From: a virus
DNA: 64,000 bases
Virus record (IMG/VR): IMGVR_UViG_3300025120_014869
Location: 14,261 to 78,260 of that record
Reading direction: 5' to 3' (one strand)
Part shown: in pieces, positions 1 through 64,000 of the stretch
Position numbering within the stretch: position 1 is the first letter of the stretch
How the letters are laid out: every line of letters begins with the position of its first letter
Made by a program: the position numbers and the translations under genes
Notes under the pieces: generated by a model
What the model saw: the letters and a program-made list of their open reading frames with translations, nothing else
Databases searched by the model: none
What the model was told of the DNA's origin: nothing

Positions 1-1
1 T

Positions 2-487
2 GATCTTACTAAAGATGGAGAGTTTAAAAAGTATATTCATTTCGATTTTGTATATTCATCTGCATGTCCTTGTAGTTTTGAATTAAGTGAGCATGCTGAA
101 AAATATCGTAACCGTGCTACTGTACCTCATAGTCAACGTAGTGTTGCAAGAGTAAGTGTACGTTTTGATGATATGTTATGGGTAGAAGATCTTCAGGAGT
201 TATGTCTTGCAGCTTTACAGACTGAAACGCAAGTTATGGTTAAGAGAGAAGATGAGCAAGCATTTGCTGAAATGAATGGTTCATTTTTAAAATTCGTAGA
301 AGATGCAGTAAGATTATTATATGAAAAATTAGCTAATGAATCTCGTATTAAAGATTTTAAGATTGTAGCTTCTCATAATGAAAGTCTTCATAGTCATAAT
401 GCAGTATCAGTTATCGTTAAAGGTGTAGAAGGAGGCTTCTCAGCAGGTGTTGCTAGAGATGTATTTGAAACTACTGGACTTAGATAA
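2..487 (+). CDS. folE2: GTP cyclohydrolase IB (FolE2), 5'-truncated by window edge
   Basis: Frame is open from base 2: ...YSSACPCS...PHSQRS...[10 protein letters not shown]...FVEDAVR...ESLHSHNA, the FolE2/MptA signature motifs. Confidence 0.9.
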
Positions 488-490
488 TAG

Positions 491-649
491 ATGAAATCAC
501 CTCTCGATGATATGTGGCAATTTAACTATCTTTGGGAAAAAATGCAAAAGCGTATAGATGATTTAGAAAATAAAGTAAAACGATTAGAGCATTTTAAAAA
601 AGAACAAATAGAAAAAGAATATAGACAAGATAATGGTAGAAAAAATTAA
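491..649 (+). CDS. Small coiled-coil hypothetical protein (52 aa, not in ORF track)
   Basis: ATG at 491; MKSPLDDMWQFNYLWEKMQKRIDDLENKVKRLEHF...; fills the gap between folE2 and the next gene. Confidence 0.55.
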   Translation: MKSPLDDMWQFNYLWEKMQKRIDDLENKVKRLEHFKKEQIEKEYRQDNGRKN

Positions 650-917
650 AAATTTCTGGATTGAAAGTTATATATCTAATAAGAAAGCATTTTATTTAGA
701 AATTATAAGTTTCTTTTGCGCGGTTACAGCTTCATTTTATCTTGCGTTAACTGCACAAAATCCTAATATGACTTTAGTTTATCCTATATTTTTTATAGCT
801 GCATTTTGTTCATCAATAGCTCACTATAAACGTAAAGTAGCTTTTCCATTATTACTGACAATGTATTTCTGTGTAGTAAATGTATTCGGTTTCGGTAGAT
901 CAATTGATATTTGGTAG
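633..917 (+). CDS. Small membrane protein (about 3 TM helices)
   Basis: Three hydrophobic stretches in 94 aa. Confidence 0.65.
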   Translation: MVEKIKNFWIESYISNKKAFYLEIISFFCAVTASFYLALTAQNPNMTLVYPIFFIAAFCSSIAHYKRKVAFPLLLTMYFCVVNVFGFGRSIDIW

Positions 918-932
918 GAACAATAATATAAT
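904..932 (+). promoter_or_regulatory. Sigma70-like promoter with AGGAAC element
   Basis: TTGATA(904)-N17-TATAAT(927), with AGGAAC at 916; ATG 6 nt downstream. Confidence 0.65.
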
Positions 933-938
933 AAAAGT

Positions 939-1475
939 ATGAACATATTTTGTACTAATGATGATCCTATTTTATCTGCAAATGATCTATGTGACCAACA
1001 TGTAAGATCTAAAATGCAAATTGAAGGAGCAATTATGTTAGCTCATGCATTTGATCAAGAAGTATTGAATCATAAAGATTGTCCTAGAACAAAATTAGGT
1101 AAACCTCGTAAAAGTGGTAAAGGTTATTATAATCATCAATGTAGTATATGGGCTAGAGAAACAAGAGATAATTTTTTATGGTTAGTATTTCATACATTAA
1201 GAATGTTTCACGAAAGAAATTTAAGATGGCCTGATAGCAATCCACATCATACTCAAGCTTTTATTGAATGGTGCGGTGCTAATATGCATAATACTAGTAT
1301 ATCTACGCTAAAAAAAGGTAGAACTCCTTTTGCTATAGCTATTAGTGATAATTGTGAATGTCGTAAAAGTAGTAGTTTTAATAGTTTAACTACTATAGAA
1401 CAATATAGAGAATATATTAGGAAAGATAAACCTTTTGCTACTTGGACTAATAGAAAAAATCCAAGTTGGTATTAA
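939..1475 (+). CDS. Pyrimidine dimer DNA glycosylase / endonuclease V-like protein
   Basis: MNIF..DDP..SA..LCDQHV.SKM..E.A.ML, NH.CSIWARE, YREY...K.FATW pattern of the phage DenV-like family. Confidence 0.75.
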   Translation: MNIFCTNDDPILSANDLCDQHVRSKMQIEGAIMLAHAFDQEVLNHKDCPRTKLGKPRKSGKGYYNHQCSIWARETRDNFLWLVFHTLRMFHERNLRWPDSNPHHTQAFIEWCGANMHNTSISTLKKGRTPFAIAISDNCECRKSSSFNSLTTIEQYREYIRKDKPFATWTNRKNPSWY

Positions 1476-1888
1476 TCTAAGTTACCTTCTGCACTTACAT
1501 CAATAAGACCACCTAGCTGTTCTATAAAATCTTTACCAACTAAGATTTTGTATTCATTCTCTTCTCTATCACCTATTGAGAATTTAGTTTTAGGATAAAC
1601 ATTATCACCTATTTCAATATCAAATTCTACTACTGGTCTTTCTTCTATATTACCTGAACCGACATTTATATCTATTTTTTCTAATAAATCTTTAGTAATT
1701 TTTTTATCATTAACAGTAAAAAAAGTTACTTTATTATCGTGCTCTACTATATTAAAACCATGTAAGACATTATAAGCCCCGTTACCGCTATCTATTTTAG
1801 CTTCAACGGGGCCTAATTCTTTAAAAGTTATAGTTTCAATTAAACCTAATGGTTTATTTGATTCAAAGAAATTTTTAAATGATATCAC
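1472..1888 (-). CDS. Retropepsin-like (RimK-associated Zn-protease family) protease with capsid-targeting-like leader
   Basis: AKIDSGN catalytic D-S-G, ERPVV, ILVGKDFI; N-terminus MISFKNFFES. Confidence 0.75.
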   Translation of the reverse strand: MISFKNFFESNKPLGLIETITFKELGPVEAKIDSGNGAYNVLHGFNIVEHDNKVTFFTVNDKKITKDLLEKIDINVGSGNIEERPVVEFDIEIGDNVYPKTKFSIGDREENEYKILVGKDFIEQLGGLIDVSAEGNLD

Positions 1889-1905
1889 ACAATTATTTAT
1901 GCTTA

Positions 1906-2082
1906 CTAAGCATTCTTCTTGTCTTGAATTTCTTTTCTAATAACTTTCGTTAATTTAGCAATTTCAAGTAAAGCTTTACGAGCTCGTGTACCTGCTGCTG
2001 CATTGCGTTTTTCGTTAAATTTAGTCAAATTTTCTGTAAATTGACCGAATTGTTCGTTTAGTGATTCAATATTCTGTTCCAT
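1906..2082 (-). CDS. Histone H1-like Hc1-family protein (58 aa, not in ORF track)
   Basis: MEQNIESLNEQFGQFTENLTKFNEKRNAAAGTRARKALLEIAKLTKVIRKEIQDKKNA; N.AAGTRARK motif; TAAATA 7 nt upstream. Confidence 0.8.
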   Translation of the reverse strand: MEQNIESLNEQFGQFTENLTKFNEKRNAAAGTRARKALLEIAKLTKVIRKEIQDKKNA

Positions 2083-2105
2083 AATAAACTATTTACTATA
2101 AAAAA

Positions 2106-2372
2106 TTACTTTTTCCAGCTTACTCTCTTCGAACTTTTCTTTTTATACATTTTACCTTTTATTTTATTACATTCTGCTTTAGTAGGTCTACATGCAGGGT
2201 ATGAACCACCAGATTTTTTACTTTTACGTCCGCAAGGACCTCCAGTTTTACAATTAATCCAACCGCTAAATTTTTTACCAGTTTTAGGATCTGTACCTCC
2301 CCTTTTAAACCATTGACGTAAACTATCGCTAGCTTCATTTAAATAAAAATTAGCTAATTCGTCAAATTTCAC
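2106..2372 (-). CDS. Small basic Cys-containing protein, putative capsid-internal protein
   Basis: Leader MKFDELANFYLNE, then K/R-rich domain (WINCKTGGPCGRK...YPACRP). Confidence 0.7.
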   Translation of the reverse strand: MKFDELANFYLNEASDSLRQWFKRGGTDPKTGKKFSGWINCKTGGPCGRKSKKSGGSYPACRPTKAECNKIKGKMYKKKSSKRVSWKK

Positions 2373-2530
2373 GCTAATCCTTTTGCTTCTTTTGATGCGT
2401 GTAATTTATCACCAGCTTTTTTAGCAGCTTTATAAGCCTTAGAACCTTTTCTAGCTGATTTTTTACCAGATTTTTTCTTTTTGTTTATATTAGCCCATAA
2501 ACTTTCTAAAATTGTATCAAATTTATTCAT
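2369..2530 (-). CDS. Small Lys/Ala-rich protein (53 aa, not in ORF track)
   Basis: MNKFDTILESLWANINKKKKSGKKSARKGSKAYKAAKKAGDKLHASKEAKGLA; ATGA and GTGA overlaps with both neighbours. Confidence 0.75.
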   Translation of the reverse strand: MNKFDTILESLWANINKKKKSGKKSARKGSKAYKAAKKAGDKLHASKEAKGLA

Positions 2531-3021
2531 TTTTTCTTCCAAATTTTACCTTTACGGCATCTTACTATTGCACCAGATTTATATGCTGAAGTTTTTTTAC
2601 CATATACGCTATCAGCTTTTCTTTTACAACGATCTTCAGCGTCCTCTTGTTTTACACCTTTATCTCGTAATATTTTATCGAATATATTTGATAAAGTGTT
2701 TTTAACACCTGGTGATAATTGATCTGCTACGTTTTTATTTTTATTTTTTAACATAGCAGGGTAATCTTTTTTAAATAAATTTTCATTTGATTCGCTGTCT
2801 TCAGAATCATGTTTATAATGACCGCTCATTTTAGATTTTCTTAAATGATCTTTTAATGCTTCAACTTTAAGCATTCTATTTAACTTAAGTTTAAGCATAT
2901 CTACATACCTATTACCACCGTACATTTTAACTCTTTCCGGATCTGGGTTTTGAATCATTTTTTTAAGATCTTCGATAGCCTTATTAGATGATTCAGTAAA
3001 AAATTTAAAAGATTCTGTCAT
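2527..3021 (-). CDS. Modular basic protein, putative capsid-internal protein
   Basis: Leader MTESFKFFTE; internal EDAE followed by basic C-terminal module; TAAATA-N5-ATG. Confidence 0.7.
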   Translation of the reverse strand: MTESFKFFTESSNKAIEDLKKMIQNPDPERVKMYGGNRYVDMLKLKLNRMLKVEALKDHLRKSKMSGHYKHDSEDSESNENLFKKDYPAMLKNKNKNVADQLSPGVKNTLSNIFDKILRDKGVKQEDAEDRCKRKADSVYGKKTSAYKSGAIVRCRKGKIWKKK

Positions 3022-3032
3022 ATTATTATTTA

Positions 3033-3233
3033 TTATTTTTTCTTTCCACCCTTCATGTTAGCACACCAATGATACATTTTACCTTTCTCGCCTCCATATT
3101 TTTTAGCTTTTTTTCTAAGTTCAGTTACAGAACCTTTACAACTAGCACCGGATTTTTTTACTCTACCAGGTCTGCTTTTGCCTTTTATCTTTTTATCAGC
3201 ATAATTTTCGTGAAATGTTTTAAAATTTATCAT
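3033..3233 (-). CDS. Small basic protein, putative capsid-internal protein
   Basis: Leader MINFKTFHE; K-rich, HWCANMK motif. Confidence 0.7.
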   Translation of the reverse strand: MINFKTFHENYADKKIKGKSRPGRVKKSGASCKGSVTELRKKAKKYGGEKGKMYHWCANMKGGKKK

Positions 3234-3595
3234 TTTTTCTTCAATCTTTGTGTTTTTTTCTTACTAGCTTCTTTTCTCTTACTAATATATTTAAAAGCAG
3301 CTGTTAATCTTTTCTTTTTAATAGGGTCTTTTACTCTACCCTTTGCAGCTCTAACTCTTTGATGTATTAAATTTATAATTTGTGATTGCCTTGCATGGGA
3401 TTTAGATTTAAAAGTTTTTTTAGTTAATGTATCTCTGATATCAGATGTCGTACTAAATTTTACTTTAACAGTATCTTTAGGATTTTCATCAGTATAAAGT
3501 CTTCTACTTGAACCTTTAGGTTTTTTACCTGTACCTTTCTTAGGATCTGCTTCTAATAGAATTTTTTCTACTAAAGTATCAAATTTTCTTACCAT
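3230..3595 (-). CDS. Basic protein, putative capsid-internal protein
   Basis: Likely start MVRKFDTLVEKILLE (ATG 3595); DPKKGTGKKPKGSSRRLYTDENPKDTV. Confidence 0.7.
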   Translation of the reverse strand: MVRKFDTLVEKILLEADPKKGTGKKPKGSSRRLYTDENPKDTVKVKFSTTSDIRDTLTKKTFKSKSHARQSQIINLIHQRVRAAKGRVKDPIKKKRLTAAFKYISKRKEASKKKTQRLKKK

Positions 3596-3927
3596 TTTCT
3601 GCATGACCAATATCTTGCCATAGTTTTAGGACCTGGATTATCACAATTATGCCTAGCTCTAAATGATTTACGAGCTTTAGGGTTACTTTTACGTATTTTC
3701 ATTGTCTTTTCTCCACGTTTTTTTGCTGATGTACCGCCATGACCGAAGTTAACCTTCTTAACATTACCTGTTTTAGGATTTTTTACATAAACTTTAAATT
3801 TCTTAACGTCACCTCTCATTGGTTTATTTAATTTTACTTTACGACCTCTATATTCAGCATCTTCAGATGATGCCATAACTGGCCCATATTCATTTAAAAG
3901 TTCTATTACTAAATTATTAAACTGCAT
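3589..3927 (-). CDS. Basic protein, putative capsid-internal protein
   Basis: Leader MQFNNLVIELLNE; EDAE-YRGRKVKLNKP...KKVNFG...ARKSFRARHNC...RYWSC. Confidence 0.75.
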   Translation of the reverse strand: MQFNNLVIELLNEYGPVMASSEDAEYRGRKVKLNKPMRGDVKKFKVYVKNPKTGNVKKVNFGHGGTSAKKRGEKTMKIRKSNPKARKSFRARHNCDNPGPKTMARYWSCRKW

Positions 3928-3932
3928 AATTA

Positions 3933-3950
3933 TATTTATTTAATTAAATA
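3933..3950. promoter_or_regulatory. Back-to-back late promoters
   Basis: TATTTA 3933-3938 and TAAATA 3945-3950, each 5 nt from a divergent ATG. Confidence 0.7.
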
Positions 3951-3955
3951 ATAGT

Positions 3956-4510
3956 ATGGATAAAGAAACTAATTTGATTTTTGAAAAATACAAACAAGTA
4001 AATGAAGCTTTAGGGTTAGGTCCTAATACACCTTCTATGATTCATATAAAAGTTGGTGAAACTAAAGCTTTGAGACCAAAAACTCAACCACCAACTGAAG
4101 ATGAAATGGTTTTTATTCAAGCAGGTGATAAAGAAGAGGATTCAGATTGCGGTTGCGGAGGAGAATCTGAAGATGATTGCGGTTGCGATAGTAAAGAAGG
4201 TAAAACAATTTACGATGGTGAATTAGATATGGCTAGATTAGAATTATTAAAAGCTAATGAATACGCTGCAAAACTTTTTCATCATATAGGTAATCACCCT
4301 GATAGTGATTATTTAGAAGGCTGGGTTGCAAGTAAAATAACTAAAGCAGCTGATTATCTATCTTCTGTTTATCATTATCTAGATTATGAAGATAATTTTG
4401 CTACTAGAGAACCTTGTTATAGCGATGAGGAAGAAAATGAAGACGAAGATCTAGAAATAGACGATGATGAAATGACTAAAACAGCTCGCGAGTCTGGTTT
4501 TGGTGCTTAA
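3956..4510 (+). CDS. Acidic late protein with duplicated DCGC motif
   Basis: MDKETNLIFEKY leader; DCGC twice (13-nt repeat at 4145 and 4175); helical LEGWVASKITKAADYL domain. Confidence 0.75.
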   Translation: MDKETNLIFEKYKQVNEALGLGPNTPSMIHIKVGETKALRPKTQPPTEDEMVFIQAGDKEEDSDCGCGGESEDDCGCDSKEGKTIYDGELDMARLELLKANEYAAKLFHHIGNHPDSDYLEGWVASKITKAADYLSSVYHYLDYEDNFATREPCYSDEEENEDEDLEIDDDEMTKTARESGFGA

Positions 4511-6402
4511 ATTAACTTATTATCAAAAATACGTTTAATTTCTTCATCAAATGAACCGTAAAGATCAGTAATTAAGTTTCTTCTTAGTGTATCATCACCT
4601 GATTTATAAAGATATCTAATTTCTGAAGCACTTCTTATATCTTTATCTAATATATCAAAATCCATAGTAGGTAATGTTACGATATATCCATGTTTATCTA
4701 AAGTTTCAGACTTATCTAAATTTTCAAAAGGTTGGAAGTAACTAGGAGTACCATTTTTCTTAGTCCCGAACTTAAATCTCGGTTTATCACCTTCCATATC
4801 TTTAGCTGATACTGCAAAAATAAGAATTGTATTATCTGCAGTGTAATCTTGAACGATTTCTTTAGCTAAATATGGATTTACTACTTTTTTAACAAAATTA
4901 GGGTCAATTCCAGAACTTTGTATCATTTGAACTTTTTCATCGTAAGTAAATGGTGATCTTTCTGGATCAGTCTTTTCAGAAGTTGATATAAAAACGTCAC
5001 CATTAGGAAATTCCTGTTTTAGTTTATTATAAACTGAAGCATGACCTTTATGAAAAGGGTGAAATCTACCAGGATATATAACTAATATTTTTTTAGTAAC
5101 GTTATCATTAAATTCTTTTAAAAAATTATACATTTCACCAAAGGTATCTATAGAATGTCTTAATCTGGTACCTTCCCCAGTGTTAAATACTGGAGGGTTA
5201 TTAATATAATTTTCTTCATCACTTGGTTTACCTGCTAAAAAATTAGCTCTACTAAATTCTAACCTATCTACTAATTTTATTGCATTACCATCTCTATCAA
5301 TTGCTACATACCCTTCAGGAGAGGTTACTTTTAATGTACCATCACCGTTATCTATAAAATGTTTAGTAGTATATACAGCATTATTATATTTGTTTATAAA
5401 AATTTGTTTAGCATCAGAAAGTAACTTACTTACTTTAAAGAGATTAATAATATTATCTTTATCTCTTTTTATTTCATTTAATTTTTTAGTATATAGTAAT
5501 TTAACCTTTGATTTACCAGTATCACTTTTTCTTTTAGCAATTTCTCTTTCCATTCTACCTAAAAACCAATTTATAAAGCTATTATAAGAATCTTCAGGGT
5601 CTTTTAAGTATTCCCCTTCTTTAATTTCTACATTAGTGTAGATGTTTATAAGATCTAAAGGTAAGTCATTATAATCTACGTTTATACCATCTACAACATT
5701 TAAAATACCTTTTATTTGCTCTGACTCATCTTTAGTTAAAGTAACTACACCAGTATCATCTTTAAAATAAGCATCATCAACCCAAATATCATTAACTTCA
5801 TTTAAATTATCAATTTTAGCACCAAATCTAGCACCACCACCTAAATCATCATACTCAGTATGAAATATAATACCAAATTTAGATTCTTTTACCTTTTTAC
5901 CTAACTCAGAATCTTCTTCAATAGCATATTTTATTGTATTTGGTTTAAAAGTTATATGAGAAGTACCATCTATATCTTCTATTCTTTTAGATGAATCATC
6001 AAACATAAAATCACCTTGTAAGATATTTTTTATACCTAATTGAGGTAAGTATTTTAATGCTTTTTTAAGTTTATCAGCTAAACCTGGTGAACTACCATGA
6101 TTTAAATCAATATCACTCTCTGTATAATTAAACTTAGGGTTCATATTGAAAATAGATTTAGTACCAACAAAAAACTTACCGTTTTCAGGATTAATACCTG
6201 CAAATAATGCTGGTGCTCCGTCCCATTTAACTGTAGTACCTATTCTACCACTGTTAGTTTCAAGATGATTTAATAAATCATGTATAAATTTTCTTGCTAA
6301 TGTATATCCATCTTTACCCTTTTTAAGAATAAGTTCTTCTAAATGAGTTAAATGAGTATTAGCCTTTTTCTGCTCAGTAATATATTGTTTTAATGTTTTC
6401 AT
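4507..6402 (-). CDS. Fusion: ligase-fold nucleotidyltransferase + HxGH (cytidylyl/adenylyl)transferase
   Basis: Start reassigned to MKTLKQYITE (ATGA overlap at 6399-6402); KWDG, LQGD, EGYV, IKLV ligase-like motifs; C-terminal YPGRFHPFHKGH and RSASEIR. Confidence 0.75.
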   Translation of the reverse strand: MKTLKQYITEQKKANTHLTHLEELILKKGKDGYTLARKFIHDLLNHLETNSGRIGTTVKWDGAPALFAGINPENGKFFVGTKSIFNMNPKFNYTESDIDLNHGSSPGLADKLKKALKYLPQLGIKNILQGDFMFDDSSKRIEDIDGTSHITFKPNTIKYAIEEDSELGKKVKESKFGIIFHTEYDDLGGGARFGAKIDNLNEVNDIWVDDAYFKDDTGVVTLTKDESEQIKGILNVVDGINVDYNDLPLDLINIYTNVEIKEGEYLKDPEDSYNSFINWFLGRMEREIAKRKSDTGKSKVKLLYTKKLNEIKRDKDNIINLFKVSKLLSDAKQIFINKYNNAVYTTKHFIDNGDGTLKVTSPEGYVAIDRDGNAIKLVDRLEFSRANFLAGKPSDEENYINNPPVFNTGEGTRLRHSIDTFGEMYNFLKEFNDNVTKKILVIYPGRFHPFHKGHASVYNKLKQEFPNGDVFISTSEKTDPERSPFTYDEKVQMIQSSGIDPNFVKKVVNPYLAKEIVQDYTADNTILIFAVSAKDMEGDKPRFKFGTKKNGTPSYFQPFENLDKSETLDKHGYIVTLPTMDFDILDKDIRSASEIRYLYKSGDDTLRRNLITDLYGSFDEEIKRIFDNKLI

Positions 6403-7421
6403 CTTGATCCTACAAGGGTACAATCCCAGCCTCCACCATCAGCTCTATGACCGAAATCTAATACACCTTTTAAATTATTTATTTGAATATAAAAATCACT
6501 AATATTAGTTAAATTTTTCATATTTACAGACTGTAAAGCTAGATCATTACCAATATTATTAAAAGCTAAAAAATTATCAAACCCTTGAGCTTTTTTATAT
6601 TCAAATAACTGTACAACACCACCTATATACCTTAATAGATTAACTCCAAGTTTAGCAGACTTACCTCTTAATTTACCTTTCCGTAAGAAATAATCTCTTT
6701 CTACTACTAATCTATCATATAAATTATTATTTTTAGCTAATTCTATTATTTCACCTTTAGAATCCGGTACACCGCAATAGTGAGCTATAAACTCGCATAT
6801 TAATTCAAGTTGTTGATTATCATCTTTACCTTCCTCTTGTAGTTTTTCAAAATTAGTTTTTAAAGCTGCTGTCTTAAACATTCTACCACTAGGACCTTTT
6901 AATTCTACTTCTAAACCACCGGTACTTAAATCACCTTTCTTAGGTTTAATACCATCGGTTAAAAAAGCTAAAAATAATTCACCACATCCTGGTGATCCAT
7001 GCGTTGGAGCTTCTGGTACTGCACACCATGCGCTGCTAAAATAATTGTTATATACATCAGAGTTATGGAAACTATTTTTTACAAAAGCTTCTAACGTAAA
7101 AAACGAACTGTTTTCACATAATCCTAAAAAATCTGATTGAGCATGCTTAAAATTTTCTTCTTTTACTTCTAAATTAGCGCTATGAGAAAAACTTTGAAAA
7201 ATATTTAAATTATCATTTATATTACCACCTGCTTTATCTAATCTACCTTCAATTTCTTGTCTACCTGCTATACTATCAGTGGTACCCATCTTGACATACC
7301 TGGATAAAATATCATCATAATAGTTTTGATCTACATTAGCAAGTAGTTCATAGCTATCACCTTTTTTTGTATAAAGAGAAACGTCTTCTTTATAAATTTT
7401 ATCTAAAGATCTCCAGCTCAT
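6399..7421 (-). CDS. Putative PD-(D/E)xK nuclease-fold protein
   Basis: GCGELFLAFL...KGDL....LEVELKG matches E...GD...ExK catalytic spacing. Confidence 0.55.
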   Translation of the reverse strand: MSWRSLDKIYKEDVSLYTKKGDSYELLANVDQNYYDDILSRYVKMGTTDSIAGRQEIEGRLDKAGGNINDNLNIFQSFSHSANLEVKEENFKHAQSDFLGLCENSSFFTLEAFVKNSFHNSDVYNNYFSSAWCAVPEAPTHGSPGCGELFLAFLTDGIKPKKGDLSTGGLEVELKGPSGRMFKTAALKTNFEKLQEEGKDDNQQLELICEFIAHYCGVPDSKGEIIELAKNNNLYDRLVVERDYFLRKGKLRGKSAKLGVNLLRYIGGVVQLFEYKKAQGFDNFLAFNNIGNDLALQSVNMKNLTNISDFYIQINNLKGVLDFGHRADGGGWDCTLVGSR

Positions 7422-7744
7422 ACATCTATATCTATATCAGTTGAATATTTTTTCATGATATTGATTAATAGAGAAAGAGAACTTTTTGCATTTTTTTCAT
7501 TAATGTCTCCTAAACTAGTAATTGAATCAACATCATTAGAATCGATTTGTGTTACTAAAGCTTTTTTAATCATTCTAACTAAAAGTACCTCAGATTCAGG
7601 AGATAGTTTTTCAACCTCTGGTTCAGGTTGTTCTGCTACTTCGGTATCAGTAACTGTGGTAGTATCTGTTTCCATACCAGGTAATTCAGCACCTGTTTCA
7701 TCTTGTTCAAATACTTTATCAAATGCTTCTAAAAATTTTTTCAT
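7418..7744 (-). CDS. Acidic hypothetical late protein
   Basis: Leader MKKFLEAFDKVFE; acidic Thr-rich linker; ATGA overlap. Confidence 0.7.
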   Translation of the reverse strand: MKKFLEAFDKVFEQDETGAELPGMETDTTTVTDTEVAEQPEPEVEKLSPESEVLLVRMIKKALVTQIDSNDVDSITSLGDINEKNAKSSLSLLINIMKKYSTDIDIDV

Positions 7745-7745
7745 T

Positions 7746-8162
7746 TTATTTTATTCCCTCCGCTGCAGTTTTTATTTTACCTGCTATTTTTCTCATCATA
7801 ACCCCGTAAGCTTTATTAACTTCTTTTTGAGGATCTGGACCGAAAAGTCTTTCTTTTTCTGGACCAGTTGTTAATCTTTGAGCAATACCTATTGCATCTT
7901 CTGTAGATTTATCTAAAAACTCATTTTCAGCATCTTCAATTTCATTTGTCATATTATTAATTTTATTTAAAAATGACTTAAATTTTTGAGGATCGCTAAA
8001 TCTTAATCTACTTAAAATATCAGTTGCTTCTTCATTCTTTCCAGCTTTAATTAATTCGAAAACTTTAGATTCTAAATCTTCTTCATTTTCATCAGCTGCA
8101 TATTGATTTTCATATACCTTTTCAGCTAATATCTTATTAGCTATGCTTGTAAACTTATCCAT
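7746..8162 (-). CDS. Hypothetical late protein
   Basis: Leader MDKFTSIANKILAE; TAAATA-N5-ATG. Confidence 0.7.
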   Translation of the reverse strand: MDKFTSIANKILAEKVYENQYAADENEEDLESKVFELIKAGKNEEATDILSRLRFSDPQKFKSFLNKINNMTNEIEDAENEFLDKSTEDAIGIAQRLTTGPEKERLFGPDPQKEVNKAYGVMMRKIAGKIKTAAEGIK

Positions 8163-8170
8163 ATTATTAT

Positions 8171-8740
8171 TTATCTAATTAAAAGAAGTTTTGTTGATAA
8201 CTTGTTGAAGTAATCTTTATTTAAAAAAGTTAATTCATATCTTTTAGTAAACTTCTTTATATTAGAAAATGTATACCTACTAATATCAATTTTGTTTATT
8301 TTAGATATCATTGAATTAATAGTAGTTTGAGCTTTACCATCATTTTTATCAATAAGAAAAGTTAGGTATCCAATTGAGAATTTACTTATGTATATTTTTA
8401 CCGGTAATAATTTTTCTACCTTTCTTAAAGTATTATTAAAAAATAATAATAAATCCTTTTCTTTATAATATTTAAATATTTCACAATCATCTAACTGGGT
8501 ATTATTAAAGTAAATTAAAGTTTTACTTTTTGATTTTAATACCTTTTCACATACACCTAATATTATATAATGAAAGAAAAATTTCTTAACTAAAGAGTTA
8601 TTAATACTTTTATCTAACAACTTATATTCATGTAATGTATTAATTATTTCAGGTTGTATATCTTTAATAAACAAGTCATTAAAATCTACAATATTTAAAT
8701 CATAATTATCTAAACATAAATCAGGCATCATTATTATCAT
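8171..8740 (-). CDS. Hypothetical protein
   Basis: Long ORF packed between neighbours; true start may be the ATG near 8731. Confidence 0.65.
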   Translation of the reverse strand: MIIMMPDLCLDNYDLNIVDFNDLFIKDIQPEIINTLHEYKLLDKSINNSLVKKFFFHYIILGVCEKVLKSKSKTLIYFNNTQLDDCEIFKYYKEKDLLLFFNNTLRKVEKLLPVKIYISKFSIGYLTFLIDKNDGKAQTTINSMISKINKIDISRYTFSNIKKFTKRYELTFLNKDYFNKLSTKLLLIR

Positions 8741-9155
8741 TATAATACTGTTCCAGTAATTCTTTAGGTGGTCTACCTATTCTACAGTTTATAATACCAT
8801 TATAATAATTTTCATCCAATAATACATCTTTTTCAAATTGCATCTTTGATTCATAATAAGCTAATTCAAACTTATTATTACAAAACTTTAAAATTTTAAA
8901 AACAAATTTATCTAAACCTAATGTACCCATATCTATTTTCAAGGAATCGCTACTACCAACATAGGTTTTCCAATCACTTTCTTTATAGTCAATACGTTTA
9001 CGTTTTTTACCTTTAAGAGGTAAGCGTTTTATTTTACGCTTCATTTGTTTTTTACCTATATATTTTTTACCGTTAGTTATATTAACGATCTCATATATAA
9101 AGCCAAACGCTTCTTCAGGTACAGGGCCGTAAACTTTCCAGTGACCTGTATCCAT
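8721..9155 (-). CDS. GIY-YIG family endonuclease (short, stand-alone)
   Basis: GFIYEIVNITNGKKYIGKK...ESDWKTYVGSS...YYE...YYN. Confidence 0.8.
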   Translation of the reverse strand: MDTGHWKVYGPVPEEAFGFIYEIVNITNGKKYIGKKQMKRKIKRLPLKGKKRKRIDYKESDWKTYVGSSDSLKIDMGTLGLDKFVFKILKFCNNKFELAYYESKMQFEKDVLLDENYYNGIINCRIGRPPKELLEQYYNDNNDA

Positions 9156-9403
9156 TAAGATAAACCGTTGATGTAATTAGTAACTGCAGCTTGCACGTCT
9201 GAATAAGTCCAATCGCTGCCATAATTTGCATCACTTAATTCAGATAAATTTATAAAATTACCATCACTATTTAAAACAACTTGTATTTTTTTAATCCCTG
9301 GTGCATCTATTATTCTAGTTATAGATACTTCTGAGTAAGATTCAGTCACTGCAGGTTGAGTGGTAACTGTTTTTTCTGCTGATAAAGTCAATGTTAAGCT
9401 CAT
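9155..9403 (-). CDS. Hypothetical late protein
   Basis: TAAATA-N5-ATG; TAATG overlap with the next gene. Confidence 0.65.
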   Translation of the reverse strand: MSLTLTLSAEKTVTTQPAVTESYSEVSITRIIDAPGIKKIQVVLNSDGNFINLSELSDANYGSDWTYSDVQAAVTNYINGLS

Positions 9404-9411
9404 AATATTAT

Positions 9412-9663
9412 TTATTTACGTTTTTTACGTTTTCTACGTTTTTTTCCTGTAACACCTTTTCTTGTTTGAACTGCTCCTAAAGCAAAAGGTCTTCTAAAAT
9501 CACCTGGAGCATAAAAATCAGTATTAGATAATGTTTGAGGTTTAGAAATAGCATTAGCTCCTAATGCACCGCCTCCTACTGTATTTTCGTCTTCTTCTTT
9601 AGTTTTTTTCTTTTTATTTAAACTTTTTTTAAAAGCTTTTTCAAATAGAGTTGTTTTCTTCAC
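9412..9663 (-). CDS. Small protein with highly basic tail
   Basis: TATAAATA-N5-GTG; DFYAPGDFRRP; ends KKRRKRKKRK. Confidence 0.7.
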   Translation of the reverse strand: MKKTTLFEKAFKKSLNKKKKTKEEDENTVGGGALGANAISKPQTLSNTDFYAPGDFRRPFALGAVQTRKGVTGKKRRKRKKRK

Positions 9664-9684
9664 GTAAGTATTTATAATTATAAT

Positions 9685-10080
9685 GTGGATATTTTAGAAA
9701 AGTATATAAGTGAGATAGAAAAAGATTTAGAGATCAATGAATTTAATCTTAAAGATTCATCGATGAAAACTCCTGCTCGTAAACATTATTGGGTAAGTAA
9801 ACTTATCAATCATAAAAAAAATCTTATTAGGTTAAAAAAGGAAAAAGATAATTTAAAGAAAAATATAACATTTCAAATTATTGAGGAAAGTCCAATCAAA
9901 GTAACAACTCCAACTGCTGAAAGAGCTGCATTGAATCATGAAAAAATGATAACTATGTCAGAAAAAATAAAAGAGGAAGAATTGGTTATTGAATTTTTAG
10001 AAAAGACTGAAAAAACTTTTAGTGCTATTGGTTTTGATATAAAAAATATTATTGAAATTATGAAAATGGAACAATTATGA
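9685..10080 (+). CDS. uvsY: Recombination mediator UvsY
   Basis: DLEINE..L...SMKTP..KHYW...GFDIKNIIE; directly upstream of uvsW. Confidence 0.75.
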   Translation: MDILEKYISEIEKDLEINEFNLKDSSMKTPARKHYWVSKLINHKKNLIRLKKEKDNLKKNITFQIIEESPIKVTTPTAERAALNHEKMITMSEKIKEEELVIEFLEKTEKTFSAIGFDIKNIIEIMKMEQL

Positions 10081-11510
10081 TTGAGTTTAAATTAGATAAA
10101 AATAAAATTAAAGTTGTAACTTCTAATTTAGATGAAATAAGAGAGTATTTTAGTGTTAATGACGATACAGCAAGATTTAGATTTAAAGGTAGAGCAAGAT
10201 TTATAGTCTCGCCTAGAATATATTGTATAACACCAACAGGTTTATTTGAACCTGGAATGTTTTATGATGTTTTGACTTATATAAAAATGCAATATCCGAA
10301 TGAAGATATTATAGTTGATAATGATATAACTTCTTTAGTAAAGCCAGTTCTTAAAGATGTAAAATTGTATAATAATTTAAAGTATGAATTGAGAGATTAC
10401 CAACAAGAAGCTTGTAAAAATGCTATTGCATTTGGTAGAGGTATTCTTAAAATGGGTACCGGTGCTGGTAAAACTTTAACTATATGTTCTTTATTAATGA
10501 GTTTATATCTTCAAAAAAAAGAAAAGAAGGAATCATTTAAATGCTTATTAATTGTACCAGATTTAGGTCTTGTTAGTCAAACATATACTGATTTTGAGCA
10601 GTATAATGCGTTATTTAAATTTACTAAATGGACAGGAAAAAATAAACCAGATTTAACAGCAAATGTTATTATTGCTAATTTAGGTATATTACAAAGCCGT
10701 TTTATTGAAAATGATTGGTTGAAAGAAGTAGATGCTCTTGTTATAGATGAGTGTCATAAAGTTAAAAAATCAAATAAGATTAGTAAAATGGTACAGCAGA
10801 TAAAAACAGCACATAAATTCGGTTTAACTGGTACGTTACCTGATAATAAACCTGATGAATGGAATATTAAAGGTAAAATAGGAAAGGTAATTTATGATAA
10901 AGATAGCTATGAACTAAGACTAGAAAAGTATCTAACTACAGTAAACGTTAGTATTATAGATTTAAAATATAATGATAAGCCTTTATACGTTTCAGGTACT
11001 AATAATTTTAAAAATGAACTTGATTTTATATATACAAATGAATTTAGAAATAATTTAATAAAAGGTATGTGTAGTAAATTTGATAATAATTCTCTTATAT
11101 TAGTTAATCATTTAGCACATGGTGATGCGTTATATAATAAACTCTCAGAATGCGAAAATAAGCAAGTATTCTTTGTAAAAGGAGAAGTAGAAGTTGAGAC
11201 TAGAGATGAAATTAAAAAAATAATGGAAACTAATAATAATGTTATTTGTATAGCAATGAGTTCAATTTTTAGTACAGGTATTAATATTAAAAATATACAT
11301 ATGATTATGTTTGCATCTGGTGGTAAAAGTTTTATTAGAACAATTCAATCTATAGGTAGAGGTTTAAGATTACATGATAATAAAAATAAATTAGTAATAA
11401 TAGATTTAGCAGATCACTTAAAATATGGTGAAAGACATTCCCTTAAGAGAAAAGAAATATATAATCAAGAAAAAATAAATTATAAAATTACTGAAATAGT
11501 TGAAAAATAA
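10077..11510 (+). CDS. uvsW: SF2 DNA helicase UvsW
   Basis: LRDYQ, GTGAGKT, DECH, GLTGT, STGINI, QSIGRGLR. Confidence 0.92.
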   Translation: MIEFKLDKNKIKVVTSNLDEIREYFSVNDDTARFRFKGRARFIVSPRIYCITPTGLFEPGMFYDVLTYIKMQYPNEDIIVDNDITSLVKPVLKDVKLYNNLKYELRDYQQEACKNAIAFGRGILKMGTGAGKTLTICSLLMSLYLQKKEKKESFKCLLIVPDLGLVSQTYTDFEQYNALFKFTKWTGKNKPDLTANVIIANLGILQSRFIENDWLKEVDALVIDECHKVKKSNKISKMVQQIKTAHKFGLTGTLPDNKPDEWNIKGKIGKVIYDKDSYELRLEKYLTTVNVSIIDLKYNDKPLYVSGTNNFKNELDFIYTNEFRNNLIKGMCSKFDNNSLILVNHLAHGDALYNKLSECENKQVFFVKGEVEVETRDEIKKIMETNNNVICIAMSSIFSTGINIKNIHMIMFASGGKSFIRTIQSIGRGLRLHDNKNKLVIIDLADHLKYGERHSLKRKEIYNQEKINYKITEIVEK

Positions 11511-11532
11511 ATATTTTATTCTATAATTAGAT

Positions 11533-12012
11533 ATGGCTAATACTAAAAAAACTACCACGAAAAAAACTACTGGTAAAAGACGAGGACCTAAACCTAAAAA
11601 GACTGAATACTATGTTGATCCTCGAGATTTAAAAGCTGAACTAGTAGCTTATTATGATAGTGAAGATTGTTCTAGAGAACTTGCTGATATGATTCATAAA
11701 ATAGCCCATGGTTTAAGTTATTCATCTAATTTTATAAACTATACATATAGAGATGAAATGGTAGGAGACGCATTAGTAAAAATGTATACTGCAGTTACAA
11801 ATAAGAAATTTGATATAACGTCTGAATATAATCCATTTAGTTATTTTACTACTATTGCTTTTCATGCGTTTATTAACCGTATAAAGAAAGAAAAGAAACA
11901 TACTGAAACTTTAAACCAATATAAAGAAAAGGTTTATGAACAAGAAATGATCGACTCAACTGATGGCATGGTTTACGTTAAGCCGTTAAATGAAGACGAT
12001 AGTGATGAGTAG
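11533..12012 (+). CDS. gp55: Late transcription sigma factor gp55
   Basis: KIAHGLS...NFINYTYRDEMVGDA...NPFSYFTTIAFHAFINRIKKEKK. Confidence 0.92.
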   Translation: MANTKKTTTKKTTGKRRGPKPKKTEYYVDPRDLKAELVAYYDSEDCSRELADMIHKIAHGLSYSSNFINYTYRDEMVGDALVKMYTAVTNKKFDITSEYNPFSYFTTIAFHAFINRIKKEKKHTETLNQYKEKVYEQEMIDSTDGMVYVKPLNEDDSDE

Positions 12013-13051
12013 GGTAGCTATTTTTTCAGATCTTCATCTTGGTGTACATCAAAATAATGATTTTTGGTTAGGTATATCTAATAAATGGGTTGAATGGTAT
12101 ATTGGTAAACTGAAGGAAAATAATATTAGTGAGATTATTTTCTGTGGTGATTTCTTTCATTATAGAGATGAAATATCTGTTAAGACGTTAAATTTTGCAA
12201 AAGACTTATTAGATAAATTTAATGATTTTAAAATTACTATGATTACCGGTAATCATGATGCTTGGTATAAAGATACAAGTGAAATAAACAGTTTAAGTAT
12301 CTTTAAAGGATATAAAAATATTAAAATTTATGATAAACTTCAAACGGTCGATTTATATAATAACGACGTGACGTTTTGTCCTTGGGGTACTAAAATAGAT
12401 GATATACCAAAAAGTGATGTTTTATTTGGTCATTTTGAATTAGAAAATTTTAAAATGAATGCATTTAAAATATGTGATCATGGAGATGATCCTGAAGTAT
12501 TGATTAAAAAATGTTCTTTAATTTTTTCAGGGCATTTTCATAGAGAAGATACTAAAAATTTTAATAGTGGTGAGAGTAAAATAATTTATGTCGGCAACCC
12601 TTTTGAAATGGATTTTGGTGATATAGGTTCAAAGAAAGGGTTTTATATTTTTGATTTTAATGATAAAAAATTAGAATGGATAGATAATGATATTACACCT
12701 AAACATCATAAAATATTTTTATCTAAATTAATTAACTGTAAAAATATACATGTAGAAAATTTATTTGAAAAAATATTACCTGGTAATATAATAAAATTAA
12801 TTATTGATAAAAATATTAGTACTGAACATTTAGATATTCTTACAGCTAAATTTACATCGTGTAGACCTGTAGAATTAAGGATAGATTATGATATTAATTA
12901 TAATAAACTTAAAATAGAAAATGATATGGATTATGATCTATCAGGAGTTGATATCAATCATGCTATAGAAGAATTTATTAATTTGTTAGATATAGAAAAT
13001 AAAAGAGATGTTGTTAATTATACACAATCTTTATATGAAAAAGTTAAATGA
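12005..13051 (+). CDS. gp47: Recombination endonuclease subunit gp47 (Mre11/SbcD-like)
   Basis: SDLHLG, GDFFH, GNHD, GHFE, SGHFH; start reassigned to ATG 12005. Confidence 0.92.
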   Translation: MSRVAIFSDLHLGVHQNNDFWLGISNKWVEWYIGKLKENNISEIIFCGDFFHYRDEISVKTLNFAKDLLDKFNDFKITMITGNHDAWYKDTSEINSLSIFKGYKNIKIYDKLQTVDLYNNDVTFCPWGTKIDDIPKSDVLFGHFELENFKMNAFKICDHGDDPEVLIKKCSLIFSGHFHREDTKNFNSGESKIIYVGNPFEMDFGDIGSKKGFYIFDFNDKKLEWIDNDITPKHHKIFLSKLINCKNIHVENLFEKILPGNIIKLIIDKNISTEHLDILTAKFTSCRPVELRIDYDINYNKLKIENDMDYDLSGVDINHAIEEFINLLDIENKRDVVNYTQSLYEKVK

Positions 13052-14853
13052 AATACGTAAAATTTAAAGATTTAAAAATAAGGAATTTTTTATCAGTAGG
13101 TGAAGATGTCGTTAATATAGGTTTTGAAAAAGGCTTGCATATTGTAACCGGTATTAATAGAGATAAAGAAGATAGGAGAAACGGTGTCGGTAAGAGTACT
13201 GTAGCTGATGCTTTATATTTTGCTATATTTGGACAGACTTTAAGAGATTTAAAAAAGAATTTTATAGCTAATAATCTTACTGGTGGTACTTGTGAAGTAC
13301 AATTATCATTTACTGTTGACGATCCTAAGCACGGGGTTAATGAGTTTGATATAATTAGAACTTTAAACCCATCTAAGTGCTATGTATATAAAAACGGTAA
13401 TGATAAGACCAGAGATAGTATAACTAATACAAACGAATATATAGGTACAGTTTTATCTGCTACTCCTGAGATATTTCAAAATTGTGTTATAATGACTCTT
13501 AATAATCATATACCTTTTATGGCTAAGAATAAAACTGAAAAACGTAAGTTTATTGAGCAAATTTTTAACTTAGAGATATTTAGTAAAATGCTTTTTGAAT
13601 TAAGAAATGAGCATAATGAAGTTAAGAAAAATTTTGATATTGAAATAACTCGATTAGAAGAAACTAATAATTATTTAACTACTCAAAAAACGCATAGAGA
13701 CAATTTTAATAATGATCAAGAAAATAAAATAAAATCATTAAAAGATACTATTCAAGTTCATAAAAATGATTTAAAAGAAACGCAGGATAAACTCTCTGAT
13801 ATTGAAGCTTTAGATGATCAACCTTATAAAGATAAATTAGTAGAATTAGAAACTAAGTTAACTCAGAGTACTGGAGATAAAGAAGAAGCAAATCGTCAAT
13901 GTATTGAACAAACTCAAATTATAAAAACTAATGCTGAAAATCTTAAAAAATTAGGAACTGAAGAAGATACATGCCCTGTTTGTTTGAGACCTATTGAAGA
14001 GCATGATAAAGAAAAAATAGAAGAAGAAAAAGAGTATATTAGAAAGTTTTTAGTTGGGGAAAAGCAAGGAGTAGAAGCTTGTTTAAAGAAGATAGAAGAA
14101 TTAAATGGTGAAATAACTAAAATAAATTCAGCTATAAAAATGGTTAATAATAAAATTAATGATATAGGTAATAAAAAATATGGTATTGATCATATTAAAG
14201 ATTCGGTAGTTTATATTGAAAAATGTATTACGGAAATTGAAACTGAATTAGACGGAGTTAAAAATGAAAAGAATACATTTTCAAACGCAGTTAATGAATT
14301 ACAGCAAAAAGTAGATAATATTAAAAATGAAATTAGTAGTCTTAAGAAGGTAATTAATTTGATGGATGTTGTAAAGTTTGTAGTAAGTGAAGAAGGGGTA
14401 AAAAGTTTTATAGTTAAAAAAATATTATCTCATTTTAATAGTAAGTTAACTCACTTTCTTAAAAAACTAGATAGTAACTGCGTTTGTATGTTTAATGAAT
14501 ATTTTGAAGAAGAAATTGTCAATGAAAAAGGAAAAATAAGTCTATATAATAATTTTTCAGGAGCTGAAAGAAAAGCTATTGATTTAGCATGCTTATTTTC
14601 ATTTATGGATATGAGAAAAGCACAAGGTGATGTACATTATAATATTAGTTTTTATGATGAGTTATTTGATAGTAGTTTAGATGAAAAGGGAGTTGAGTTA
14701 GTTTTAGAAATTTTAAATGAAAGAGTAGATAAATTAAATGAATGCGTTATGGTGATAAGTCATAGAAAAGAGAGTATTAAATCTGCAACTGGTGATATTA
14801 TATTTTTAGAAAAACATAATGGCATTACTAAGAGAGTTAGTTTTATTGATTGA
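13048..14853 (+). CDS. gp46: Recombination ATPase gp46 (Rad50/SbcC-like)
   Basis: NGVGKST, CPVC zinc hook in coiled coil, FSGAE, DELFDSSLD, VISH. Confidence 0.93.
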   Translation: MKYVKFKDLKIRNFLSVGEDVVNIGFEKGLHIVTGINRDKEDRRNGVGKSTVADALYFAIFGQTLRDLKKNFIANNLTGGTCEVQLSFTVDDPKHGVNEFDIIRTLNPSKCYVYKNGNDKTRDSITNTNEYIGTVLSATPEIFQNCVIMTLNNHIPFMAKNKTEKRKFIEQIFNLEIFSKMLFELRNEHNEVKKNFDIEITRLEETNNYLTTQKTHRDNFNNDQENKIKSLKDTIQVHKNDLKETQDKLSDIEALDDQPYKDKLVELETKLTQSTGDKEEANRQCIEQTQIIKTNAENLKKLGTEEDTCPVCLRPIEEHDKEKIEEEKEYIRKFLVGEKQGVEACLKKIEELNGEITKINSAIKMVNNKINDIGNKKYGIDHIKDSVVYIEKCITEIETELDGVKNEKNTFSNAVNELQQKVDNIKNEISSLKKVINLMDVVKFVVSEEGVKSFIVKKILSHFNSKLTHFLKKLDSNCVCMFNEYFEEEIVNEKGKISLYNNFSGAERKAIDLACLFSFMDMRKAQGDVHYNISFYDELFDSSLDEKGVELVLEILNERVDKLNECVMVISHRKESIKSATGDIIFLEKHNGITKRVSFID

Positions 14854-14884
14854 TTTATATAAATAAGTTATTAAATTATAGAAT

Positions 14885-16120
14885 ATGATAGTAGGTAACC
14901 ATCCAATGAATCAATCGCCGTTTGCGGTTAAAACGCCCTTCCAAACTAATATTGCACCACAACAAATGCAATCAGGTCCTAAACAACCTCAAGCACCTGA
15001 ACAACCACCTGAAGCAGCTTTACCTCGCTTTTTAAATTATTATGCTGATTATTCAGGATGCGGTCATTGGAGAATGATATGGCCAGAGCAAGTAATGAAT
15101 GCGCATAGTAAAGCAGTGGTACATGGTTCTACAGTAATGAATGTAGACCCTCGATACTACGTCGATGTCAAAGGTGTGCGTATACAGAGACAAGCTACTC
15201 CACAGCAGTTAGAGTTTGTTAAATGGTTACGTCAAATAGCTGATAAAGAAGGTTTTAGATTAATTTATGAAATTGATGATATTTGTTTTTCTGAAGATAT
15301 TCCTGACTATAACAAATATAAAACTGCATTTACAGATCCAGCAATTAGAAAATCAGCTCAAGAAATGATGTCAATGTGTGATGAAATTACAGTAACATGC
15401 CCATTCATGAGAGATTATTATAAGGAAAAGACCGGTAATAAAAACGTTACAGTTATACCTAATTTTATGCCTAAATTTTGGATAGATAGATTTTACGATC
15501 ATAACCGTACGATGGAGAGTTTTGAGAAAAATAAAAGAAAACCAAGAATATTATATGCTGGTTCAGGAGCACATTTTGATGTAGAAAACAGAGTTAAACA
15601 GAGAGATGATTTTCATCATGTATTGCAAGTTATTGCAAATACTGTAGATGAATTTCAATGGGTATTTTTAGGTGCTTTTCCACTTTCATTAAGACCGTTA
15701 GTTGATGCAGGAAAGATTGAATTTCATCCATGGAGAAGATTATTTGAATATGGTAAGGGTATATATGATCTAAATGTTAATATGATGGTTGCTCCTTTGG
15801 AAGATAATATTTTTAATAGATCTAAGTCTGATTTAAAATATATTGAAGCAAGTGCTTTTGGTATACCTATTGCATGCCAAGATATGTGTACATATGAAAA
15901 TGCACCTATTAAATTTAAGACTGGTCATGAAATGGTTGATCAAATAAGAAAAACATTATCTGATAGAAAAAGATATAAAGCTTTATGTAGAAAAGGAAGA
16001 CAGTATGCAGAAACTAGATGGTTAGAAGATGACCGTAATATTGATTGTTATACTGAACTTTATCAATACGGAGTAGATGATCCTAGAAGAGTTAATCTTA
16101 ATAGATACAATTTAGATTAA
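14885..16120 (+). CDS. GT-B fold glycosyltransferase
   Basis: GCGHWRM.WP, YEIDD, VIPN, APLEDNIFNRSKSDLKYIEASAFGIP; Q/P-rich N-terminal extension. Confidence 0.8.
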   Translation: MIVGNHPMNQSPFAVKTPFQTNIAPQQMQSGPKQPQAPEQPPEAALPRFLNYYADYSGCGHWRMIWPEQVMNAHSKAVVHGSTVMNVDPRYYVDVKGVRIQRQATPQQLEFVKWLRQIADKEGFRLIYEIDDICFSEDIPDYNKYKTAFTDPAIRKSAQEMMSMCDEITVTCPFMRDYYKEKTGNKNVTVIPNFMPKFWIDRFYDHNRTMESFEKNKRKPRILYAGSGAHFDVENRVKQRDDFHHVLQVIANTVDEFQWVFLGAFPLSLRPLVDAGKIEFHPWRRLFEYGKGIYDLNVNMMVAPLEDNIFNRSKSDLKYIEASAFGIPIACQDMCTYENAPIKFKTGHEMVDQIRKTLSDRKRYKALCRKGRQYAETRWLEDDRNIDCYTELYQYGVDDPRRVNLNRYNLD

Positions 16121-16305
16121 ATCCCGGAACCGTATGACGTATCATCGTCTCCTAAATTAAACTCTCCTTGTGAGGGTTTTTTAGGTTTAGGAGCTATAAT
16201 AGGATTTTTCTTCTTTCTTTTACCAAGTATAGATGCAGCTTCTCTATAACCGACGTTATATTTTCTCATATATTTTTTTATTACTTGATCGAATCCTGGA
16301 GTCAT
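16117..16305 (-). CDS. Small basic hypothetical protein
   Basis: Likely start MTPGFDQ (ATG 16305), TATAAATA 8 nt upstream; 4-bp stop overlap with GT gene. Confidence 0.55.
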   Translation of the reverse strand: MTPGFDQVIKKYMRKYNVGYREAASILGKRKKKNPIIAPKPKKPSQGEFNLGDDDTSYGSGI

Positions 16306-16320
16306 ATATTGATTATTTAT

Positions 16321-16337
16321 AGGAACGTTCATATAAT
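16321..16337 (+). promoter_or_regulatory. AGGAAC-N5-TATAAT promoter for DNA polymerase
   Basis: aggaac-gttca-tataat, GTG 6 nt downstream. Confidence 0.65.
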
Positions 16338-16343
16338 TAATAA

Positions 16344-18899
16344 GTGAGTTACCGTAATATATATTATGATTCGAGAGAAAGATGTGTCCATTTGTTTACT
16401 TGGGATAAAGATGGTAAAAGAATTAAAGTTACCAATTCGTTTGACCCTTACTGCTATTTAGAAGGTAAAGGAGATGCTGAGTCTATATATGGTACTAAAT
16501 TAGTTAAGAAAATTTTCAATACTCAGTATGATAGATATAAGTATTTGAAAGATACTAATATAAAAAGAGTTTTTGAAAACTTACCTGCAACTCAACAGTA
16601 CTTAGTTGATACTTTTTGGAAAGAAAATGAGAAGCCTGAGTTTAGTAAAAACCCTATTAAAGTTTTATTTTTAGATATTGAGACTTATTCACCCGATGAG
16701 TTTCCTAAACCTGCTGACCCGACTCATACAGTTAATGTTATAACTTGTTTTGACTCATTAAACGGTAGATACACAACTTTTGGTTTAAAAGACTACGATA
16801 ATAAAGATGATGATGTAGTATATCATAAATGTGAGTCTGAAAGAGATTTATTTAAAAAGTTTGTAATGTATATTGAGAAGGATTATCCGGATATCATGAG
16901 TGGATGGAATTCTGAATTTTTTGATTTACCGTATATTTTGAATAGATGTACTAGAATACTTGGCGAAGAATGGACTAATAGATTATCTCCTTCTGGTAGA
17001 GTTTATAGCAGAACTATAAAAGGTATGTTTGGTGTAGAACAAGTTAGATGGTATATTGAAGGTATGTCGTTAATTGATTACTTAGATGTATATAAACGTT
17101 TTTCAGTCGGTGTTAAAGAAAGTTATAAGTTAGATAATATCGGTGCTACTGAGTTAGGAGAACAGAAAGTAGATTTTGGTAATATGAATCTTGCAACGCT
17201 ATCAGATAATGATTGGCAAACGTTTGTAGAATATAATATTCAAGACGTTAGACTGCTAGCTAAGTTAGAAGAAAAACTAAAGTATACTGAGCTTATTAAA
17301 ATGTTAGCTTATGTTGGTTTAACTACGTTTGAAGCTGCTCTAGGTTCATTATCGGTTATTAATGGGGCAACTGCAGTAAGGGCAAGATATCGTGATCAAA
17401 AGATTCCATCGTTTATACGAAATGAAGATACAGGTAAAAATCCTGGTGCCTATGTTGGTGAACCTTTGAAAGGATTTCAAGAAAATATTATATCTTTTGA
17501 TGCTAATTCTCTATATCCGAATGTGATGATATCTCTTAATATGTCTCCTGAAACTAAAGTAGCTAAAATAGAAGATAAAAATAATTCTGAGATAGTTTTA
17601 AGACATGTAAATGGTCAAGTGTTTAGTTTAAAGCATGATAAATTTTTAGAGTTCTGTAAAAAAGAGCAGATAGCTATTAGTAAAGCAAACGTTTTATTTA
17701 CTCAAAAACGTAAAGGGGTTATGCCTGAAATTTTAGACTATTATTATAATGAAAGAGTTAAAATTAAAAAAGAACTTGGTACTATAAAAAGAGAGTATTC
17801 TAAAACTAAAAACGATAAACTTAAATTTAAAATAGAACAACTTGATGCTAAGCAGTTGTGTATAAAAGTTTTTATTAATTCAATTTATGGTTATTTTGGT
17901 AATAAAAATGCACCGTTTGGGGATGATGATATTGCTTCATCAATTACTTTAACTGGTCAATCAGTTATTAAAAAATCTAATGATTTATTAAAAGAATATA
18001 TAAAACGAAAAACTAAAATAGAAGATGATAAAATCCTTAATCAATGTATTGTATATAACGATACTGATAGTAGTTATATTTCAGTTAAGCCTCTTATTAC
18101 AGCTGGTCTTTCGTTTACTGGTGATGACGGTAAATTAACTCAAGAGTTTTTTAATGAGGTACAAAATATTGAAGACTTCTTAAATGATGAAATTAAAGTA
18201 TGGGGTAGAAAAGCTCTAAATAGTAGAGATTGTAGATTCGTGTTTAAACGTGAGGTAATTGCAGATGTAGGTATCTTTCTACAAAAGAAAAGATACGTTC
18301 TTCACATATTAGATGATGAAGGTATACCTATGGATAAGTATAAGTATACCGGAGTAGAAGTAGTAAGAAGTACTATGCCTGATGCTATTAAACCTCATGT
18401 TAAAAATATTATTGAAACTATGCTTTCAACTCAAAATATTGGTGAGACTAATAAAGCATTAGATAACGTTTATAAAATTTTTAAAGATCTACCTGTGGAA
18501 GATATAACGTTTGTATCAGGTATTAAAGGTTATGAAAGATACGCAGGTCAATGCGATGGTTATAAAACTGCTAAAGGTATGCCTATTCACGTTAAAGCAG
18601 CATACTTCCATAATTTAATTTTAAAAAGACTTGGAGTTGAGAATAAGTATGAAACTATCAGTTCAGGTGATAAGGTAAGATACTTCTACGTAGAGCATCC
18701 TAACCCTTATAATTTATCATGCATTGCTTATAAGTATTACTACCCTGAAGAGTTTAAGAAAATATTTCATGCAGATTATGATAAGATGTTTGAAAAGATT
18801 CTATATAATGTAATTGAAAGATTTTATGATAACGTTAATTGGACTCCTCAGAAACCTGGTAGTGCAGTTCAGACTAATTTATTTGAACTCTTAAGTTAA
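16344..18899 (+). CDS. gp43: Family B DNA polymerase gp43
   Basis: Exo DIET, GWNSEFFDLPY, YNIQDV; pol SFDANSLYP, K..INSIYG, YNDTDS, KKRY. Confidence 0.96.
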   Translation: MSYRNIYYDSRERCVHLFTWDKDGKRIKVTNSFDPYCYLEGKGDAESIYGTKLVKKIFNTQYDRYKYLKDTNIKRVFENLPATQQYLVDTFWKENEKPEFSKNPIKVLFLDIETYSPDEFPKPADPTHTVNVITCFDSLNGRYTTFGLKDYDNKDDDVVYHKCESERDLFKKFVMYIEKDYPDIMSGWNSEFFDLPYILNRCTRILGEEWTNRLSPSGRVYSRTIKGMFGVEQVRWYIEGMSLIDYLDVYKRFSVGVKESYKLDNIGATELGEQKVDFGNMNLATLSDNDWQTFVEYNIQDVRLLAKLEEKLKYTELIKMLAYVGLTTFEAALGSLSVINGATAVRARYRDQKIPSFIRNEDTGKNPGAYVGEPLKGFQENIISFDANSLYPNVMISLNMSPETKVAKIEDKNNSEIVLRHVNGQVFSLKHDKFLEFCKKEQIAISKANVLFTQKRKGVMPEILDYYYNERVKIKKELGTIKREYSKTKNDKLKFKIEQLDAKQLCIKVFINSIYGYFGNKNAPFGDDDIASSITLTGQSVIKKSNDLLKEYIKRKTKIEDDKILNQCIVYNDTDSSYISVKPLITAGLSFTGDDGKLTQEFFNEVQNIEDFLNDEIKVWGRKALNSRDCRFVFKREVIADVGIFLQKKRYVLHILDDEGIPMDKYKYTGVEVVRSTMPDAIKPHVKNIIETMLSTQNIGETNKALDNVYKIFKDLPVEDITFVSGIKGYERYAGQCDGYKTAKGMPIHVKAAYFHNLILKRLGVENKYETISSGDKVRYFYVEHPNPYNLSCIAYKYYYPEEFKKIFHADYDKMFEKILYNVIERFYDNVNWTPQKPGSAVQTNLFELLS

Positions 18900-18963
18900 C
18901 ATCTTTTTAAGTAAGTATAAAGAAAATAGTTGAATTAAGTAATTAATAATATAAAATAATACT

Positions 18964-19344
18964 ATGGCAGATAAAAAATATATTACATTCATTGATAGTG
19001 TCGGTAGAGCTATTTTTGGCGTTAATACTTCAGAAAATGATGAAAGTATTACCGTACAAAATCCAGTTATGATTACCGTACAACAGCAAGAGCAAGGTCA
19101 AATGGCAGTACAGCTATTTCCTTTATTTTTTCAGGAATTTGTAGTTCCTGATGAAGACGGTAAACGTTATAATAATTTCGATTTTAAAAAAGCAACTATG
19201 GCAGTAGCCAGTGATTTAAATATTGAACCAAGAATTATTGAACAGTATGAGCGAATTGTTAATCCTCAACTAGCACCAGCTGCTACTCAAGATAATAATT
19301 CAGGGGGAGATAAAGAGGTAATCAATTTATTTGATGATGAATAA
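18964..19344 (+). CDS. Hypothetical protein (possible Sm-like fold)
   Basis: Own TTGAAT/TAAAAT promoter and downstream terminator; beta-rich N-terminus. Confidence 0.7.
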   Translation: MADKKYITFIDSVGRAIFGVNTSENDESITVQNPVMITVQQQEQGQMAVQLFPLFFQEFVVPDEDGKRYNNFDFKKATMAVASDLNIEPRIIEQYERIVNPQLAPAATQDNNSGGDKEVINLFDDE

Positions 19345-19367
19345 TATGAATTAAAAATATATTTTTT

Positions 19368-19396
19368 AAATACCACTTTCGAGTGGTATTTTTTTT
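19368..19396 (+). terminator. Rho-independent terminator with UUCG loop
   Basis: aaataccact-ttcg-agtggtattt followed by T run. Confidence 0.85.
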
Positions 19397-19417
19397 GTTA
19401 TAATATATAATTAAAGT

Positions 19418-20518
19418 ATGAGTAAAGAAATTGATGATGTGTTATCTGTAATAGATAAAAGTAATCCGTATGCTTCCTTTTTAAATGAAAGTGCTCTTAG
19501 CAACGTTGATGGTTGGTTAGATACCGGGTCCATGGTACTGAATGGTATAGTATCAGGTTCACTTTTTGGAGGTATACCTAAAAATAGAATGACCCTTTTA
19601 GCTGGACCTAGCATGACTGGTAAGAGTTTTATCTTACAGAAGATATTAGCTAATGCGCAGAAAGAAGGTATTACACCTGTTATATTTGATAGTGAAAATG
19701 CTATTGATAAAGAAGGTGCTGCTGCATTAGGTTTAGATGTAAGTAAAGTAAAATATGTACCTGTTTTTAGTATTGAAGAATGTCGTAATACTATTTTTGA
19801 CTTCCTTACTAAAGTTAAAGAAAAAGGTCAAGAAGGTAAGTTTATTATAGCTATTGATTCGTTAGGTAATATGGAGAGTCAATTGCAGATTAATCGTCAG
19901 ACAAAAGGTAATGTAAGTGCTGATATGGGTAGTAGAGCTAAAGCTATGAAATCTTTACTACGTACTCTTACCCAATTATCTGGGTTAACTAAAACTACTA
20001 TTCTAGCTACTAATCATATCTATGAAGACCCTGCCGCATTATTTCCATCATTAGTTAAAGCAATGCCTGGAGGTACTGCTACTGTTTATCTACCTTCAGT
20101 TACTATTCAGTTAGCTCGTAAGCCTGTTAAAGAAGATAAAAATACTGATGGTAAGTTAGCTGTTGGTCAAAAGAACTATTCAGGTGTTATATTAAGAGCG
20201 TTAACTGTAAAAAATAGATTTGTAAAGCAATACTTGCAAGGTGAAATGTATCTATCATTTGATAAAGGTCTTAATAAGTATTACGGTTTATTAGACTTAG
20301 CAGTAGGTTTAGGTGCTGTTATTCAGACCGGTTCTACTTATCAATTACCTGATGAAACAAAATTAGGTTATTATTCAAAATGGAAAGATAATACGGAACT
20401 GTGGGATAATACTATTATACCTGTTATAGAAGAAAAGATTAAACAAGAATGGAAATATAGTAATAAATCAGAGGAAGAAGAATTAATACCTGATGAAGTA
20501 GATCATGAAGAAGAATAA
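19418..20518 (+). CDS. uvsX: RecA-like recombinase UvsX
   Basis: DTGSMVLN, GPSMTGKS, DSENA, IDSLG, DMGSRAK, TNHIY, KNRF. Confidence 0.92.
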   Translation: MSKEIDDVLSVIDKSNPYASFLNESALSNVDGWLDTGSMVLNGIVSGSLFGGIPKNRMTLLAGPSMTGKSFILQKILANAQKEGITPVIFDSENAIDKEGAAALGLDVSKVKYVPVFSIEECRNTIFDFLTKVKEKGQEGKFIIAIDSLGNMESQLQINRQTKGNVSADMGSRAKAMKSLLRTLTQLSGLTKTTILATNHIYEDPAALFPSLVKAMPGGTATVYLPSVTIQLARKPVKEDKNTDGKLAVGQKNYSGVILRALTVKNRFVKQYLQGEMYLSFDKGLNKYYGLLDLAVGLGAVIQTGSTYQLPDETKLGYYSKWKDNTELWDNTIIPVIEEKIKQEWKYSNKSEEEELIPDEVDHEEE

Positions 20519-21254
20519 AATAGTAATAACGTTAAGCGGTGGAATGGACTCTGCAGTTCTTTTATATAAAGCTGCAGAAGAATATAATGAAGTACATACT
20601 GTTACTTTTGATTACGGTCAAAGGCATCATAGAGAATTAATTTCTGCAGAGAAGCAACTCTTAAATGTTCGTCATGATTTTCCTAATGTAGTTTTTACTA
20701 ATAAAATATTAGATGCAAAATATATTAAAAATATAGCACCGGTATCATCTCTTACTAATGATGATATTGATACCCCTAATGTTAAGGATGTGATGGGTGA
20801 AGCTCAGCCGAAAAGCTATGTACCTTTTCGTAACTTAATGTTTTTAAGTATCTTATTATCATATGCTGAAGCTTTAAAAGCAGAGGAAGTTTGGTACGGT
20901 GCAGCAGAAGCTGATAGTTTAGCTGGTTACTGGGATGGCTCCGTTCAGTTTGTTGATAAAATGAATCAAATATGTTTATTAAACCGGGAAGTCGATGTAA
21001 GAGTTAGAGCTCCTCTCTTAGAAATGAGTAAGAAGGAAATTATTTTAAATGGTATTGAATTAGGTGTTAATTTTGCTGATACTTATACCTGTTATTCCGG
21101 AGAATATCCTTGTGATGCTGAATCAGCAAGTAGTGCATTAAGACTTAAAGGGTTTGTAGATGCAGGTTTTAGAGATCCTTTAGTATATAAACAGCAGGAT
21201 AAGCTTAATAAAGTTTACGATAGTAGCAATTGTAAGAATATAGTTACTGACTAG
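20505..21254 (+). CDS. queC: 7-cyano-7-deazaguanine synthase QueC (divergent)
   Basis: LSGGMDS, FDYGQRH, YVPFRN, TYTCY; YPDC and C-terminal Cys motifs altered. Confidence 0.88.
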   Translation: MKKNKIVITLSGGMDSAVLLYKAAEEYNEVHTVTFDYGQRHHRELISAEKQLLNVRHDFPNVVFTNKILDAKYIKNIAPVSSLTNDDIDTPNVKDVMGEAQPKSYVPFRNLMFLSILLSYAEALKAEEVWYGAAEADSLAGYWDGSVQFVDKMNQICLLNREVDVRVRAPLLEMSKKEIILNGIELGVNFADTYTCYSGEYPCDAESASSALRLKGFVDAGFRDPLVYKQQDKLNKVYDSSNCKNIVTD

Positions 21255-22525
21255 TAACCGTGTCTAAACATTCTTTCAATTTGATGATGCCTATGCATCT
21301 CATTTCTACCTCTTTCAATCATATCTATATTAATTTGTTGAGGTGATAATGCAATTTCTTCATTATCTTCTTCAGATTCTGATTCTACTTCATCATTATA
21401 TACTTTCATAAGACTTTTATAAGTTTCAGGTGATTTACTATGCAAATCTTTTAAAACTTTTTTAGCTTCTTCTTCTTTACCTTTTTTAAGTAATTCGTAA
21501 AATGTATCGTGTAAATCAATTACTTCATTATCTTCTTCTTCATCACAAGTTTCTTCATCACTTTTTCTTAATTTACCTGTAACTGGGCATCTTTCTGCAT
21601 CTTCTTCTTGATCTTCATCTGAATCATCTTTTTCTTCAGATTTTTCCATTGCATCAGCAATAGCTTGACCTCTATTTTTTTCATACTCTGAAAGTTCACC
21701 GTCATTATCAAGATCTGATTTTTCTTTATCTATTTCAGCATCTTCTTCATGACTATGACCACCAATAGGTTGATCAGGGTCTATAGATTCATCTCCAAAC
21801 ATTGTAGCTAATTCACGAGGATCCATTCTTTCGTCATTATAAACGTTACCTGGATAATCTTCTTCACCTTCTGGAAAGTCTGCTACTAATTTTTCTCTGG
21901 TACCCATGTCTATCTCTCCACCAAACTTATCAACCGTTTCTGTTTCACTTGGTTTAACAATAACAACTGATACGATGTCTTTTTTATCAATATCATCTAA
22001 ATTGATTTTGGTACCTTTGAAATTATTAAGAGTTACTCTGTATTTTAAACCATCTTTTACAATTGAATAAAGATCATTATCACCAACATCTCCTTCTGAT
22101 CTTAATACAGCATCATCACCTAAATTAAGTTGTAATGTTTCGAAACCTGTATCACCTCTTTTAAGATCACTTTCGGCAGCTCCTTTTTCTCTAGTAGTAA
22201 TTTTAATATCACCTCTTGTAGCTAAAGGTTTAGATACGTTAGAAACGATATTAATAGCTTGTTGAACATCATCATCAGAAAGACTTTCAATATCTAACTC
22301 AGGATTTTGCTTTTGCAAAAATCTAATTACTTTAGTAGCAAAATATCTTGGTGTCATTGTACCTTTTAAATTTCTTATATCTTGCATACCCATTAATTTT
22401 GCTCTCAATGGATCTGATATTTTCTTACCCCTTGCTTCTTCAACAACGTCGTAATCTTGACCCATCATATAATTAGATGTATCTTCAACAATAATCTTTT
22501 TTTCTTTCCAGTTATCTAAACTCAT
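21251..22525 (-). CDS. Large acidic late protein (putative prohead core/internal protein)
   Basis: TAAATA-N5-ATG; repeated EEDAE/EEDNE; EF-hand-like DLDNDGELSEYE. Confidence 0.75.
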   Translation of the reverse strand: MSLDNWKEKKIIVEDTSNYMMGQDYDVVEEARGKKISDPLRAKLMGMQDIRNLKGTMTPRYFATKVIRFLQKQNPELDIESLSDDDVQQAINIVSNVSKPLATRGDIKITTREKGAAESDLKRGDTGFETLQLNLGDDAVLRSEGDVGDNDLYSIVKDGLKYRVTLNNFKGTKINLDDIDKKDIVSVVIVKPSETETVDKFGGEIDMGTREKLVADFPEGEEDYPGNVYNDERMDPRELATMFGDESIDPDQPIGGHSHEEDAEIDKEKSDLDNDGELSEYEKNRGQAIADAMEKSEEKDDSDEDQEEDAERCPVTGKLRKSDEETCDEEEDNEVIDLHDTFYELLKKGKEEEAKKVLKDLHSKSPETYKSLMKVYNDEVESESEEDNEEIALSPQQINIDMIERGRNEMHRHHQIERMFRHGY

Positions 22526-22569
22526 AATATTATTTATTGAATTTTGATAATTTTATACTATAATAAGTT

Positions 22570-23241
22570 ATGTGCGGAATATTTTGTAGTAATGATCTTA
22601 ATACGTTTGAAGTATTAGAACAAGCAAATAGAAAAAGAGGTAACTTTTCTACAGGAATATTTTATATGTATAATACGTCTACATATAAAATTATCAAAAA
22701 GGAAGGCGGGTTTAATTTTGATGATAATACTCTACCACATGGCAAAGGGTTTTTATATCTTGGGCATAATCAAGCTCCTACTCAAACAGGTAGACAATGG
22801 GAAGATGTTAATTCTCATCCCTTTTCATATGGTGATTGGTTTGTAGCTCATAATGGAGTTATAACTAATTTTGATGAATTAGTAGATAATCATTCTAAAT
22901 TTCATACCAATCCTGTAGATTCTAGTATTATACCAGGTTTATTAGACGAATTTGAATATGCTAAAGGACCTTGTGAAAACCCAAAAGATGAACAAAAATT
23001 GATAAAAAGAGTATTAGAAAAATTAGAAGGTACATTTGCTGTTTGGATTGTTAATATTAAAACTATGAATGTTTATATAGCAAGACAAGGTAGTACTTTG
23101 TTTTATAAAGGAAGTAATATATCATCTGTTAAAGGTAAGCATTATAGAGAAGTGAAAGAAGGTATATTATATAGTTACTCTTATGAAGGTTTAACTAAAG
23201 TTAATACTTTCAAGAATAAATCACCATTTTTAACGTTATGA
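22570..23241 (+). CDS. Class II (Ntn) glutamine amidotransferase
   Basis: N-terminal MCGIF, SHPF, AHNGVITN, VDS, LEGTFA. Confidence 0.88.
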   Translation: MCGIFCSNDLNTFEVLEQANRKRGNFSTGIFYMYNTSTYKIIKKEGGFNFDDNTLPHGKGFLYLGHNQAPTQTGRQWEDVNSHPFSYGDWFVAHNGVITNFDELVDNHSKFHTNPVDSSIIPGLLDEFEYAKGPCENPKDEQKLIKRVLEKLEGTFAVWIVNIKTMNVYIARQGSTLFYKGSNISSVKGKHYREVKEGILYSYSYEGLTKVNTFKNKSPFLTL

Positions 23242-23729
23242 ATATAAGACAAGCAAAATTAAAAAATTTACAAGAAATAGAAAAAATACATTTTATGCAT
23301 TTTGTGTATAAAAATACTGATTCATTTATAATGAATACATTCGGCCATGTATGGTCTAGTAGAGATTGGTGGAATAAATTTCCTATACAAGTATGTTTAG
23401 ATGAAAATAATAAAGTTTTAGGATTACATGCATATACAGTTAATGATAAAAAACCTAAAACTCTTAAAACGTATTATATAGTAACTGAAAAAAATACAAG
23501 AGGTAAAGGTATTGCAAGAATACTAATAACAAATGCTATTATCGAAAATAAAGATAAGGTAGATAATTACTATGTTAATACTGATAAGAATAGTGATGGA
23601 GCTTTATTTTATTTGAAATGGTTAGGTAATAATTTTAAGAAAGAAAAGAATGATTTTAATTCAGAAGATATGATCTTCGAGGAACCGATTTATAATATAA
23701 TAGATGAAGAAGCTAAAGACGACAGGTAA
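23238..23729 (+). CDS. GNAT-family acyltransferase
   Basis: YIVTEKNTRGKGIARIL acyl-CoA motif A; ALFY motif B. Confidence 0.8.
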   Translation: MNIRQAKLKNLQEIEKIHFMHFVYKNTDSFIMNTFGHVWSSRDWWNKFPIQVCLDENNKVLGLHAYTVNDKKPKTLKTYYIVTEKNTRGKGIARILITNAIIENKDKVDNYYVNTDKNSDGALFYLKWLGNNFKKEKNDFNSEDMIFEEPIYNIIDEEAKDDR

Positions 23730-24042
23730 ACCGCGTCAGTTTGATACTGGTGCTCAAAGAGATGCTGCAGATGATAAACTTCGTATGAGTTTAGTCCCTC
23801 ATAAAGCTCTTAATGATGTTATGATGAGATACTTGCAAGGTGCTAATACTTACGGAGAAAATAATTGGAAAAAAGGTATGAAGCATTCTATACTATATGA
23901 TAGTACTATGAGACATTTAATGCAAGACTTTACAGGAGATGATAGTGAAGATCATTTAGGAGCTGCATTATGGAATGTTATGGGTATGATATGGAATAGA
24001 GATAATCGAAAAGATATGGATGATAGGAAAGATTATGAGTAA
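23704..24042 (+). CDS. dATP/dGTP diphosphohydrolase-domain protein (DUF5664-like)
   Basis: RQFDTGAQRD...K.RMSLVP...GA..YGENNWKKG...RHL...EDHLGAALWN. Confidence 0.8.
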   Translation: MKKLKTTGKPRQFDTGAQRDAADDKLRMSLVPHKALNDVMMRYLQGANTYGENNWKKGMKHSILYDSTMRHLMQDFTGDDSEDHLGAALWNVMGMIWNRDNRKDMDDRKDYE

Positions 24043-24700
24043 AATTTTAATAGCTGGTACAGGTAAAGGTAAAAAAGAGAACATGCCTTTATATAAATCT
24101 TTTAATGAACGTAATTTTAAAAACGCTGACATTAAAATTAAAGAAAATAATACGCAAAGTTTACAGAAAGTATATAACAATTTTTTGGCATACGCGAGAG
24201 ATAATGGCTATAGTTATCTCATTCTTATTCATGATGATGTTTATATTAATTGCGATGATCTTGAGCATAGGGTCTATAAAAGTGGTGAGAAATATCCTGT
24301 TTTCGGTCTTGCTGGTACTAATACTTGTCGTCTCGATGGTCATGGCCTATGGCACTTAATGGGTGATCAATCAAACTTAAGAGGGTGTGTAGCTCATGGT
24401 AACCCAGATAAATATCATTATACTTCTTTCGGACCTATACCTGATAGAGTTATTTTAATTGATGGAGTTTTAATTGGTATAAATCTAGAAAAGTTTTCTG
24501 ATAAGGTTAAATGGGATGAAAGTTATCCGTCAAGATTTCACTATTATGATCTTGATTTTTGTTTAGAGTGTAATCATAATAAGGTAGCAGTAGGTGTAGT
24601 GGATATACCTATCATTCATGAAAGCCCTGGTTTAACAAGTCCTAATGAAGAATTTTATAAAGGTAAAGAATATTTTAGAAATAAATGGAACAATCGATAA
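24035..24700 (+). CDS. GT-A fold glycosyltransferase-like protein
   Basis: SLQKVYN, LIHDDV, GLAG, IDGVLI, FHYYDLDFCL, IIHES; start reassigned to ATG 24035. Confidence 0.8.
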   Translation: MSKILIAGTGKGKKENMPLYKSFNERNFKNADIKIKENNTQSLQKVYNNFLAYARDNGYSYLILIHDDVYINCDDLEHRVYKSGEKYPVFGLAGTNTCRLDGHGLWHLMGDQSNLRGCVAHGNPDKYHYTSFGPIPDRVILIDGVLIGINLEKFSDKVKWDESYPSRFHYYDLDFCLECNHNKVAVGVVDIPIIHESPGLTSPNEEFYKGKEYFRNKWNNR

Positions 24701-26025
24701 GTAGATTAAATTTAGATTATTATGAAGAAGTAATAATTTATAAGAGTTTAACAAATGAGCAATATTTAGGGAAAATTATTGATCATTTAAAACCTGAGTA
24801 TTTTAATAATAAGAATATTAAACAGATCTTTACTTTAATTAAAGATTTCTATATTAAACGTTCTACGTTACCTACTGTAACTGAAATTAAATCTTATCTT
24901 ATTAACGATGAATTAAAATCTAGTTTTTTGCAAGTAGTAAAGAATTTTGCTAATATAGATAAAAATTTTAATGATAAAGAATTAGAATCTAATACTGAAC
25001 GTTTTTTAAAAGAAAGGGCTATCTATAATACTATGCTTTCCGTTGCTGAGGATGTATCTTCAGGTAAAGTAGATACTAGTTATATTTTAGATAGTTTTGA
25101 AAAAAGCTGTAACGTTAATTTACAGAGTGAATATGGTTTAGATTTATTTGATGATATAGATGAATTAATTAAAGATCTTAATACTGAGCAACCTACTATA
25201 CCTAGTGGATGGGAGTTTTTAGATAAAAAGATAGATGGTGGGTTTATGGAGAATGGTAAAGCTTTATATGTATTCGCAGGTGAAACTAATGTTGGTAAAA
25301 GTATATTTTTAGGTAATATAGCTTGCAATATAGCAAGACAAGGTAAAACGGTTTTAGTTATTAGTTTAGAAATGCCTGAACTTGTATATGCTAAACGTTT
25401 ATCATCTAATATTACAAGAATACCTATGAGAGATTTAAGAGTAGAAAGTAAAAATCTAAGATTTCAAATAGATGCTCATAGTAAAGGTAATCCTGAAAGT
25501 AAAATACTTATTAAAGAGTTTCCTCCTAATACTGTAACTCCTCAAAATATTCAAGGTTATTTAACTGAATTAAAAAATAAAGGGATTGAATTAGATGCTA
25601 TAGTTTTAGATTACCTTAATCTATTAAAGAGCCATGAAGGTAGTAATTCATATGAAAGAATTAAACATATAACTGAAGATGTAAGAGCTTTAAGTTATGT
25701 ATTTGAATGCCCTATTATATCAGCTACTCAATTGAATCGATCTGGCTATGATGAAGAAAATCCTGGTTTAGATACTATATCTGAATCAATTGGAATGGCT
25801 GCTACTGCTGATTGTATTTTTAGTATTTTTCAAGATGAAGAAGATAAAGAACTTGGTATAGTTAAAATGGGTATTATGAAAAATCGATTCGGTGCTAACT
25901 TCGGAAATACATCTTTACGTATTGATTATGATACGTTAACAGTATCAGAAGATGAGATGTTAAACTCTGATTCAGGAGGTGATCTATCTGGTTTAACTGA
26001 TACGTTGAGCGTGTTGAGTAATTAG
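24685..26025 (+). CDS. gp41: Replicative DnaB-like helicase gp41
   Basis: GETNVGKS, SLEM, LDYLNL, SATQLNRSG, SESIG, KNRFG. Confidence 0.93.
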   Translation: MEQSISRLNLDYYEEVIIYKSLTNEQYLGKIIDHLKPEYFNNKNIKQIFTLIKDFYIKRSTLPTVTEIKSYLINDELKSSFLQVVKNFANIDKNFNDKELESNTERFLKERAIYNTMLSVAEDVSSGKVDTSYILDSFEKSCNVNLQSEYGLDLFDDIDELIKDLNTEQPTIPSGWEFLDKKIDGGFMENGKALYVFAGETNVGKSIFLGNIACNIARQGKTVLVISLEMPELVYAKRLSSNITRIPMRDLRVESKNLRFQIDAHSKGNPESKILIKEFPPNTVTPQNIQGYLTELKNKGIELDAIVLDYLNLLKSHEGSNSYERIKHITEDVRALSYVFECPIISATQLNRSGYDEENPGLDTISESIGMAATADCIFSIFQDEEDKELGIVKMGIMKNRFGANFGNTSLRIDYDTLTVSEDEMLNSDSGGDLSGLTDTLSVLSN

Positions 26026-26047
26026 AAAGAGGAACTAAATAAAATAA

Positions 26048-26440
26048 ATGTCTGATAGAGATAGTGTTATATACATAAAAAAATATATCGATGAATATAG
26101 TTCAGTAAAAGAATTCGTAAGTATCGATAAAATTTTTAGTGAAAATATAAAATTAGGTGATAAAGATTATGAAGTAGGTGGTGTATTTTTCAATGATAAC
26201 CCTAATTTAATAGCTAATTATATTTTTGATAACTATGACATTAAAATAGATATATTATTTTTAATAAATTTAGAGAAAAAAATAGTTATATTGCGTAAAA
26301 ATAAAAAAGTAGATATAGATTTAAGTAAATTAGCTAAACAATTATCTAAAGGTGGAGGAAAAACGTATATAGCCGGTTGCATATTAAATGATAAAATAAT
26401 AAACTTAACGAAATTATTAAAACCTTTACATGAGAAATAA
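26048..26440 (+). CDS. Stand-alone DHHA1-like domain protein
   Basis: VILRK...IDLSKLAKQLSKGGGKTYIAGC resembles DHHA1 GGGH..AAG. Confidence 0.5.
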   Translation: MSDRDSVIYIKKYIDEYSSVKEFVSIDKIFSENIKLGDKDYEVGGVFFNDNPNLIANYIFDNYDIKIDILFLINLEKKIVILRKNKKVDIDLSKLAKQLSKGGGKTYIAGCILNDKIINLTKLLKPLHEK

Positions 26441-26714
26441 CATACCATTCGATAATATACAAGATGAAGAGTTTCAAAAAAGTTTTTATTCTTTTTGCAC
26501 TTTCGTATCTTTAATGCATGATAAAAAAATGAATTTCGCTACAATTTTTTTAAAAATATTAGAAAATAAAGCATTAAGAGATATCTTTGTTAGCATAATA
26601 GACGAAGAAAATGAATTTAATGCAATTAAAAAATATGTCATCACTGAACCCTCAATAACAAAAAGTAAATACGTAACTAAATTTTTGAACAAATTTGATG
26701 GATTAAATGACTGA
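26430..26714 (+). CDS. Hypothetical protein
   Basis: Overlapping, co-oriented ORF in replication operon. Confidence 0.65.
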   Translation: MRNNIPFDNIQDEEFQKSFYSFCTFVSLMHDKKMNFATIFLKILENKALRDIFVSIIDEENEFNAIKKYVITEPSITKSKYVTKFLNKFDGLND

Positions 26715-27330
26715 TTTTGAAAAACTAATTTATAACCATTTTCTAGAAGTAAGTAAAAAGGTAAATAATAAACCGGTAAGATATAGAAAAGATTTTTCTA
26801 ATTTTAGTGATGAAGATTATATTTACGTTAATAAGCTTTCAAGATTTTTTAATAAATTTAAAAATATTAATATAAAAGACTTCTTTGAAGCTCCTTATTT
26901 TGTATATAATGAAAACTACTTTAGTTTAAAGTTTTATCTTTCACCTAAAGCTATTAAAGCCTATACAAATTATAGTGATAATTATATTTTAAATAATCCG
27001 GATAGTATTCAAACATTACAAAAGTTAAAAGATTCTATTACCTTTATCTACGAGTATTGTAAAAAAAATAATTTAAAAGTTATCGATTATTTGAAATATA
27101 AAGAAGGAAGCTATAATGTATTCTTAAAGCATATTAAAGAAAGAAATGTTAATTTTTTTATATTGTTTAGTTTTAGAGATTTTTCAGATGTAACTGATAA
27201 AATTGAAAATGATATAAAAGATATCTATAGTAGCAATTTTTCTAAAGTTAATTATATACGTACAAAATATTATGCAAGCTCTAAAGCAAAAAAAATTATT
27301 AATAATTTTAAAAAATATATTGAAAACTAA
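26707..27330 (+). CDS. Hypothetical protein, possible gp59-like helicase loader
   Basis: Size, basic/aromatic helical composition and position just upstream of gp32; no diagnostic motif. Confidence 0.4.
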   Translation: MTDFEKLIYNHFLEVSKKVNNKPVRYRKDFSNFSDEDYIYVNKLSRFFNKFKNINIKDFFEAPYFVYNENYFSLKFYLSPKAIKAYTNYSDNYILNNPDSIQTLQKLKDSITFIYEYCKKNNLKVIDYLKYKEGSYNVFLKHIKERNVNFFILFSFRDFSDVTDKIENDIKDIYSSNFSKVNYIRTKYYASSKAKKIINNFKKYIEN

Positions 27331-27348
27331 GAGGAACGTATCTATAAT
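27320..27348 (+). promoter_or_regulatory. Sigma70-like promoter with AGGAAC element (gp32)
   Basis: TTGAAA(27320)-N17-TATAAT(27343), AGGAAC at 27332; ATG 6 nt downstream. Confidence 0.7.
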
Positions 27349-27354
27349 AGTAGT

Positions 27355-28212
27355 ATGAGTATAACGAGTTCAATGTTTGATAGTATAAAGTCAGCCTTAG
27401 CAGCTGATAACGAGAGTAGTAAAAGTGGTATAGCCGATATCCTTAAAACTGAAGTAGGTAATACATATACAGTTAGATTACTACCCTTTGGTAAAGATCC
27501 GAAAAAGACGTTTTTTCATTTTTACCAGCATGGTTGGAATAGTTTTGCAACAGGTCAATATACAAGTGCCCTATCTTTGCAAACGTTTGGTGAAAGAGAT
27601 CCTATAGCTGAAGAAAGATTTAAGATCTTACGTACAGGTTCTGATGAAGAGAAAGAAAAAGCTAAAGCTATTATGAGATCAGAAAAATGGTTAGTTAATA
27701 TATATGTTGTTAATGATCCGGTTAATCCTGAAAATAATGGTAAGATTAAAGTATTAAGATATGGTAAGCAGATTCATAATATTATTATGGATGCGATTGA
27801 AGGTGAAGATTCAGCTGATTTCGGTCCTCGTATCTTTGATTTAGGTCCTAATGGAGTTAATTTTAGAGTTAAAGTTGAGAAGCAAGGTGATTATCCTACT
27901 TATGTTTCATCTAAGTTTGCAATGCCTAGTTCAATTGATGGATTAGATGAAGATGAAGATGCGCATAAGAAAGTGTATGATAATGTAATTGACTTAACTA
28001 CTGTATTTACAGCAAAAAGTTATGATGATTTAAAAACTATGTTAGATGAGCATTTTTACGTTGGTGATAATACTAAAGTAGAAGAAACTACAGTTAATGA
28101 AATAGTAAGCCAACCTGTTATTACTAATACCGCTCCTCCTGTTCAAGAAGAAAAGAAATCAGAAAGCGAAGATGAAGTATTGAAGGAATTACTTGATGGG
28201 TTAGATGTATAA
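27355..28212 (+). CDS. gp32: Single-stranded DNA-binding protein gp32
   Basis: VRLLP, NIYVVNDPVNPENNGKIKVLRYGKQI, GVNFRVK, Y.SSKF, acidic tail. Confidence 0.9.
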   Translation: MSITSSMFDSIKSALAADNESSKSGIADILKTEVGNTYTVRLLPFGKDPKKTFFHFYQHGWNSFATGQYTSALSLQTFGERDPIAEERFKILRTGSDEEKEKAKAIMRSEKWLVNIYVVNDPVNPENNGKIKVLRYGKQIHNIIMDAIEGEDSADFGPRIFDLGPNGVNFRVKVEKQGDYPTYVSSKFAMPSSIDGLDEDEDAHKKVYDNVIDLTTVFTAKSYDDLKTMLDEHFYVGDNTKVEETTVNEIVSQPVITNTAPPVQEEKKSESEDEVLKELLDGLDV

Positions 28213-28709
28213 TGTCTCAAGACGATATCAGAAAACAGCATGAGGAAGATCAAGCGGTACTAGCGTTTTTAGGCGGAACTTATGGGGAACTCAAACAGCT
28301 AGACGGTCATATTGTTGGCCGTTCTAGCACCCTAGCCCCTAGAAGTGAAGAAACAAAAAAGGTAGTTGAGGAGTTTGTTAAATCTAAACAACAAGCTCCA
28401 AGACCTGCTCCTCCACCTCCTCCACCAACCCCTCCTCCAGTTGAAATCCAACAGCAAGAGATAGTTCAACAAGTAGATCAACATACGATAGTACCACCGG
28501 AAATTCAAGATGATGAACCGTTCAATGACGATCAATTAACGTTTAATTTTGACGTAACTGAAAAGGATTTACTATTTGATAAGATTGATAAATTAACTAC
28601 ACAAGTCGATAAATTACATCGTAAAGTCGATAAGTTGTTTAATGAGTTGAAGACGCCAGTAAAAAAGCAGTCAAAAAAAAAATCAGTTGAACCTAAAGAG
28701 GAAAACTAA
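28212..28709 (+). CDS. Hypothetical protein with polyproline tract and coiled coil
   Basis: PRPAPPPPPPTPPP; DKIDKLTTQVDKLHRKVDKL heptads. Confidence 0.7.
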   Translation: MSQDDIRKQHEEDQAVLAFLGGTYGELKQLDGHIVGRSSTLAPRSEETKKVVEEFVKSKQQAPRPAPPPPPPTPPPVEIQQQEIVQQVDQHTIVPPEIQDDEPFNDDQLTFNFDVTEKDLLFDKIDKLTTQVDKLHRKVDKLFNELKTPVKKQSKKKSVEPKEEN

Positions 28710-28726
28710 TATAATAAAGCATATAT

Positions 28727-29455
28727 ATGGCTTATTTAAAAATAAAAAATAAAAAAGATTTTATATCTAATTTCTTAGGACCTATTTCCAATCTTAATGA
28801 AACTTGTATATTAGAAGTAAAAGATAATAAATTAATATCAATATTAGCTTCTGCTGATAGTACGATTGTATGTAAAGGTGAAGTAGAGATTGAGTGTGAT
28901 ATAGAAACTAAAATTAATATACCTGATATAAAAAAGTTTATACGTGTATTAGAGATTATACCTACTGCAGATATAGAATTGAATATTAGTAGTAATAATA
29001 TTTCTTATAATAAAGATGGTTATAAATTTAGATATCATTTATTAGATGATGGTATTATAAAACAACCTTCTCTTAATATTGATAAAGTTAATAAACTAAC
29101 TTTTGATACATCTTTTGAAGTAAAAGAAAATAATTTAAGTACTATATTTAAAGGTAGTTCATTTGCTACTGAAACTTCTAAAATTTATCTTTATGAAGAG
29201 GGTGAAAAGATATATGGAGAGTTAGGTGATAGAAATAGACATAATTCAGATAACTTTGTATGTGTATTAAGTGAAGAATATAACGGTAGTTTACCAAAGG
29301 CTTTACCTATTAATTTTGATTCTTTTAGATTGATTAGTTTTTCAGGTAGTAAAAATATTAAGTTTAATGTCAATACTGAAATGGGTGTGATTACATGCAC
29401 TTTTGATAAAGGTGATACATCATTGATTTATATTATATCAGCATTAATTAATTAA
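28727..29455 (+). CDS. gp45: Sliding clamp gp45
   Basis: 242 aa, INIPDIKKFIRVL, FRYHLLD..II..P, C-terminal YIIS; clamp-like pattern. Confidence 0.7.
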   Translation: MAYLKIKNKKDFISNFLGPISNLNETCILEVKDNKLISILASADSTIVCKGEVEIECDIETKINIPDIKKFIRVLEIIPTADIELNISSNNISYNKDGYKFRYHLLDDGIIKQPSLNIDKVNKLTFDTSFEVKENNLSTIFKGSSFATETSKIYLYEEGEKIYGELGDRNRHNSDNFVCVLSEEYNGSLPKALPINFDSFRLISFSGSKNIKFNVNTEMGVITCTFDKGDTSLIYIISALIN

Positions 29456-29456
29456 T

Positions 29457-29813
29457 ATGAAGAAAGATTGGTCTGAACATAAAGTTAAAAATAAAATTAA
29501 AACTGCTGGTTATTTTATTAAAAGATTAAAAGATAACGGTTTTGTAGTTTTTAAAATGTTCAATGCATATGCTAAAAGTGATCCAAGAAGATGGTCAGTT
29601 TTAGTAGATCCAGGTAATCATAGTGTATATGTAACTTGTTTTACCAATAAAGAACAAAAAGGTGAAGTATTATTTGAATTTGACGATGGAGGTAATCATT
29701 TTAATAAAGGGTTTTACCTTAAAACTGATAGTATAGAAGTTATTATTAATTTATTATTAGAAAAAGGCATTAATAATGATGCAACAGTTAATCCATTTGG
29801 TTTAATTAAATAA
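29457..29813 (+). CDS. Hypothetical protein
   Basis: Tightly packed co-oriented ORF. Confidence 0.7.
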   Translation: MKKDWSEHKVKNKIKTAGYFIKRLKDNGFVVFKMFNAYAKSDPRRWSVLVDPGNHSVYVTCFTNKEQKGEVLFEFDDGGNHFNKGFYLKTDSIEVIINLLLEKGINNDATVNPFGLIK

Positions 29814-29817
29814 TTAC

Positions 29818-30150
29818 ATGGAATCTAACGATGACAGTTTAGATAATAAAAATAAAAAGCCTGCTAAGAAGAAAAAAATTATAGTTAAGGATGTTATTGA
29901 TATCAAAACTGAAGAAGTTCTTAAAGAAGCATTAAGAAGAGTTGTTAGAGAAAAAATAAAAGAAAGAAATTGTGATGATGAAATAGAAGCAATGGTTGCT
30001 ACTTGCTCAGAGTTTTTAAAATCTTTTATTGTTATGGGATACGATTTTGAAGGAAACGCTATTAAACCAATTTTTTATGGTAAATCAGATTCTGATAAGG
30101 ATGCGTTAATGTACTACCTTCAAACCTATTTTATGACTGGACATCAGTAA
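29818..30150 (+). CDS. Hypothetical protein (late-type promoter)
   Basis: TAAATA-N5-ATG. Confidence 0.7.
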   Translation: MESNDDSLDNKNKKPAKKKKIIVKDVIDIKTEEVLKEALRRVVREKIKERNCDDEIEAMVATCSEFLKSFIVMGYDFEGNAIKPIFYGKSDSDKDALMYYLQTYFMTGHQ

Positions 30151-30171
30151 TTTTTATATTAAAATATATTA

Positions 30172-31035
30172 GTGAAAGTTTTAATTTTAGGTAAGGGATA
30201 TATATCTAATTTTCTGGTAGATATTTTTAAAGGTAAAGGTTATAAGGTAGATAATTTTTCTAGAAAAGAATTAGATTATACTGATGACGATGAACTTTAT
30301 AGTGTTATATCAACAGAACCATATGAAGCAGTAATTAATACAGCAGGTTTTACAGGAAAACCTAACGTTGATGAATGTGAAGTTAGAAGACAAGAATGCT
30401 TTAATTTAAATGTAAAGTTACCTAAAACAATAGAAAATATATGCAAACTATGCGACGTAAATTTCGTTCATATAAGTTCAGGTTGTATATATACAGGGTA
30501 TGAAAAGGAATATACTGAAGAAGATGAACCTAACTTTGGATTATTTAACGATGAGGCTAGTTTTTATAGTAAAACTAAACATGCTGGAGAAATGATGTTA
30601 GATGATCAATTTACTAATATTATTCGAATAAGAATGCCTATAGAAGATAAATTATCTCCTAAAAATTTATTAACTAAATTATTAAAATATGATTTTCTTA
30701 TTGATTTTGTGAATAGTAAGACAGATGTGTATAAATTAAGTGAGTTTGTATTTACTGTAGTTGAAAACTTTAAAGCTGGTATTTATAATGCTGTACATAG
30801 CAACCCTCTTTCGACGAAAGATGTTGTAGAAATTTTAAAAGAATATGAATTAGTTAACGAAAATTGGAATTTTATACCTTATGATGAATTAGATATTAAG
30901 GCTAATAGAAGTAATTGTGTTCTTAATAATGATAAATCATATGATGACTTTAATTTTGAGTGGGGAGATGAGGAAACTTACTTAAGACTTAACGCATCGT
31001 TAATTTCAAATAGAGAAAAATGGAATGATAAATAA
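30172..31035 (+). CDS. NDP-4-keto-6-deoxyglucose 3,5-epimerase/4-reductase (NRS/ER, RmlD-like SDR)
   Basis: LGKGYIS, AGFTGKPNVDECE, SSGCIY, SFYSKTK, RIRMP, RSNCVL. Confidence 0.82.
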   Translation: MKVLILGKGYISNFLVDIFKGKGYKVDNFSRKELDYTDDDELYSVISTEPYEAVINTAGFTGKPNVDECEVRRQECFNLNVKLPKTIENICKLCDVNFVHISSGCIYTGYEKEYTEEDEPNFGLFNDEASFYSKTKHAGEMMLDDQFTNIIRIRMPIEDKLSPKNLLTKLLKYDFLIDFVNSKTDVYKLSEFVFTVVENFKAGIYNAVHSNPLSTKDVVEILKEYELVNENWNFIPYDELDIKANRSNCVLNNDKSYDDFNFEWGDEETYLRLNASLISNREKWNDK

Positions 31036-31495
31036 TAAACAAGAAATATTAGGGTTTACTGCAGGTAATTTTGACCTACTGCATCCAGGTTATATATACA
31101 CGTTTGAAGAAGCAAAAAGACATTGTGATAAATTTATAGTGTTTTTACAAAGAGATCCTTCTCAAACTAGATTTACAAAATATAAACCTGTTATACCGTA
31201 TTATGAACGATATAAAACATTAATGGCTATCCAATACATAGATGATGTTTATATGTACCAAACTGAAGAAGAACTTGTAGAATTAATTGCTTTCTTTAAA
31301 CCTGATATACGTATATTAGGAGAAGATTATATAGGTAAAAAATTTACAGGTCATGATATCTTTATAACGCATAAGATACATCCACCTAAAGTCATATATA
31401 CAACAAGATCGCATGAATGGTCTACAACAAAGATTAAAGATTTAATTACAAGACAAACATTAAAACAAAATCCTGATATTTTAAAAGATGAGTAA
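31025..31495 (+). CDS. TagD-like cytidylyltransferase
   Basis: AGNFDLLHPGY, ERYKTL, GEDY, RSHEWSTTKIK. Confidence 0.8.
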   Translation: MINNKQEILGFTAGNFDLLHPGYIYTFEEAKRHCDKFIVFLQRDPSQTRFTKYKPVIPYYERYKTLMAIQYIDDVYMYQTEEELVELIAFFKPDIRILGEDYIGKKFTGHDIFITHKIHPPKVIYTTRSHEWSTTKIKDLITRQTLKQNPDILKDE

Positions 31496-32441
31496 AAAAA
31501 ACATATTAGTAACTGGAGGGTATGGATTTATCGGTGGTAATTTTATACGATTCCTTAAAGACAATTTTGATCATAATATAGTATGTGTAGATAAGAACGG
31601 TTATGCTTCTAATCCGGAATATATTAAAGGTATATGTGATGAAGAATATGAGATTGATATTGCAAGACATACCAATGCATTAGAAGAAGTATTTAAAACG
31701 CATGATAAATTTGATTATATTTTTCATTTAGCAGCTGAGTCACATGTAGATAATAGTATTTCAGGTCCTACTGAATTTGTTTATTCTAATGTATTAGGTA
31801 CGCAAAATCTATTAGAGCTATTCCGTAAACAAGAATATGGTAAATTTATACATATAAGTACTGATGAGGTTTACGGTCACTTAGGTTATAACGATCCATC
31901 ATTTACAGAGGATAGTCCTATTGCACCTCGTTCTCCCTATGCTGCAAGTAAGGCATCAAGCGATCTCATGTGTTTAAGTTATATTGAAACGTTTCAAAGT
32001 AATATATGTATAACAAGGTGTTGTAATAACTATGGACCTAATCAGAATGCGGAAAAATTTATACCAACTATAATTAATAGTTTAAAAAATGGAAAGAAAA
32101 TTCCAGTATATGGTGAAGGGTTAAATATTCGGGAATGGATTCACGTGCATGATCATTGTTTAGGTATTTGGGCAGTTGCAACAAAAGGTAAAAAAGGTAT
32201 ATATAATATAGGATCTGGTTTTGAAATCTCTAATATTGAATTAGTTGATTGTATTTGTCGTAAAATGGGTAGAGATATTGATGATAGTGTTAAGTTTGTT
32301 AAAGATAGATTAGGACATGATTTTAGATATAGTATTGATAGCACAAAATTAGATAATGAATTGTTATTTGAATTAAATTATCCTAATTTTGAAGATGAGA
32401 TAGCAAAAGTTGTTGAGTATTATGAAAATCCGACAAGGTGA
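31488..32441 (+). CDS. rmlB: dTDP/NDP-glucose 4,6-dehydratase
   Basis: TGGYGFIG, LAAESHVDNSI, STDEVYG, YAASK, NNYGP, REWIHV.DH, DRLGHDFRY. Confidence 0.93.
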   Translation: MSKKNILVTGGYGFIGGNFIRFLKDNFDHNIVCVDKNGYASNPEYIKGICDEEYEIDIARHTNALEEVFKTHDKFDYIFHLAAESHVDNSISGPTEFVYSNVLGTQNLLELFRKQEYGKFIHISTDEVYGHLGYNDPSFTEDSPIAPRSPYAASKASSDLMCLSYIETFQSNICITRCCNNYGPNQNAEKFIPTIINSLKNGKKIPVYGEGLNIREWIHVHDHCLGIWAVATKGKKGIYNIGSGFEISNIELVDCICRKMGRDIDDSVKFVKDRLGHDFRYSIDSTKLDNELLFELNYPNFEDEIAKVVEYYENPTR

Positions 32442-32691
32442 AGTGTTTGCATGTCATCACGGGCCTTATGCAGGTCAGATGTTTTGTTTCATTAATAGAA
32501 ATAAAAAGGAACTGTTATATAATTTTCTTAGAATGCCTGAAATGATAACTACTTCAATATCACAAAAAGATTTTGATGATGGGTTAGATAAAGGTATAAT
32601 AAAATTAGTTGAGAAAGTACCAAAGTACGTTTTTCAAGTAATTGAAGCACAATATAAGAAAAATGAAAATACTGACGATAGACGGAAATAA
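32422..32691 (+). CDS. Hypothetical protein
   Basis: ATG 32422; overlaps both neighbours. Confidence 0.6.
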   Translation: MKIRQGEVFACHHGPYAGQMFCFINRNKKELLYNFLRMPEMITTSISQKDFDDGLDKGIIKLVEKVPKYVFQVIEAQYKKNENTDDRRK

Positions 32692-33547
32692 TTTAGTTCA
32701 CAGAGTTTATTGGGTTGCCAATAATATAAAAAACGTAAAAGAAAATTATCACGTTTATATGTTTTTAAATTCAGTAAAAAGTTATGTAGAATTATATAAG
32801 CCTGATAAAACTTTTATGGTCTGGGATGAAAAACCTGATTATAGACCTAATAAACGTAAAGAACTATTAAAAGAATATAAAGGTAACCGTAATAAAGATT
32901 ATAACGTTGAAGTTCATGCAGGTAATGAATTGATAAAAGAATTATTACAAGATATAGGTATTCCATCTATTTTTCCAAGAGAATATGAAGCTGATGATGT
33001 TATAGGTATAATTGATAAAGCAGCTCGTTCTGAAAGTGTATCTAAGTTTTACTTAACAAAAAAATTATACAGACATATTATCATTACTGTTGATAGGGAT
33101 TTATGTCAATTAATTAATGAAAAAGTTTCAGTTTATGATCCTATACGAAAATATGAAATTAATAATGATAATTTTGAAGAAAAATTAAAGTATAAGAAGG
33201 AAGACTTTATTAAAGTTAAAGCATTGCAAGGTGATAAAAGTGATAACATACCTGGTATAAAAGGTATGGGTAAAGTTAAAACCGAAAAATACCTAAAAGG
33301 AGAAGTAGAATTAACTAATGATGAAATAGAGATATATAATAAAAATTTGCAATTAGTTAAGCTTACTAATGATAGTGAAGAAGTTAATTATGTTAATGAG
33401 CAAATTTATAAAGCTAGTTTCGATACTAATTGGGATAAGTTTTTAGATAAATGTAAAGAATTGAAATTTAATAATATTCTTAAGAAAGATACGGTATGGT
33501 ATAATACCTTTTTTCAAGATAATAGATTAATAGACCTTTTATCATAA
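32663..33547 (+). CDS. rnh: RNase H / 5'-3' exonuclease (T4 Rnh-like)
   Basis: IDGNNL, YKGNR, EADDVIG, DRDLCQL, GDKSDNIPGI; start at ATG 32663. Confidence 0.9.
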   Translation: MKILTIDGNNLVHRVYWVANNIKNVKENYHVYMFLNSVKSYVELYKPDKTFMVWDEKPDYRPNKRKELLKEYKGNRNKDYNVEVHAGNELIKELLQDIGIPSIFPREYEADDVIGIIDKAARSESVSKFYLTKKLYRHIIITVDRDLCQLINEKVSVYDPIRKYEINNDNFEEKLKYKKEDFIKVKALQGDKSDNIPGIKGMGKVKTEKYLKGEVELTNDEIEIYNKNLQLVKLTNDSEEVNYVNEQIYKASFDTNWDKFLDKCKELKFNNILKKDTVWYNTFFQDNRLIDLLS

Positions 33548-33555
33548 ATAATTAT

Positions 33556-33798
33556 ATGCATAATTTTATAAACCCTCAAAAAATTAGATCACCTTATACA
33601 GGAGAAACATCTATACCAACATTTAATACATATGATGCAGATGGTAAAACTTATGAGCAAGCTATTTTTTCAGACCCGGTAACAGGTCATATTATCAAAA
33701 AAGGTTTAATTAGCGTTAAAGATGCTAAGACTGGGGAATTAATTCAAGATTACAATAGTGCACTAAGTCAGAGTAATACTACTCAACATAGGCAATAA
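33556..33798 (+). CDS. Small hypothetical protein (late-type promoter)
   Basis: TAAATA-N5-ATG. Confidence 0.65.
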   Translation: MHNFINPQKIRSPYTGETSIPTFNTYDADGKTYEQAIFSDPVTGHIIKKGLISVKDAKTGELIQDYNSALSQSNTTQHRQ

Positions 33799-33833
33799 TC
33801 TTGATATCCTAAGATCATATCTTATAATAAGGT

Positions 33834-34865
33834 ATGATATCCGTACCTGAGCAGTATGTTATAGATGTACTATATGAGAATGTTTATAAAATCTCATATA
33901 ACAAATATACTAAAACCTATAATGGTTGCTGCCCTATATGTAAAGAAGGAGGTTCTTGGGGTAAAAAGAAAAGATTTTATTATATACCTAATAAAGAATT
34001 AGCTTATTGTCATAATTGCGGTTACAGTAAAAAAGCTCTCGTCTTTATTACTGAAGTTACTAATAAACCTCTTCATTTTGTTATAAATGAAATAAAAGAC
34101 TTTGATACTGAAATTATAATTGATAAAAAAGAAGAGGTAATAAAAAAAGAAATTAATAAAAGTTTACCTGAAGATTGTATTAATTTATCTGATGTAAGTC
34201 AAATAGAATATTATAAAGATGATCCAGCAGTTAAAGAAGCTTTAAGGATTATAAAAGAAAGAAAATTAGATAAAGGTATTAATAAACCTAAAACGTTTTA
34301 TATTTCATTAAACGATCCTGTACATAAAAATAGATTAATATTACCTTTCTATAATGAAATAGATGAAATTATATTTTATCAGAGTAGAGGTTTATTAAAA
34401 AAAGATTTATTTAATAAACCAAAGTATCTGAGTAAAGTTAATGCAGAAAGAAGTTTATATGGGGTACAAAATATTGATTCTTCTTTAGAACAAGTTTTTG
34501 TATTTGAAGGACCTATAGATAGTTATTTTTGTAAAAATGGATTAGCTACTTGCGGTATTACAGAAAATAGCAATAGAATGTTTACATCATTGCAGAAAGA
34601 ACAGTTAAATAAACTTAACTTTTATGATAAAATTTATGTATTAGATAATCAATGGTTAGATAAAGCAGCATTGAATAAAAGTATAATTTTAGCAGGTAGT
34701 AATGAAAAAGTATTTGTATGGCCTAAAGAATTAAAAACCTTTAAAGATTTCAATGAAATATGTGTTGCAGGTAATAAAGACAAAATAAGACCTGAATTTA
34801 TATTAAAAAATACATATTCAGGTCTTAAAGCTAAAATTTTATTAACTGAAATAAAAAATAGTTAA
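33834..34865 (+). CDS. gp61: DNA primase gp61
   Basis: CPIC...CHNC zinc domain, YQSR, PKYL, FEGPIDS, LDN, KDFNE. Confidence 0.92.
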   Translation: MISVPEQYVIDVLYENVYKISYNKYTKTYNGCCPICKEGGSWGKKKRFYYIPNKELAYCHNCGYSKKALVFITEVTNKPLHFVINEIKDFDTEIIIDKKEEVIKKEINKSLPEDCINLSDVSQIEYYKDDPAVKEALRIIKERKLDKGINKPKTFYISLNDPVHKNRLILPFYNEIDEIIFYQSRGLLKKDLFNKPKYLSKVNAERSLYGVQNIDSSLEQVFVFEGPIDSYFCKNGLATCGITENSNRMFTSLQKEQLNKLNFYDKIYVLDNQWLDKAALNKSIILAGSNEKVFVWPKELKTFKDFNEICVAGNKDKIRPEFILKNTYSGLKAKILLTEIKNS

Positions 34866-35152
34866 TTTTTATTAAGAGGTTGTTCTTTACCTACAAAACC
34901 AGGAGCTCTACTACCGGTAGTCATAAAATCTACGTATTGATTTAAGGTTTTCAATTCACTTACTATAGCTTCTAATGATTGCTCTATATTACCAAAAGCA
35001 ATATCTTCATTATCTTCACAATCTAAAGGTTCCATTTGACCTAATTGGTCATCTTCAGGAGCCTCTTCCGGGGCATACTGATCATTTACATCTTCAGAAA
35101 TAGTTTTACCTGCTAAGTATCTTTCAAAAATTATTTTTTCTTCGTTATTCAT
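34862..35152 (-). CDS. Acidic late protein
   Basis: MNNEEKIIFERY leader similar to ORF 3956. Confidence 0.65.
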   Translation of the reverse strand: MNNEEKIIFERYLAGKTISEDVNDQYAPEEAPEDDQLGQMEPLDCEDNEDIAFGNIEQSLEAIVSELKTLNQYVDFMTTGSRAPGFVGKEQPLNKN

Positions 35153-35154
35153 AA

Positions 35155-35565
35155 TTATACATATTTATATTTAGGATCATTTGCTCCAGCTAGGTAGCCT
35201 TTTAAAATTTCACTTAAAGATGATATTTCCATTGCAACTCTTGCAATCTTTTTAGTTTCAGCATTTGAAATGCTATCAAATAAAGTATCATCTTCAGCAG
35301 TATTGAGTTTAGTTTGTACACTACCTTCTGTACCATTTAAATAATTTGAAAATCTATCCATTTCTTGTATCCATGAATTTAATTCATCATACATTTCTTT
35401 TTGTCCGTTGGCTATTGGTGCATCTGGCACGTCTACGTCAAAATCACCTGTATCAGTACCGTCATCCAACGTAGCATCCATTGCTTCTGTATCAGTAATT
35501 TCACTGTCTAATTCTTCGTCTTGTTCATTTAAAAACTTAGAAAACTTTTTTACATATAAACTCAT
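35155..35565 (-). CDS. Acidic late protein with capsid-targeting-like leader
   Basis: Start reassigned to MSLYVKKFSKFLNE (ATG 35565), TATAAATA-N5-ATG. Confidence 0.7.
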   Translation of the reverse strand: MSLYVKKFSKFLNEQDEELDSEITDTEAMDATLDDGTDTGDFDVDVPDAPIANGQKEMYDELNSWIQEMDRFSNYLNGTEGSVQTKLNTAEDDTLFDSISNAETKKIARVAMEISSLSEILKGYLAGANDPKYKYV

Positions 35566-35567
35566 AT

Positions 35568-35585
35568 TAATATTTATAAATATTA
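35568..35585. promoter_or_regulatory. Palindromic bidirectional late promoter
   Basis: Perfect 18-bp palindrome TAATATTTATAAATATTA containing TATAAATA on both strands. Confidence 0.8.
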
Positions 35586-35587
35586 GT

Positions 35588-35971
35588 ATGCATTCTAAAG
35601 TAAACTTCAATGATTTTTTATCTCAACTAAATGAAGACATCGGATCCGACAATATGATACCTGATTCTCAAAGGCAACAACTTGGACTTAAGTCTGAAGT
35701 ACCTGCTCAACAGACGTCAGTTAATGATATGATGAGAAGACAAGGAAGAACTGATGTTGCACCAGAAAATATACCATACCCGTTAGGTCAGTTTGAAGAT
35801 ACTGCATCTGAAGCTTATGTTGCTATACAGAATTTAGAACAGATACTTAAAATAGCTAAAACTAATGAAGTTATTAAGAATAAAAAACCTTTAGATGCTA
35901 TTGGCAAAGAATTAATCAATTTAAAAAAAGAAATAGTTGATATTTCAAGGAAAGTGTCTAAAATAAAATAA
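35588..35971 (+). CDS. Late protein with capsid-targeting-like leader
   Basis: Start reassigned to MHSKVNFNDFLSQLNE (ATG 35588). Confidence 0.7.
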   Translation: MHSKVNFNDFLSQLNEDIGSDNMIPDSQRQQLGLKSEVPAQQTSVNDMMRRQGRTDVAPENIPYPLGQFEDTASEAYVAIQNLEQILKIAKTNEVIKNKKPLDAIGKELINLKKEIVDISRKVSKIK

Positions 35972-36345
35972 TGAAGAAAGCTTTTATATCCCTATCTATA
36001 ACATTATTAGTTAGTATATTATTTGGAGTCATTTTTAAAGATATATATGTATTTTGCATTGCATTTATTTTTCAATTCTTATTTTTTTATCTATTCAATT
36101 CAGTTTATGGAAACTACTTAAGCAAGAAGGCTTTACAATTAGCTACTGAATTTGAAAAAGAAAGAAGTAAAAATGAAAGAATCGTTACATGTCAATGTGG
36201 TGGTAGAAGTACACAAGAGGTTAGTTTAGATCCTACTAAAGAACAAATTTATAATTGTAAAGAGTGTGGTAAAGATATAAGAATTAATATTTTTATAGAT
36301 ACAACGTTAGTTACAACTCCAGTTTATAGTGCTTCAAATGGATAG
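35971..36345 (+). CDS. Membrane protein with C-terminal zinc ribbon
   Basis: Two N-terminal TM segments; CQCG...CKECG. Confidence 0.7.
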   Translation: MKKAFISLSITLLVSILFGVIFKDIYVFCIAFIFQFLFFYLFNSVYGNYLSKKALQLATEFEKERSKNERIVTCQCGGRSTQEVSLDPTKEQIYNCKECGKDIRINIFIDTTLVTTPVYSASNG

Positions 36346-36742
36346 CAATTACGATAAACATTTTAAAGAAGTTAAACCAACTTCCTTTAGTGAAGAAAAA
36401 AAAGAAGTAAATATAACTTTAAATGAATTAATTAATTTTTTTAAGGATGGAAACTTTGAAAACTACCAAGAGCTAAATAATGGCATAGTATATCAAAAGA
36501 ATAAAGATCTTAAATTAGTAGAGCAATTTTTTAAGTTACTTATCGAAGAAGCTGATAAAGTACAAAGTAAAGCTAAAAATACTGAGGATAATATTTTATT
36601 TAAAAATAACAAAAAAATATTAGTAACTAATTTAAATTTCATACGAGAAACTTTTAATCAATACGGTATCAATGAAAGCAGAATATTATACTTTCTTTTA
36701 GGAACTTTCATACAATATATATATGAGCAACGAAAGTATTAA
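36338..36742 (+). CDS. Hypothetical protein
   Basis: ATG 36338; packed operon. Confidence 0.6.
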   Translation: MDSNYDKHFKEVKPTSFSEEKKEVNITLNELINFFKDGNFENYQELNNGIVYQKNKDLKLVEQFFKLLIEEADKVQSKAKNTEDNILFKNNKKILVTNLNFIRETFNQYGINESRILYFLLGTFIQYIYEQRKY

Positions 36743-36986
36743 TATTGAAGAAGAATATGGGTTAGATTTTTTAGCAAGATTTGCTTGTTTATACGAAGGT
36801 GTAAATGTAGCATGTGCAAGAGCAGAAAAATTAGGTTATGATACGGAAAAGAGTAATGTGTGGATTAAACCTACAGCATTACAAAAGTATATTGATGAGA
36901 GATATCTAGATATGAAATATGATATGTCACTCTATAAAAAAGGAATGGATACAGATGAAATTTATCCCTGGAACCAGGTTTATTAA
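36723..36986 (+). CDS. Hypothetical protein
   Basis: Overlapping co-oriented ORF. Confidence 0.65.
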   Translation: MSNESINIEEEYGLDFLARFACLYEGVNVACARAEKLGYDTEKSNVWIKPTALQKYIDERYLDMKYDMSLYKKGMDTDEIYPWNQVY

Positions 36987-37158
36987 TAAAACCTTTAAAC
37001 ATACAAAATTCTTTAAAAGAGGTGAACCATTTACTATTAAAAATATAAAATTAAAGGATGGTAAAATAGAATATACCTTTGATTTTATTGAATATGAAAA
37101 GTCTATTAAGTTTAATTCTAGTGAAGAAGCTGATAAAGTACTTTCTGTTATGATTTAG
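36955..37158 (+). CDS. Small hypothetical protein
   Basis: MKFIPGTRF start at 36955; 4-bp stop overlap with neck gene. Confidence 0.55.
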   Translation: MKFIPGTRFINKTFKHTKFFKRGEPFTIKNIKLKDGKIEYTFDFIEYEKSIKFNSSEEADKVLSVMI

Positions 37159-37943
37159 TAGTAATCACCGTAGACATCGTTATCATTGACATCCATATCA
37201 AAGACCTCTTTCTTACTAACTTCGTCTATAATATATTCACTATAACCGTCTTTCTTAGTTTCAGTTTGAGGGTTAGCACCTCCACTTAATCTACCAGCTT
37301 CTTTATCTTCATATACTTGCTGATTACCGTTTATACCTTCTCCTGCATCATTGAAAGGTATATTAGGTTCAAAACTAAAGTCTAATCGTTTTGCTTTTAG
37401 TAAAAATACATAATGACCACCAAGTGTATTTATCTGAGATATATCTTGATCTAATTTTTCAGTTATTTCAAAATACTTAGCTTGTCTATTACTTGGTCTA
37501 TCATCACCATATTCTGATAATTGAAATATATCACCAGCTTTGGGTTCAATTACATCAAATTGAGTACCATAAACACCGCTTAAAGTAAAGAATGAATCAT
37601 GGAAACTAGATATATGAACATATGCAGTAATATCATCATCACTTTCAAACCCAAATTTACTTAAATTAACTGCATTTTCATTTAAAGTAGCTGCTATTAC
37701 TAAATCTCTAGGCTCGGTAAAGGTCTTAGTAGTCTGTTCTCCGTAAAAATTATCAGCACTTAGTACATTATACGTATTTACAAAGTATTTAGTTTTAGTA
37801 CCGAATTGATTAATTTGTTCTCTCCACCAATTACTAAAAAGTAACCTTTCACTATGTTGTATTGACTTATCTGAAAATCTATAAGCAGTGTCATCACTCT
37901 GAACTAACCCAGGGTATTCATTGTTATAGTTTATATTACTCAT
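37155..37943 (-). CDS. gp14: Neck protein, gp14-like
   Basis: EQINQFG...Y...DNFYGE...LSKFGFESDD......PKAGD...YFEIT...HYVFLL. Confidence 0.75.
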   Translation of the reverse strand: MSNINYNNEYPGLVQSDDTAYRFSDKSIQHSERLLFSNWWREQINQFGTKTKYFVNTYNVLSADNFYGEQTTKTFTEPRDLVIAATLNENAVNLSKFGFESDDDITAYVHISSFHDSFFTLSGVYGTQFDVIEPKAGDIFQLSEYGDDRPSNRQAKYFEITEKLDQDISQINTLGGHYVFLLKAKRLDFSFEPNIPFNDAGEGINGNQQVYEDKEAGRLSGGANPQTETKKDGYSEYIIDEVSKKEVFDMDVNDNDVYGDYY

Positions 37944-38248
37944 TTTTCGATTACAAATTTACCTATATTATCATCAAAGTATAGACTTATACCAGTACTA
38001 CCTAATTTTTTAGTTTCACCTTTATAAGGTATAACTTTATATTCATCTCTTATATATGTTAAGTCTCTCCCATCACATATCTTTTTACCTTTACCATTAC
38101 GAAGTGATTCTATCTTATTATTTTTAGTAGGGTCTGATTTAACGTAATCAGGTACTAAATTAAGATGTTTTCTTCTATAGTTTTTATCGTGGTCGGTATA
38201 ACCTCTACGATGTCTATGGTTGGTAAAAAATTTAGAAAATGTATCCAT
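37940..38248 (-). CDS. Basic late protein
   Basis: MDTFSKFF leader, TAAATA-N6-ATG. Confidence 0.65.
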   Translation of the reverse strand: MDTFSKFFTNHRHRRGYTDHDKNYRRKHLNLVPDYVKSDPTKNNKIESLRNGKGKKICDGRDLTYIRDEYKVIPYKGETKKLGSTGISLYFDDNIGKFVIEK

Positions 38249-38263
38249 CAATATTATTTAAGC

Positions 38264-38291
38264 AAAAAAAAAGCTGGTCGAAACCAGCTTT
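38264..38291 (-). terminator. Rho-independent terminator with UUCG loop
   Basis: Minus strand aaagctggt-ttcg-accagcttt followed by T run. Confidence 0.85.
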
Positions 38292-38312
38292 AATTTTCTT
38301 TAATTTTTTAAA

Positions 38313-39239
38313 TTAGTTAGATTGGTAATAATCTTCACCTGCACTATAAGCTACTTTATTAGATCCTGGTGATACTTTAGAAAGACCTGAATCTTTTTGA
38401 TTTACTAATGGATGACCTTCGTCGTTCACTGAATAACTAGTAATTTTTGGCTTTGAATTTTTACCGCCTTTACCTTTTTTAGCTTTAGATGATACTACGC
38501 TTTTGACTTGATTTGAACCACCTGTTACTGAAGTAGGATTACCACGTTTTTGATTTACTAATGGATGACCTTCATCAGTAGCATCAACTGCTTCTTTATG
38601 AGTCTCATCTTCATCTTCATCTTCACCGTCTTCTTCGTCTTCTTCCATTTCATAATGTTCACCATCTTCATGTTCCATGTCTTCATGCTCCATGTCTTCT
38701 GCTTCAGGATCTTCATCACCAATAGCTGCTTGTAAAATATCGCAAAGCTGTTTCGCCATATCTTTGTTTAATGTTACCGTAATTTCATCAGAGCCCTCAT
38801 CATCTCCACCCTCTTCGGTATCTACTCCTAGAGCTTCTAATTCTTGTTGTTCTTCATCAGACATTACATTTTCAAAAAGTTTGTCAAAAGTTGATTTCAT
38901 ATAATTATTTATAGACTCTTTAACCTTTTTTCCAATTTTTTTATCATAATTTTCAGAAGAGTAAATTTTTGGCTCGTATGCATTTTCTTTTTTACTCTTT
39001 TTAGGGTCGATAGGTTCATGAATACCTTCAACTTGATCTGTTTCAGTAGTTTCTTTATTCTGCATATCTTGTGCTTGTTTACTATTCAACTCAACTGGTC
39101 CTTTACCAACTGTATTGCCCGGTAAACCACCTTTCATGTTTCCAGATTTAGCAGCCTTTTCACGAGCTGAAGATTTTTCAGATATAATGTTATCATTATA
39201 TGTATTCCATATTTCGGTTAGAGTATTTACACGAGTCAT
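38313..39239 (-). CDS. Acidic/basic late protein (putative prohead core/scaffold-like) with nested internal start
   Basis: Start reassigned to MTRVNTL (ATG 39239, TATAAATA-N5); long D/E tracts; own terminator. Confidence 0.7.
   Translation of the reverse strand: MTRVNTLTEIWNTYNDNIISEKSSAREKAAKSGNMKGGLPGNTVGKGPVELNSKQAQDMQNKETTETDQVEGIHEPIDPKKSKKENAYEPKIYSSENYDKKIGKKVKESINNYMKSTFDKLFENVMSDEEQQELEALGVDTEEGGDDEGSDEITVTLNKDMAKQLCDILQAAIGDEDPEAEDMEHEDMEHEDGEHYEMEEDEEDGEDEDEDETHKEAVDATDEGHPLVNQKRGNPTSVTGGSNQVKSVVSSKAKKGKGGKNSKPKITSYSVNDEGHPLVNQKDSGLSKVSPGSNKVAYSAGEDYYQSN
38394..38573. repeat. 27-bp direct repeat (EGHPLVNQK twice)
   Basis: tttttgatttactaatggatgaccttc at 38394-38420 and 38547-38573. 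Confidence 0.85.
38906..38913 (-). promoter_or_regulatory. Intragenic late promoter
   Basis: TATAAATA followed 5 nt later by in-frame ATG (38900). Confidence 0.65.
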
Positions 39240-39240
39240 G

Positions 39241-39252
39241 TAAATATTTATA
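39241..39252. promoter_or_regulatory. Overlapping divergent late promoters
   Basis: TAAATATTTA palindrome between ATG 39239(-) and terminase ATG 39258(+). Confidence 0.65.
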
Positions 39253-39257
39253 AGGAC

Positions 39258-40943
39258 ATGGCCAAAGATAAACAAAACTATATGAATAACCCTAATCTAC
39301 CTACAGTAGGGGCTGAATTTCAATATACACCAGAGATGGTTCAAGAGTTAAAAAAATGTGATAAAAACATTTTACATTTTGCAGAAAATTATTTCCATAT
39401 TATTTCATTAGATGAAGGTAAGCAAAATATAAAATTACACTTATGTCAGAAAAGAGCTTTACGTAAAATGCGTGATAATCGCTTCTTTATATTACTAGCA
39501 AGTAGACAGATAGGTAAAACTACTATGATGACAATATATGCTTTATGGGTAGCATGTTTTAACCCTGATCAAAGAATATTAATAGTAGCTAATAAAGAAG
39601 GCACTGCTATCGAGATAATGAGTAGAATTAGACTAGCTTATGAAGAATTACCAAATTGGTTGAAACCTGGAGTTAAAGAATATGGTAAAACTTCAGTAGT
39701 TTTAGCAAATGGTACAAAAATAGGTATATCAACTACTACAGGTACTGCAGCTCGTGGTCAATCAGTTAATTGCTTAATATTAGATGAGCTTGCTTTTATT
39801 GAACCACATTTAGTAGAAGATTTCTGGAAATCAGTATATCCAATTATTTCATCATCTAAAAAATCTAAAATTTTTATAGCTTCAACAGCTAACGGTACAG
39901 ATAATTTATTTTATAGTTTATATAGCGGAGCTGAAAATGGTGAAAATGGATGGGCTAGTGATAAAATATTATGGAATGAAGTACCAGGGAGAAATGAAAG
40001 ATGGAAACAAGAAACTATAAGTAGTATAGGTAGTCAAGAAGCTTTTCAGCAAGAATTTAACTGCGAATTTATAAGCAGTGGTGAAGCTTCATTAGATGAT
40101 GAGTTATTTGAAAGGTTATCTACACAAGTATGCGAACCAAAATATGTCTTTGATGATGGTAAGTACTTATTATGGGATCAACCTAAAGAAGATCGTATAT
40201 ATATAGCAAGTGTTGATACATCTGAAGGATTAGGTAAAGATGCTTCAGTAGTACAAATATTAGATTATACTGATCTTACTAGAATCAATCAAGTTGCTGT
40301 ATATTATAACAATGAAATATCACCTTATAACTTTACTATTAAGGTCCACGAAATATTACAACACTGGGGTAACCCATTAGTATGTATAGAACGTAACAAC
40401 AGTGGTAGCCAAGTAGTTGATATACTTAAAAATACGCATGATTATGAAAATATAATTTCTTGGGGATCTTCTACAGCTAATAGAAATAAAAGTCAATTAG
40501 GTATCGTATCACATACTAATACAAAGTATAGAGGTGTAACAAATATGAGATATTGGATAAATGAAGTGGAAGCAGTTCAGATAAATGACATTAGATTAGT
40601 TAAAGAGTTAAAAACCTATGTAAAAGCTGCTAACGGTACATGGAATGCACGTAAAGGTTATCATGATGATTTAGTCACCTCATTAATGTGGAACTTAATT
40701 GCACTAATTGATGATATAGTTGACAAATATTTTGAAGTTACAAAAAAAGATGCTAATAATAGGCCATTAGAGCTTCAACAATTCGATTATGGTATTAAAT
40801 ATTTTATGGACCCTACTTCTTTATATACTAATGAAAAGCAAGGGGCCAGCAACACATTGCCTATTATTATAGGTAATGCTCAACAAACACAAAGTGAAAT
40901 GGAACAATTAATGCAACAAGGATATAAACCATGGCAGTCGTAA
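39258..40943 (+). CDS. gp17: Terminase large subunit gp17
   Basis: YMNNPNL, SRQIGKTT, LILDELAF, ASTANG, FQQEF.CEF, VDTSEG, ERNN, HDDLV. Confidence 0.95.
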   Translation: MAKDKQNYMNNPNLPTVGAEFQYTPEMVQELKKCDKNILHFAENYFHIISLDEGKQNIKLHLCQKRALRKMRDNRFFILLASRQIGKTTMMTIYALWVACFNPDQRILIVANKEGTAIEIMSRIRLAYEELPNWLKPGVKEYGKTSVVLANGTKIGISTTTGTAARGQSVNCLILDELAFIEPHLVEDFWKSVYPIISSSKKSKIFIASTANGTDNLFYSLYSGAENGENGWASDKILWNEVPGRNERWKQETISSIGSQEAFQQEFNCEFISSGEASLDDELFERLSTQVCEPKYVFDDGKYLLWDQPKEDRIYIASVDTSEGLGKDASVVQILDYTDLTRINQVAVYYNNEISPYNFTIKVHEILQHWGNPLVCIERNNSGSQVVDILKNTHDYENIISWGSSTANRNKSQLGIVSHTNTKYRGVTNMRYWINEVEAVQINDIRLVKELKTYVKAANGTWNARKGYHDDLVTSLMWNLIALIDDIVDKYFEVTKKDANNRPLELQQFDYGIKYFMDPTSLYTNEKQGASNTLPIIIGNAQQTQSEMEQLMQQGYKPWQS

Positions 40944-41545
40944 ATCAATCTCAACTTAATAAAAGTAGATTAGATAAATTTCTACTTGTGTTAAATCTAC
41001 CTACTTCACTTAAAAAAATCTCTGATAGTTATCTTGGTAGTAGAAAAAATACCGGTATCATAGAAGATAGTTTACAATTTTCAGTATACGGAGCTATAGT
41101 ACCTCAAGTACAAGTTCCTGAGATATCTCAAGGTTATGCTGGTCAGTTTTATAAAGTTTCATCTAATAATAGACCAGCTTATGAAAATGTTACAGTTAAT
41201 TTTACTATTGATAATGAATTTAACAATTATTGGCTATTATATAAGTGGTTGGATTTATTAAATGATGATAATTTATCTCAATTTAATGGTAAAGATGTTA
41301 TAGATACACCTAACGTACCTTCAAGTCAGAGAAATAAAAGTAAATCTTTAACCCCTCCTGAATTATATCAAACTGACATAACTTTATACGCTAAAGATGA
41401 ATTTGATAAAAATAAAGTAAAATTTACATACACTAAAGCGTTTCCCGTATCACTTGGTAGTATTGATTACAATTATCGACAAACGGGAGAGATTGAAACA
41501 ACATTTGAGTTTGCTTTTTCACAATTACTAGTAGAATTGGTATAA
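40931..41545 (+). CDS. Tail completion / tube terminator protein, gp3-like
   Basis: VNFTIDNEFNNY..LYKWL...DITL...FTYTKAFPVSLGSIDY. Confidence 0.7.
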   Translation: MAVVNQSQLNKSRLDKFLLVLNLPTSLKKISDSYLGSRKNTGIIEDSLQFSVYGAIVPQVQVPEISQGYAGQFYKVSSNNRPAYENVTVNFTIDNEFNNYWLLYKWLDLLNDDNLSQFNGKDVIDTPNVPSSQRNKSKSLTPPELYQTDITLYAKDEFDKNKVKFTYTKAFPVSLGSIDYNYRQTGEIETTFEFAFSQLLVELV

Positions 41546-41576
41546 TTTTTATTGCGAAGACAATAAATAATAATAT

Positions 41577-43994
41577 ATGGCTAGAACAATACAATCTCCC
41601 GGTGTAGAAATAAAAGAAATAGATCAAAGTTTGCGACCAGTCTTACCAGCTGGAACTAACGTATTAGTTGCAGGATTTACAGATCAAGGCCCTTCAGACG
41701 AGGTAATCCAGGTTACAAGTCAGAGTGAGTTCGAACAAATTTATGGCATACCCAAAACTCCAGCAGAGAGATATTTTTATCATAGTGTAAGACCACTATT
41801 TCAGTCTCCTGCTAACATTCAAACATATCGCTTACCTTATGGCGATGATAAAGGTAGAGGATTTGGAAATAAATATTCCGCTTTAGTATACACTGCAAGT
41901 GCTTATGATATGTCTAATATTGGTACAAGACAATTCGGTACTACGATGGAGACTTATAATGAGCAGGAGACAGATGTTGCATATGTTCTTAATGCCCCGC
42001 AACATGTTGAATTGACTGAAACTCAATATAATGATATTTTACAAAAGAAGACATTTAATTGGTCAGCAAGTGCAGCAAGAGGAAGCGATGCATTTAGTGG
42101 AGATGATTTAGCAACATTAGGTAGATCAGCTTTAATTGTTCTTAATAAAGCTCAAACAACTATTAATAATAAATTTGAAGGATTTTATTTAGGTGGTATT
42201 GATAATACAAATCTTAACCCTGCTACTAATTTTGATGGTATTCAAAATGCATTTACCGTAGCAGTATCAGGAGATAAAAAATTAGTTTCAGATTATACTA
42301 AATTACCAGCAACAAGATTACAGTTTGCGTTATCAAGCGTATCTGATAATAGTACTGATACATTCGGAGTAGATGATGGTAGTGTTTCAGAGGTAATGGA
42401 AAACTTAACGCAGTTTGATATTAGTAGTGAAGATTTTAATGACACCCTTTCATTCGGTCTATTTAAATTAAGACAATCACCATTCTCACCTGATAGCATT
42501 AAATTAGATTATGTTTTATCAGAAAGTTTTGTAGGTTCTACTGATTATCATAGACAAATTCAATCAAAAGACGGTGGTGTACCAAAGAGCTTTTATTTAG
42601 ATACAGTAGAAGATGGTTCTCCTAATGTTATAGTTTTAACTAATGACTTTATTTCAAATAGAAATAGTGACGGTTATGCTGATATTAATGGTAACCCAAC
42701 AAAGATTGTTAGATTTGCATCAGGTGTTAAAAAAGCACAAGGCGATTTTGATAATAATACTGCTACATTCGGAGTAAGTAGTGAATACATTCCAAGTTAT
42801 TTCGCTGCATCAAGTGGAGTTACAGACGCTCAAATGACTAACTTAAGGAATAATTTAAATGCACAAGCAACTAATTTTCCAGCAGATTCATTATTTCCAG
42901 TAGGAGTATATTCTGATAATAAATCAGATTCTAAAAGATTAGGTTCTATACCTGGTAAATTAGATAGATTATTTGACAGTGTAGAAAATGTAGATTTATT
43001 TGATATTGATCTTACAATTGATGGTGGTATTTCAACAATACATGCAATGAAAGAATTGAATAATGATGAATTTGACGATCTTATATCAGTCGATTCTACA
43101 ATGCAAGGTTTTTATACATCAGATATTATTAATGGGTTATCAGATAGTGCTAAGACATTTAGATCTAATTGGAAAACAATCTTTGATAGATTTTCTGATT
43201 TTGCTGAAAAGCGTAGAAAAGATCATATGTTTATTTCTGACTTACCGAGACCATTATTCCTACAAGGTAAAAGTAATTTAACTTTAAATGATGCAAGTAA
43301 GAATTTCTCATTAAACGTTCTTAAACCAATCCAAGCTCATACAAGTGTTGTTAATACAAGTTATGCAACAACGTATGGTCAGTGGGTGCAGATTTATGAT
43401 TCATATTTAGATGATCAGTTCTACGCACCGTTCTCAGGGTTTGCAGCAGCTTCAATGGCAAATACAGATGCTAATTTCCAACCTTGGTTTGCACCAGCAG
43501 GATTTACAAGAGGGATTGTTACAGGTGTTAATGATTTAGCATTATATCCAAAACAAAAACAAAGAGATCAGTTATATAAGATTTCAGTTAATCCAGTTGC
43601 GTTCTTCCCGAATGAAGGGTTTGTAATGTTTGGTCAAAAGACTTTACTTAAGAAACCAAGTGCATTTGATAGAATTAATGTAAGACGTTTATTCTTGAAT
43701 CTTGAAAAAGCAGTTAGACAGACAGTTAAGTTCTTCGTATTTGAACCTAATACATTGCTAACAAGAACAAGAGTTATCAATACCATTAATCCTATTTTTG
43801 CAAATGCTAAGAATACTGAAGGAGTTTTCGATTATTTGTTAGTTTGTGATGAGAGAAATAATACACCAAATGTTATTGATCAGAACGAATTGGTGGTAGA
43901 CATCTACTTAAAACCAGTTAGAGCGGCAGAATTTATATTAGTTAACTTTTATGCTACCAGAACAGGTACAGACTTTAATGAATTAGTTGGTTAA
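41577..43994 (+). CDS. gp18: Tail sheath protein gp18
   Basis: SPGVEIKEID, PWFAPAGFTRG, GQKTL...SAFDRINVRRLF, FEPN, IYLKPVRAAEFI. Confidence 0.96.
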   Translation: MARTIQSPGVEIKEIDQSLRPVLPAGTNVLVAGFTDQGPSDEVIQVTSQSEFEQIYGIPKTPAERYFYHSVRPLFQSPANIQTYRLPYGDDKGRGFGNKYSALVYTASAYDMSNIGTRQFGTTMETYNEQETDVAYVLNAPQHVELTETQYNDILQKKTFNWSASAARGSDAFSGDDLATLGRSALIVLNKAQTTINNKFEGFYLGGIDNTNLNPATNFDGIQNAFTVAVSGDKKLVSDYTKLPATRLQFALSSVSDNSTDTFGVDDGSVSEVMENLTQFDISSEDFNDTLSFGLFKLRQSPFSPDSIKLDYVLSESFVGSTDYHRQIQSKDGGVPKSFYLDTVEDGSPNVIVLTNDFISNRNSDGYADINGNPTKIVRFASGVKKAQGDFDNNTATFGVSSEYIPSYFAASSGVTDAQMTNLRNNLNAQATNFPADSLFPVGVYSDNKSDSKRLGSIPGKLDRLFDSVENVDLFDIDLTIDGGISTIHAMKELNNDEFDDLISVDSTMQGFYTSDIINGLSDSAKTFRSNWKTIFDRFSDFAEKRRKDHMFISDLPRPLFLQGKSNLTLNDASKNFSLNVLKPIQAHTSVVNTSYATTYGQWVQIYDSYLDDQFYAPFSGFAAASMANTDANFQPWFAPAGFTRGIVTGVNDLALYPKQKQRDQLYKISVNPVAFFPNEGFVMFGQKTLLKKPSAFDRINVRRLFLNLEKAVRQTVKFFVFEPNTLLTRTRVINTINPIFANAKNTEGVFDYLLVCDERNNTPNVIDQNELVVDIYLKPVRAAEFILVNFYATRTGTDFNELVG

Positions 43995-44019
43995 TATATA
44001 CCTATAATTAAATAATAAT

Positions 44020-44613
44020 ATGGCAGACAGTAAATTAACAGACTTACCAGAAGTAACAACGATTGCAGATAATGATGTATTGTATCTAGCTAATGTATCA
44101 TTAAATCAATCGAATAAAATAACTTATGCAAATTTAATTAATAATAAATTTGTTGTTTTAAATACAGCATTTGAAGCGGTAAGTGCTAGTGTTGATACTT
44201 TAAATTCACAATTCCCAGCTATTAGAAATGAAGTATTAGCTCAAACAGCAAGAGAAGGTTTCTTTACTATGGGTGGTGCTGTATTGAATAATACTAATTT
44301 TAGTAGTAGTGCAGTATTTGTATCTACATTTTCATTTGTACCTTACGGAGCAAATGGTACTGATGTAGCAGCTAATGTATTATCTGCAACTTTACCATCG
44401 CAGTTTTCTCCAGGAGATATATTAACACCATCCTACTTAGGACATGGAGATTATACTCATTTGAGTGGTGTTGAAATGACTGCAGTACCTTTAAGTAGTA
44501 ATGCACTTACACTTATAGTTAAAAATAATACAGGTAAAACACTTCAATTATCAGGGGACGGTGCTGGTACCGATACTCTATATTTTAAAGTTGATTATAA
44601 TAGATCAACATAA
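44020..44613 (+). CDS. Putative fibre/decoration protein
   Basis: MADSKLTDLP...D.LY...KITYANL fibre-type N-terminus, short coil, beta-rich C-terminus; late promoter. Confidence 0.5.
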   Translation: MADSKLTDLPEVTTIADNDVLYLANVSLNQSNKITYANLINNKFVVLNTAFEAVSASVDTLNSQFPAIRNEVLAQTAREGFFTMGGAVLNNTNFSSSAVFVSTFSFVPYGANGTDVAANVLSATLPSQFSPGDILTPSYLGHGDYTHLSGVEMTAVPLSSNALTLIVKNNTGKTLQLSGDGAGTDTLYFKVDYNRST

Positions 44614-44634
44614 TAAAAAAGATTAAATAATTAC

Positions 44635-45180
44635 ATGGCAGATACATCACAGACAATTCAAGGGTTTTATACAGCAGCACAATCAAAAGATTTTGCTAGA
44701 AATAATCTTTTTAGAGTATTGAATATTAATTTTGGTAGTGGTTCATCGGTTTCATTTGATGAAAGTGATTTGGTATATGCTACTACTGCAACGTTACCAG
44801 GTAAATCAATTACTAACGTACAAGCACCTTATATGGGATTAAATTTTAACGTTCCAGGTGTTGTTCAGTATGACGGAAGTGATAGTTATTCAATTACATT
44901 TAGAAGTGATGAATCATATGATTTAAGAAATAAATTCTTACAAGCTATTAATGATACTTTTGATGATTCAGATAGTACAGGTAATTATTTTATGCCAACT
45001 GAAGAAGCAGTTCTTGATTTAGTTCTTTTAGATAAGGAACTTAATAAAGTTGATCAATATCAATTAGTTGGTATATACCCTAAGAGCGTAAGTGCTCCAT
45101 CTTATGATGCTACAGCTACAGGCGATATAGTAACGTTTGATGCAGCTATATCATACCATTATTTTAGGAAAACATCTTAA
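44635..45180 (+). CDS. gp19: Tail tube protein gp19
   Basis: ARNNLFRV, ATLPG, PYMG...VPG, QYQLVGIYP, YHYF; follows sheath. Confidence 0.85.
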   Translation: MADTSQTIQGFYTAAQSKDFARNNLFRVLNINFGSGSSVSFDESDLVYATTATLPGKSITNVQAPYMGLNFNVPGVVQYDGSDSYSITFRSDESYDLRNKFLQAINDTFDDSDSTGNYFMPTEEAVLDLVLLDKELNKVDQYQLVGIYPKSVSAPSYDATATGDIVTFDAAISYHYFRKTS

Positions 45181-45187
45181 TTTAAAC

Positions 45188-45210
45188 AAACCGTACTAGG
45201 TACGGTTTTT
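45188..45210 (+). terminator. Rho-independent terminator after tail tube gene
   Basis: aaaccgtac-tag-gtacggttttt. Confidence 0.7.
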
Positions 45211-45230
45211 CTATGCATAAATATAATTAG

Positions 45231-46079
45231 ATGTCTATATTAAATTCTATTAATAATGCTATACAAGGAGTTTCTAATGCTACAAATTCATTAGTCGGTG
45301 GTTCAGTAGCTCAACCAGGTTTATCATTATTAGGTACTAATTTACCAGGTGTACCATTAATAAGTATGAGAGACCATTTTCTTAATAGTTTAGGTCAATG
45401 GTCTTCATCGATACCTTTAAATACACAATTTATAATACTTTTTGATAGATTTCCATTAGGACTTACAAATCATACCATTAAAATGTTAGAAGAGATAGAC
45501 GGTAGACAGTTTTCAGATATAACTTTAGCGAAATCAGTTACCACAAATTTAAAGAATCAAGGAATGGTAGGTTGTATATTTGCTACTGGGTTTAATGTTG
45601 GTTCAGAAACTTTAGATTCAGACGCCGCAATGATAGATAATAATAGAGGGTTCATTCAAGGTACAATTTTAAAAGATAGAGGAGCCTTTTCAGGTAATGC
45701 TTTAACTATACCATTTAGAGATACTAATACATCGTTTATTGATTTTGTAATTAGACCTTGGTTAATTATGGCAAGTCATTACGGTTATGTAGCAAGAAAT
45801 CCTAACGATTTAAGAGAAAGACTTAAAGATCCTAAATGTAATATAACTATAGTCCAGTATACAAGGAGCGAAAAAGGTTTATCTCAAATACCAAGAAAAA
45901 CTTGGCAGTTTTTCAATTGCGTTCCAACTGAAGTTGATACAAGAGATTATCAATATGCATCAGGAGAATCTGATAAAAACTTTACAACTAAATGGGTTTA
46001 TGATCATTATACAGTTAACAATAACTTGTTTATGAATATAGAAGAGTTGATTAAGTCACTCAACCCGTTTAAATTTTAA
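45231..46079 (+). CDS. Tail-tube-fold baseplate protein (gp54-like tube initiator)
   Basis: RKTWQFFNCVPTEV...FTTKWVYDHY tube-fold C-terminus; synteny. Confidence 0.55.
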   Translation: MSILNSINNAIQGVSNATNSLVGGSVAQPGLSLLGTNLPGVPLISMRDHFLNSLGQWSSSIPLNTQFIILFDRFPLGLTNHTIKMLEEIDGRQFSDITLAKSVTTNLKNQGMVGCIFATGFNVGSETLDSDAAMIDNNRGFIQGTILKDRGAFSGNALTIPFRDTNTSFIDFVIRPWLIMASHYGYVARNPNDLRERLKDPKCNITIVQYTRSEKGLSQIPRKTWQFFNCVPTEVDTRDYQYASGESDKNFTTKWVYDHYTVNNNLFMNIEELIKSLNPFKF

Positions 46080-46081
46080 TA

Positions 46082-46852
46082 ATGAATGAATATCATTATG
46101 AAGGATTTATAGTTAAAGAATTAAATTACTTCGATTATAAAAACTTAGTTAAAAAATTATTGACGACAGATATAGAAGTAATAAATGTTATTTTTAACGA
46201 GTTATTCAATAGTTGTTTAATATCTGATAAAAAATATAACGCACTTGATAAATTTAAATTAATTCTTTTTATACGTTCTTTAATATTAGGTGAAGACATA
46301 CAAATAAATTACAAAAAGAGAAATTATAATTTAGATGTAACAACTATATTAAAAGATGCTAATATATATGAGAAAGATATAGAGACTGATTGTTTTGTTT
46401 TAAATAATTTTACTAGTTTTTATATAAAAGATATTGGTGAAGAAATAATAAAAAACTTAAAAATTCTAAAAATAAACAATAAAGAAATAAATTTAGAAAA
46501 ATTTTCATTTGAAGAAAAACAAAAAATATTTAACGAAATAACTGATGTTAATATAGTAGATTTATATAACCAATCATTAAAAGATTTAAAAAATAATAAA
46601 ATAAAATTTTTAGATTTAGATATAAATCTTCATAACGGTGATCTACTAAATGTATTGAAACATATTTTCAATTACGATTTAAACAGTTTATATGATTTTG
46701 AATATAGTCTAATGAGACATCTTAATTTCACTTCTAATGAATTCAAAAATTATTCTTTTTCTGAATTAAAATTATTTCACAATAAACTCAAAGATGAGAT
46801 GAAGGAACAAAATAAAGACGATAACCCTGGTATACCTACGCAACACAAGTAA
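46082..46852 (+). CDS. Baseplate hub assembly protein (gp26/gp51-like)
   Basis: D...LILFIRSL..GE.I (gp26-like); C-terminal YSLMRHLNFTSNEFKNYSFSE (gp51-like). Confidence 0.5.
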   Translation: MNEYHYEGFIVKELNYFDYKNLVKKLLTTDIEVINVIFNELFNSCLISDKKYNALDKFKLILFIRSLILGEDIQINYKKRNYNLDVTTILKDANIYEKDIETDCFVLNNFTSFYIKDIGEEIIKNLKILKINNKEINLEKFSFEEKQKIFNEITDVNIVDLYNQSLKDLKNNKIKFLDLDINLHNGDLLNVLKHIFNYDLNSLYDFEYSLMRHLNFTSNEFKNYSFSELKLFHNKLKDEMKEQNKDDNPGIPTQHK

Positions 46853-46860
46853 ATATTAAT

Positions 46861-47595
46861 ATGAGTGAAAATTTTAATGACATATTAAATGAGGTAAAAG
46901 GGTTAAAAAAGAATTTAACCTTCTTTTCACGAGCTAATAATTTAGATTTAGAAATAAGTCCATTAAACTTGCAACAGCAGAAAATAATTATTGAAAATAG
47001 TATTCAAAGTAATTTATCTGTTTTATTCTTTAATAATTCATTTTATAATATTATTAAAGAAAACTTTGCAGGTGATATAAACACGCTTGATACTATAGAC
47101 AGAGTATCTATTTCACTATCTTTAAGACAAAAAATGTCAAATGAATATGCTTTAGATGATACAAAAGTAGATATATCAAATATTATTGATAAAAATAAAA
47201 CCCATTTATCTATAGACCCACTTGAAATAGTTACTGATAGCTTTACATTTAGAGTTAGTAAACCTTCATTAGTGTTAGATAATAAAGTTAACAAACTGCT
47301 ACTTAATAAATACAAAGGTAAAAAAATTACTGAAGATAATGTTAATAATGTAATTAGTGATTTGTATGTGTATGAAATACTTAAATTTGTTGATGAAATA
47401 ATAGTAGGAGATAAAACATTAGTTATTTCAGAAAATTTTAACAATTCTTTAAAAATTTTAAGTGAAATCGAAACAAGTGAGTTAAAAGAAATCTTTAACT
47501 ATATTAATAAAATAAGAGATATTGAGTTAAATATGACTCAAATACCTAATTCTGAAAAATATATATCTATAACACCTGACTTCTTCGTAGTATAA
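46861..47595 (+). CDS. Baseplate hub assembly protein (gp26-like)
   Basis: ISPLNLQQQK.I, LDTIDR.....LRQ, C-terminal DFF. Confidence 0.5.
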   Translation: MSENFNDILNEVKGLKKNLTFFSRANNLDLEISPLNLQQQKIIIENSIQSNLSVLFFNNSFYNIIKENFAGDINTLDTIDRVSISLSLRQKMSNEYALDDTKVDISNIIDKNKTHLSIDPLEIVTDSFTFRVSKPSLVLDNKVNKLLLNKYKGKKITEDNVNNVISDLYVYEILKFVDEIIVGDKTLVISENFNNSLKILSEIETSELKEIFNYINKIRDIELNMTQIPNSEKYISITPDFFVV

Positions 47596-47616
47596 TATTT
47601 TTTATAAATATTATTA

Positions 47617-49218
47617 ATGGCAGCCGGAGATCAAACTTTATCAGATGCACTTCTCTTAATAACTAAAGTTTCTAATAATCAAAATAAAAGACTTGATAAA
47701 TTAGAAAAAGTTTCTGGCTCTTCTTATAATGAAGGTCCTAAAAAAGTTGAAGAGTTGGTAAAAAAACCTGAACCAAGAATTATAACTGATTTTGGTAAAA
47801 GTGCAGAAAAAGATTTAAGAAATGCTTTAACACAGAAAGAAGAAGATGAAGAAAAGAAACCTGAAGGAGGTTTCAATTTTATTAAAAAATTAATTGGACC
47901 TGCCTTATTAGTGTTAGGAGGTCTATCAGCTTTAGTTACAGGTTTAATGACAGATGGTCCTTTAAAAGGTCTGTTTAATATTTTATCGAAAGGTGGTATT
48001 ATAGGAGGTGTTAAACTATTTGCAAACTTAGCTGGTAAGCAAATGGGTAAATTTACTGAAACCTTTGCTAAAATATTACCTAAAAACTTATTTGGTAATA
48101 TTATAGAAAGTGCTAAAAGTTTCTTAGGAGGTATAGGTAAATTTTTATTAGCACCATTTAAAAAGCTTGGAGGTAAAGGAGCTGCTAAAGGTGTATTTGG
48201 AGTTATAAGTAAATTATTTGCTAAAACTTTACAACCTGTATTAAAAAGAATACCAGGTATAGGTTCTCTTATATCATGGGGGTTTGCTGTTAGTAGATTT
48301 AAGAGTGGTCAACTTGGAAGAGGTTTAATTGATCTTGCTTCAGGTATAGCTACTTTATTTCCAGGTTTAGGTACTGGTTTAAGTATAGGTTTAGATGTAT
48401 TAAATGCGTTTTTAGATGTAAAAGCTGGTAATCCAGAAGAAGTTAAACCAGCAGGTTCAGGGTTTAAAATAGGTGATTTTTTTGGTAATGTAAAAGATAA
48501 AATTATGAATAATTTTCCAATTAAAAATTTATTTGAATTTTTTGGAGGTGTAGGTGATGTAATGGGTGGTAACTTTAAAGGAGGATTTACTAGAATGGCA
48601 TTTGCTATACCGTTCATGAAACCGTTAAGTGATTTTTTATTCAATGAAAAAGAGGAAGCTACTGATAAAGGAGGTAATTTTAGTTTCGGTACATTTTTTA
48701 AAAATATTAAAGATAAAATTTTAGTTAAAGTGTTATCTTTCTTACCTGAAAAAATCTTAGGATTTTCAGTAAGATCAAGAGCAGCAAAAATGTTAGGTAT
48801 TGATATGGGTCCAATAGTTGATGGTGAATCAGCCCAGACAAATTTTACAGATATACAAACTGAAAATAATAAACCAAGAAGGAGAGAGTTAGGAGGAGAA
48901 GTAAAAGCAAAAAATGAATATATAGTTGGTGAAGCAGGTCCCGAATTATTCGTTCCAGAATCTGAAGGGTTTATAGTAAGTAATGACAAATCACTTAATT
49001 TATTAGATAAAGAAACGTTTAGTAGCTTAACCACTAATATAGGTAGTTTACAAGATGAACAATTAAAAGAACTTAAAAAACAAAATATTTTCTTAAAAGC
49101 TTTGATAGAAAAATCTAATTCAACTGGAAATGTAGTTAGCACTACTAATACTAATACATCAATAATAAATTCAAGTAAAGGACCTTCGATAAAACAATTT
49201 AGAGAAATGTATGCTTAA
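47617..49218 (+). CDS. Tape measure / baseplate hub protein (gp29-like)
   Basis: G/A/K/F-rich amphipathic repeats, LKRIPGIG, RELGGEV...YIVGEAGPELFVP. Confidence 0.7.
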   Translation: MAAGDQTLSDALLLITKVSNNQNKRLDKLEKVSGSSYNEGPKKVEELVKKPEPRIITDFGKSAEKDLRNALTQKEEDEEKKPEGGFNFIKKLIGPALLVLGGLSALVTGLMTDGPLKGLFNILSKGGIIGGVKLFANLAGKQMGKFTETFAKILPKNLFGNIIESAKSFLGGIGKFLLAPFKKLGGKGAAKGVFGVISKLFAKTLQPVLKRIPGIGSLISWGFAVSRFKSGQLGRGLIDLASGIATLFPGLGTGLSIGLDVLNAFLDVKAGNPEEVKPAGSGFKIGDFFGNVKDKIMNNFPIKNLFEFFGGVGDVMGGNFKGGFTRMAFAIPFMKPLSDFLFNEKEEATDKGGNFSFGTFFKNIKDKILVKVLSFLPEKILGFSVRSRAAKMLGIDMGPIVDGESAQTNFTDIQTENNKPRRRELGGEVKAKNEYIVGEAGPELFVPESEGFIVSNDKSLNLLDKETFSSLTTNIGSLQDEQLKELKKQNIFLKALIEKSNSTGNVVSTTNTNTSIINSSKGPSIKQFREMYA

Positions 49219-49231
49219 TTAAATATTATTA

Positions 49232-50494
49232 ATGGCAAACTTATGGACTCTTAAATTTGGTAAAGACGCTAAACTACCTGTATTAGTTAGATCAGGTACT
49301 AACGTCGGTGCAAACATGAGTTTTGTTAAAAATAGAGTTTATAAAGGCCTATCAGGACCATCTGATCCTATTGATGTTAATAATGAATTTCCTTGGACTA
49401 AAAGTCCTAAATCTTCTAGAGAGGATGTACCTAAACTTAGAATGATTGAAAAAAGAATTACTAAAAATAGTACTGTTAGTAATTTAGCTTATTCTTTATT
49501 AGCAAGTGCAGATTTAGCAAATACTGTAGGTAGCAGTGTTATTGATGCTATAAAACCTGGTGATGAAAAAAATATAGAAGATCAGCTTAATATTATTCGT
49601 CAAGGCGGTAGTGATAATAAAACTGATGCAGCAAAGGATGAAGGTATTTTAAGCACTGTAGCTAAAGCTGCAGGGGAATTATTAACACAAGACACATTTC
49701 AAAGTAACGTACTTAAGCCATATAATTTTTTATATTCTACTGAAAAAACTGGTTTTGAATATATATTTCCTTACTTAGATAATGCATATCGTGAGTCAAA
49801 CATTGTTATGGGAAGTGATCAAGGTAATATTGCTTCAGATGTTTTAGGAGTAGTTAGAGATTTTCAACAACAAGCTACCGGATTAGCTTTAGCAATAAGA
49901 CCAGGAGTATATATAGAAGAAGCTAAACAATTTACGATGGGTGAAGAAGGTAGAACTTTAACTATAAAAATACCTTTATTAAATACAGGTAAATATGAAG
50001 ACATTTCTCGTAATTATCAATTAATTTACGGGTTAATATATCAAAATCGCCCTGGTAGAATTACTAAAAATTTAGTTGATGTACCAGTTATATATGAAAC
50101 TTTTATTGAAGGAGTAGCTTATATGCCTTATTCATATATTAAAAGTATGTCAGTGAATTTTTTAGGTAATAGAAGAACGATGGATATAAATTTACCAGTA
50201 ACTAAATTTACTTCAACCGGTTCTGAAGTTGGTACTCAAGTTAGAACAATAAGAACTGCTATACCTGATGCATATGAACTTAGTTTTCAGATAACTGGGT
50301 TAAATGATGAAACTAGAAACTTTATGTACGAAAGTATAGATAGAGGAGTTGTAACAGCAGGTGTTAAAGCGTTAAATAATCCTGATATAGACAATACAGC
50401 TCCTGGTACAGATGAAACCCAAGGAGGACCTAATATAGGTTCAGGAGGAGCTAGAAGCAATCCTTCCGCTAGTAGAAGAAGGAGGGGTGACTAA
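49232..50494 (+). CDS. Baseplate protein (gp48-like tube cap)
   Basis: Position before gp53; YMPYSYIKSMSVNF, IPDAYELSFQI. Confidence 0.45.
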   Translation: MANLWTLKFGKDAKLPVLVRSGTNVGANMSFVKNRVYKGLSGPSDPIDVNNEFPWTKSPKSSREDVPKLRMIEKRITKNSTVSNLAYSLLASADLANTVGSSVIDAIKPGDEKNIEDQLNIIRQGGSDNKTDAAKDEGILSTVAKAAGELLTQDTFQSNVLKPYNFLYSTEKTGFEYIFPYLDNAYRESNIVMGSDQGNIASDVLGVVRDFQQQATGLALAIRPGVYIEEAKQFTMGEEGRTLTIKIPLLNTGKYEDISRNYQLIYGLIYQNRPGRITKNLVDVPVIYETFIEGVAYMPYSYIKSMSVNFLGNRRTMDINLPVTKFTSTGSEVGTQVRTIRTAIPDAYELSFQITGLNDETRNFMYESIDRGVVTAGVKALNNPDIDNTAPGTDETQGGPNIGSGGARSNPSASRRRRGD

Positions 50495-50859
50495 TGGATG
50501 GTAAATATCAAAAAGATATAAGTCAATTACCTGAACTACAAATGTTTAGGTATGAAAATATATTTAAAGTTTATGAAACTGGTGATAAAAATTTTTATTA
50601 CTATAATATATTAAAAAAAATTAATATACCAGATAATTTAAATAATAATTTCTTTGATTATTTAACTTTGTATAAAAATACACCATTAACTACTATTAGT
50701 TATCAATTATACGGTACAACTCACTTATGGTGGTTGATTATGATAGTTAATAAGATCAATAATCCTGTAAAGAGTTTACCTTTAGGTAAAAAAATAAAAT
50801 ATATAAAAAATAACTATATAAAAGATATTATTGATAGTATTAGCCAACAATTACAATGA
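50494..50859 (+). CDS. gp53: Baseplate wedge protein gp53 (LysM-like)
   Basis: ISYQLYGTTHLWWLIMIVNKINNP. Confidence 0.8.
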   Translation: MDGKYQKDISQLPELQMFRYENIFKVYETGDKNFYYYNILKKINIPDNLNNNFFDYLTLYKNTPLTTISYQLYGTTHLWWLIMIVNKINNPVKSLPLGKKIKYIKNNYIKDIIDSISQQLQ

Positions 50860-52424
50860 TTTTAAATAATATATTAGAATTAACTAAAAATGATTCTTCT
50901 TCAAACGAATATTTGATAGATAATCAAAAATATGTAGTTAAAATTTTATTTGTTAATGCAGACTTAAGTGTTTTTACTATGTCTAAAAATAGTTTAAAGA
51001 GCTTTACAATTAATGACAATGCTTTTGACCCTTTTAATTACTCTTCTATTAGCTTTGTAGATAATGATAATTCATTTGAAAGATTAAAAACTAATAATGA
51101 TGATTATGAATTTAACCCAGAACTAAAAAATATACTAAAAGGGTTTCAATACAGAGGAGACGGTAGAGATTTCTTATTTGTAGAATTAGTACCTATTGAT
51201 AATGCTAATGAAGTTTACGGTACCGAAAATGATGATTTTAATAATAAATTCGGCTATAGAAAACTTTTTGTATGTACTGATGATAGTGAATCATTGCAAG
51301 GGGATGAGACTATTAAAACTATAAATTTAATTGATTTTGATGAAAAAATTTTAAGAGAACAAAAATCATTTTTTTCGTCAGCTGAATTGTTAGAAAATAA
51401 AAGTAATATATTTTTACTGTCTAATAATGATAGACAAGTAAAAACTGGGATATGTATTAAAAATTTATTAAAAAATAGTTTATTTTTAAAGACTTTTAAC
51501 CAAGTACAAAAACTTAAAAAAGATAACACACCAGATTTCGAAGAAGGTATCAGTGAAATATTCTATACTTCGCCAGCCGATAATACAGCTTATGATGATC
51601 TACTTTATTTACTTTCAAAACATGTAAGTGATAGTTCTAGTAATGACTTTTCAATACTTAAAAAGGGAAATTATGATAACAAATATTCTTTAAAAAGTGT
51701 TTCATCATTATTTAAAAAAGCTTATAATGCTGAAGATGGTACAGCAGGTGAAGAAAATTTAGAAAAAATATTTATTACAGGTACATCAGATAGTGATTCA
51801 GTAATACAAAGTGATAAAAAGACACCTAGTAGAATAGCATCATTTGGTCAATATAGTGAAATAAAAAATATTAATTTTTTTAATACTGATTCTATTATTA
51901 ACAGTGAAAAAATAAAAACGAAAATACTACATTCATATAATTTTAATAATAAAACTTTTAATATAGATAAAAAAAATACTGATATAGTAAATGTAAAAAA
52001 CAAATTTAATGAAAATTATGTTACCAATATGAAAGGTAAAGATAATAATCCCTACCCTAATTTAATAGTAAATCAAATGAAAGGTACCAATTTATCATTT
52101 GATAATTATTATTCATTATATGGTGAAAATGATAATATAAGACTATCAGAAGGTATCAATAATCTTCTTAAAAGTTCTATAGTTACTAATTTAGCTGCAG
52201 AAATAACTTTAAAAGGTCAATTATTTAGAAAAGCTGGTAAATTTATCAGTATTGAAAGAGACGGAGAATATATAGACAATTTATTTGATGATAAATTTTT
52301 AGGTATTTACTTTATATTAAATGTAGAACATAATTTTATTGATGATACAAGATATAATAATAAAATATTAGCAGTAAAGACATATATACATACAGACCCT
52401 AAATTTAATGAAAAAGTAATATGA
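50856..52424 (+). CDS. Baseplate hub protein (gp27-like)
   Basis: C-terminal ITLKG...RKAGKFI.I...GIYFILNVEHNF; follows gp53. Confidence 0.55.
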   Translation: MILNNILELTKNDSSSNEYLIDNQKYVVKILFVNADLSVFTMSKNSLKSFTINDNAFDPFNYSSISFVDNDNSFERLKTNNDDYEFNPELKNILKGFQYRGDGRDFLFVELVPIDNANEVYGTENDDFNNKFGYRKLFVCTDDSESLQGDETIKTINLIDFDEKILREQKSFFSSAELLENKSNIFLLSNNDRQVKTGICIKNLLKNSLFLKTFNQVQKLKKDNTPDFEEGISEIFYTSPADNTAYDDLLYLLSKHVSDSSSNDFSILKKGNYDNKYSLKSVSSLFKKAYNAEDGTAGEENLEKIFITGTSDSDSVIQSDKKTPSRIASFGQYSEIKNINFFNTDSIINSEKIKTKILHSYNFNNKTFNIDKKNTDIVNVKNKFNENYVTNMKGKDNNPYPNLIVNQMKGTNLSFDNYYSLYGENDNIRLSEGINNLLKSSIVTNLAAEITLKGQLFRKAGKFISIERDGEYIDNLFDDKFLGIYFILNVEHNFIDDTRYNNKILAVKTYIHTDPKFNEKVI

Positions 52425-53275
52425 GTTTTAAAACAACATTAATACCTGAATATACTGATACAATTATTCTACAAAAAGAAGAATTTTATAAAAAAAATAC
52501 TGACCTTATTGATGTAATAGGAGATTACTTAACTGAATTAAATTTAAATATAGACTATGAAAAGGGTAAATCTTCCGGAAGAGCATTTGCTAATACTGTA
52601 TTATTTTATAAAAGCTTAAATGATGAAGATTTTACTATAGATGATAAAAAAATTGATGAATCATTTAAAAACTATTACATAGAAAAATATAATAGTCTAT
52701 TTATAGATATAAAAAATTCAGTATCTAATTTCATTAAAGATAACGTTTATTTTAAAAATTATTCAGATGATGTTGGTATATTATTTGATAGCAATAGTAT
52801 TATAGATAATAGTATATCACCTTATTTTGATGTTTTTTATAGTGAAACTGAAATACCTAATAACTTAAATACAACTATTTTTAATAAAACTACATTAGAC
52901 AATAAATCCTTACAGAAAAAATTTACTAAATTTAATGATGCACTGATGAAGACTAATTTGAAAGGTATAGTAGGAGATAATTCAGATATATCAATACAAA
53001 CAACTTCGCATGGTTATAATATTACTAATGATTACAAATATTATGAACGATTTTTTAATTTTAAAGAGCCAATGATAAAAAATATTGTTTCAAATATAAA
53101 AGGTTTGGGGGAGTATATACTCTTTATAAAAGATTTAAACTTAAGAGACAATGAAACTGAGTCGAGTTTATTCAGTTACAGTTATAAAATAGAAGGTATT
53201 GAGGAGCAATATGATATTTTAAAGAATAAATTAGATGTTAGTATATACACTTCTAATTCTATATTATCTTCTTAG
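52421..53275 (+). CDS. Hypothetical protein in baseplate operon
   Basis: ATGA overlap with upstream gene. Confidence 0.65.
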   Translation: MSFKTTLIPEYTDTIILQKEEFYKKNTDLIDVIGDYLTELNLNIDYEKGKSSGRAFANTVLFYKSLNDEDFTIDDKKIDESFKNYYIEKYNSLFIDIKNSVSNFIKDNVYFKNYSDDVGILFDSNSIIDNSISPYFDVFYSETEIPNNLNTTIFNKTTLDNKSLQKKFTKFNDALMKTNLKGIVGDNSDISIQTTSHGYNITNDYKYYERFFNFKEPMIKNIVSNIKGLGEYILFIKDLNLRDNETESSLFSYSYKIEGIEEQYDILKNKLDVSIYTSNSILSS

Positions 53276-53736
53276 TCAGATACTTCAGCTTCAATTATAT
53301 CAGCATCATTAATTAATTTTTTAATTAATTCTTCTCTGTTAATTGTAAGACCTAGTAGTTCGTTAGAAGTATTTTGAAGTTCTTTTTTACTTTGAATATC
53401 AATCTCTTTTATTTCTTTTCTAGCTTCATTATTCTTATTAGTAATATGAATTTTATTAAGACTTTCTATAGCAGCAGCTGAAGCACCTACTAACTTACTT
53501 AAAGCTTCTAAATCTTTATAATCAGGAGCAGCTGTTATAAACTGCTTAACATCTTCAACATAATCTACACTACCTTTAATTAGCTTACCTGAATATTGTA
53601 ATAAAAATTCTTCTAAATTCTCATTACTTAAATTTAAATCACCATCTTGAATTTGTTTATTAACTTTAGTTGAACCTTTTAACTGACTTAAAAGGTCTCC
53701 AACAACGCTTTCTACATCTTCATCTTCTTTACTCAT
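53272..53736 (-). CDS. Probable terminase small subunit (gp16-like)
   Basis: Helical-hairpin pattern KLIKGS..Y.E......P..LEALSKLV...LNKIH and C-terminal REELIKKL; late promoter. Confidence 0.5.
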   Translation of the reverse strand: MSKEDEDVESVVGDLLSQLKGSTKVNKQIQDGDLNLSNENLEEFLLQYSGKLIKGSVDYVEDVKQFITAAPDYKDLEALSKLVGASAAAIESLNKIHITNKNNEARKEIKEIDIQSKKELQNTSNELLGLTINREELIKKLINDADIIEAEVSD

Positions 53737-53748
53737 ATAATTATTTAG

Positions 53749-53777
53749 TTGAAAACTGTTAGGAACGTTAATATAAT
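53749..53777 (+). promoter_or_regulatory. Sigma70-like promoter with AGGAAC element (dut)
   Basis: TTGAAA(53749)-N17-TATAAT(53772), AGGAAC at 53761. Confidence 0.7.
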
Positions 53778-53783
53778 AGATAT

Positions 53784-54248
53784 ATGAGTGAAAAAGTTAA
53801 TATAAAGTTTATAAAAACGCATGACGATGCAGTTTTACCAACTAAAGCGCATGATGGTGATAATTGTTTCGATTTATATGCAGTTGAAGATACGGTTGTA
53901 AGAGGTAGTTGGTCATGGTTTGGTCAAACTCGTGTAGGTAATGAAGTGGTTCCAGTAGGTATTACTGTAGCAGATATAACTCCTGGTTATGGATTTGTAT
54001 TAAGACCTAAATCTGGATTAGGTTTTAAAGCAGGTTTACAACCTCATTTAGGTGAAATTGATAATGGTTATAGAGGTGATTGTGCAGTTAAGATGTATAA
54101 TTTTTCTCATGAAGATTATTACTTTAAAAAAGGTGATAAAGTAGCTCAGATTAAAATTGAAAAAATTTATGATACAAAAGTTAGTTGGGTTAAAAAAGTA
54201 ACTAAAGCAAAACGTGGTGATGCTGGTTTTGGATCAAGTGGTAAATAG
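53784..54248 (+). CDS. dut: Trimeric dUTPase
   Basis: FDLYA, RPKSGLG, GEIDNGYRG, GDKVAQ, RGDAGFGSSG. Confidence 0.93.
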   Translation: MSEKVNIKFIKTHDDAVLPTKAHDGDNCFDLYAVEDTVVRGSWSWFGQTRVGNEVVPVGITVADITPGYGFVLRPKSGLGFKAGLQPHLGEIDNGYRGDCAVKMYNFSHEDYYFKKGDKVAQIKIEKIYDTKVSWVKKVTKAKRGDAGFGSSGK

Positions 54249-54268
54249 GAACTATTATATAATTAATT

Positions 54269-54376
54269 ATGAAAAGAACAAGTCAAAGAATAACTGAAAA
54301 AAAAGTAGGTAATGCTAAGATTAGAAAGACTGTAACAGTTACAGTTACAAAGCCTACTAAAAGAAAAAAGAAATAA
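54269..54376 (+). CDS. 35-aa basic microprotein (not in ORF track)
   Basis: MKRTSQRITEKKVGNAKIRKTVTVTVTKPTKRKKK; own AGGAAC-N5-TATAAT promoter; TAATG coupling to gp44. Confidence 0.7.
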   Translation: MKRTSQRITEKKVGNAKIRKTVTVTVTKPTKRKKK

Positions 54377-55290
54377 TGTTTAATAACTTATACGTAGAAA
54401 AGTATAGACCTCAAACGTTATCTGATTTAGTATTATCAGATGGTAATAGAAAATATTTTGAATCTATTACCGATGAAATACCGAATCTTTTATTTGTTGG
54501 TACACCTGGTTTAGGTAAAACGACATTAGCTAGAATATTGGTAAATCATGTATTAGATTGCCAATATCTTTATATTAACGCTTCTGATGAAAATGGCATT
54601 GATACAATACGCTCAAAGGTAGTAGGCTTTAGTCAGACTAAGTCTCTCGATGGTAAGCACAAAGTAGTCATATTAGACGAGGCAGACGGTATTACCATTG
54701 ACGGTCAAAGAGCATTAAGAAATACAATGGAAGAGTATAGCAGTATGACTCGCTTTATTCTTACTGCAAATTATAAGCATAAAATTATACCTGCTATTCA
54801 AAGTAGAACTCAATTCTTTGATTTAGCTCCTCCTTTTGATGATGTGGTAAAGCGTGTAGTTGATATAGTTAAAGAAGAAGGTATTAAAGTAGAAAAAGAT
54901 GATAAAGTTAATCTAGTTGGTTTAATTAAACAAGGTTATCCTGATATACGTAAAATTTTAAATAGTATACAAAAAGCAAATATTAATGGTAAGTTTACTA
55001 TAGATCATAAAGTTGATAATAATGATATAATAAACGTTATTCATAAACATATAGGTTCTAAAACTGTATTAAAACTTAGAAAATACTTAATTGAAAACGA
55101 GAATGAGTTTCAGGGTGATTATCATAACTTAATGAAGCAATATTTAAACTTTGTTTATACTTCTAGTTTAGATGACAATAAAAAACGTCAATATATAGTG
55201 TCTATTTCAGATCACATGTATAAAGACGTATTTGTATTAGATAAAGAAATTAATGCTTTTGCTTGTTGGGTAAATTTAGAAAATATTTAA
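54376..55290 (+). CDS. gp44: Clamp loader AAA+ subunit gp44 (RFC-like)
   Basis: VEKYRPQ, GTPGLGKTT, INASDENGID, LDEAD, Q.ALR, SRT. Confidence 0.93.
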   Translation: MFNNLYVEKYRPQTLSDLVLSDGNRKYFESITDEIPNLLFVGTPGLGKTTLARILVNHVLDCQYLYINASDENGIDTIRSKVVGFSQTKSLDGKHKVVILDEADGITIDGQRALRNTMEEYSSMTRFILTANYKHKIIPAIQSRTQFFDLAPPFDDVVKRVVDIVKEEGIKVEKDDKVNLVGLIKQGYPDIRKILNSIQKANINGKFTIDHKVDNNDIINVIHKHIGSKTVLKLRKYLIENENEFQGDYHNLMKQYLNFVYTSSLDDNKKRQYIVSISDHMYKDVFVLDKEINAFACWVNLENI

Positions 55291-55862
55291 CCCATATACT
55301 GTGTAGTATAATTACCTACTTGATTAGTTTTACTAACTGAACCATTTGCTGGTATTTTAGTATTAGAAGTAGGATTTGAAATTTCAGATTTTTTAAGACT
55401 ATCACCTTGTTGTGTCATAGTTTGATGTTCTTCTTCGTTTTCTTCAGGTTTTACTGGATCTATTTGAACTTTATTATCATACTTATCAGAATCAGGAGTA
55501 GGGTGTCTATTAATACCTGTGTCTATTCTTTGAAGTAAATTACCATCTAAAGTTACTTTACCTTGATTATCATATCTACCATTAGCTAATTCTTTTGCAA
55601 CTTCTACATTAAAAGAATCACCTCTGTTATCATTATTACCAGGTCCTTGAGTACCTACTGAAGTTTTTATATTTACTACATAATAATTTTTATCTGTATC
55701 AAAGTAATTATCTATATAACCCTTCATATCATCAGATAAACTCTTATATCCATCTTTTGATTTATAGTTGCTAACTAGTTTAACCATATCACCTGTTAAA
55801 ATACCTCCGTTAGAGTATCTTTCAATTGTATTTTCAATTAACTTTAAGAATTTACGCGCCAT
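55287..55862 (-). CDS. Late protein with capsid-targeting-like leader
   Basis: Start reassigned to MARKFLKLIE (ATG 55862), TATAAATA-N5-ATG. Confidence 0.7.
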   Translation of the reverse strand: MARKFLKLIENTIERYSNGGILTGDMVKLVSNYKSKDGYKSLSDDMKGYIDNYFDTDKNYYVVNIKTSVGTQGPGNNDNRGDSFNVEVAKELANGRYDNQGKVTLDGNLLQRIDTGINRHPTPDSDKYDNKVQIDPVKPEENEEEHQTMTQQGDSLKKSEISNPTSNTKIPANGSVSKTNQVGNYTTQYMG

Positions 55863-55909
55863 AATAATATTTATATTTAATCGTACAAACATCTAATTAA
55901 ATATAATAT

Positions 55910-56458
55910 ATGGCAAGAATAAATTTAAATATTTTAGAGAAAACTGATAGTAAACCTGATGTTTCCATTTTTTCTGACTTAAAATTAGATTTTAAATTAG
56001 GTAGAACTTTTAATGATGAACTTAATAAAAAGGATCAAATCACTGATATACAGATATCTAATAATTTAGATGCAATAAGAAATTCATTTATAAGTCTTAT
56101 AACTACATCTCCAGGTGAAAAAATTCTAAACCCTACTTTTGGTATAAATTTTGGAGATTTACTATTTTTACCGGTATCTGAACCAAGAGCTTTAGTTATA
56201 GGAGAAAATATAGTTGAAAATGTATCACGGTTCGAACCAAGAATACAAATAATAGGTTTAGAAGTAATAGCTGATGAAATTGAGCAAGAATATATTATTA
56301 ATTTTGAATTCACTATACCAAGATTCAACAATCAAAATTTCAGTATAGTAGGGGCTTTAAACAAAACCGGGTTTTATGAATCTTCTAAAAATAAATCATC
56401 CGGAAAACTATCTGAATTATCAGATTCTAATAACGGATCATCGACTGGTGGTTACTAA
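55910..56458 (+). CDS. gp25: Baseplate wedge protein gp25
   Basis: FSDL, AIRNS...LITTSPGEKILNPTFG, FEPRI. Confidence 0.88.
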   Translation: MARINLNILEKTDSKPDVSIFSDLKLDFKLGRTFNDELNKKDQITDIQISNNLDAIRNSFISLITTSPGEKILNPTFGINFGDLLFLPVSEPRALVIGENIVENVSRFEPRIQIIGLEVIADEIEQEYIINFEFTIPRFNNQNFSIVGALNKTGFYESSKNKSSGKLSELSDSNNGSSTGGY

Positions 56459-56479
56459 TTACAATGATTAAATATTTCT

Positions 56480-58294
56480 ATGGCAGATAACACTGATTTT
56501 ACTTTAAGTAGAGATAGTTACACAACTTTTGATGCTTTAACCCTTAAACAATTAATCAAAAAAAGATTAAATGAAGGAGGTGTATTTACAGATCAAGCGT
56601 TTGAAGGTAGTAATATATCAGCTATTATAGATATTATTTCATATTCATACCATACTTTACTTTTTTATCTTAACAATACTGCTTCAGAATCTACTTTTAA
56701 TGAAGCTACTTTATATGAAAATATGAATAGAATAGTAAAGTTAATAGATTATAAACCTTCAGGTTTTCAAACATCTATTCTTTCATTTGAATCGGTGTCT
56801 AATGAAAAATTAATACCTAATTTATATACAATAAAAAGATATTCTTACTTTACTGTAAATGGTATAGATTATAGCTTTACAAATGACGTGTCGTTCAGCA
56901 AATCCTCTAATACAAGTGAAGTTTTATCTAACTTATCTGAAAATAATTTACTATATCAAGGTAAGTATTATGAATACCCAGAACAGCAAGCAGTAGGAGA
57001 GGATTTTGAAACTGTAACTTTAGTAGTTAAAGATAATATAACCGGTGAACCTATTTTTATAGATGAAAAATCTATAAATGTTTATGTTAGAGAATCTGAT
57101 AACGGTAGATATAGTTTTTATGAAGAAACAAATAATATGTTTCTTAAAGGTCCTGGTGATTTAAATTATGAAAAACGTATTAATGAGAACGGGTTTTATG
57201 AAATTAAATTCGGTAATGGAGTTTTTGGTAGAAGATTAAGAGATGGAGATGATATATTTATATATTATCTAAAATCAGACGGCGAATCAGGAGTAATTTC
57301 CCCTAATCAGTTAAACGGTAACCAATTAAACATATATAGCACACCTACTTTTGAAGATATAAGTGATGATATTTATGATAATGCTAATTTAACTTTTTTA
57401 TCTCCTCAAAATGCTCAACTTATATCCTTTTCTAATTTAAATGGTTCAACTACACCTAAACAACGTGAAGATGTAGATAGTATTAGAACTAATTCAAAAA
57501 AGATTTTTCAAAGTCAAAATAGATTAGTTACTATTGATGATTATGAATCATTTATTAATAAAAATTTCTCTAATATTTTAGATGATATTAAAGTAGTTAA
57601 TAACAAAACTTATATAAGTGATTATATAGATTATTTTTATAAATTAGGTCTTGATAAACCTAATGATGATCCTAGATTTCTTTTCAATCAGTTAAAATTT
57701 TCTTCACCATCAGATTCTAATAACGTTTACATATTTATGGTGCCAGCTATATCTAATGTTGATAGTGAAAATAATGTAAATTTTTTAACAACACCACAAA
57801 AAAATACTATAATAAATGCAATTAATACGCAGAAAATGGTAAATATAGAAATTATACCTCAAGATCCTATTTATAATGCATTTGGTATAGGTTTACGTGA
57901 AGAAAATGAACTATTAACAACTGAAATAATTGATGATACATATTTAGTAGCTAAAAGATCTCTTTCTAATAGAATAAGTGTTGATAGTATAAAGCAACAA
58001 ATAAACAATATTTTTATAAGTTACTTTAAAGATGCTAAATTAGGTTCAATTATAAGTCTTACTGAATTAAAAAATAAGATTTTATCTATAGACGGAGTAG
58101 TTGAATTATTTACTAGAAGAGTCAGCGGTGATAAAATTATAGAGACACCAAACTTGAGTTTACTTTCTTTCAATATTAATTATCCAGATATTGATATATC
58201 AGATATTACTTCAGATTTACAATTACCGTTTTTTAAATACCCGTTTTTGTATAATAATTCAATTTTAAATAATATTATTATAGAAGATGCCTAG
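56480..58294 (+). CDS. gp6: Baseplate wedge protein gp6
   Basis: FTDQAFEGSNISAIID, YEIKFGNGVFGR, YYLKSDG, EDVDSIR, QNRLVTIDDY. Confidence 0.88.
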   Translation: MADNTDFTLSRDSYTTFDALTLKQLIKKRLNEGGVFTDQAFEGSNISAIIDIISYSYHTLLFYLNNTASESTFNEATLYENMNRIVKLIDYKPSGFQTSILSFESVSNEKLIPNLYTIKRYSYFTVNGIDYSFTNDVSFSKSSNTSEVLSNLSENNLLYQGKYYEYPEQQAVGEDFETVTLVVKDNITGEPIFIDEKSINVYVRESDNGRYSFYEETNNMFLKGPGDLNYEKRINENGFYEIKFGNGVFGRRLRDGDDIFIYYLKSDGESGVISPNQLNGNQLNIYSTPTFEDISDDIYDNANLTFLSPQNAQLISFSNLNGSTTPKQREDVDSIRTNSKKIFQSQNRLVTIDDYESFINKNFSNILDDIKVVNNKTYISDYIDYFYKLGLDKPNDDPRFLFNQLKFSSPSDSNNVYIFMVPAISNVDSENNVNFLTTPQKNTIINAINTQKMVNIEIIPQDPIYNAFGIGLREENELLTTEIIDDTYLVAKRSLSNRISVDSIKQQINNIFISYFKDAKLGSIISLTELKNKILSIDGVVELFTRRVSGDKIIETPNLSLLSFNINYPDIDISDITSDLQLPFFKYPFLYNNSILNNIIIEDA

Positions 58295-59153
58295 TTTAAA
58301 CTATATTTTTAGTAACGATTATTCAAGACTTAATTCTGTTAATGCGTTATATAATATAACAAGTAGATTGACAAATGTACCTATTTTCCCTACCTTATCA
58401 GGTTCTGAAGGCCTATCAGCAAGAATACCGGGTAGTAGTAAATTAAATGCAAATGGAAAATTTATATATTCTGAATTTGATACTTTTACAGGCCCGTTAG
58501 GGGAGTTAAACTTTCAACCTAACTTTGAAAATACTGATAGTAGTATAAGTGATTCAAATTACTTTTTTGATTTCGGTGATGGCACTACAGGAACCGGTTT
58601 AAGTACTTTTCATATATATGATAGTCCTGGTCTTTATAATGTAACCTTTGTAGTTACTGATAGTGCAGGTAATTTTTTTAAAGGTGTACAAGAAAAATTA
58701 ATAAAGGTTATAGACCCATTACAAGATAGTTTATTTTTAACTTTTGATGGTCTAAGTACACAAAAATCTTCTATACCTGACAGAATTATAACCGTTACTA
58801 GATTTAATTCATTATATAGTAGTAGAATTTTATCTGCTAATGAGTATACAGTAAATTTATCAGTATCAGGGCATGCAAATACGTTTTATACTAATAATGA
58901 ATATTTTAATGATAATAATTTTCAGTATAAAAAAGGAAGTTATCTTATAAAAGATATAGGTGATAATTTTGAAGTTATAGATTCTATAAAAACTACATCT
59001 GATAATATATACGCTACATATACAGTACCTACTGTTGTATCAACTATATCAGCTTTATCAGTATTAAATCTTAATTTTACACCTAAAAATGTGGATAATT
59101 CAATTTTTATTGGGACATCAGGTAGAGCCACGTTTAGGTATTTCGAGGATTAG
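58287..59153 (+). CDS. PKD (Ig-like) domain structural protein
   Basis: YFFDFGDGT......HIYDSPGLYNVTFVVTD. Confidence 0.8.
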   Translation: MPSLNYIFSNDYSRLNSVNALYNITSRLTNVPIFPTLSGSEGLSARIPGSSKLNANGKFIYSEFDTFTGPLGELNFQPNFENTDSSISDSNYFFDFGDGTTGTGLSTFHIYDSPGLYNVTFVVTDSAGNFFKGVQEKLIKVIDPLQDSLFLTFDGLSTQKSSIPDRIITVTRFNSLYSSRILSANEYTVNLSVSGHANTFYTNNEYFNDNNFQYKKGSYLIKDIGDNFEVIDSIKTTSDNIYATYTVPTVVSTISALSVLNLNFTPKNVDNSIFIGTSGRATFRYFED

Positions 59154-59166
59154 ATAAATATTCATA

Positions 59167-60903
59167 ATGAACAACGACGTTGTAATATTTGCTAACTTTG
59201 ATACAAGTAATTATCAAGACCCTGAATCTAATTTTTTTAAAATAGATGATGAAAAACTTAATGTATTAAATAGCGTTTCAAATAATATCGTGTTAGGTAT
59301 AAGAGGGGAACCTATTCCTAGTAAATTATCTTTTAGTACAAATGGTATTGATGGTATAGGTAAAACTGATGATACGTTTAATATTGGTCCTATATACTAT
59401 ACAGGTCAAAAAGTTTATTTTACTATAAAATATAAAACGGATAATAATTTTAGTATAAATAACTACCCTAAACTTAGTCTAGGTAACGGTATTAACCAGA
59501 TTTCTTTATCATGTTTTCAAATACAAACTCTATCTAGTGTGCCTGTAGAAATTTATGTTGATGATATAACTTTTAATTCTAACGATACATTGTCAGCATT
59601 AAATGGAGGAGGTTATTTTAGAGGTTATTTCGTTTCAGATCAAGGTTTATCTAATTTAAAAATTAAAGGTGAATCTAATACTGGTACTGCTACTATTACA
59701 GGGGAAAGCGATGTTTTCGATCTTTACCCTACAAAAGGGTTTTATAAATATAGAAAAATAAATGAAGATAACGACCAAAAACAAAATTATAAAGATTTAA
59801 TTTTTCAAGATATATTAACTAATAAAGATAATTTTTTTAATAATTTTCTAGGTACGTCTGTTGGTGATCTAAGCGGTAATCTAGAAAATTTAGGTATTAA
59901 AATTTATGAAAAGATAAGTAACTTTGTTTCTAATACAAATGATATTAATTATTCTAATTTAAAAAACTTTGTAAGTCAATTAGAAAACTTAAATGTAGAT
60001 TTTGAAAGATTCAATATAGAATATCCGCCTAGTTTACAAAGATTAGTTGATAATTTAAGTATTAATTTATCTTTACAAAAAGGTTCAAAAAATAATTACA
60101 ATTTCGATTTTGATAAAAAAGGTTATGATAATAATCCTGATTTTGGTAAAAATTTAGGTAATAATATCCCAGTTTTGAATGGTATAGTTCAACCTTATAA
60201 GTATGGTATCGTAGCTTATGAAAAATTTAGTGAAAAATATAAAGTAATTAATACTAATTTGTTAAGTGCTTACGATATGCGTTTTAGAGATACTACTACT
60301 AAATCATTTCCTCTTAGTGATTATCAAGATGCATGGGGATGGGGTTTAATATTGCCTGATAATTTAGGTAAAAGAAATTTTATTCAATTAGAAGGTGATA
60401 TAAATACAACTAATAGCTTTTTACAAATTGAAAATGGATTGAATATTGGTTTATCAGCTAATAATCAACCTGGTTATTATAGGTTAACTAGTCAAACAAC
60501 TCAGGCTAAAAAGATAACTCTTGATAATCATTATAACTTTTATAGATATAATGATGATGTTATAGAAGGTTCACAATTGCAAAAATTTATTGATTATGAT
60601 AACGGTAATAATACAATGGGTAATTTAAATAGTTTCTTCAATTATAGTAAAAAAGGAGGAGTTATGGATGATTTAATCATTAATAATTTATTTAAAAATA
60701 CAGGTTTGGTAGAGGATGATCCTTACCCTACTGAATCTTCATTCGTACCGCATTATATGTATGATGATCTAGGTAATGAGTTTTATGCAGAAACTTATCA
60801 ACAGCATATTAAGTTTAAATCTTTAGGTTATCAACATTCTCCACCAGTAGGTACATCTGAAGATAGCGAAAGCGGTATAGATTACGGTGGAGGAGGATAT
60901 TAA
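59167..60903 (+). CDS. Baseplate-associated structural protein
   Basis: Late promoter; location after gp6; His-rich C-terminal module ending GGGGY. Confidence 0.6.
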   Translation: MNNDVVIFANFDTSNYQDPESNFFKIDDEKLNVLNSVSNNIVLGIRGEPIPSKLSFSTNGIDGIGKTDDTFNIGPIYYTGQKVYFTIKYKTDNNFSINNYPKLSLGNGINQISLSCFQIQTLSSVPVEIYVDDITFNSNDTLSALNGGGYFRGYFVSDQGLSNLKIKGESNTGTATITGESDVFDLYPTKGFYKYRKINEDNDQKQNYKDLIFQDILTNKDNFFNNFLGTSVGDLSGNLENLGIKIYEKISNFVSNTNDINYSNLKNFVSQLENLNVDFERFNIEYPPSLQRLVDNLSINLSLQKGSKNNYNFDFDKKGYDNNPDFGKNLGNNIPVLNGIVQPYKYGIVAYEKFSEKYKVINTNLLSAYDMRFRDTTTKSFPLSDYQDAWGWGLILPDNLGKRNFIQLEGDINTTNSFLQIENGLNIGLSANNQPGYYRLTSQTTQAKKITLDNHYNFYRYNDDVIEGSQLQKFIDYDNGNNTMGNLNSFFNYSKKGGVMDDLIINNLFKNTGLVEDDPYPTESSFVPHYMYDDLGNEFYAETYQQHIKFKSLGYQHSPPVGTSEDSESGIDYGGGGY

Positions 60904-60938
60904 CTTTAATAATCACTTTTTTATTATAAATAATCTTA

Positions 60939-63344
60939 ATGGGTGAGAGTTTTAATAGTTTTTCTGATTATACAATAGCTAATAGTGTAACTAATGACCT
61001 AAATGATGATAAATTAGATAGGAATAAACCGTTTTCATTCATTGAATTTTTAAACTACTCTAGAGTATTCGATGATGAAGCTGAAAATTTTAGAAAATAT
61101 GAAAGTTATATTAAAAGTTGGAATAATATTTCATACAATAATAATATAAACTTTGATAAAGATGTAAAAGATCAATACATTAATTTATTTAAAGAAATAT
61201 CATTAAAATATTCTACACCAGAAGAAAGAAGATATTTACAAACTATTAATTTTAATAATAATGAAAATTTAACTATTGCGATTCCCTTTTATTCTAAAAA
61301 AATTAGAGAAATATGCTTATACTTCAAGGAAAAAAGAGATACATTTCAAAAAGGTTTAAGAGAAGTTAAAGATAAAGGTTCTACATTAAGTGTAAAGAAT
61401 TTTGTAAAGGATAAAATTATAGATTTATTTCAAGGAGATGATAGTTCTATACCTGTATCTTCTACTTTAGCTTTAAGTGTGTTACAAGTTAATATAGAAG
61501 TAGAAATTGAAGAATCTTACGATACATTTAATGATTATTTTGATTTAGATCCAGATAAATTGTCAGATTTTTATGATAGTACTTTAAATAGAAAAAAATT
61601 CTTTACTTCAAATTCAAATAAAATTGAAGGTACTGATTTTATAGATTTAGATAAAAGTATAATAAGAATAATAAACGAAAAAAATATAAAACTAGAGGAA
61701 TTAGGAGACTTTAGTCCTATTATAAATGTAAATGATGTTGATGAAAGTTATTTAGAATCTACTGATTATATAGACTATAAAAAAGGGGATAGAGATAAAC
61801 TTAATTTCTTATTCGAAGCAGAATTAGTTAAAAAATTAATTGGTACTGATTATTACTTCTTATCGACAAATTCAGAAAATAAATTCTTATCAGGGGTATT
61901 ATTTGAAGGTAATAATAAAGTTAACAACTTACTTAATATAAACTATGCTTCTACATTAACAGTTCCAAGTACTAGTAATAAGTTTGAAAGAGAAGTAGGA
62001 GGTTTTTATAAACCTACTTCATTTTCAATATTAAAAATGAAAGGTGATTATACAACTTCATTAAAACAAGATTTATCAGCAAATACATTGTATGTATTTC
62101 CGGATATTAATAGTTTTGGTAATATTACTAATTTAAGTAAAGTTAAGAGAGACCATCCATTTGAATTTAATCTAAATAAAGATAGCGTTTTTAAAAATGA
62201 ATCTTCTTCAGTAAGTCAAAAAAATGTAAAAAGTGAATTTTTTGATAGTAATTTTTACTCATATAATACCTTTGAACAATTTAGAAATACAAATAATTTA
62301 TTAAGTACGTTCGATACACCTTATTCATTTAATCACAATTATGGAATTATTAATAAAGTAGAGATAGATATATACGGTAATAAATTCGTAGAATATCTAA
62401 CTGATACAAGTGATATACAACAATTAAAAAAGGACAGTATAGTATCTAATAAACAATCATTTGTAGGTTCAAACACTTTATCAACCTTTGATAGACCTAC
62501 TGATAAACTTTCATTCTTTGATAAGAAAATAGCTAATAAAAACGTATTTGTTCAAAATATATCTACAAATAGTTACTTACCTTTAAGTTCATCTTTCAAT
62601 AACTTGTTTGATAAATATACTGGTAATATTCAACTGCATCAAGAATTATTAAGTGCAGTGAGAAATATAAACATTTATGATGACGTGTTTACTATAGATA
62701 CTGATTCGTTTACTTTAATTGATTCATTTAAATATAACGGTAATTTTAATCAATCTACTGATATTCCTTTAACTGTACCTGTAGTATTGACAGATAACAC
62801 CTTTACTGGAGTTTCTAATGATATGGTAGTAGATAATAACATATACAAGGTAACTATTAATACTATACCTAATTCAAGACTTGCAAGTAACCCTGGTCTA
62901 TCAGGTATAAAGAATGATAACAATTACTTATTTTTCTATGAATTTTTTAGTTATGATCTTGATAAGAAAATTGAATTTCCTATTATTAATAGAAGGAAAA
63001 CAGCCTTAAATGTATTTACTTCTTTATTCAATCTATCAGCTTTAGATATAGTACCTAAAAGGTTAAGAAATTTATCATTGAATTATAGTTCTAAGTTAAA
63101 CGTGTTTAATTTAATAGCTCAGTATAATGATTTAAATGAAAATGTTTACCTACATAACGTTCTATATAAACTATTCAATAATAGATTAGAAATATTAGAT
63201 AATTCTATATTTAGACCAGAAAATTATTATAGGACTTACAGTTTTTTCACTTCATCATTTTCAGGTAGCGATGAAGGTTATTATTCAACATCTTTAAGCG
63301 GGAGAATTTTTCAAGACTTTGAAGAAGGTATATTATTTTTATAA
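60939..63344 (+). CDS. Large structural protein (baseplate region)
   Basis: TATAAATA-N6-ATG; 801-aa ORF; function not recognised. Confidence 0.65.
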   Translation: MGESFNSFSDYTIANSVTNDLNDDKLDRNKPFSFIEFLNYSRVFDDEAENFRKYESYIKSWNNISYNNNINFDKDVKDQYINLFKEISLKYSTPEERRYLQTINFNNNENLTIAIPFYSKKIREICLYFKEKRDTFQKGLREVKDKGSTLSVKNFVKDKIIDLFQGDDSSIPVSSTLALSVLQVNIEVEIEESYDTFNDYFDLDPDKLSDFYDSTLNRKKFFTSNSNKIEGTDFIDLDKSIIRIINEKNIKLEELGDFSPIINVNDVDESYLESTDYIDYKKGDRDKLNFLFEAELVKKLIGTDYYFLSTNSENKFLSGVLFEGNNKVNNLLNINYASTLTVPSTSNKFEREVGGFYKPTSFSILKMKGDYTTSLKQDLSANTLYVFPDINSFGNITNLSKVKRDHPFEFNLNKDSVFKNESSSVSQKNVKSEFFDSNFYSYNTFEQFRNTNNLLSTFDTPYSFNHNYGIINKVEIDIYGNKFVEYLTDTSDIQQLKKDSIVSNKQSFVGSNTLSTFDRPTDKLSFFDKKIANKNVFVQNISTNSYLPLSSSFNNLFDKYTGNIQLHQELLSAVRNINIYDDVFTIDTDSFTLIDSFKYNGNFNQSTDIPLTVPVVLTDNTFTGVSNDMVVDNNIYKVTINTIPNSRLASNPGLSGIKNDNNYLFFYEFFSYDLDKKIEFPIINRRKTALNVFTSLFNLSALDIVPKRLRNLSLNYSSKLNVFNLIAQYNDLNENVYLHNVLYKLFNNRLEILDNSIFRPENYYRTYSFFTSSFSGSDEGYYSTSLSGRIFQDFEEGILFL

Positions 63345-64000
63345 TGAAATTACAAACTAAAACAGTTACTTTATCTAATTATTACCCTACTTCAGGATTT
63401 AGAATTACTCTTGACTATGCTACTAATACTAAAATATTACCTATAGAAAGCGGTACTAAAGTAAATTTTGATCTATCTAATATAGTAAATGAAGACAACG
63501 GTAATGGTTTAGGAATTAAAAGAGCTGAATTTGATTATGGTGATGGTAATATAGATTACGTAAATGCTGATTTAATTTTTGATAATGATTTAGGTAAATA
63601 TACCTTTAAATTACCTAATACTGTATCACATAATTATGTGTTAGATTCTTTATCAGGTTTAAGTGATGGTAAATTATCATTTTTTTACAGAAATGGTAAT
63701 AAATTTGAATTTACTTTATCTACTTTTTTTACTTTAAAAAATAATATAGACATGAATTTTATTACAATGTCTAACAATTCATTTGTTGCTTTATCTGCAG
63801 ATACTTTAATTAGCATTATAGATGATAATAATACATATTTTAATTCTATTATATCAAATAGTGATAATCTTATCATTAGTGATCCGTTTAGATCAAATTT
63901 AATAGATAATGATGGTATTTGGATTGTTAAAGATACTGGTACTGATTTAGACCCAGTTTTAACTGATGATAAACAGAAAATTTATACTATTTTCTTTTAA
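63344..64000 (+). CDS. Structural protein with degenerate PKD-like motif
   Basis: FDYGDG...VSHNY; TAATG coupling. Confidence 0.55.
   Translation: MKLQTKTVTLSNYYPTSGFRITLDYATNTKILPIESGTKVNFDLSNIVNEDNGNGLGIKRAEFDYGDGNIDYVNADLIFDNDLGKYTFKLPNTVSHNYVLDSLSGLSDGKLSFFYRNGNKFEFTLSTFFTLKNNIDMNFITMSNNSFVALSADTLISIIDDNNTYFNSIISNSDNLIISDPFRSNLIDNDGIWIVKDTGTDLDPVLTDDKQKIYTIFF

Follow-up and report, generated by a model that had tools for sequence, protein, structure and literature searches.

The closest described counterparts of the proteins reported here are those of phage T4 (NC_000866) that carry short N-terminal propeptides. These read MKTYQEFIAE/A in IPII and IPIII, MKTFKEF.. in IPI, MLKEQLIAE/A in gp22, MAKINELLRE/S in gp24, MELITE/L in Alt and ..FLTE/A in gp23 (the slash marks a known or predicted cleavage position or a domain boundary). 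According to a T4 review, residues 4 and 7 serve targeting, and residues 8 and 10 serve processing (PMC9026906). In the window, the whole 64,000-nucleotide stretch of viral DNA analysed here, otherwise unrelated late proteins begin with peptides such as MKTLKQYITE, MINFKTFHE and MISFKNFFE, which we set beside those of T4; the comparison with actual T4 sequences bears out the initial annotation, which had called the leader T4-like.

The phage from which the window comes is T4-related and of the pelagimyophage type, and its record is a 78-kb, 37%-complete fragment. Our analysis indicates that about 14–23 unrelated late proteins of this marine phage probably carry a short T4-type capsid-targeting propeptide that would be cut after Glu. 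The record holds 14 strong and about 9 weaker carriers, so that the earlier estimate of about 15 cargo proteins was reasonable. The propeptides are 6–21 residues long; around position 4 they have a residue that is aromatic or aliphatic, with another three residues on, and their end is of the form hydrophobic-(x)-Glu.

Leader-bearing genes in the window

Most of the carriers form one cluster, and further ones are scattered through the window.

1472..1888, minus strand: retropepsin-like protein (PF05618, DSG motif), 138 aa, acidic; leader MISFKNFFE/S
1906..2082, minus strand: Hc1 histone-H1-like basic protein, 58 aa (PF07432, 2.7e-17, residues 3-57)
2106..2372, minus strand: very basic protein, 88 aa, mature pI 10.5; leader MKFDELANFYLNE/A; without its own promoter
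2369..2542, minus strand: basic protein, 57 aa; leader MEEKMNKFDTILE/S, TTG start
2527..3021, minus strand: basic protein, 164 aa; leader MTESFKFFTE/S; late promoter box upstream
3033..3233, minus strand: basic protein, 66 aa; leader MINFKTFHE/N
3230..3595, minus strand: basic protein, 121 aa, pI 11.1; leader MVRKFDTLVEKILLE/A
3589..3927, minus strand: basic protein, 112 aa; leader MQFNNLVIELLNE/Y, short linker, 'AEYRGRKV' domain (phrog_7595)
3956..4510, plus strand: acidic protein, 184 aa; weaker leader MDKETNLIFE/K (or ..QVNE/A); TAAATA-N5 upstream
4507..6402, minus strand: DUF6267 (KxDG nucleotidyltransferase-like) fused to an NMNAT-like HxGH domain, 631 aa; leader MKTLKQYITE/Q
5113..5136, minus strand: internal relic leader EMYNFLKE/F, residues 423-430, at the joint of the two enzyme halves
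6399..7421, minus strand: 340-aa protein, fold not assigned; leader MSWRSLDKIYKE/D
7418..7744, minus strand: acidic protein, 108 aa; leader MKKFLEAFDKVFE/Q
7746..8162, minus strand: 138-aa protein; leader MDKFTSIANKILAE/K; late promoter box upstream
8171..9403, minus strand: three leaderless ORFs (189 aa; SegE-type GIY-YIG homing endonuclease, 8721-9155; 82 aa)
9412..9663, minus strand: basic protein, 83 aa, opens the leftward unit; weak leader MKKTTLFE/K
9669..9676, minus strand: late-promoter box TATAAATA, 5 nt ahead of the start at 9663
11533-12012: gp55 late sigma
21251..22525, minus strand: very acidic late protein, 424 aa; weak leader ..KKIIVE/D
34862..35152, minus strand: acidic protein, 96 aa; weak leader MNNEEKIIFE/R
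35155..35565, minus strand: acidic protein, 136 aa; leader MSLYVKKFSKFLNE/Q
35588..35971, plus strand: 127-aa protein, divergent from 35155..35565; leader MHSKVNFNDFLSQLNE/D
38313..39239, minus strand: acidic protein, 308 aa, beginning MTRVNTLTE..
55287..55862, minus strand: 191-aa protein; leader MARKFLKLIE/N

All 11 N-termini quoted in the initial annotation were found at their ORFs, on the minus strand between 1472 and 8162, and its four sites elsewhere (35565, 35588, 38900 and 55862) are real, each preceded by TATAAATA-N5-ATG. Its list needs correction in some starts: GTG is used at 1888 and 2372, and the 2369-2542 ORF most likely begins at TTG 2542 (the orthologue of relative G001 has an ATG start and reads MEEKITFDQLVE). 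Its range of 1472-9663 ends on a case that is only weak, and the block is not a leader array throughout: 1906-2082, 8171-8740, 8721-9155 and 9155-9403 lack the peptide. The Hc1-like gene at 1906..2082 lies in the same late operon as 1472..1888, and no separable leader was found on its product, whose N-terminus lies within the Hc1 domain. The weak cases (9663, 3956, 35152, 22525, 39239, and, upstream, a superoxide dismutase, a Nudix hydrolase and a 404-aa protein) may be due to chance.

Leaders are add-ons outside conserved domains

Comparison with homologues indicates that the leaders are add-ons outside the conserved domains, their end Glu coinciding with the N-terminus of leaderless homologues. 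At 80 viral loci, DUF6267 homologues are either leaderless (M/GKANTH.. or M/AKANTH..) or carry a leader of 5-11 residues that ends in ILKE, LLDE, ALTE, LIAE or FITE right ahead of [GA][KA]ANTH. Stand-alone cyanophage enzymes begin MRFRQFIIE/A and MKNFSSFLTE/A, and the relic EMYNFLKE/F between the two halves of the fusion is a candidate internal cut site. The 'AEYRGRKV' domain is likewise leaderless in podo- and siphoviruses (Kolga, HTVC111P and CRP-901, which are not T4-like, start M/AKYQGR...), whereas in T4-like phages it follows a leader and a linker, with E or D directly before /AEYRGRKV. The residue ahead of it is E or D in all 94 distinct N-terminal regions, and 44 of the 94 start M-x(1-3)-F-[DNKSQ]-x-[LFYI].

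Orthologues preserve the boundary. The boundary Glu is retained in about 20 leaders of orthologues in the relatives G001, L102 and L103, and is lost in orthologues of a tail-module look-alike at 46861. The Pfam domain of 1472..1888 runs from about residue 12, and its orthologues in L102 and G001 retain the leader; Glu12 of 6399..7421 is invariant in 13 homologues, including those with an 18-aa insertion. Nested inside 38313..39239 is a second in-frame start, at 38900, with a TATAAATA box of its own and the leader MKSTFDKLFE/N; G001 keeps both starts.

The mature parts behave as modules that are fused and reshuffled at E/A joints. The SLWANINKKKK module of 2369..2542 is joined to other modules in other phages (P0095), the module of 3033..3233 is also found fused (P0067), and the ADPKKG module of 3230..3595 stands behind ..LYE/A or ..IAE/A joints. 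The C-terminal Cys/Lys module of 2527..3021 is common to the virion-detected gp160 of S-CREM2.

Head machinery and virion proteomes of relatives

Head genes, including a head protease, were not found on the 78-kb fragment; the protease is known from relatives. G001, whose terminase is 84% identical, encodes gp21 (S77), a gp22 that starts MDIKQILSE/A and a gp23 with ..CLNE/A. The S77 protease and the same leaders occur together in S-CREM2, S-SZBM1, C48C1, HTVC008M and Melnitz.

Mass spectrometry of S-CREM2 virions detected ORF6, ORF13, ORF14, ORF15, ORF154 and ORF136 (PMC10665884), which begin MKDFDSFLEE, MKDLHSFLTE, MKRFDAFLTE, MNFSEFNE, MKNFSSFLTE and MQTFSMFFSE, respectively. Seven neighbours undetected in virions are all leaderless. 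Outside the structural modules, 5 of 13 detected ORFs carry the leader vs 5 of 125 undetected ones (p=6e-4); a clear leader is missing in 8 of the 13 non-structural virion-detected proteins, and the authors warn that abundant proteins may co-purify (PMC10665884). In S-SZBM1 virions, the cytidylyltransferase _140, which bears MRFRQFIIE/A, was detected and the adjacent leaderless DUF6267 protein _141 was not (PMC9146016). Since the leader is present on non-structural, virion-detected proteins of cultured relatives, it probably labels proteins packed with DNA. The S-CREM2 paper does not mention a leader, targeting or gp21 and leaves the route into the virion open (PMC10665884), and the phrase 'capsid targeting sequence' is absent from both papers (PMC10665884, PMC9146016).

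Proposed packaging route and nature of the cargo

By analogy with T4 IPI-III, Alt, gp22 and gp24, the leader would dock on the gp22/gp21 scaffolding core during prohead assembly, trapping the carrier protein in the prohead. A gp21-type (Peptidase S77) protease would then cleave behind Glu and release the mature protein within the head, where it would remain with the packaged DNA. Delivery of the cargo into the host cell would follow the same analogy and may hold for only some of the carriers, and the host-takeover or anti-defence role put forward in the initial annotation would be a further, hypothetical step.

Judged by sequence, the predicted cargo falls into three groups. Seven small basic carriers (pI 10-11) are probably DNA-binding internal proteins; several acidic carriers may, like T4 gp67, belong to the core, the 21251..22525 product being a possible example; and the enzymes comprise the retropepsin-like protease and the DUF6267-NMNAT-like fusion, with the 340-aa protein counted among them. 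The superoxide dismutase and Nudix hydrolase upstream of the window, both with weak leaders, are further candidates for enzyme cargo.

A different view of this cargo accepts that the leaders target and are cut, but holds that most carriers are scaffold or core proteins and DNA-condensing fillers, either degraded or purely structural, rather than host effectors. The net charge of -13 to -48 at 7744, 3956, 35565, 38900 and 22525, the similar acidic tail of T4 gp67, the seven tiny, lysine-rich carriers without an enzyme domain, and the leader's N-terminal motif on gp22 and gp21 of G001 all fit this view. We nevertheless consider it unlikely. As had been proposed, enzymes are among the carriers, with intact catalytic motifs (retropepsin DSG, HxGH and KxDG), and the leader-bearing kinase, SAM hydrolase and cytidylyltransferase of S-CREM2 persist in mature virions at 11-26% peptide coverage (PMC10665884); virion-associated enzymes of these kinds being in print for cyanophages, the payload is not as wholly uncharacterised as first described. 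The AEYRGRKV domain, moreover, is also found in podo- and siphoviruses, whose heads are not of the T4 type, and therefore has its own function.

Late expression and statistics of leader similarity

The leader genes mostly lie downstream of TAAATA-N5 late promoters. Such boxes also precede 1888 (GTG start 5 nt past ATAAATA), 3021, 3927, 8162 and 9403 on the minus strand and 3956 on the plus strand, and the divergent pair 35565/35588 has overlapping TATAAATA boxes at 35571-35582. By transcription unit, the leader occurs in 24 of 60 late vs 6 of 40 early genes (p=0.006), the enrichment that the initial annotation had anticipated.

The annotation's own motif definition is nearly uninformative: it matches 15/17 N-termini in the cluster, 39/88 outside it and 43% of internal windows. 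A tighter pattern, defined post hoc like all regular-expression statistics here, matched 12/17 vs 18/88 (Fisher 1e-4) and 9.7% of internal windows. On T4, the same patterns matched 17-30% of N-termini (given also as 15-30% false positives) and recovered 2-4 of 9 true propeptides; they provide enrichment evidence and do not classify single proteins. By a motif-free pairwise score, the cluster N-termini resemble one another more closely than those of randomly drawn gene sets do (p=0.0002 by permutation), and no paralogy was seen among the mature parts of the carriers. Depletion of internal hydrophobic-x-Glu sites in the basic proteins was not significant when composition was controlled (p=0.12).

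These figures bear on the proposal that the similarity carries no protein signal and arises by chance, from the codon bias of AT-rich DNA (Lys, Phe, Asn and Ile after the start) and from leaderless-mRNA 5' constraints. The genome has 28% G+C, most genes start 5-6 nt behind a TAAATA or TATAAT box, so that their mRNAs look leaderless, and loose motifs match 20% of other genes here besides the T4 N-termini. This explanation is nonetheless very improbable, because 0 of 2000 same-composition shuffles reached the observed tighter-pattern count, the boundary matches the mature N-terminus of homologues, and the same leader occurs on virion-detected proteins of higher-G+C cyanophages with SD-type upstream regions. 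The leader is not a promoter or translation effect, since seven carriers have no promoter of their own and the tail and early genes, of the same promoter geometry and with leaderless mRNAs in the tail genes, lack the peptide. Least credible is an amphipathic N-terminal tag for a chaperone, membrane, protease adaptor or modifying enzyme (a radical-SAM maturase) rather than the prohead: RiPP maturases and some adaptors do recognise leaders common to unrelated proteins, and three radical-SAM-like genes lie in a G001 island adjoining its cluster copy, but no Radical_SAM match was found in the record, this DNA has the leaders without the island, carriers of 340-631 aa are not peptides, and the leaders have the T4 protease motif at their ends, follow the occurrence of S77-bearing phages and predict virion detection.

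Comparison with known systems

The jumbo phages SPN3US and phiKZ have an inner body, their propeptides are long and cleavage takes place in a different context; no short CTS-like N-terminal tag is known to be common to all of their ejection (E) proteins. Capsid targeting as proposed here resembles theirs in that many non-structural head proteins are trimmed by a prohead protease, itself T4-related, and delivered with the DNA (PMC5694885, PMC7411985). The Dar proteins of P1 are also head-packaged through N-terminal targeting regions, injected and protective of DNA, but they have no sequence relation to the carriers here and are loaded hierarchically via DarA/Hdf rather than through a T4-type core and cleavage after Glu (PMC9024508, PMC12810830).

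The virion-detected proteins of S-CREM2 and S-SZBM1 carry the same leader as the proteins here, in the same S77-bearing phage family, and their cytidylyltransferase belongs to the Pfam family (PF01467) of the 631-aa protein's C-terminal half (PMC10665884, PMC9146016). In the cyanophages, DUF6267 is a protein of its own and has no leader, whereas here it is fused and leader-bearing.

Like the carriers here, T4 IPI, IPII, IPIII and Alt have a 6-19 residue leader that is hydrophobic at positions 4 and 7 and ends in hydrophobic-x-Glu; they too are late gene products whose mature parts are unrelated to one another, with small basic proteins and an enzyme among them, and both lineages have the gp21/gp22/gp23 head pathway. 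The mature parts of the two sets lack sequence homology. T4 has four carriers vs 14-23 here, and leader lengths vary more here. Of the 10 T4 sites read, 6 have Ala behind Glu; here that position is frequently taken by S, N, Q, K, Y, D or F. The carriers here are, in addition, clustered beside the replication module and known from sequence alone. At the leader-gene loci of T4 relatives (1994 work, as far as conveyed by the review that cites it, PMC9026906), the leader is conserved and the mature parts are swapped between phages, as here. Those loci hold a few genes in close T4 relatives; here, in addition, E/A joints are sites of module fusion and reshuffling, and the arrangement extends to Kyanoviridae-type marine phages.

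Leader-Bearing Genes and Their Promoters

We examined the leftward late-gene block at 1472-9663 (-), in which most leader-bearing ORFs lie; the leader is a short N-terminal peptide ending in hydrophobic-(x)-Glu and likened to the T4 capsid targeting sequence (CTS), and a slash within a sequence marks the presumed gp21-type cut site. All eleven N-termini that the initial annotation had quoted as sharing such a leader are present, running leftward from 8162 to 1472; three of them need a non-ATG start, and the starts are supported by orthologues in relatives. The four sites that it had named elsewhere (35565, 35588, 38900 and 55862) were also recovered, each 5 nt behind TATAAATA. Four ORFs within the block are leaderless, namely an Hc1-like histone, a SegE-type homing endonuclease and two unknowns.

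Features of the leader-gene block and of the source record upstream of the window (L186, G000:C1)
1906-2082 (-): chlamydial Hc1-type histone-H1-like protein among small basic late proteins (PF07432)
2527-3021 (-): 164-aa protein
3230-3595 (-): 121-aa protein with the ADPKKG module
3589-3927 (-): 112-aa protein with the basic AEYRGRKV domain
4507-6402 (-): 631-aa fusion of DUF6267 and an NMNAT-like part
6399-7421 (-): 340-aa protein
8721-9155 (-): SegE-type GIY-YIG homing endonuclease inserted in the leader-gene block (PF19835, 2e-29)
L186 1201-1842 (-): Fe/Mn superoxide dismutase extended at its N-terminus by 15 residues (MNYSELSNLILE/Q), an extension also kept in the relative G001
L186 1839-2228 (-): Nudix hydrolase starting MRISLFKE/F

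The superoxide dismutase and Nudix genes each lie behind a TAAATA box and are possible additional cargo, both as weak cases. The Hc1-type protein may condense the packaged DNA; its 'SLNE' falls within the Pfam domain, and it was left out of the count of leader carriers. Position 46861 in the tail module (MSENFNDILNE) was rejected as a leader because its Glu is Gln in G001. The ORF at 37940-38248 (-) begins MDTFSKFFTNHRHRR, and its G001 orthologue begins MLRFCKFYE/NKYQGAKPGINHRHRR; the window copy (MDTFSKFF..) lacks the Glu present in that orthologue and was not counted, the Glu and nine residues seeming to have been lost by deletion.

The window covers bases 14261-78260 of a 78,260-base viral record and has a G+C content of about 28%. 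Its replication module is of T4 type (DNA polymerase, UvsX, gp41, gp32, the gp45 clamp, gp44, gp46/47, primase, UvsW and UvsY), and it also encodes the gp55 late sigma factor, a large terminase of T4 type and a contractile-tail module. Upstream in the source record lie 7-deazaguanine genes and a curli csgF/csgG operon, the latter already described for pelagimyophages (PMC7029224). The record is estimated by CheckV to be 37% complete, and the head genes, including the gp21-type prohead protease (Peptidase S77) and the gp22 scaffold, are not on this fragment.

Late boxes (TAAATA or TATAAATA) stand 5 nt before leader-gene starts or at operon heads, and at the level of sequence the leader genes are predicted to be expressed late, together with head genes. 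More generally, start codons stand 5-7 nt past one of two boxes, TATAAT for early and replication genes and TAAATA for late ones, with no Shine-Dalgarno sequence; examples are 11533, 16344, 19418, 27355 and 33834 (+) and 1888, 3021, 3927, 8162 and 9663 (-). The majority of this phage's mRNAs appear leaderless. The leader-bearing genes at 35565 and 35588 are divergent, with start codons 23 bp apart and overlapping opposite-strand TATAAATA boxes between them at 35571-35578 (-) and 35575-35582 (+). A nested gene was found at 38313-39239 (-), where an in-frame internal start at 38900 lies inside the longer ORF starting at 39239 and has a TATAAATA-N5 box and a leader (MKSTFDKLFE) of its own; G001 keeps the two promoters as well as the two starts (122173-123063).

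Enrichment of the Leader over Chance

As a discriminator, the hydrophobic-x-E or hydrophobic-E ending proposed in the initial annotation did not hold up: 15/17 cluster genes carry it, but so do 44% of the remaining genes and 43% of internal windows. We formulated a tighter pattern post hoc, with the data already seen, requiring [FLY]-x-x-hydrophobic-x(1,2)-E somewhere in residues 2-18; it matches 12/17 cluster genes vs 18/88 others (Fisher 1e-4) and 9.7% of internal windows, and the observed count was reached in 0/2000 shuffles. On the 144 annotated genes of T4, the loose and tighter patterns match 30% and 17% of N-termini and recover four and two of the nine true propeptides, respectively. 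The patterns therefore measure enrichment and cannot classify individual proteins; they were rejected as single-protein classifiers after this failure on the T4 ground truth and retained for enrichment only.

Our own de novo motif search by EM/ZOOPS, run on 105 genes over their first 22 residues, overfitted and returned junk. It was replaced by a motif-free test in which each pair of genes was scored by the best ungapped BLOSUM62 match of their first residues. Cluster genes are more similar to one another than random 17-gene sets (permutation p=0.0002), and the best-connected genes are the candidates, both in and out of the cluster. The motif is enriched in late over early transcription units (24/60 vs 6/40, p=0.006); within the late set, the tail/baseplate module shows no leader enrichment (3/17). 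Among the mature parts of the 23 candidates, no paralogy was detected except for one nested pair and one 42-residue stretch. Internal hydrophobic-x-E sites in the basic proteins are not significantly depleted when composition is controlled (1 observed vs 3.4 expected, p=0.12).

The Leader as a Separable Add-On

DUF6267 homologues of the 631-aa protein, retrieved from 80 viral contigs, take two forms before the conserved ..ANTHLTHLEE start: leaderless (MGKANTH, MAKANTH, MGAANTH), as in S-PM2 and S-SZBM1, or with a leader, as in HTVC008M, Melnitz and C48C1. The leader comprises 5-11 residues and always ends hydrophobic-hydrophobic-x-Glu directly before [GA][KA]ANTH (MRTILKE, MSLLDE, ..VALTE, ..SLIAE, ..FITE). 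A cut after this Glu would yield the same N-terminus as Met removal in the leaderless forms.

The AEYRGRKV domain has more than 8000 relatives in marine metagenomes. In non-T4-like phages (siphovirus Kolga, podovirus HTVC111P and roseophage CRP-901) the protein begins at the domain, MAKYQGR.., and in T4-like phages a leader, M-x-F-[DN]-x-L...E or MLSFKDFYE, comes first, followed by a variable, often acidic linker. E or D directly precedes AEY in 94/94 distinct N-terminal regions of the T4-like versions. Small basic modules of the cluster are fused ahead of the domain in some relatives (P0095, P0067), and the ADPKKG module is elsewhere preceded by ..LYE/A or ..IAE/A joints. Carriers of the AEYRGRKV domain, for which the annotation HVA1 is sometimes used, include myo-, sipho- and podoviruses as well as a spindle-shaped virus of Nitrosopumilaceae.

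In the family of the 340-aa protein, Glu12 is invariant and the ending is always hydrophobic-hydrophobic-x-E, even with 18 residues inserted before it. For this protein, the AlphaFold model has a mean pLDDT of 64 and Foldseek gave no match in the PDB at E<=0.001; the stretch GD..ExELK, which is invariant, is suggestive of a PD-(D/E)xK nuclease, though only as a guess.

In two families (DUF6267 and AEYRGRKV) the Glu boundary falls where leaderless homologues have their N-terminus, and in the third the Glu is invariant; these are indirect indications of a predicted cut after the Glu. Pfam domains begin past the leader in the retropepsin-like protein and in the upstream superoxide dismutase and Nudix proteins, and the boundary Glu is retained in about 20 orthologous leaders of three related phage DNAs (G001, L102 and L103). 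Judged from these homologues, the leader is a detachable add-on, and its end marks the predicted mature N-terminus.

Head Machinery and Clusters in Relatives

The closest long relative, G001, is 185 kb long, has a terminase 84% identical to that of the window and is syntenic across the cluster. Its head genes include a Peptidase S77 protease (gp21) starting MSLNLIVE/T and a gp22-like scaffold starting MDIKQILSE/A, and its gp23 reads ..WCLNE/AG where T4 gp23 is cut. The more distant relatives G002 and G003 also have S77, as do five leader-bearing phages that are cultured or complete.

Phage C48C1, a complete Kyanoviridae genome, has the same kind of cluster at 1656-11667, with the leaders MMLDFKNFITE, MLSFKQFVSE, MITFKKYLEE, MKKFTEIRE, MKKFKQYIDE and MKTFQEFMKQFEEE, the last being close to T4 IPIII. 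Between its Hc1-like gene and the basic-protein cluster, G001 carries an island of about 12 kb that is absent in the window and holds three radical-SAM-like genes and glycosyltransferase-like genes (L088 1-7500, corresponding to G001:C1:76000-83500).

Leaders in Published Virion Proteomes

For the cultured cyanophage S-CREM2, 52 proteins were reported in CsCl-purified virions, with the authors' caution that abundant proteins may co-purify (PMC10665884). We took the N-termini from the GenBank record.

Virion-detected S-CREM2 proteins with leader-like N-termini
ORF 6: SAM hydrolase, MKDFDSFLEE
ORF 13: hypothetical, MKDLHSFLTE
ORF 14: kinase, MKRFDAFLTE
ORF 15: hypothetical, MNFSEFNE
ORF 136: hypothetical, MQTFSMFFSE
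ORF 154: cytidylyltransferase, MKNFSSFLTE/A

Seven undetected neighbours of ORFs 6-17 have no leader-like start. Outside the structural modules, the strict leader pattern, itself post hoc, occurs in 5/13 detected vs 5/125 undetected ORFs (p=6e-4). Across all ORFs the contrast is not significant (5/50 vs 7/168, p=0.11), because most virion proteins are components of the tail or capsid, for which no leader is required; only with the structural modules set aside is the contrast informative. Virion-detected gp160 of S-CREM2 has a C-terminal module in common with the 164-aa protein of the window.

The virion list of cyanophage S-SZBM1 (PMC9146016) includes the cytidylyltransferase _140, with the N-terminus MRFRQFIIE/A, and does not include the adjacent leaderless DUF6267 protein _141. 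Prohead core proteins are named in the same list (PMC9146016). Neither a leader or propeptide nor targeting or gp21 is mentioned in the S-CREM2 paper (PMC10665884), and the phrase 'capsid targeting sequence' is absent from both papers.

Proposed Mechanism and Alternative Explanations

The T4 mechanism is the best reading of these data, and from it we infer targeting, cutting, ejection and any host role. During prohead assembly, the leader would dock the protein on the gp22/gp21 core; the protease would then cut after Glu, and the mature protein would stay inside the head. The 631-aa fusion carries an internal relic leader, EMYNFLKE/F (residues 423-430; 5113-5136 (-)), where its DUF6267 half meets the NMNAT-like half, and this relic is kept in L102, L103 and G001. 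In cyanophages the two halves are separate genes, with a leader on the second only. Given the relic at the joint, the two halves may be cut apart in the head, a predicted separation.

The cargo is mixed, comprising seven small proteins of pI 10-11, several very acidic proteins, and enzymes. A narrower reading, in which leader carriers are core and filler proteins only, may hold for the acidic and basic carriers, and the very acidic ones could be gp67-like core components. Codon bias or constraints of leaderless mRNAs do not explain the leaders: they account for neither the shuffle result nor the coincidence of boundaries, promoter-less internal genes carry leaders too, and tail and early genes that share this promoter geometry have none. 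Nor does a tag read by a different partner, for instance a radical-SAM maturase (RiPP-like), fit: this record gave no Radical_SAM match, no maturase gene was found among the ORFs of 1-12000, and the leader tracks S77 phages and virion detection.

Building on the T4 mechanism, we tentatively propose, as a possibility that we hold to be rather doubtful as a whole, that across Kyanoviridae-type marine phages (pelagimyophages, methylophages and cyanomyophages) the leader serves as a portable address label that can be read from sequence, loading a changeable, ready-made protein kit into the head and delivering it with the DNA. Here the kit would consist of the NMNAT-like/ligase-like fusion, a retropepsin-like protease, superoxide dismutase, a Nudix hydrolase and seven basic DNA-binding modules, with modules swapped and fused at protease-cut E/A joints; with modules exchanged at such joints, the genomes of uncultured phages infecting SAR11-type hosts could directly disclose their 'injectome'. 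If the leader works as in T4, the in-capsid proteins of marine T4-like phages become listable from sequence, including those of the mostly uncultured phages of SAR11, OM43 and picocyanobacteria. The leader would also account for the cytidylyltransferase/NMNAT, kinases and SAM hydrolase in purified cyanophage virions, a published puzzle, and an NAD-related enzyme, a protease, a possible superoxide dismutase and DNA-binding peptides would act ahead of any phage gene expression.

Comparison with T4 Propeptides

The T4 sequences used for comparison were taken from NC_000866.

T4 propeptide ends
IPII and IPIII: MKTYQEFIAE/A
IPI: MKTFKEF...ITE/A
gp22: MLKEQLIAE/A
gp21: ..QLLIE/T
gp24: MAKINELLRE/S
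gp68: ..LVLE/N
Alt: MELITE/L
gp23: ..FLTE/A

A review of T4 assigns targeting to residues 4 and 7, and processing to residues 8 and 10 (PMC9026906). The likeness to T4 leaders claimed in the initial annotation stands: MKTLKQYITE, MINFKTFHE, MISFKNFFE and MTESFKFFTE of the window are built on the T4 plan, and the leaders have about 6-20 residues, hydrophobics near positions 4 and 7 and a hydrophobic-x-Glu end. The mature parts gave no Pfam or PHROG match to the IP/Alt families when compared with T4 IPI, IPII, IPIII and Alt; the leader, not cargo homology, is the defining trait of the CTS-bearing class.

Outside subscription journals, no literature linking CTS-like leaders to pelagimyophages or cyanophages was found, and in the literature that could be searched the link from the leader to the published cyanophage virion proteomes is not drawn. 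For T4, both CTS-tagged internal proteins and variable IP loci are textbook knowledge (PMC9026906); what is new here is the same kind of protein in pelagimyophage-type phages, with an unusually large, modular set of carriers.

Follow-up and report, generated by a model that had tools for sequence, protein, structure and literature searches.

In bacteriophage T4, the gp21 head protease cuts internal proteins after Leu/Ile-x-Glu, and apart from Alt, the cargo known for the T4 capsid-targeting system consists of small internal proteins. T4-like cyanophages and pelagiphage-type myoviruses are abundant ocean viruses. Two leader-bearing HxGH nucleotidyltransferase homologues of cyanophages, S-SZBM1 ORF140 (starting MRFRQFIIEA) and S-SCSM1 ORF91 (starting MKSFLQFLKEA), have turned up in mass-spectrometric analyses of purified virions (PMC9146016, PMC9602691), and S-CREM2 ORF154 was likewise found in virions (PMC10665884). 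The authors of these proteome papers caution that abundant enzymes may co-purify with virions, and the cyanophage literature reads these virion enzymes as NAD+-related. Here we describe a gene from an uncultured marine (ocean) T4-like myovirus, in which an HxGH domain is joined to a DUF6267 domain, a domain for which our literature search found no paper mentioning it; the DUF6267-HxGH pair is here fused in one leader-bearing, putatively late protein, late being judged from a promoter-like element.

The window, i.e. the whole 64,000-nt stretch of DNA that was analysed, had no megablast match among phage records in its first 20 kb. On its minus strand it contains a single gene at 4507-6402 (631 aa plus stop), with the ATG at 6402 and the stop codon at 4507-4509 (Table 1). 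This start codon and the stop of the gene upstream (6399-7421) overlap as ATGA, close homologues start with MKTFKQY, and on these two grounds the ATG at 6402 was preferred over a TTG at 6423. The initial annotation had described a leader-bearing fusion of a ligase-fold and an HxGH nucleotidyltransferase from a handful of short strings, and all of these were found in the 631-aa protein and located by residue: TVKWDG (57-62), LQGDF (128-132), GIIFH (177-181), EGYV (363-366), IKLV (375-378), TFGEMYNFLKE (420-430) and GRFHPFHKGH (445-454). Its observation is thus confirmed, while its wider interpretation, an injected enzyme pair for RNA end repair, cofactor regeneration or protein nucleotidylation directed against host defences, is as a whole partly supported.

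Table 1. Features of the fusion gene and of the region upstream of it (positions in the 64,000-nt window)
Feature	Position	Strand	Basis or remark
ATAAATA resembling a T4 late promoter, 5 nt before the ATG at 8162	8168..8174	-	
Upstream translationally coupled 340-aa gene	6399..7421	-	ATGA overlap
Whole gene: leader, DUF6267 ligase-like domain, linker, HxGH nucleotidyltransferase domain	4507..6402	-	
N-terminal leader MKTLKQYITE, residues 1-10, ending Ile-x-Glu	6373..6402	-	Likeness to T4 capsid-targeting sequence
Family-specific N-terminal motif ANTHLTHLEEL	6331..6363	-	Conserved at ≥90%: H17, H20
DUF6267 domain, residues 15-392, predicted covalent nucleotidyltransferase fold	5227..6360	-	Pfam E 2.8e-95 and model
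Motif I-like TVKWDG	6217..6234	-	K59, D61, G62 at least 90% conserved (150 representatives)
Motif III-like LQGDF	6007..6021	-	Q129, G130, D131 at least 90% conserved
Motif IIIa-like GIIFHTEY	5851..5874	-	Invariant: G177, H181; conserved at ≥90%: T182, Y184
Insertion of five helices between motifs IIIa and IV (residues 224-342, ~120 aa)	5377..5733	-	Model secondary structure
Motif IV-like EGYVAI and motif V-like AIKLVDR	5263..5316	-	E363, G364, K376, V378, D379, R380 at least 90% conserved
Inter-domain linker, residues 393-438	5089..5226	-	
Second leader-like string TFGEMYNFLKE, ending Leu-x-Glu	5113..5145	-	9 residues before first HxGH-domain strand
HxGH (cytidylyltransferase-like) nucleotidyltransferase domain, residues 439-631	4510..5088	-	PF01467 E 6.8e-10
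GRFHPFHKGH, HxGH nucleotide-binding signature (HKGH = residues 451-454)	5041..5070	-	
RSASEIR, residues 590-596	4615..4635	-	Counterpart of ISSTxxR phosphate-binding motif

The ligase fold claimed for the N-terminal domain agrees with the predicted structure, with a scan of the PDB and with a viral structure library. The AlphaFold model of this domain has a pLDDT of 92.5 and a pTM of 0.90, and when it was compared with 48,161 PDB representatives, the best 13 were all polynucleotide ligases (Z 8.6-5.9, 168-199 residues aligned), the top Z of 8.6 barely exceeding the range that the scoring tool terms middling. RNA ligases rank first (NgrRnl, Z 8.6 over 186 aa; Trl1, Z 8.1 over 199 aa; REL1, Z 7.6; T4 Rnl1, Z 7.6; T4 Rnl2, Z 7.0), and DNA ligases score lower (Z 6.2-5.1). 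An earlier, weaker model gave the same ligase picture, and among the matches from a viral structure library, those named first outside the DUF6267 family were RNA ligases. Structure prediction and Foldseek had been proposed as a check for each domain; with both models of the N-terminal domain Foldseek returned nothing at E ≤0.001 against the PDB, although ligases had the top probabilities. In ATP-dependent DNA ligases, which need it, and in mRNA capping enzymes, an OB domain with motif VI comes directly after motif V. In the model, motif V (374-380) leads into a single helix (380-389), beyond which lies a linker of low confidence, and since only this helix follows motif V and the next domain has the HxGH fold, the protein has no OB domain or motif VI. 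On the basis of the model, DUF6267 is predicted to belong, as a highly divergent member without an OB domain, to the polynucleotide ligase superfamily of covalent lysine nucleotidyltransferases.

Motif conservation was scored over 150 cluster representatives (36-74% identity), and K59, D61, G62, Q129, G130, D131, G177, H181, T182, Y184, E363, G364, K376, V378, D379 and R380 were either invariant or kept in at least 90% of them; being near-invariant across such diverse representatives, the quoted motifs are not due to chance. As in other members of the superfamily, motif I reads KxDG (KWDG, 59-62), with K59 as candidate adenylate-accepting lysine, and motifs III, IIIa, IV and V follow in canonical order. 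Motif V, rather than having the KxK of the superfamily, reads K376-L-V378, with one lysine only and Val in the place of the second. The five-helix insertion is specific to the DUF6267 family and is placed where other ligases are compact, with only generic helical bundles as structural matches in the PDB, and the invariant HLxHLE[DE] motif is, to our knowledge, not known from ligases.

Sequence comparisons gave no profile link to ligases. The DUF6267 and CTP_transf_like Pfam matches both exceed their gathering cut-offs, while no ligase family (PF01068, PF09414, PF09511, PF01653) was found by Pfam search of the protein at E up to 1, nor any ligase family in 40 multidomain DUF6267 relatives at E up to 0.1. 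PDB sequence profile searches matched the HxGH part only and nothing for DUF6267, and hhalign of the 150-sequence DUF6267 profile against T4 Rnl1, Rnl2, gp30 and a 24-sequence Rnl1 family profile gave probabilities of ≤3%, also in a trimmed re-run. A local match to T4 Rnl1 IEGYVAVMKDGSHFKI at motifs IV-V covers 19-21 residues and is not significant (E 0.03-0.05). Membership of the T4 Rnl1 family (PF09511 and PF20819) was rejected, as neither a profile match nor the Rnl1-specific N- and C-terminal modules were found. A HAD-phosphatase-like DxDxT motif read by eye in one relative (P0125) was likewise dropped, being unsupported by Pfam and by PDB sequence search.

With regard to the C-terminal domain, its description as a Rossmannoid HxGH nucleotidyltransferase holds, as both PF01467 (CTP_transf_like, 39.7 bits vs a cut-off of 21) and TIGR00125 (32.7 bits vs 27.7) exceed their cut-offs and the HxGH motif is present. 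The archaeal NMN adenylyltransferase 1f9a matches residues 445-499 (E 1.6e-5), and with a family profile the RSASEIR region aligns with SsTkiR of the nicotinate-nucleotide adenylyltransferase 8aih; the ISSTxxR phosphate-binding motif is found in NMN, NaMN and phosphopantetheine adenylyltransferases. A narrower assignment as NMN adenylyltransferase was not sustained, with TIGR01527 giving 33.8 bits vs 181.2 over residues 442-507 only and every curated cut-off missed. Judged by sequence, the domain appears nearest to the NMN, NaMN and phosphopantetheine adenylyltransferases of the HxGH/SxxxxR type. It had no blastp match (E 1e-3) to the HxGH proteins of the cyanophages, HTVC008M, Melnitz and DLP6.

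The leader and the linker string, which the initial annotation had singled out, are both conserved in relatives and both resemble the T4 capsid-targeting sequence. In the translated T4 record, IPII and IPIII start with MKTYQEFIAE, to which MKTLKQYITE is identical at 5/10 residues, and it is also close to the MKTFKEF start of IPI. In the model the leader (residues 1-10) is a low-confidence stretch outside the fold (pLDDT 55). Across the family the leader consensus is M-K-S/T-F-K-Q-F/Y-L/I-x-E, a string also found at internal domain junctions, and a hydrophobic-x-Glu lies ≤14 residues before the conserved HLxHLED in 130/150 representatives, even where the domain is internal. The cyanophage forms of DUF6267 (S-PM2, S-SZBM1_141) are without leader, which indicates that the leader is a detachable module and not part of the fold. 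In the linker, GEMY(N/S)(I/F)(L/I)KEF is kept in fused homologues with 72-75% identity (P0004, P0005, P0009, P0010 and P0019), is looser in P0014 and is absent from P0018 (65%), and other fused types have a hydrophobic-x-Glu at the matching place. The whole protein has only seven [LI]-x-E sites, and the linker string might be either a leader that has been kept or a site for the head protease.

The gene sits among small basic proteins with similar N-termini. Unrelated neighbouring proteins with leader-like N-termini numbered 11 vs 3.3 expected (p 5e-4), an enrichment obtained with a looser pattern that was picked after the data were seen, while with a weight matrix made from the leaders of DUF6267 proteins the neighbouring N-termini, the register of which is one residue shorter, showed no significant enrichment (2 observed vs 0.74 expected). 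A head protease (PF03420, gp21-like) had no match on the 78-kb record (37% complete), and the control genomes were also without match. Since its start resembles the T4 head-loading tag, the fusion protein is probably injected with the phage DNA. Packaging would not be universal in the DUF6267 family, because the cyanophage forms lack the leader and are not among the S-SZBM1 virion proteome entries.

DUF6267 is a very large, virus-restricted family of 2,384 clusters at 50% identity, present in 406 phage records, mostly of T4-like cyanophages and pelagiphage-type myoviruses. While 110/150 representatives are standalone, 40 are multidomain, and in 19 of these 40 an HxGH domain either precedes or follows DUF6267; the two-domain architecture described here recurs in 17 metagenomic cluster representatives with 64-100% identity (P0003-P0019). 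Among 80 viral loci, 10 were fused and 35 had an HxGH gene within 6 kb, every time on the same strand, and where flanks were adequate (29 loci), 20 (about 70%) were fused or HxGH-adjoining. The synteny is also present in S-PM2, S-SZBM1, HTVC008M, Melnitz and DLP6, and the HTVC008M module contains a Zeta-toxin/AAA_33-type P-loop kinase, as is the case in end-healing and sealing RNA repair systems. A comparison of split and fused states had been suggested earlier; both occur in relatives, and in both domain orders, which fits an origin from two formerly separate cargo genes.

The ATAAATA element heads a tightly coupled run of genes (7746-8162, 7418-7744, 6399-7421 and 4507-6402), with no ATAAATA-type element between 8162 and 6402. 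ATAAATA followed by 5-9 nt and ATG precedes 19 ORFs, among them the tail sheath gene at 41577, so that the operon context is late-promoter-like and the fusion would be a late protein. The gene is 3.7 kb from gp41 in the window. The 340-aa protein encoded directly upstream has no Pfam or PHROG function, and no blastp match to the proteins at the same position in HTVC008M, Melnitz and DLP6. Its look-alikes in a language-model search were all restriction-endonuclease families, with a score of only 0.81, a weak lead to a possible PD-(D/E)xK nuclease.

The explanation that we favour, with about even confidence, is that of a late, capsid-loaded fusion of ligase-like and adenylyltransferase enzymes which is delivered with the DNA. 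The fusion would join two nucleotide-transfer enzymes that are separate neighbouring genes in most relatives. K59 would be adenylylated and the AMP passed to a 5'-phosphate end, which would then be sealed, with RNA or a nick as likelier substrate than the nicks of duplex DNA replication, and the HxGH domain, acting for the first domain or beside it, might make or regenerate an adenylylated cofactor (e.g. NAD+) or a different adenylyl donor. The leader, being homologous or analogous to the T4 capsid-targeting sequence, would direct the protein into the prohead, where the head protease would trim it after Ile-Thr-Glu and possibly also cut the linker after Leu-Lys-Glu, and the protein would enter the host together with the DNA as a prepared kit for repair or counter-defence. 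We think it unlikely that the protein is a capsid-loaded polyprotein cut at both hydrophobic-x-Glu strings into an RNA-ligase-like sealer of a new family and an adenylyltransferase, coupled from the start of infection. In that case the HxGH enzyme could, by making NAD+ from NMN, replenish the adenylyl donor of an NAD+-using ligase, or the pair could, with the nuclease-like neighbour (and the kinase in relatives), mend tRNAs or other RNAs that host defence nucleases have cut, before any phage gene expression.

Should the N-terminal string be a structural helix, the protein might act inside the cell as a replication or repair ligase, with DUF6267 replacing gp30, the DNA ligase missing from marine T4-like phages, and the HxGH domain supplying the cofactor. 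The DUF6267 gene is indeed beside gp43, uvsX, gp41 or mazG in S-PM2, HTVC008M, S-SZBM1 and Melnitz, no match to PF01068, PF01653 or PF09414 was found in S-PM2, HTVC008M and S-SZBM1 and none to PF01068 in Melnitz, and the cyanophage versions without leader favour such a role. Consistent with this, a review of T4 relatives counts gp30 among the quasi-core replication genes often missing from at least one of the marine cyanophages (PMC2993671), and the DLP6 paper lists gp30 as a non-cyanophage core protein (PMC5349666). However, Stenotrophomonas phage DLP6 has DUF6267 together with a canonical ATP-dependent DNA ligase (PF01068, E 2.5e-15), and because it has both, the idea of a missing replicative ligase is weakened. 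The lack of OB domain and motif VI, the structural ranking of RNA ligases above DNA ligases, a promoter element of late type in place of an early or middle context, and a leader common to unrelated proteins and virion-detected homologues likewise argue against an intracellular ligase, which we regard as improbable.

It is also doubtful that DUF6267 is something other than a polynucleotide ligase, be it an enzyme of other nucleotidyl transfer (protein or small-molecule adenylylation, or cap-like modification) or a non-catalytic partner of an HxGH enzyme whose NAD+ or dinucleotide synthesis would offset NAD+-depleting defences. The single motif V lysine, the large helical insert and the invariant HLxHLE[DE] would fit this, as do the NMN adenylyltransferases as nearest sequence relatives of the C-terminal domain, the NAD+-related reading in the cyanophage literature, and the NAD+ reconstitution pathways that Osterman et al. 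reportedly described in phages in 2024. Set against it are the conservation of every catalytic-motif position that defines step 1 chemistry, the P-loop kinase within the HTVC008M module and the wide margin by which the NMN adenylyltransferase cut-offs were missed. That the fusion is an artefact of a frameshift or assembly join, or functionally irrelevant, can hardly be credited: while the genes are separate in most relatives (110/150 standalone), the same continuous architecture and linker in 17 representatives from several sources shows that it is not an assembly artefact, and S-PM2 has an independent fusion, with fusions known in both domain orders.

We argue that the predicted ligase fold of DUF6267 and its persistent coupling to HxGH, by neighbourhood and by fusion in both orders, belong together with the T4-style head-loading tag that both DUF6267 and the HxGH enzyme bear in most lineages. 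This turns an anonymous pair of 'cytidyltransferase / hypothetical protein' into a testable hypothesis, namely that ocean phages inject a nucleotide-transfer or end-sealing kit. If true, the T4 capsid-targeting system would extend to large enzymes and cleavable polyproteins, which would be of practical interest for the loading of foreign proteins into phage heads.

When compared with ATP-dependent RNA ligases that lack an OB domain, i.e. Naegleria NgrRnl (Rnl5, 5cot), the fungal Trl1 ligase domain (9r3w, 6n0t), T. brucei REL1 (1xdn), T4 Rnl1 (9do4) and T4 Rnl2 (2hvq, 1s68), DUF6267 shares a nucleotidyltransferase fold, as predicted by the model (Z 8.6-6.9 over 176-199 residues), a KxDG lysine motif followed by III, IIIa, IV and V in order, and the absence of a C-terminal OB domain, and its EGYVA...K stretch is nearly identical to motifs IV-V of T4 Rnl1. 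Unlike these ligases it has a 120-aa helical insert, a single motif V lysine and the unique HLxHLE[DE], shows no profile relationship, and has none of the accessory domains specific to Rnl1, Rnl2, Rnl3 and Rnl5. The C-terminal domain shares GRFxPFHKGH, a PFTxxE segment and SxxxxR near the C-terminus with the archaeal/NadM NMN adenylyltransferases (TIGR01527; 1f9a, 1ej2), but this match is limited to the first third of the domain (55 residues), and with the family profile the phosphopantetheine and NaMN adenylyltransferases score almost as high.

As in T4 IPI, IPII and IPIII, the protein starts with a 10-residue string ending in hydrophobic-x-Glu, whereas the putative cargo is in this case a large fusion of two enzymes that contains a second string, and its packaging and cleavage are predicted from sequence. 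With S-SZBM1 ORF140, S-SCSM1 ORF91 and S-CREM2 ORF154 it has the HxGH superfamily, the type of leader and the DUF6267-adjoining neighbourhood in common, while the subfamily differs (GRFHPFHKGH here vs GRFNPPTxGH there), and in those phages the virion HxGH enzyme is a separate protein and DUF6267 has no leader. S-PM2d138 (T4-GC 71, 591 aa), which ranked first in the search of the viral structure library (E 1.8e-33), has the same order of DUF6267 and HxGH in its fusion, but it is 34% identical, starts without a leader, has a short linker from which the internal string is absent, and its HxGH domain is of the other subfamily.

The fusion gene lies on a 78-kb viral contig fragment with an estimated completeness of 37%, in a window of ~28% G+C that includes T4-type replication and structural genes and has the features listed in the table below. 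It is one open frame on the minus strand, and the 631-aa product consists of a leader, an N-terminal DUF6267 domain (residues 15-392, Pfam E 2.8e-95), a linker and a C-terminal HxGH domain (residues 442-532, CTP_transf_like, E 6.8e-10). This single open reading frame with Pfam matches for both domains confirms the leader-bearing two-domain fusion described in the initial annotation, and all strings quoted there were found in the order and at the positions given. The frame is opened by a TTG at 6423, and the preferred ATG at 6402 is almost certainly the true start, as it overlaps the stop codon of the upstream gene (ATGA) and close homologues share the N-terminus MKT(F/L)KQY. An artefactual fusion is ruled out by the same architecture in 17 cluster representatives with 64-100% identity.

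Coordinates of the features discussed (window positions, except where a record is named)
Feature	Position	Strand	Remark
Four tightly coupled genes	7746-8162, 7418-7744, 6399-7421, 4507-6402	-	631-aa fusion last
340-aa protein	6399-7421	-	upstream of, and translationally coupled to, the fusion
Run of small basic proteins	1472-3927	-	
138-aa protein	1472-1888	-	
Protein with homologue fused to DUF6267	3230-3610		
GIY-YIG gene	8721-9155	-	
gp41-like helicase	10077-11510		T4-type replication gene
SbcD/gp47-like gene	11990-13051		
Cytidylyltransferase-like gene	31025-31495	+	
Epimerase-like gene	31488-32441	+	
Putative 195-aa product	38313-38900	-	
Large terminase	39258-40943		
Tail sheath	41577-43994		
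ATAAATA example sites	3933-3939, 8168-8174, 9669-9676	-	
ATAAATA example sites	41560-41576, 47603-47610, 60925-60932	+	
HTVC008M module genes	6715-7377, 7374-9164		HTVC008M record (L002)

The 340-aa protein contains GE...KKGD-x8-EVELK, which by eye resembles a PD-(D/E)xK nuclease motif; its language-model look-alikes are all restriction-endonuclease families with a score of only 0.81, so that tool support for a possible nuclease is weak, and neither Pfam nor PHROG gave a function. Just upstream of the putatively late operon is a GIY-YIG homing-endonuclease-like gene, with PHROG hits (E 3e-30) to families labelled 'NAD synthetase' and 'homing endonuclease'. Elsewhere in the window, another cytidylyltransferase-like gene, of the ordinary kind (PF01467 E 3.8e-15), overlaps an epimerase-like gene; the pair is probably involved in sugar-nucleotide metabolism and unrelated to the fusion.

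No sequence-profile method ties DUF6267 to any ligase family, and the assignment of the N-domain comes from its predicted structure and conserved motifs. An initial model built on 32 close sequences was of mediocre quality (pLDDT 72.6), with every long structural match being an RNA or DNA ligase, and a second from 150 cluster representatives (36-74% identity) was confident (pLDDT 92.5, pTM 0.90). When the latter was aligned to 48,161 PDB representatives, the best 13 matches were all polynucleotide ligases. Matches to the N-domain model included Naegleria NgrRnl (Z 8.6, rmsd 4.0, 186 residues; this top Z is barely above the 'middling' range of the aligner), fungal Trl1 (Z 8.1 and 7.4), T. brucei REL1 and T4 Rnl1 (both Z 7.6), an archaeal RNA ligase (Z 7.1), T4 Rnl2 (Z 7.0 and 6.9), DNA ligases (Z 6.2-5.1), human capping enzyme (Z 5.1) and the LigA adenylation domain (Z 4.8). 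For the N-domain, the structure prediction proposed in the initial annotation gave a confident model, and its structural alignment to PDB gave a ranking topped by ligases; the Foldseek E-values against PDB were not significant. In a viral structure library, 21 DUF6267 family members were followed by phage and giant-virus RNA ligases as the first named outsiders. The superfamily-defining residues (K59-x-D61-G62, Q129-G130-D131, G177/H181/T182/Y184, E363-G364 and K376) are invariant or at least 90% conserved in the 150 sequences. As ligases fill the whole top of the structural ranking, and the catalytic motifs are conserved and in order, we consider a ligase fold for the N-domain, within the two-domain architecture described, to be very probable. 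Only one helix follows motif V in the model, which predicts the absence of an OB domain; such an architecture is typical of RNA ligases, not of DNA ligases or capping enzymes.

The C-domain carries the HxGH signature GRFHPFHKGH, a segment aligning with archaeal NMN adenylyltransferase 1f9a (E 1.6e-5, 55 residues), and near the C-terminus RSASEIR, the counterpart of the ISSTxxR motif in NaMN and phosphopantetheine adenylyltransferases; PHROG matches on the fusion were one family of unknown function and 'cytidyltransferase'. Only generic superfamily models were above cut-off, with the best specific model, that of archaeal NMN adenylyltransferase, reaching 33.8 bits where the cut-off is 181, and the domain is therefore described as a predicted adenylyltransferase-type HxGH enzyme, its substrate class left at superfamily level. 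The earlier interpretation as an enzyme pair for RNA end repair, cofactor regeneration or protein nucleotidylation is partly supported, as far as the predicted ligase-fold domain, the HxGH domain and the leader-type strings are concerned.

DUF6267 is a very large, viral family (at least 7,844 proteins among 8,000 candidates scored; 2,384 clusters at 50% identity), present in 406 phage records, mostly of Synechococcus and Prochlorococcus T4-like phages, with Pelagibacter phage HTVC008M, Methylophilales phage Melnitz and Stenotrophomonas phage DLP6 as further carriers. The domain is standalone in 110/150 representatives and part of a multidomain protein in 40, with an HxGH domain N- or C-terminal to it in 19 of those 40; the HxGH subfamily of the window is N-terminal in metagenomic relatives such as P0034. 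Among 80 viral loci there were 10 fusions and 35 with an HxGH gene within 6 kb, on the same strand every time, and among the 29 loci that had sufficient flanking sequence, 20 were fused or HxGH-neighbouring. S-PM2 has an independent DUF6267-HxGH fusion of 591 aa, and the two are neighbouring genes in S-SZBM1, HTVC008M, Melnitz and DLP6. Relatives thus occur both split and fused, the latter in both domain orders, and this together with the conserved synteny is strong sequence-based evidence that DUF6267 and the HxGH enzyme share a function. The HTVC008M module includes a Zeta-toxin/AAA_33-type P-loop kinase (E 3e-13), and its HxGH protein also has DUF5824. In the metagenomic relative P0125 (1045 aa; N-terminal HxGH, C-terminal DUF6267), residues ~235-400 read DFDDT ... 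TILTAR ... K ... FIDDS, by eye like HAD-phosphatase motifs, a reading that found no support in Pfam or PDB sequence searches.

The N-terminus of the fusion (MKTLKQYITE) resembles those of the T4 internal proteins IPII and IPIII (MKTYQEFIAE) and IPI (MKTFKEF), as translated from the T4 record. The DUF6267 family leader consensus is M-K-S/T-F-K-Q-F/Y-L/I-x-E followed by K-N-T-HLEHLED, and in 130/150 representatives a hydrophobic-x-Glu is found no more than 14 residues ahead of the conserved histidines, even where DUF6267 is internal (e.g. ...WWKEQLTEVITE-TKANTHL). The leader behaves as a detachable module, being outside the Pfam model, the lowest-confidence part of the structure model, and missing from cyanophage versions, which start MAKNTHLEHLED. 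Unrelated same-strand neighbours have similar N-termini (MINFKTFHEN, MTESFKFFTES, MNKFDTILES, MISFKNFFES and MKKFLEAFDKVFEQ). A loose leader pattern, picked post hoc and thus only indicative, was enriched at N-termini (11 observed versus 3.3 expected, p 5e-4), while a more stringent matrix derived from DUF6267 leaders gave no significant enrichment at neighbouring N-termini, as these use a shorter register. The window also contains a series of small, highly basic proteins with N-termini of the M-x-x-F-x-x-F-x-E type, tied to the DUF6267 module by the metagenomic relative P0128, in which a homologue of one is fused directly to DUF6267. One member, the 138-aa protein with the N-terminus MISFKNFFES, has a match just above cut-off (E 1.3e-6) to Pfam PF05618 (Zn_protease, 'putative ATP-dependent zinc protease').

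The second leader-like string noted earlier, TFGEMYNFLKE, is present at residues 420-430, 9 residues before the first HxGH-domain strand. It is conserved as GEMY(N/S)(I/F)(L/I)KEF in five fused homologues with 72-75% identity (P0004, P0005, P0009, P0010 and P0019), whereas P0014 shows looser conservation and P0018 (65%) none. In further types of fusion a different hydrophobic-x-Glu string occupies this place; the linker of the leaderless cyanophage fusions is short and has no such string. Separate or N-terminal HxGH enzymes carry their own leader (MKSFLQFLKEA, MRFRQFIIEA, MKKFSEIIEA, MSLSEWLVES). A joining of two genes that each bore a leader would be expected to leave this pattern. The whole fusion has only seven [LI]-x-E sites.

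ATAAATA is located 5 nt before the first ATG of the four-gene run, and in 19 ORFs of the window, the tail sheath gene among them, just 5-9 nt separate this upstream element from the start codon. Its resemblance to the T4 late promoter, TATAAATA, suggests late transcription of the run; given T4-like promoter geometry, the late mRNAs of these 19 ORFs would be leaderless or nearly so, without room for a Shine-Dalgarno sequence. The element is also found at 5-nt spacing before an internal ATG of a 308-aa frame, whose own start likewise follows ATAAATA; the putative 195-aa product has a leader-like start (MKSTFDKLFEN).

A 'cytidylyltransferase/NMNAT-like' protein recurs in published virion proteomes of T4-like cyanophages: S-SZBM1 ORF140 (PMC9146016), S-SCSM1 ORF91 (PMC9602691), with flanking ORFs 89, 90, 92 and 93 also marked as virion proteins in its GenBank record, S-CREM2 ORF154 (PMC10665884) and, as cited in those papers, S-CBWM1. 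Both sequences checked, ORF140 and ORF91, have the leader. The adjacent S-SZBM1 DUF6267 protein, ORF141, has no leader and is absent from the proteome table passages of PMC9146016, and this one case fits leader-dependent loading. Co-purification of abundant enzymes with virions is a possibility against which the authors themselves warn (PMC10665884). On balance, packaging of the fusion into the head is slightly favoured.

We propose that the fusion is a late, head-targeted protein that would be trimmed, and perhaps split, by the head protease and enter the host together with the phage DNA. Domain 1 would form lysyl-AMP on K59 and then seal broken polynucleotide ends, RNA being likelier than DNA, and domain 2 may produce or regenerate an adenylylated cofactor, of which NAD+ is one possibility, or feed the reaction of domain 1 in another way. 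We regard this overall reading as evenly balanced, and the specific chemistry as tentative and rather doubtful. The main alternative, that the protein stands in for the gp30 DNA ligase inside the cell, has real support: the DUF6267 gene is close to replication genes in several phages, none of three ligase families tested was found in S-PM2, HTVC008M and S-SZBM1, PF01068 was not found in Melnitz, and gp30 is a quasi-core gene often missing from marine cyanophages according to a review of T4 relatives (PMC2993671). It is weakened, however, by DLP6, which has both a canonical ATP-dependent DNA ligase (PF01068 E 2.5e-15) and a DUF6267 protein, the latter adjoining a 722-aa cytidylyltransferase, as well as by the predicted lack of an OB domain, the apparently late gene context and a leader common to other proteins. 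As a second alternative, the fold may be used for a nucleotidyl transfer other than ligation, or NAD+ synthesis alone may matter.

Three features distinguish the DUF6267 family: motifs IIIa and IV are separated by a five-helix insertion of ~120 aa (residues 224-342), motif V has a single lysine (K-L-V-D-R), and the N-terminal part contains HLxHLE[DE] as an invariant motif. What stands out in the gene of the window is its fused state together with a retained internal leader-like string. We regard the fusion as a new, uncharacterised variant, at family level, of the ligase superfamily; it is coupled to an HxGH adenylyltransferase and bears strings of the T4 capsid-targeting type.
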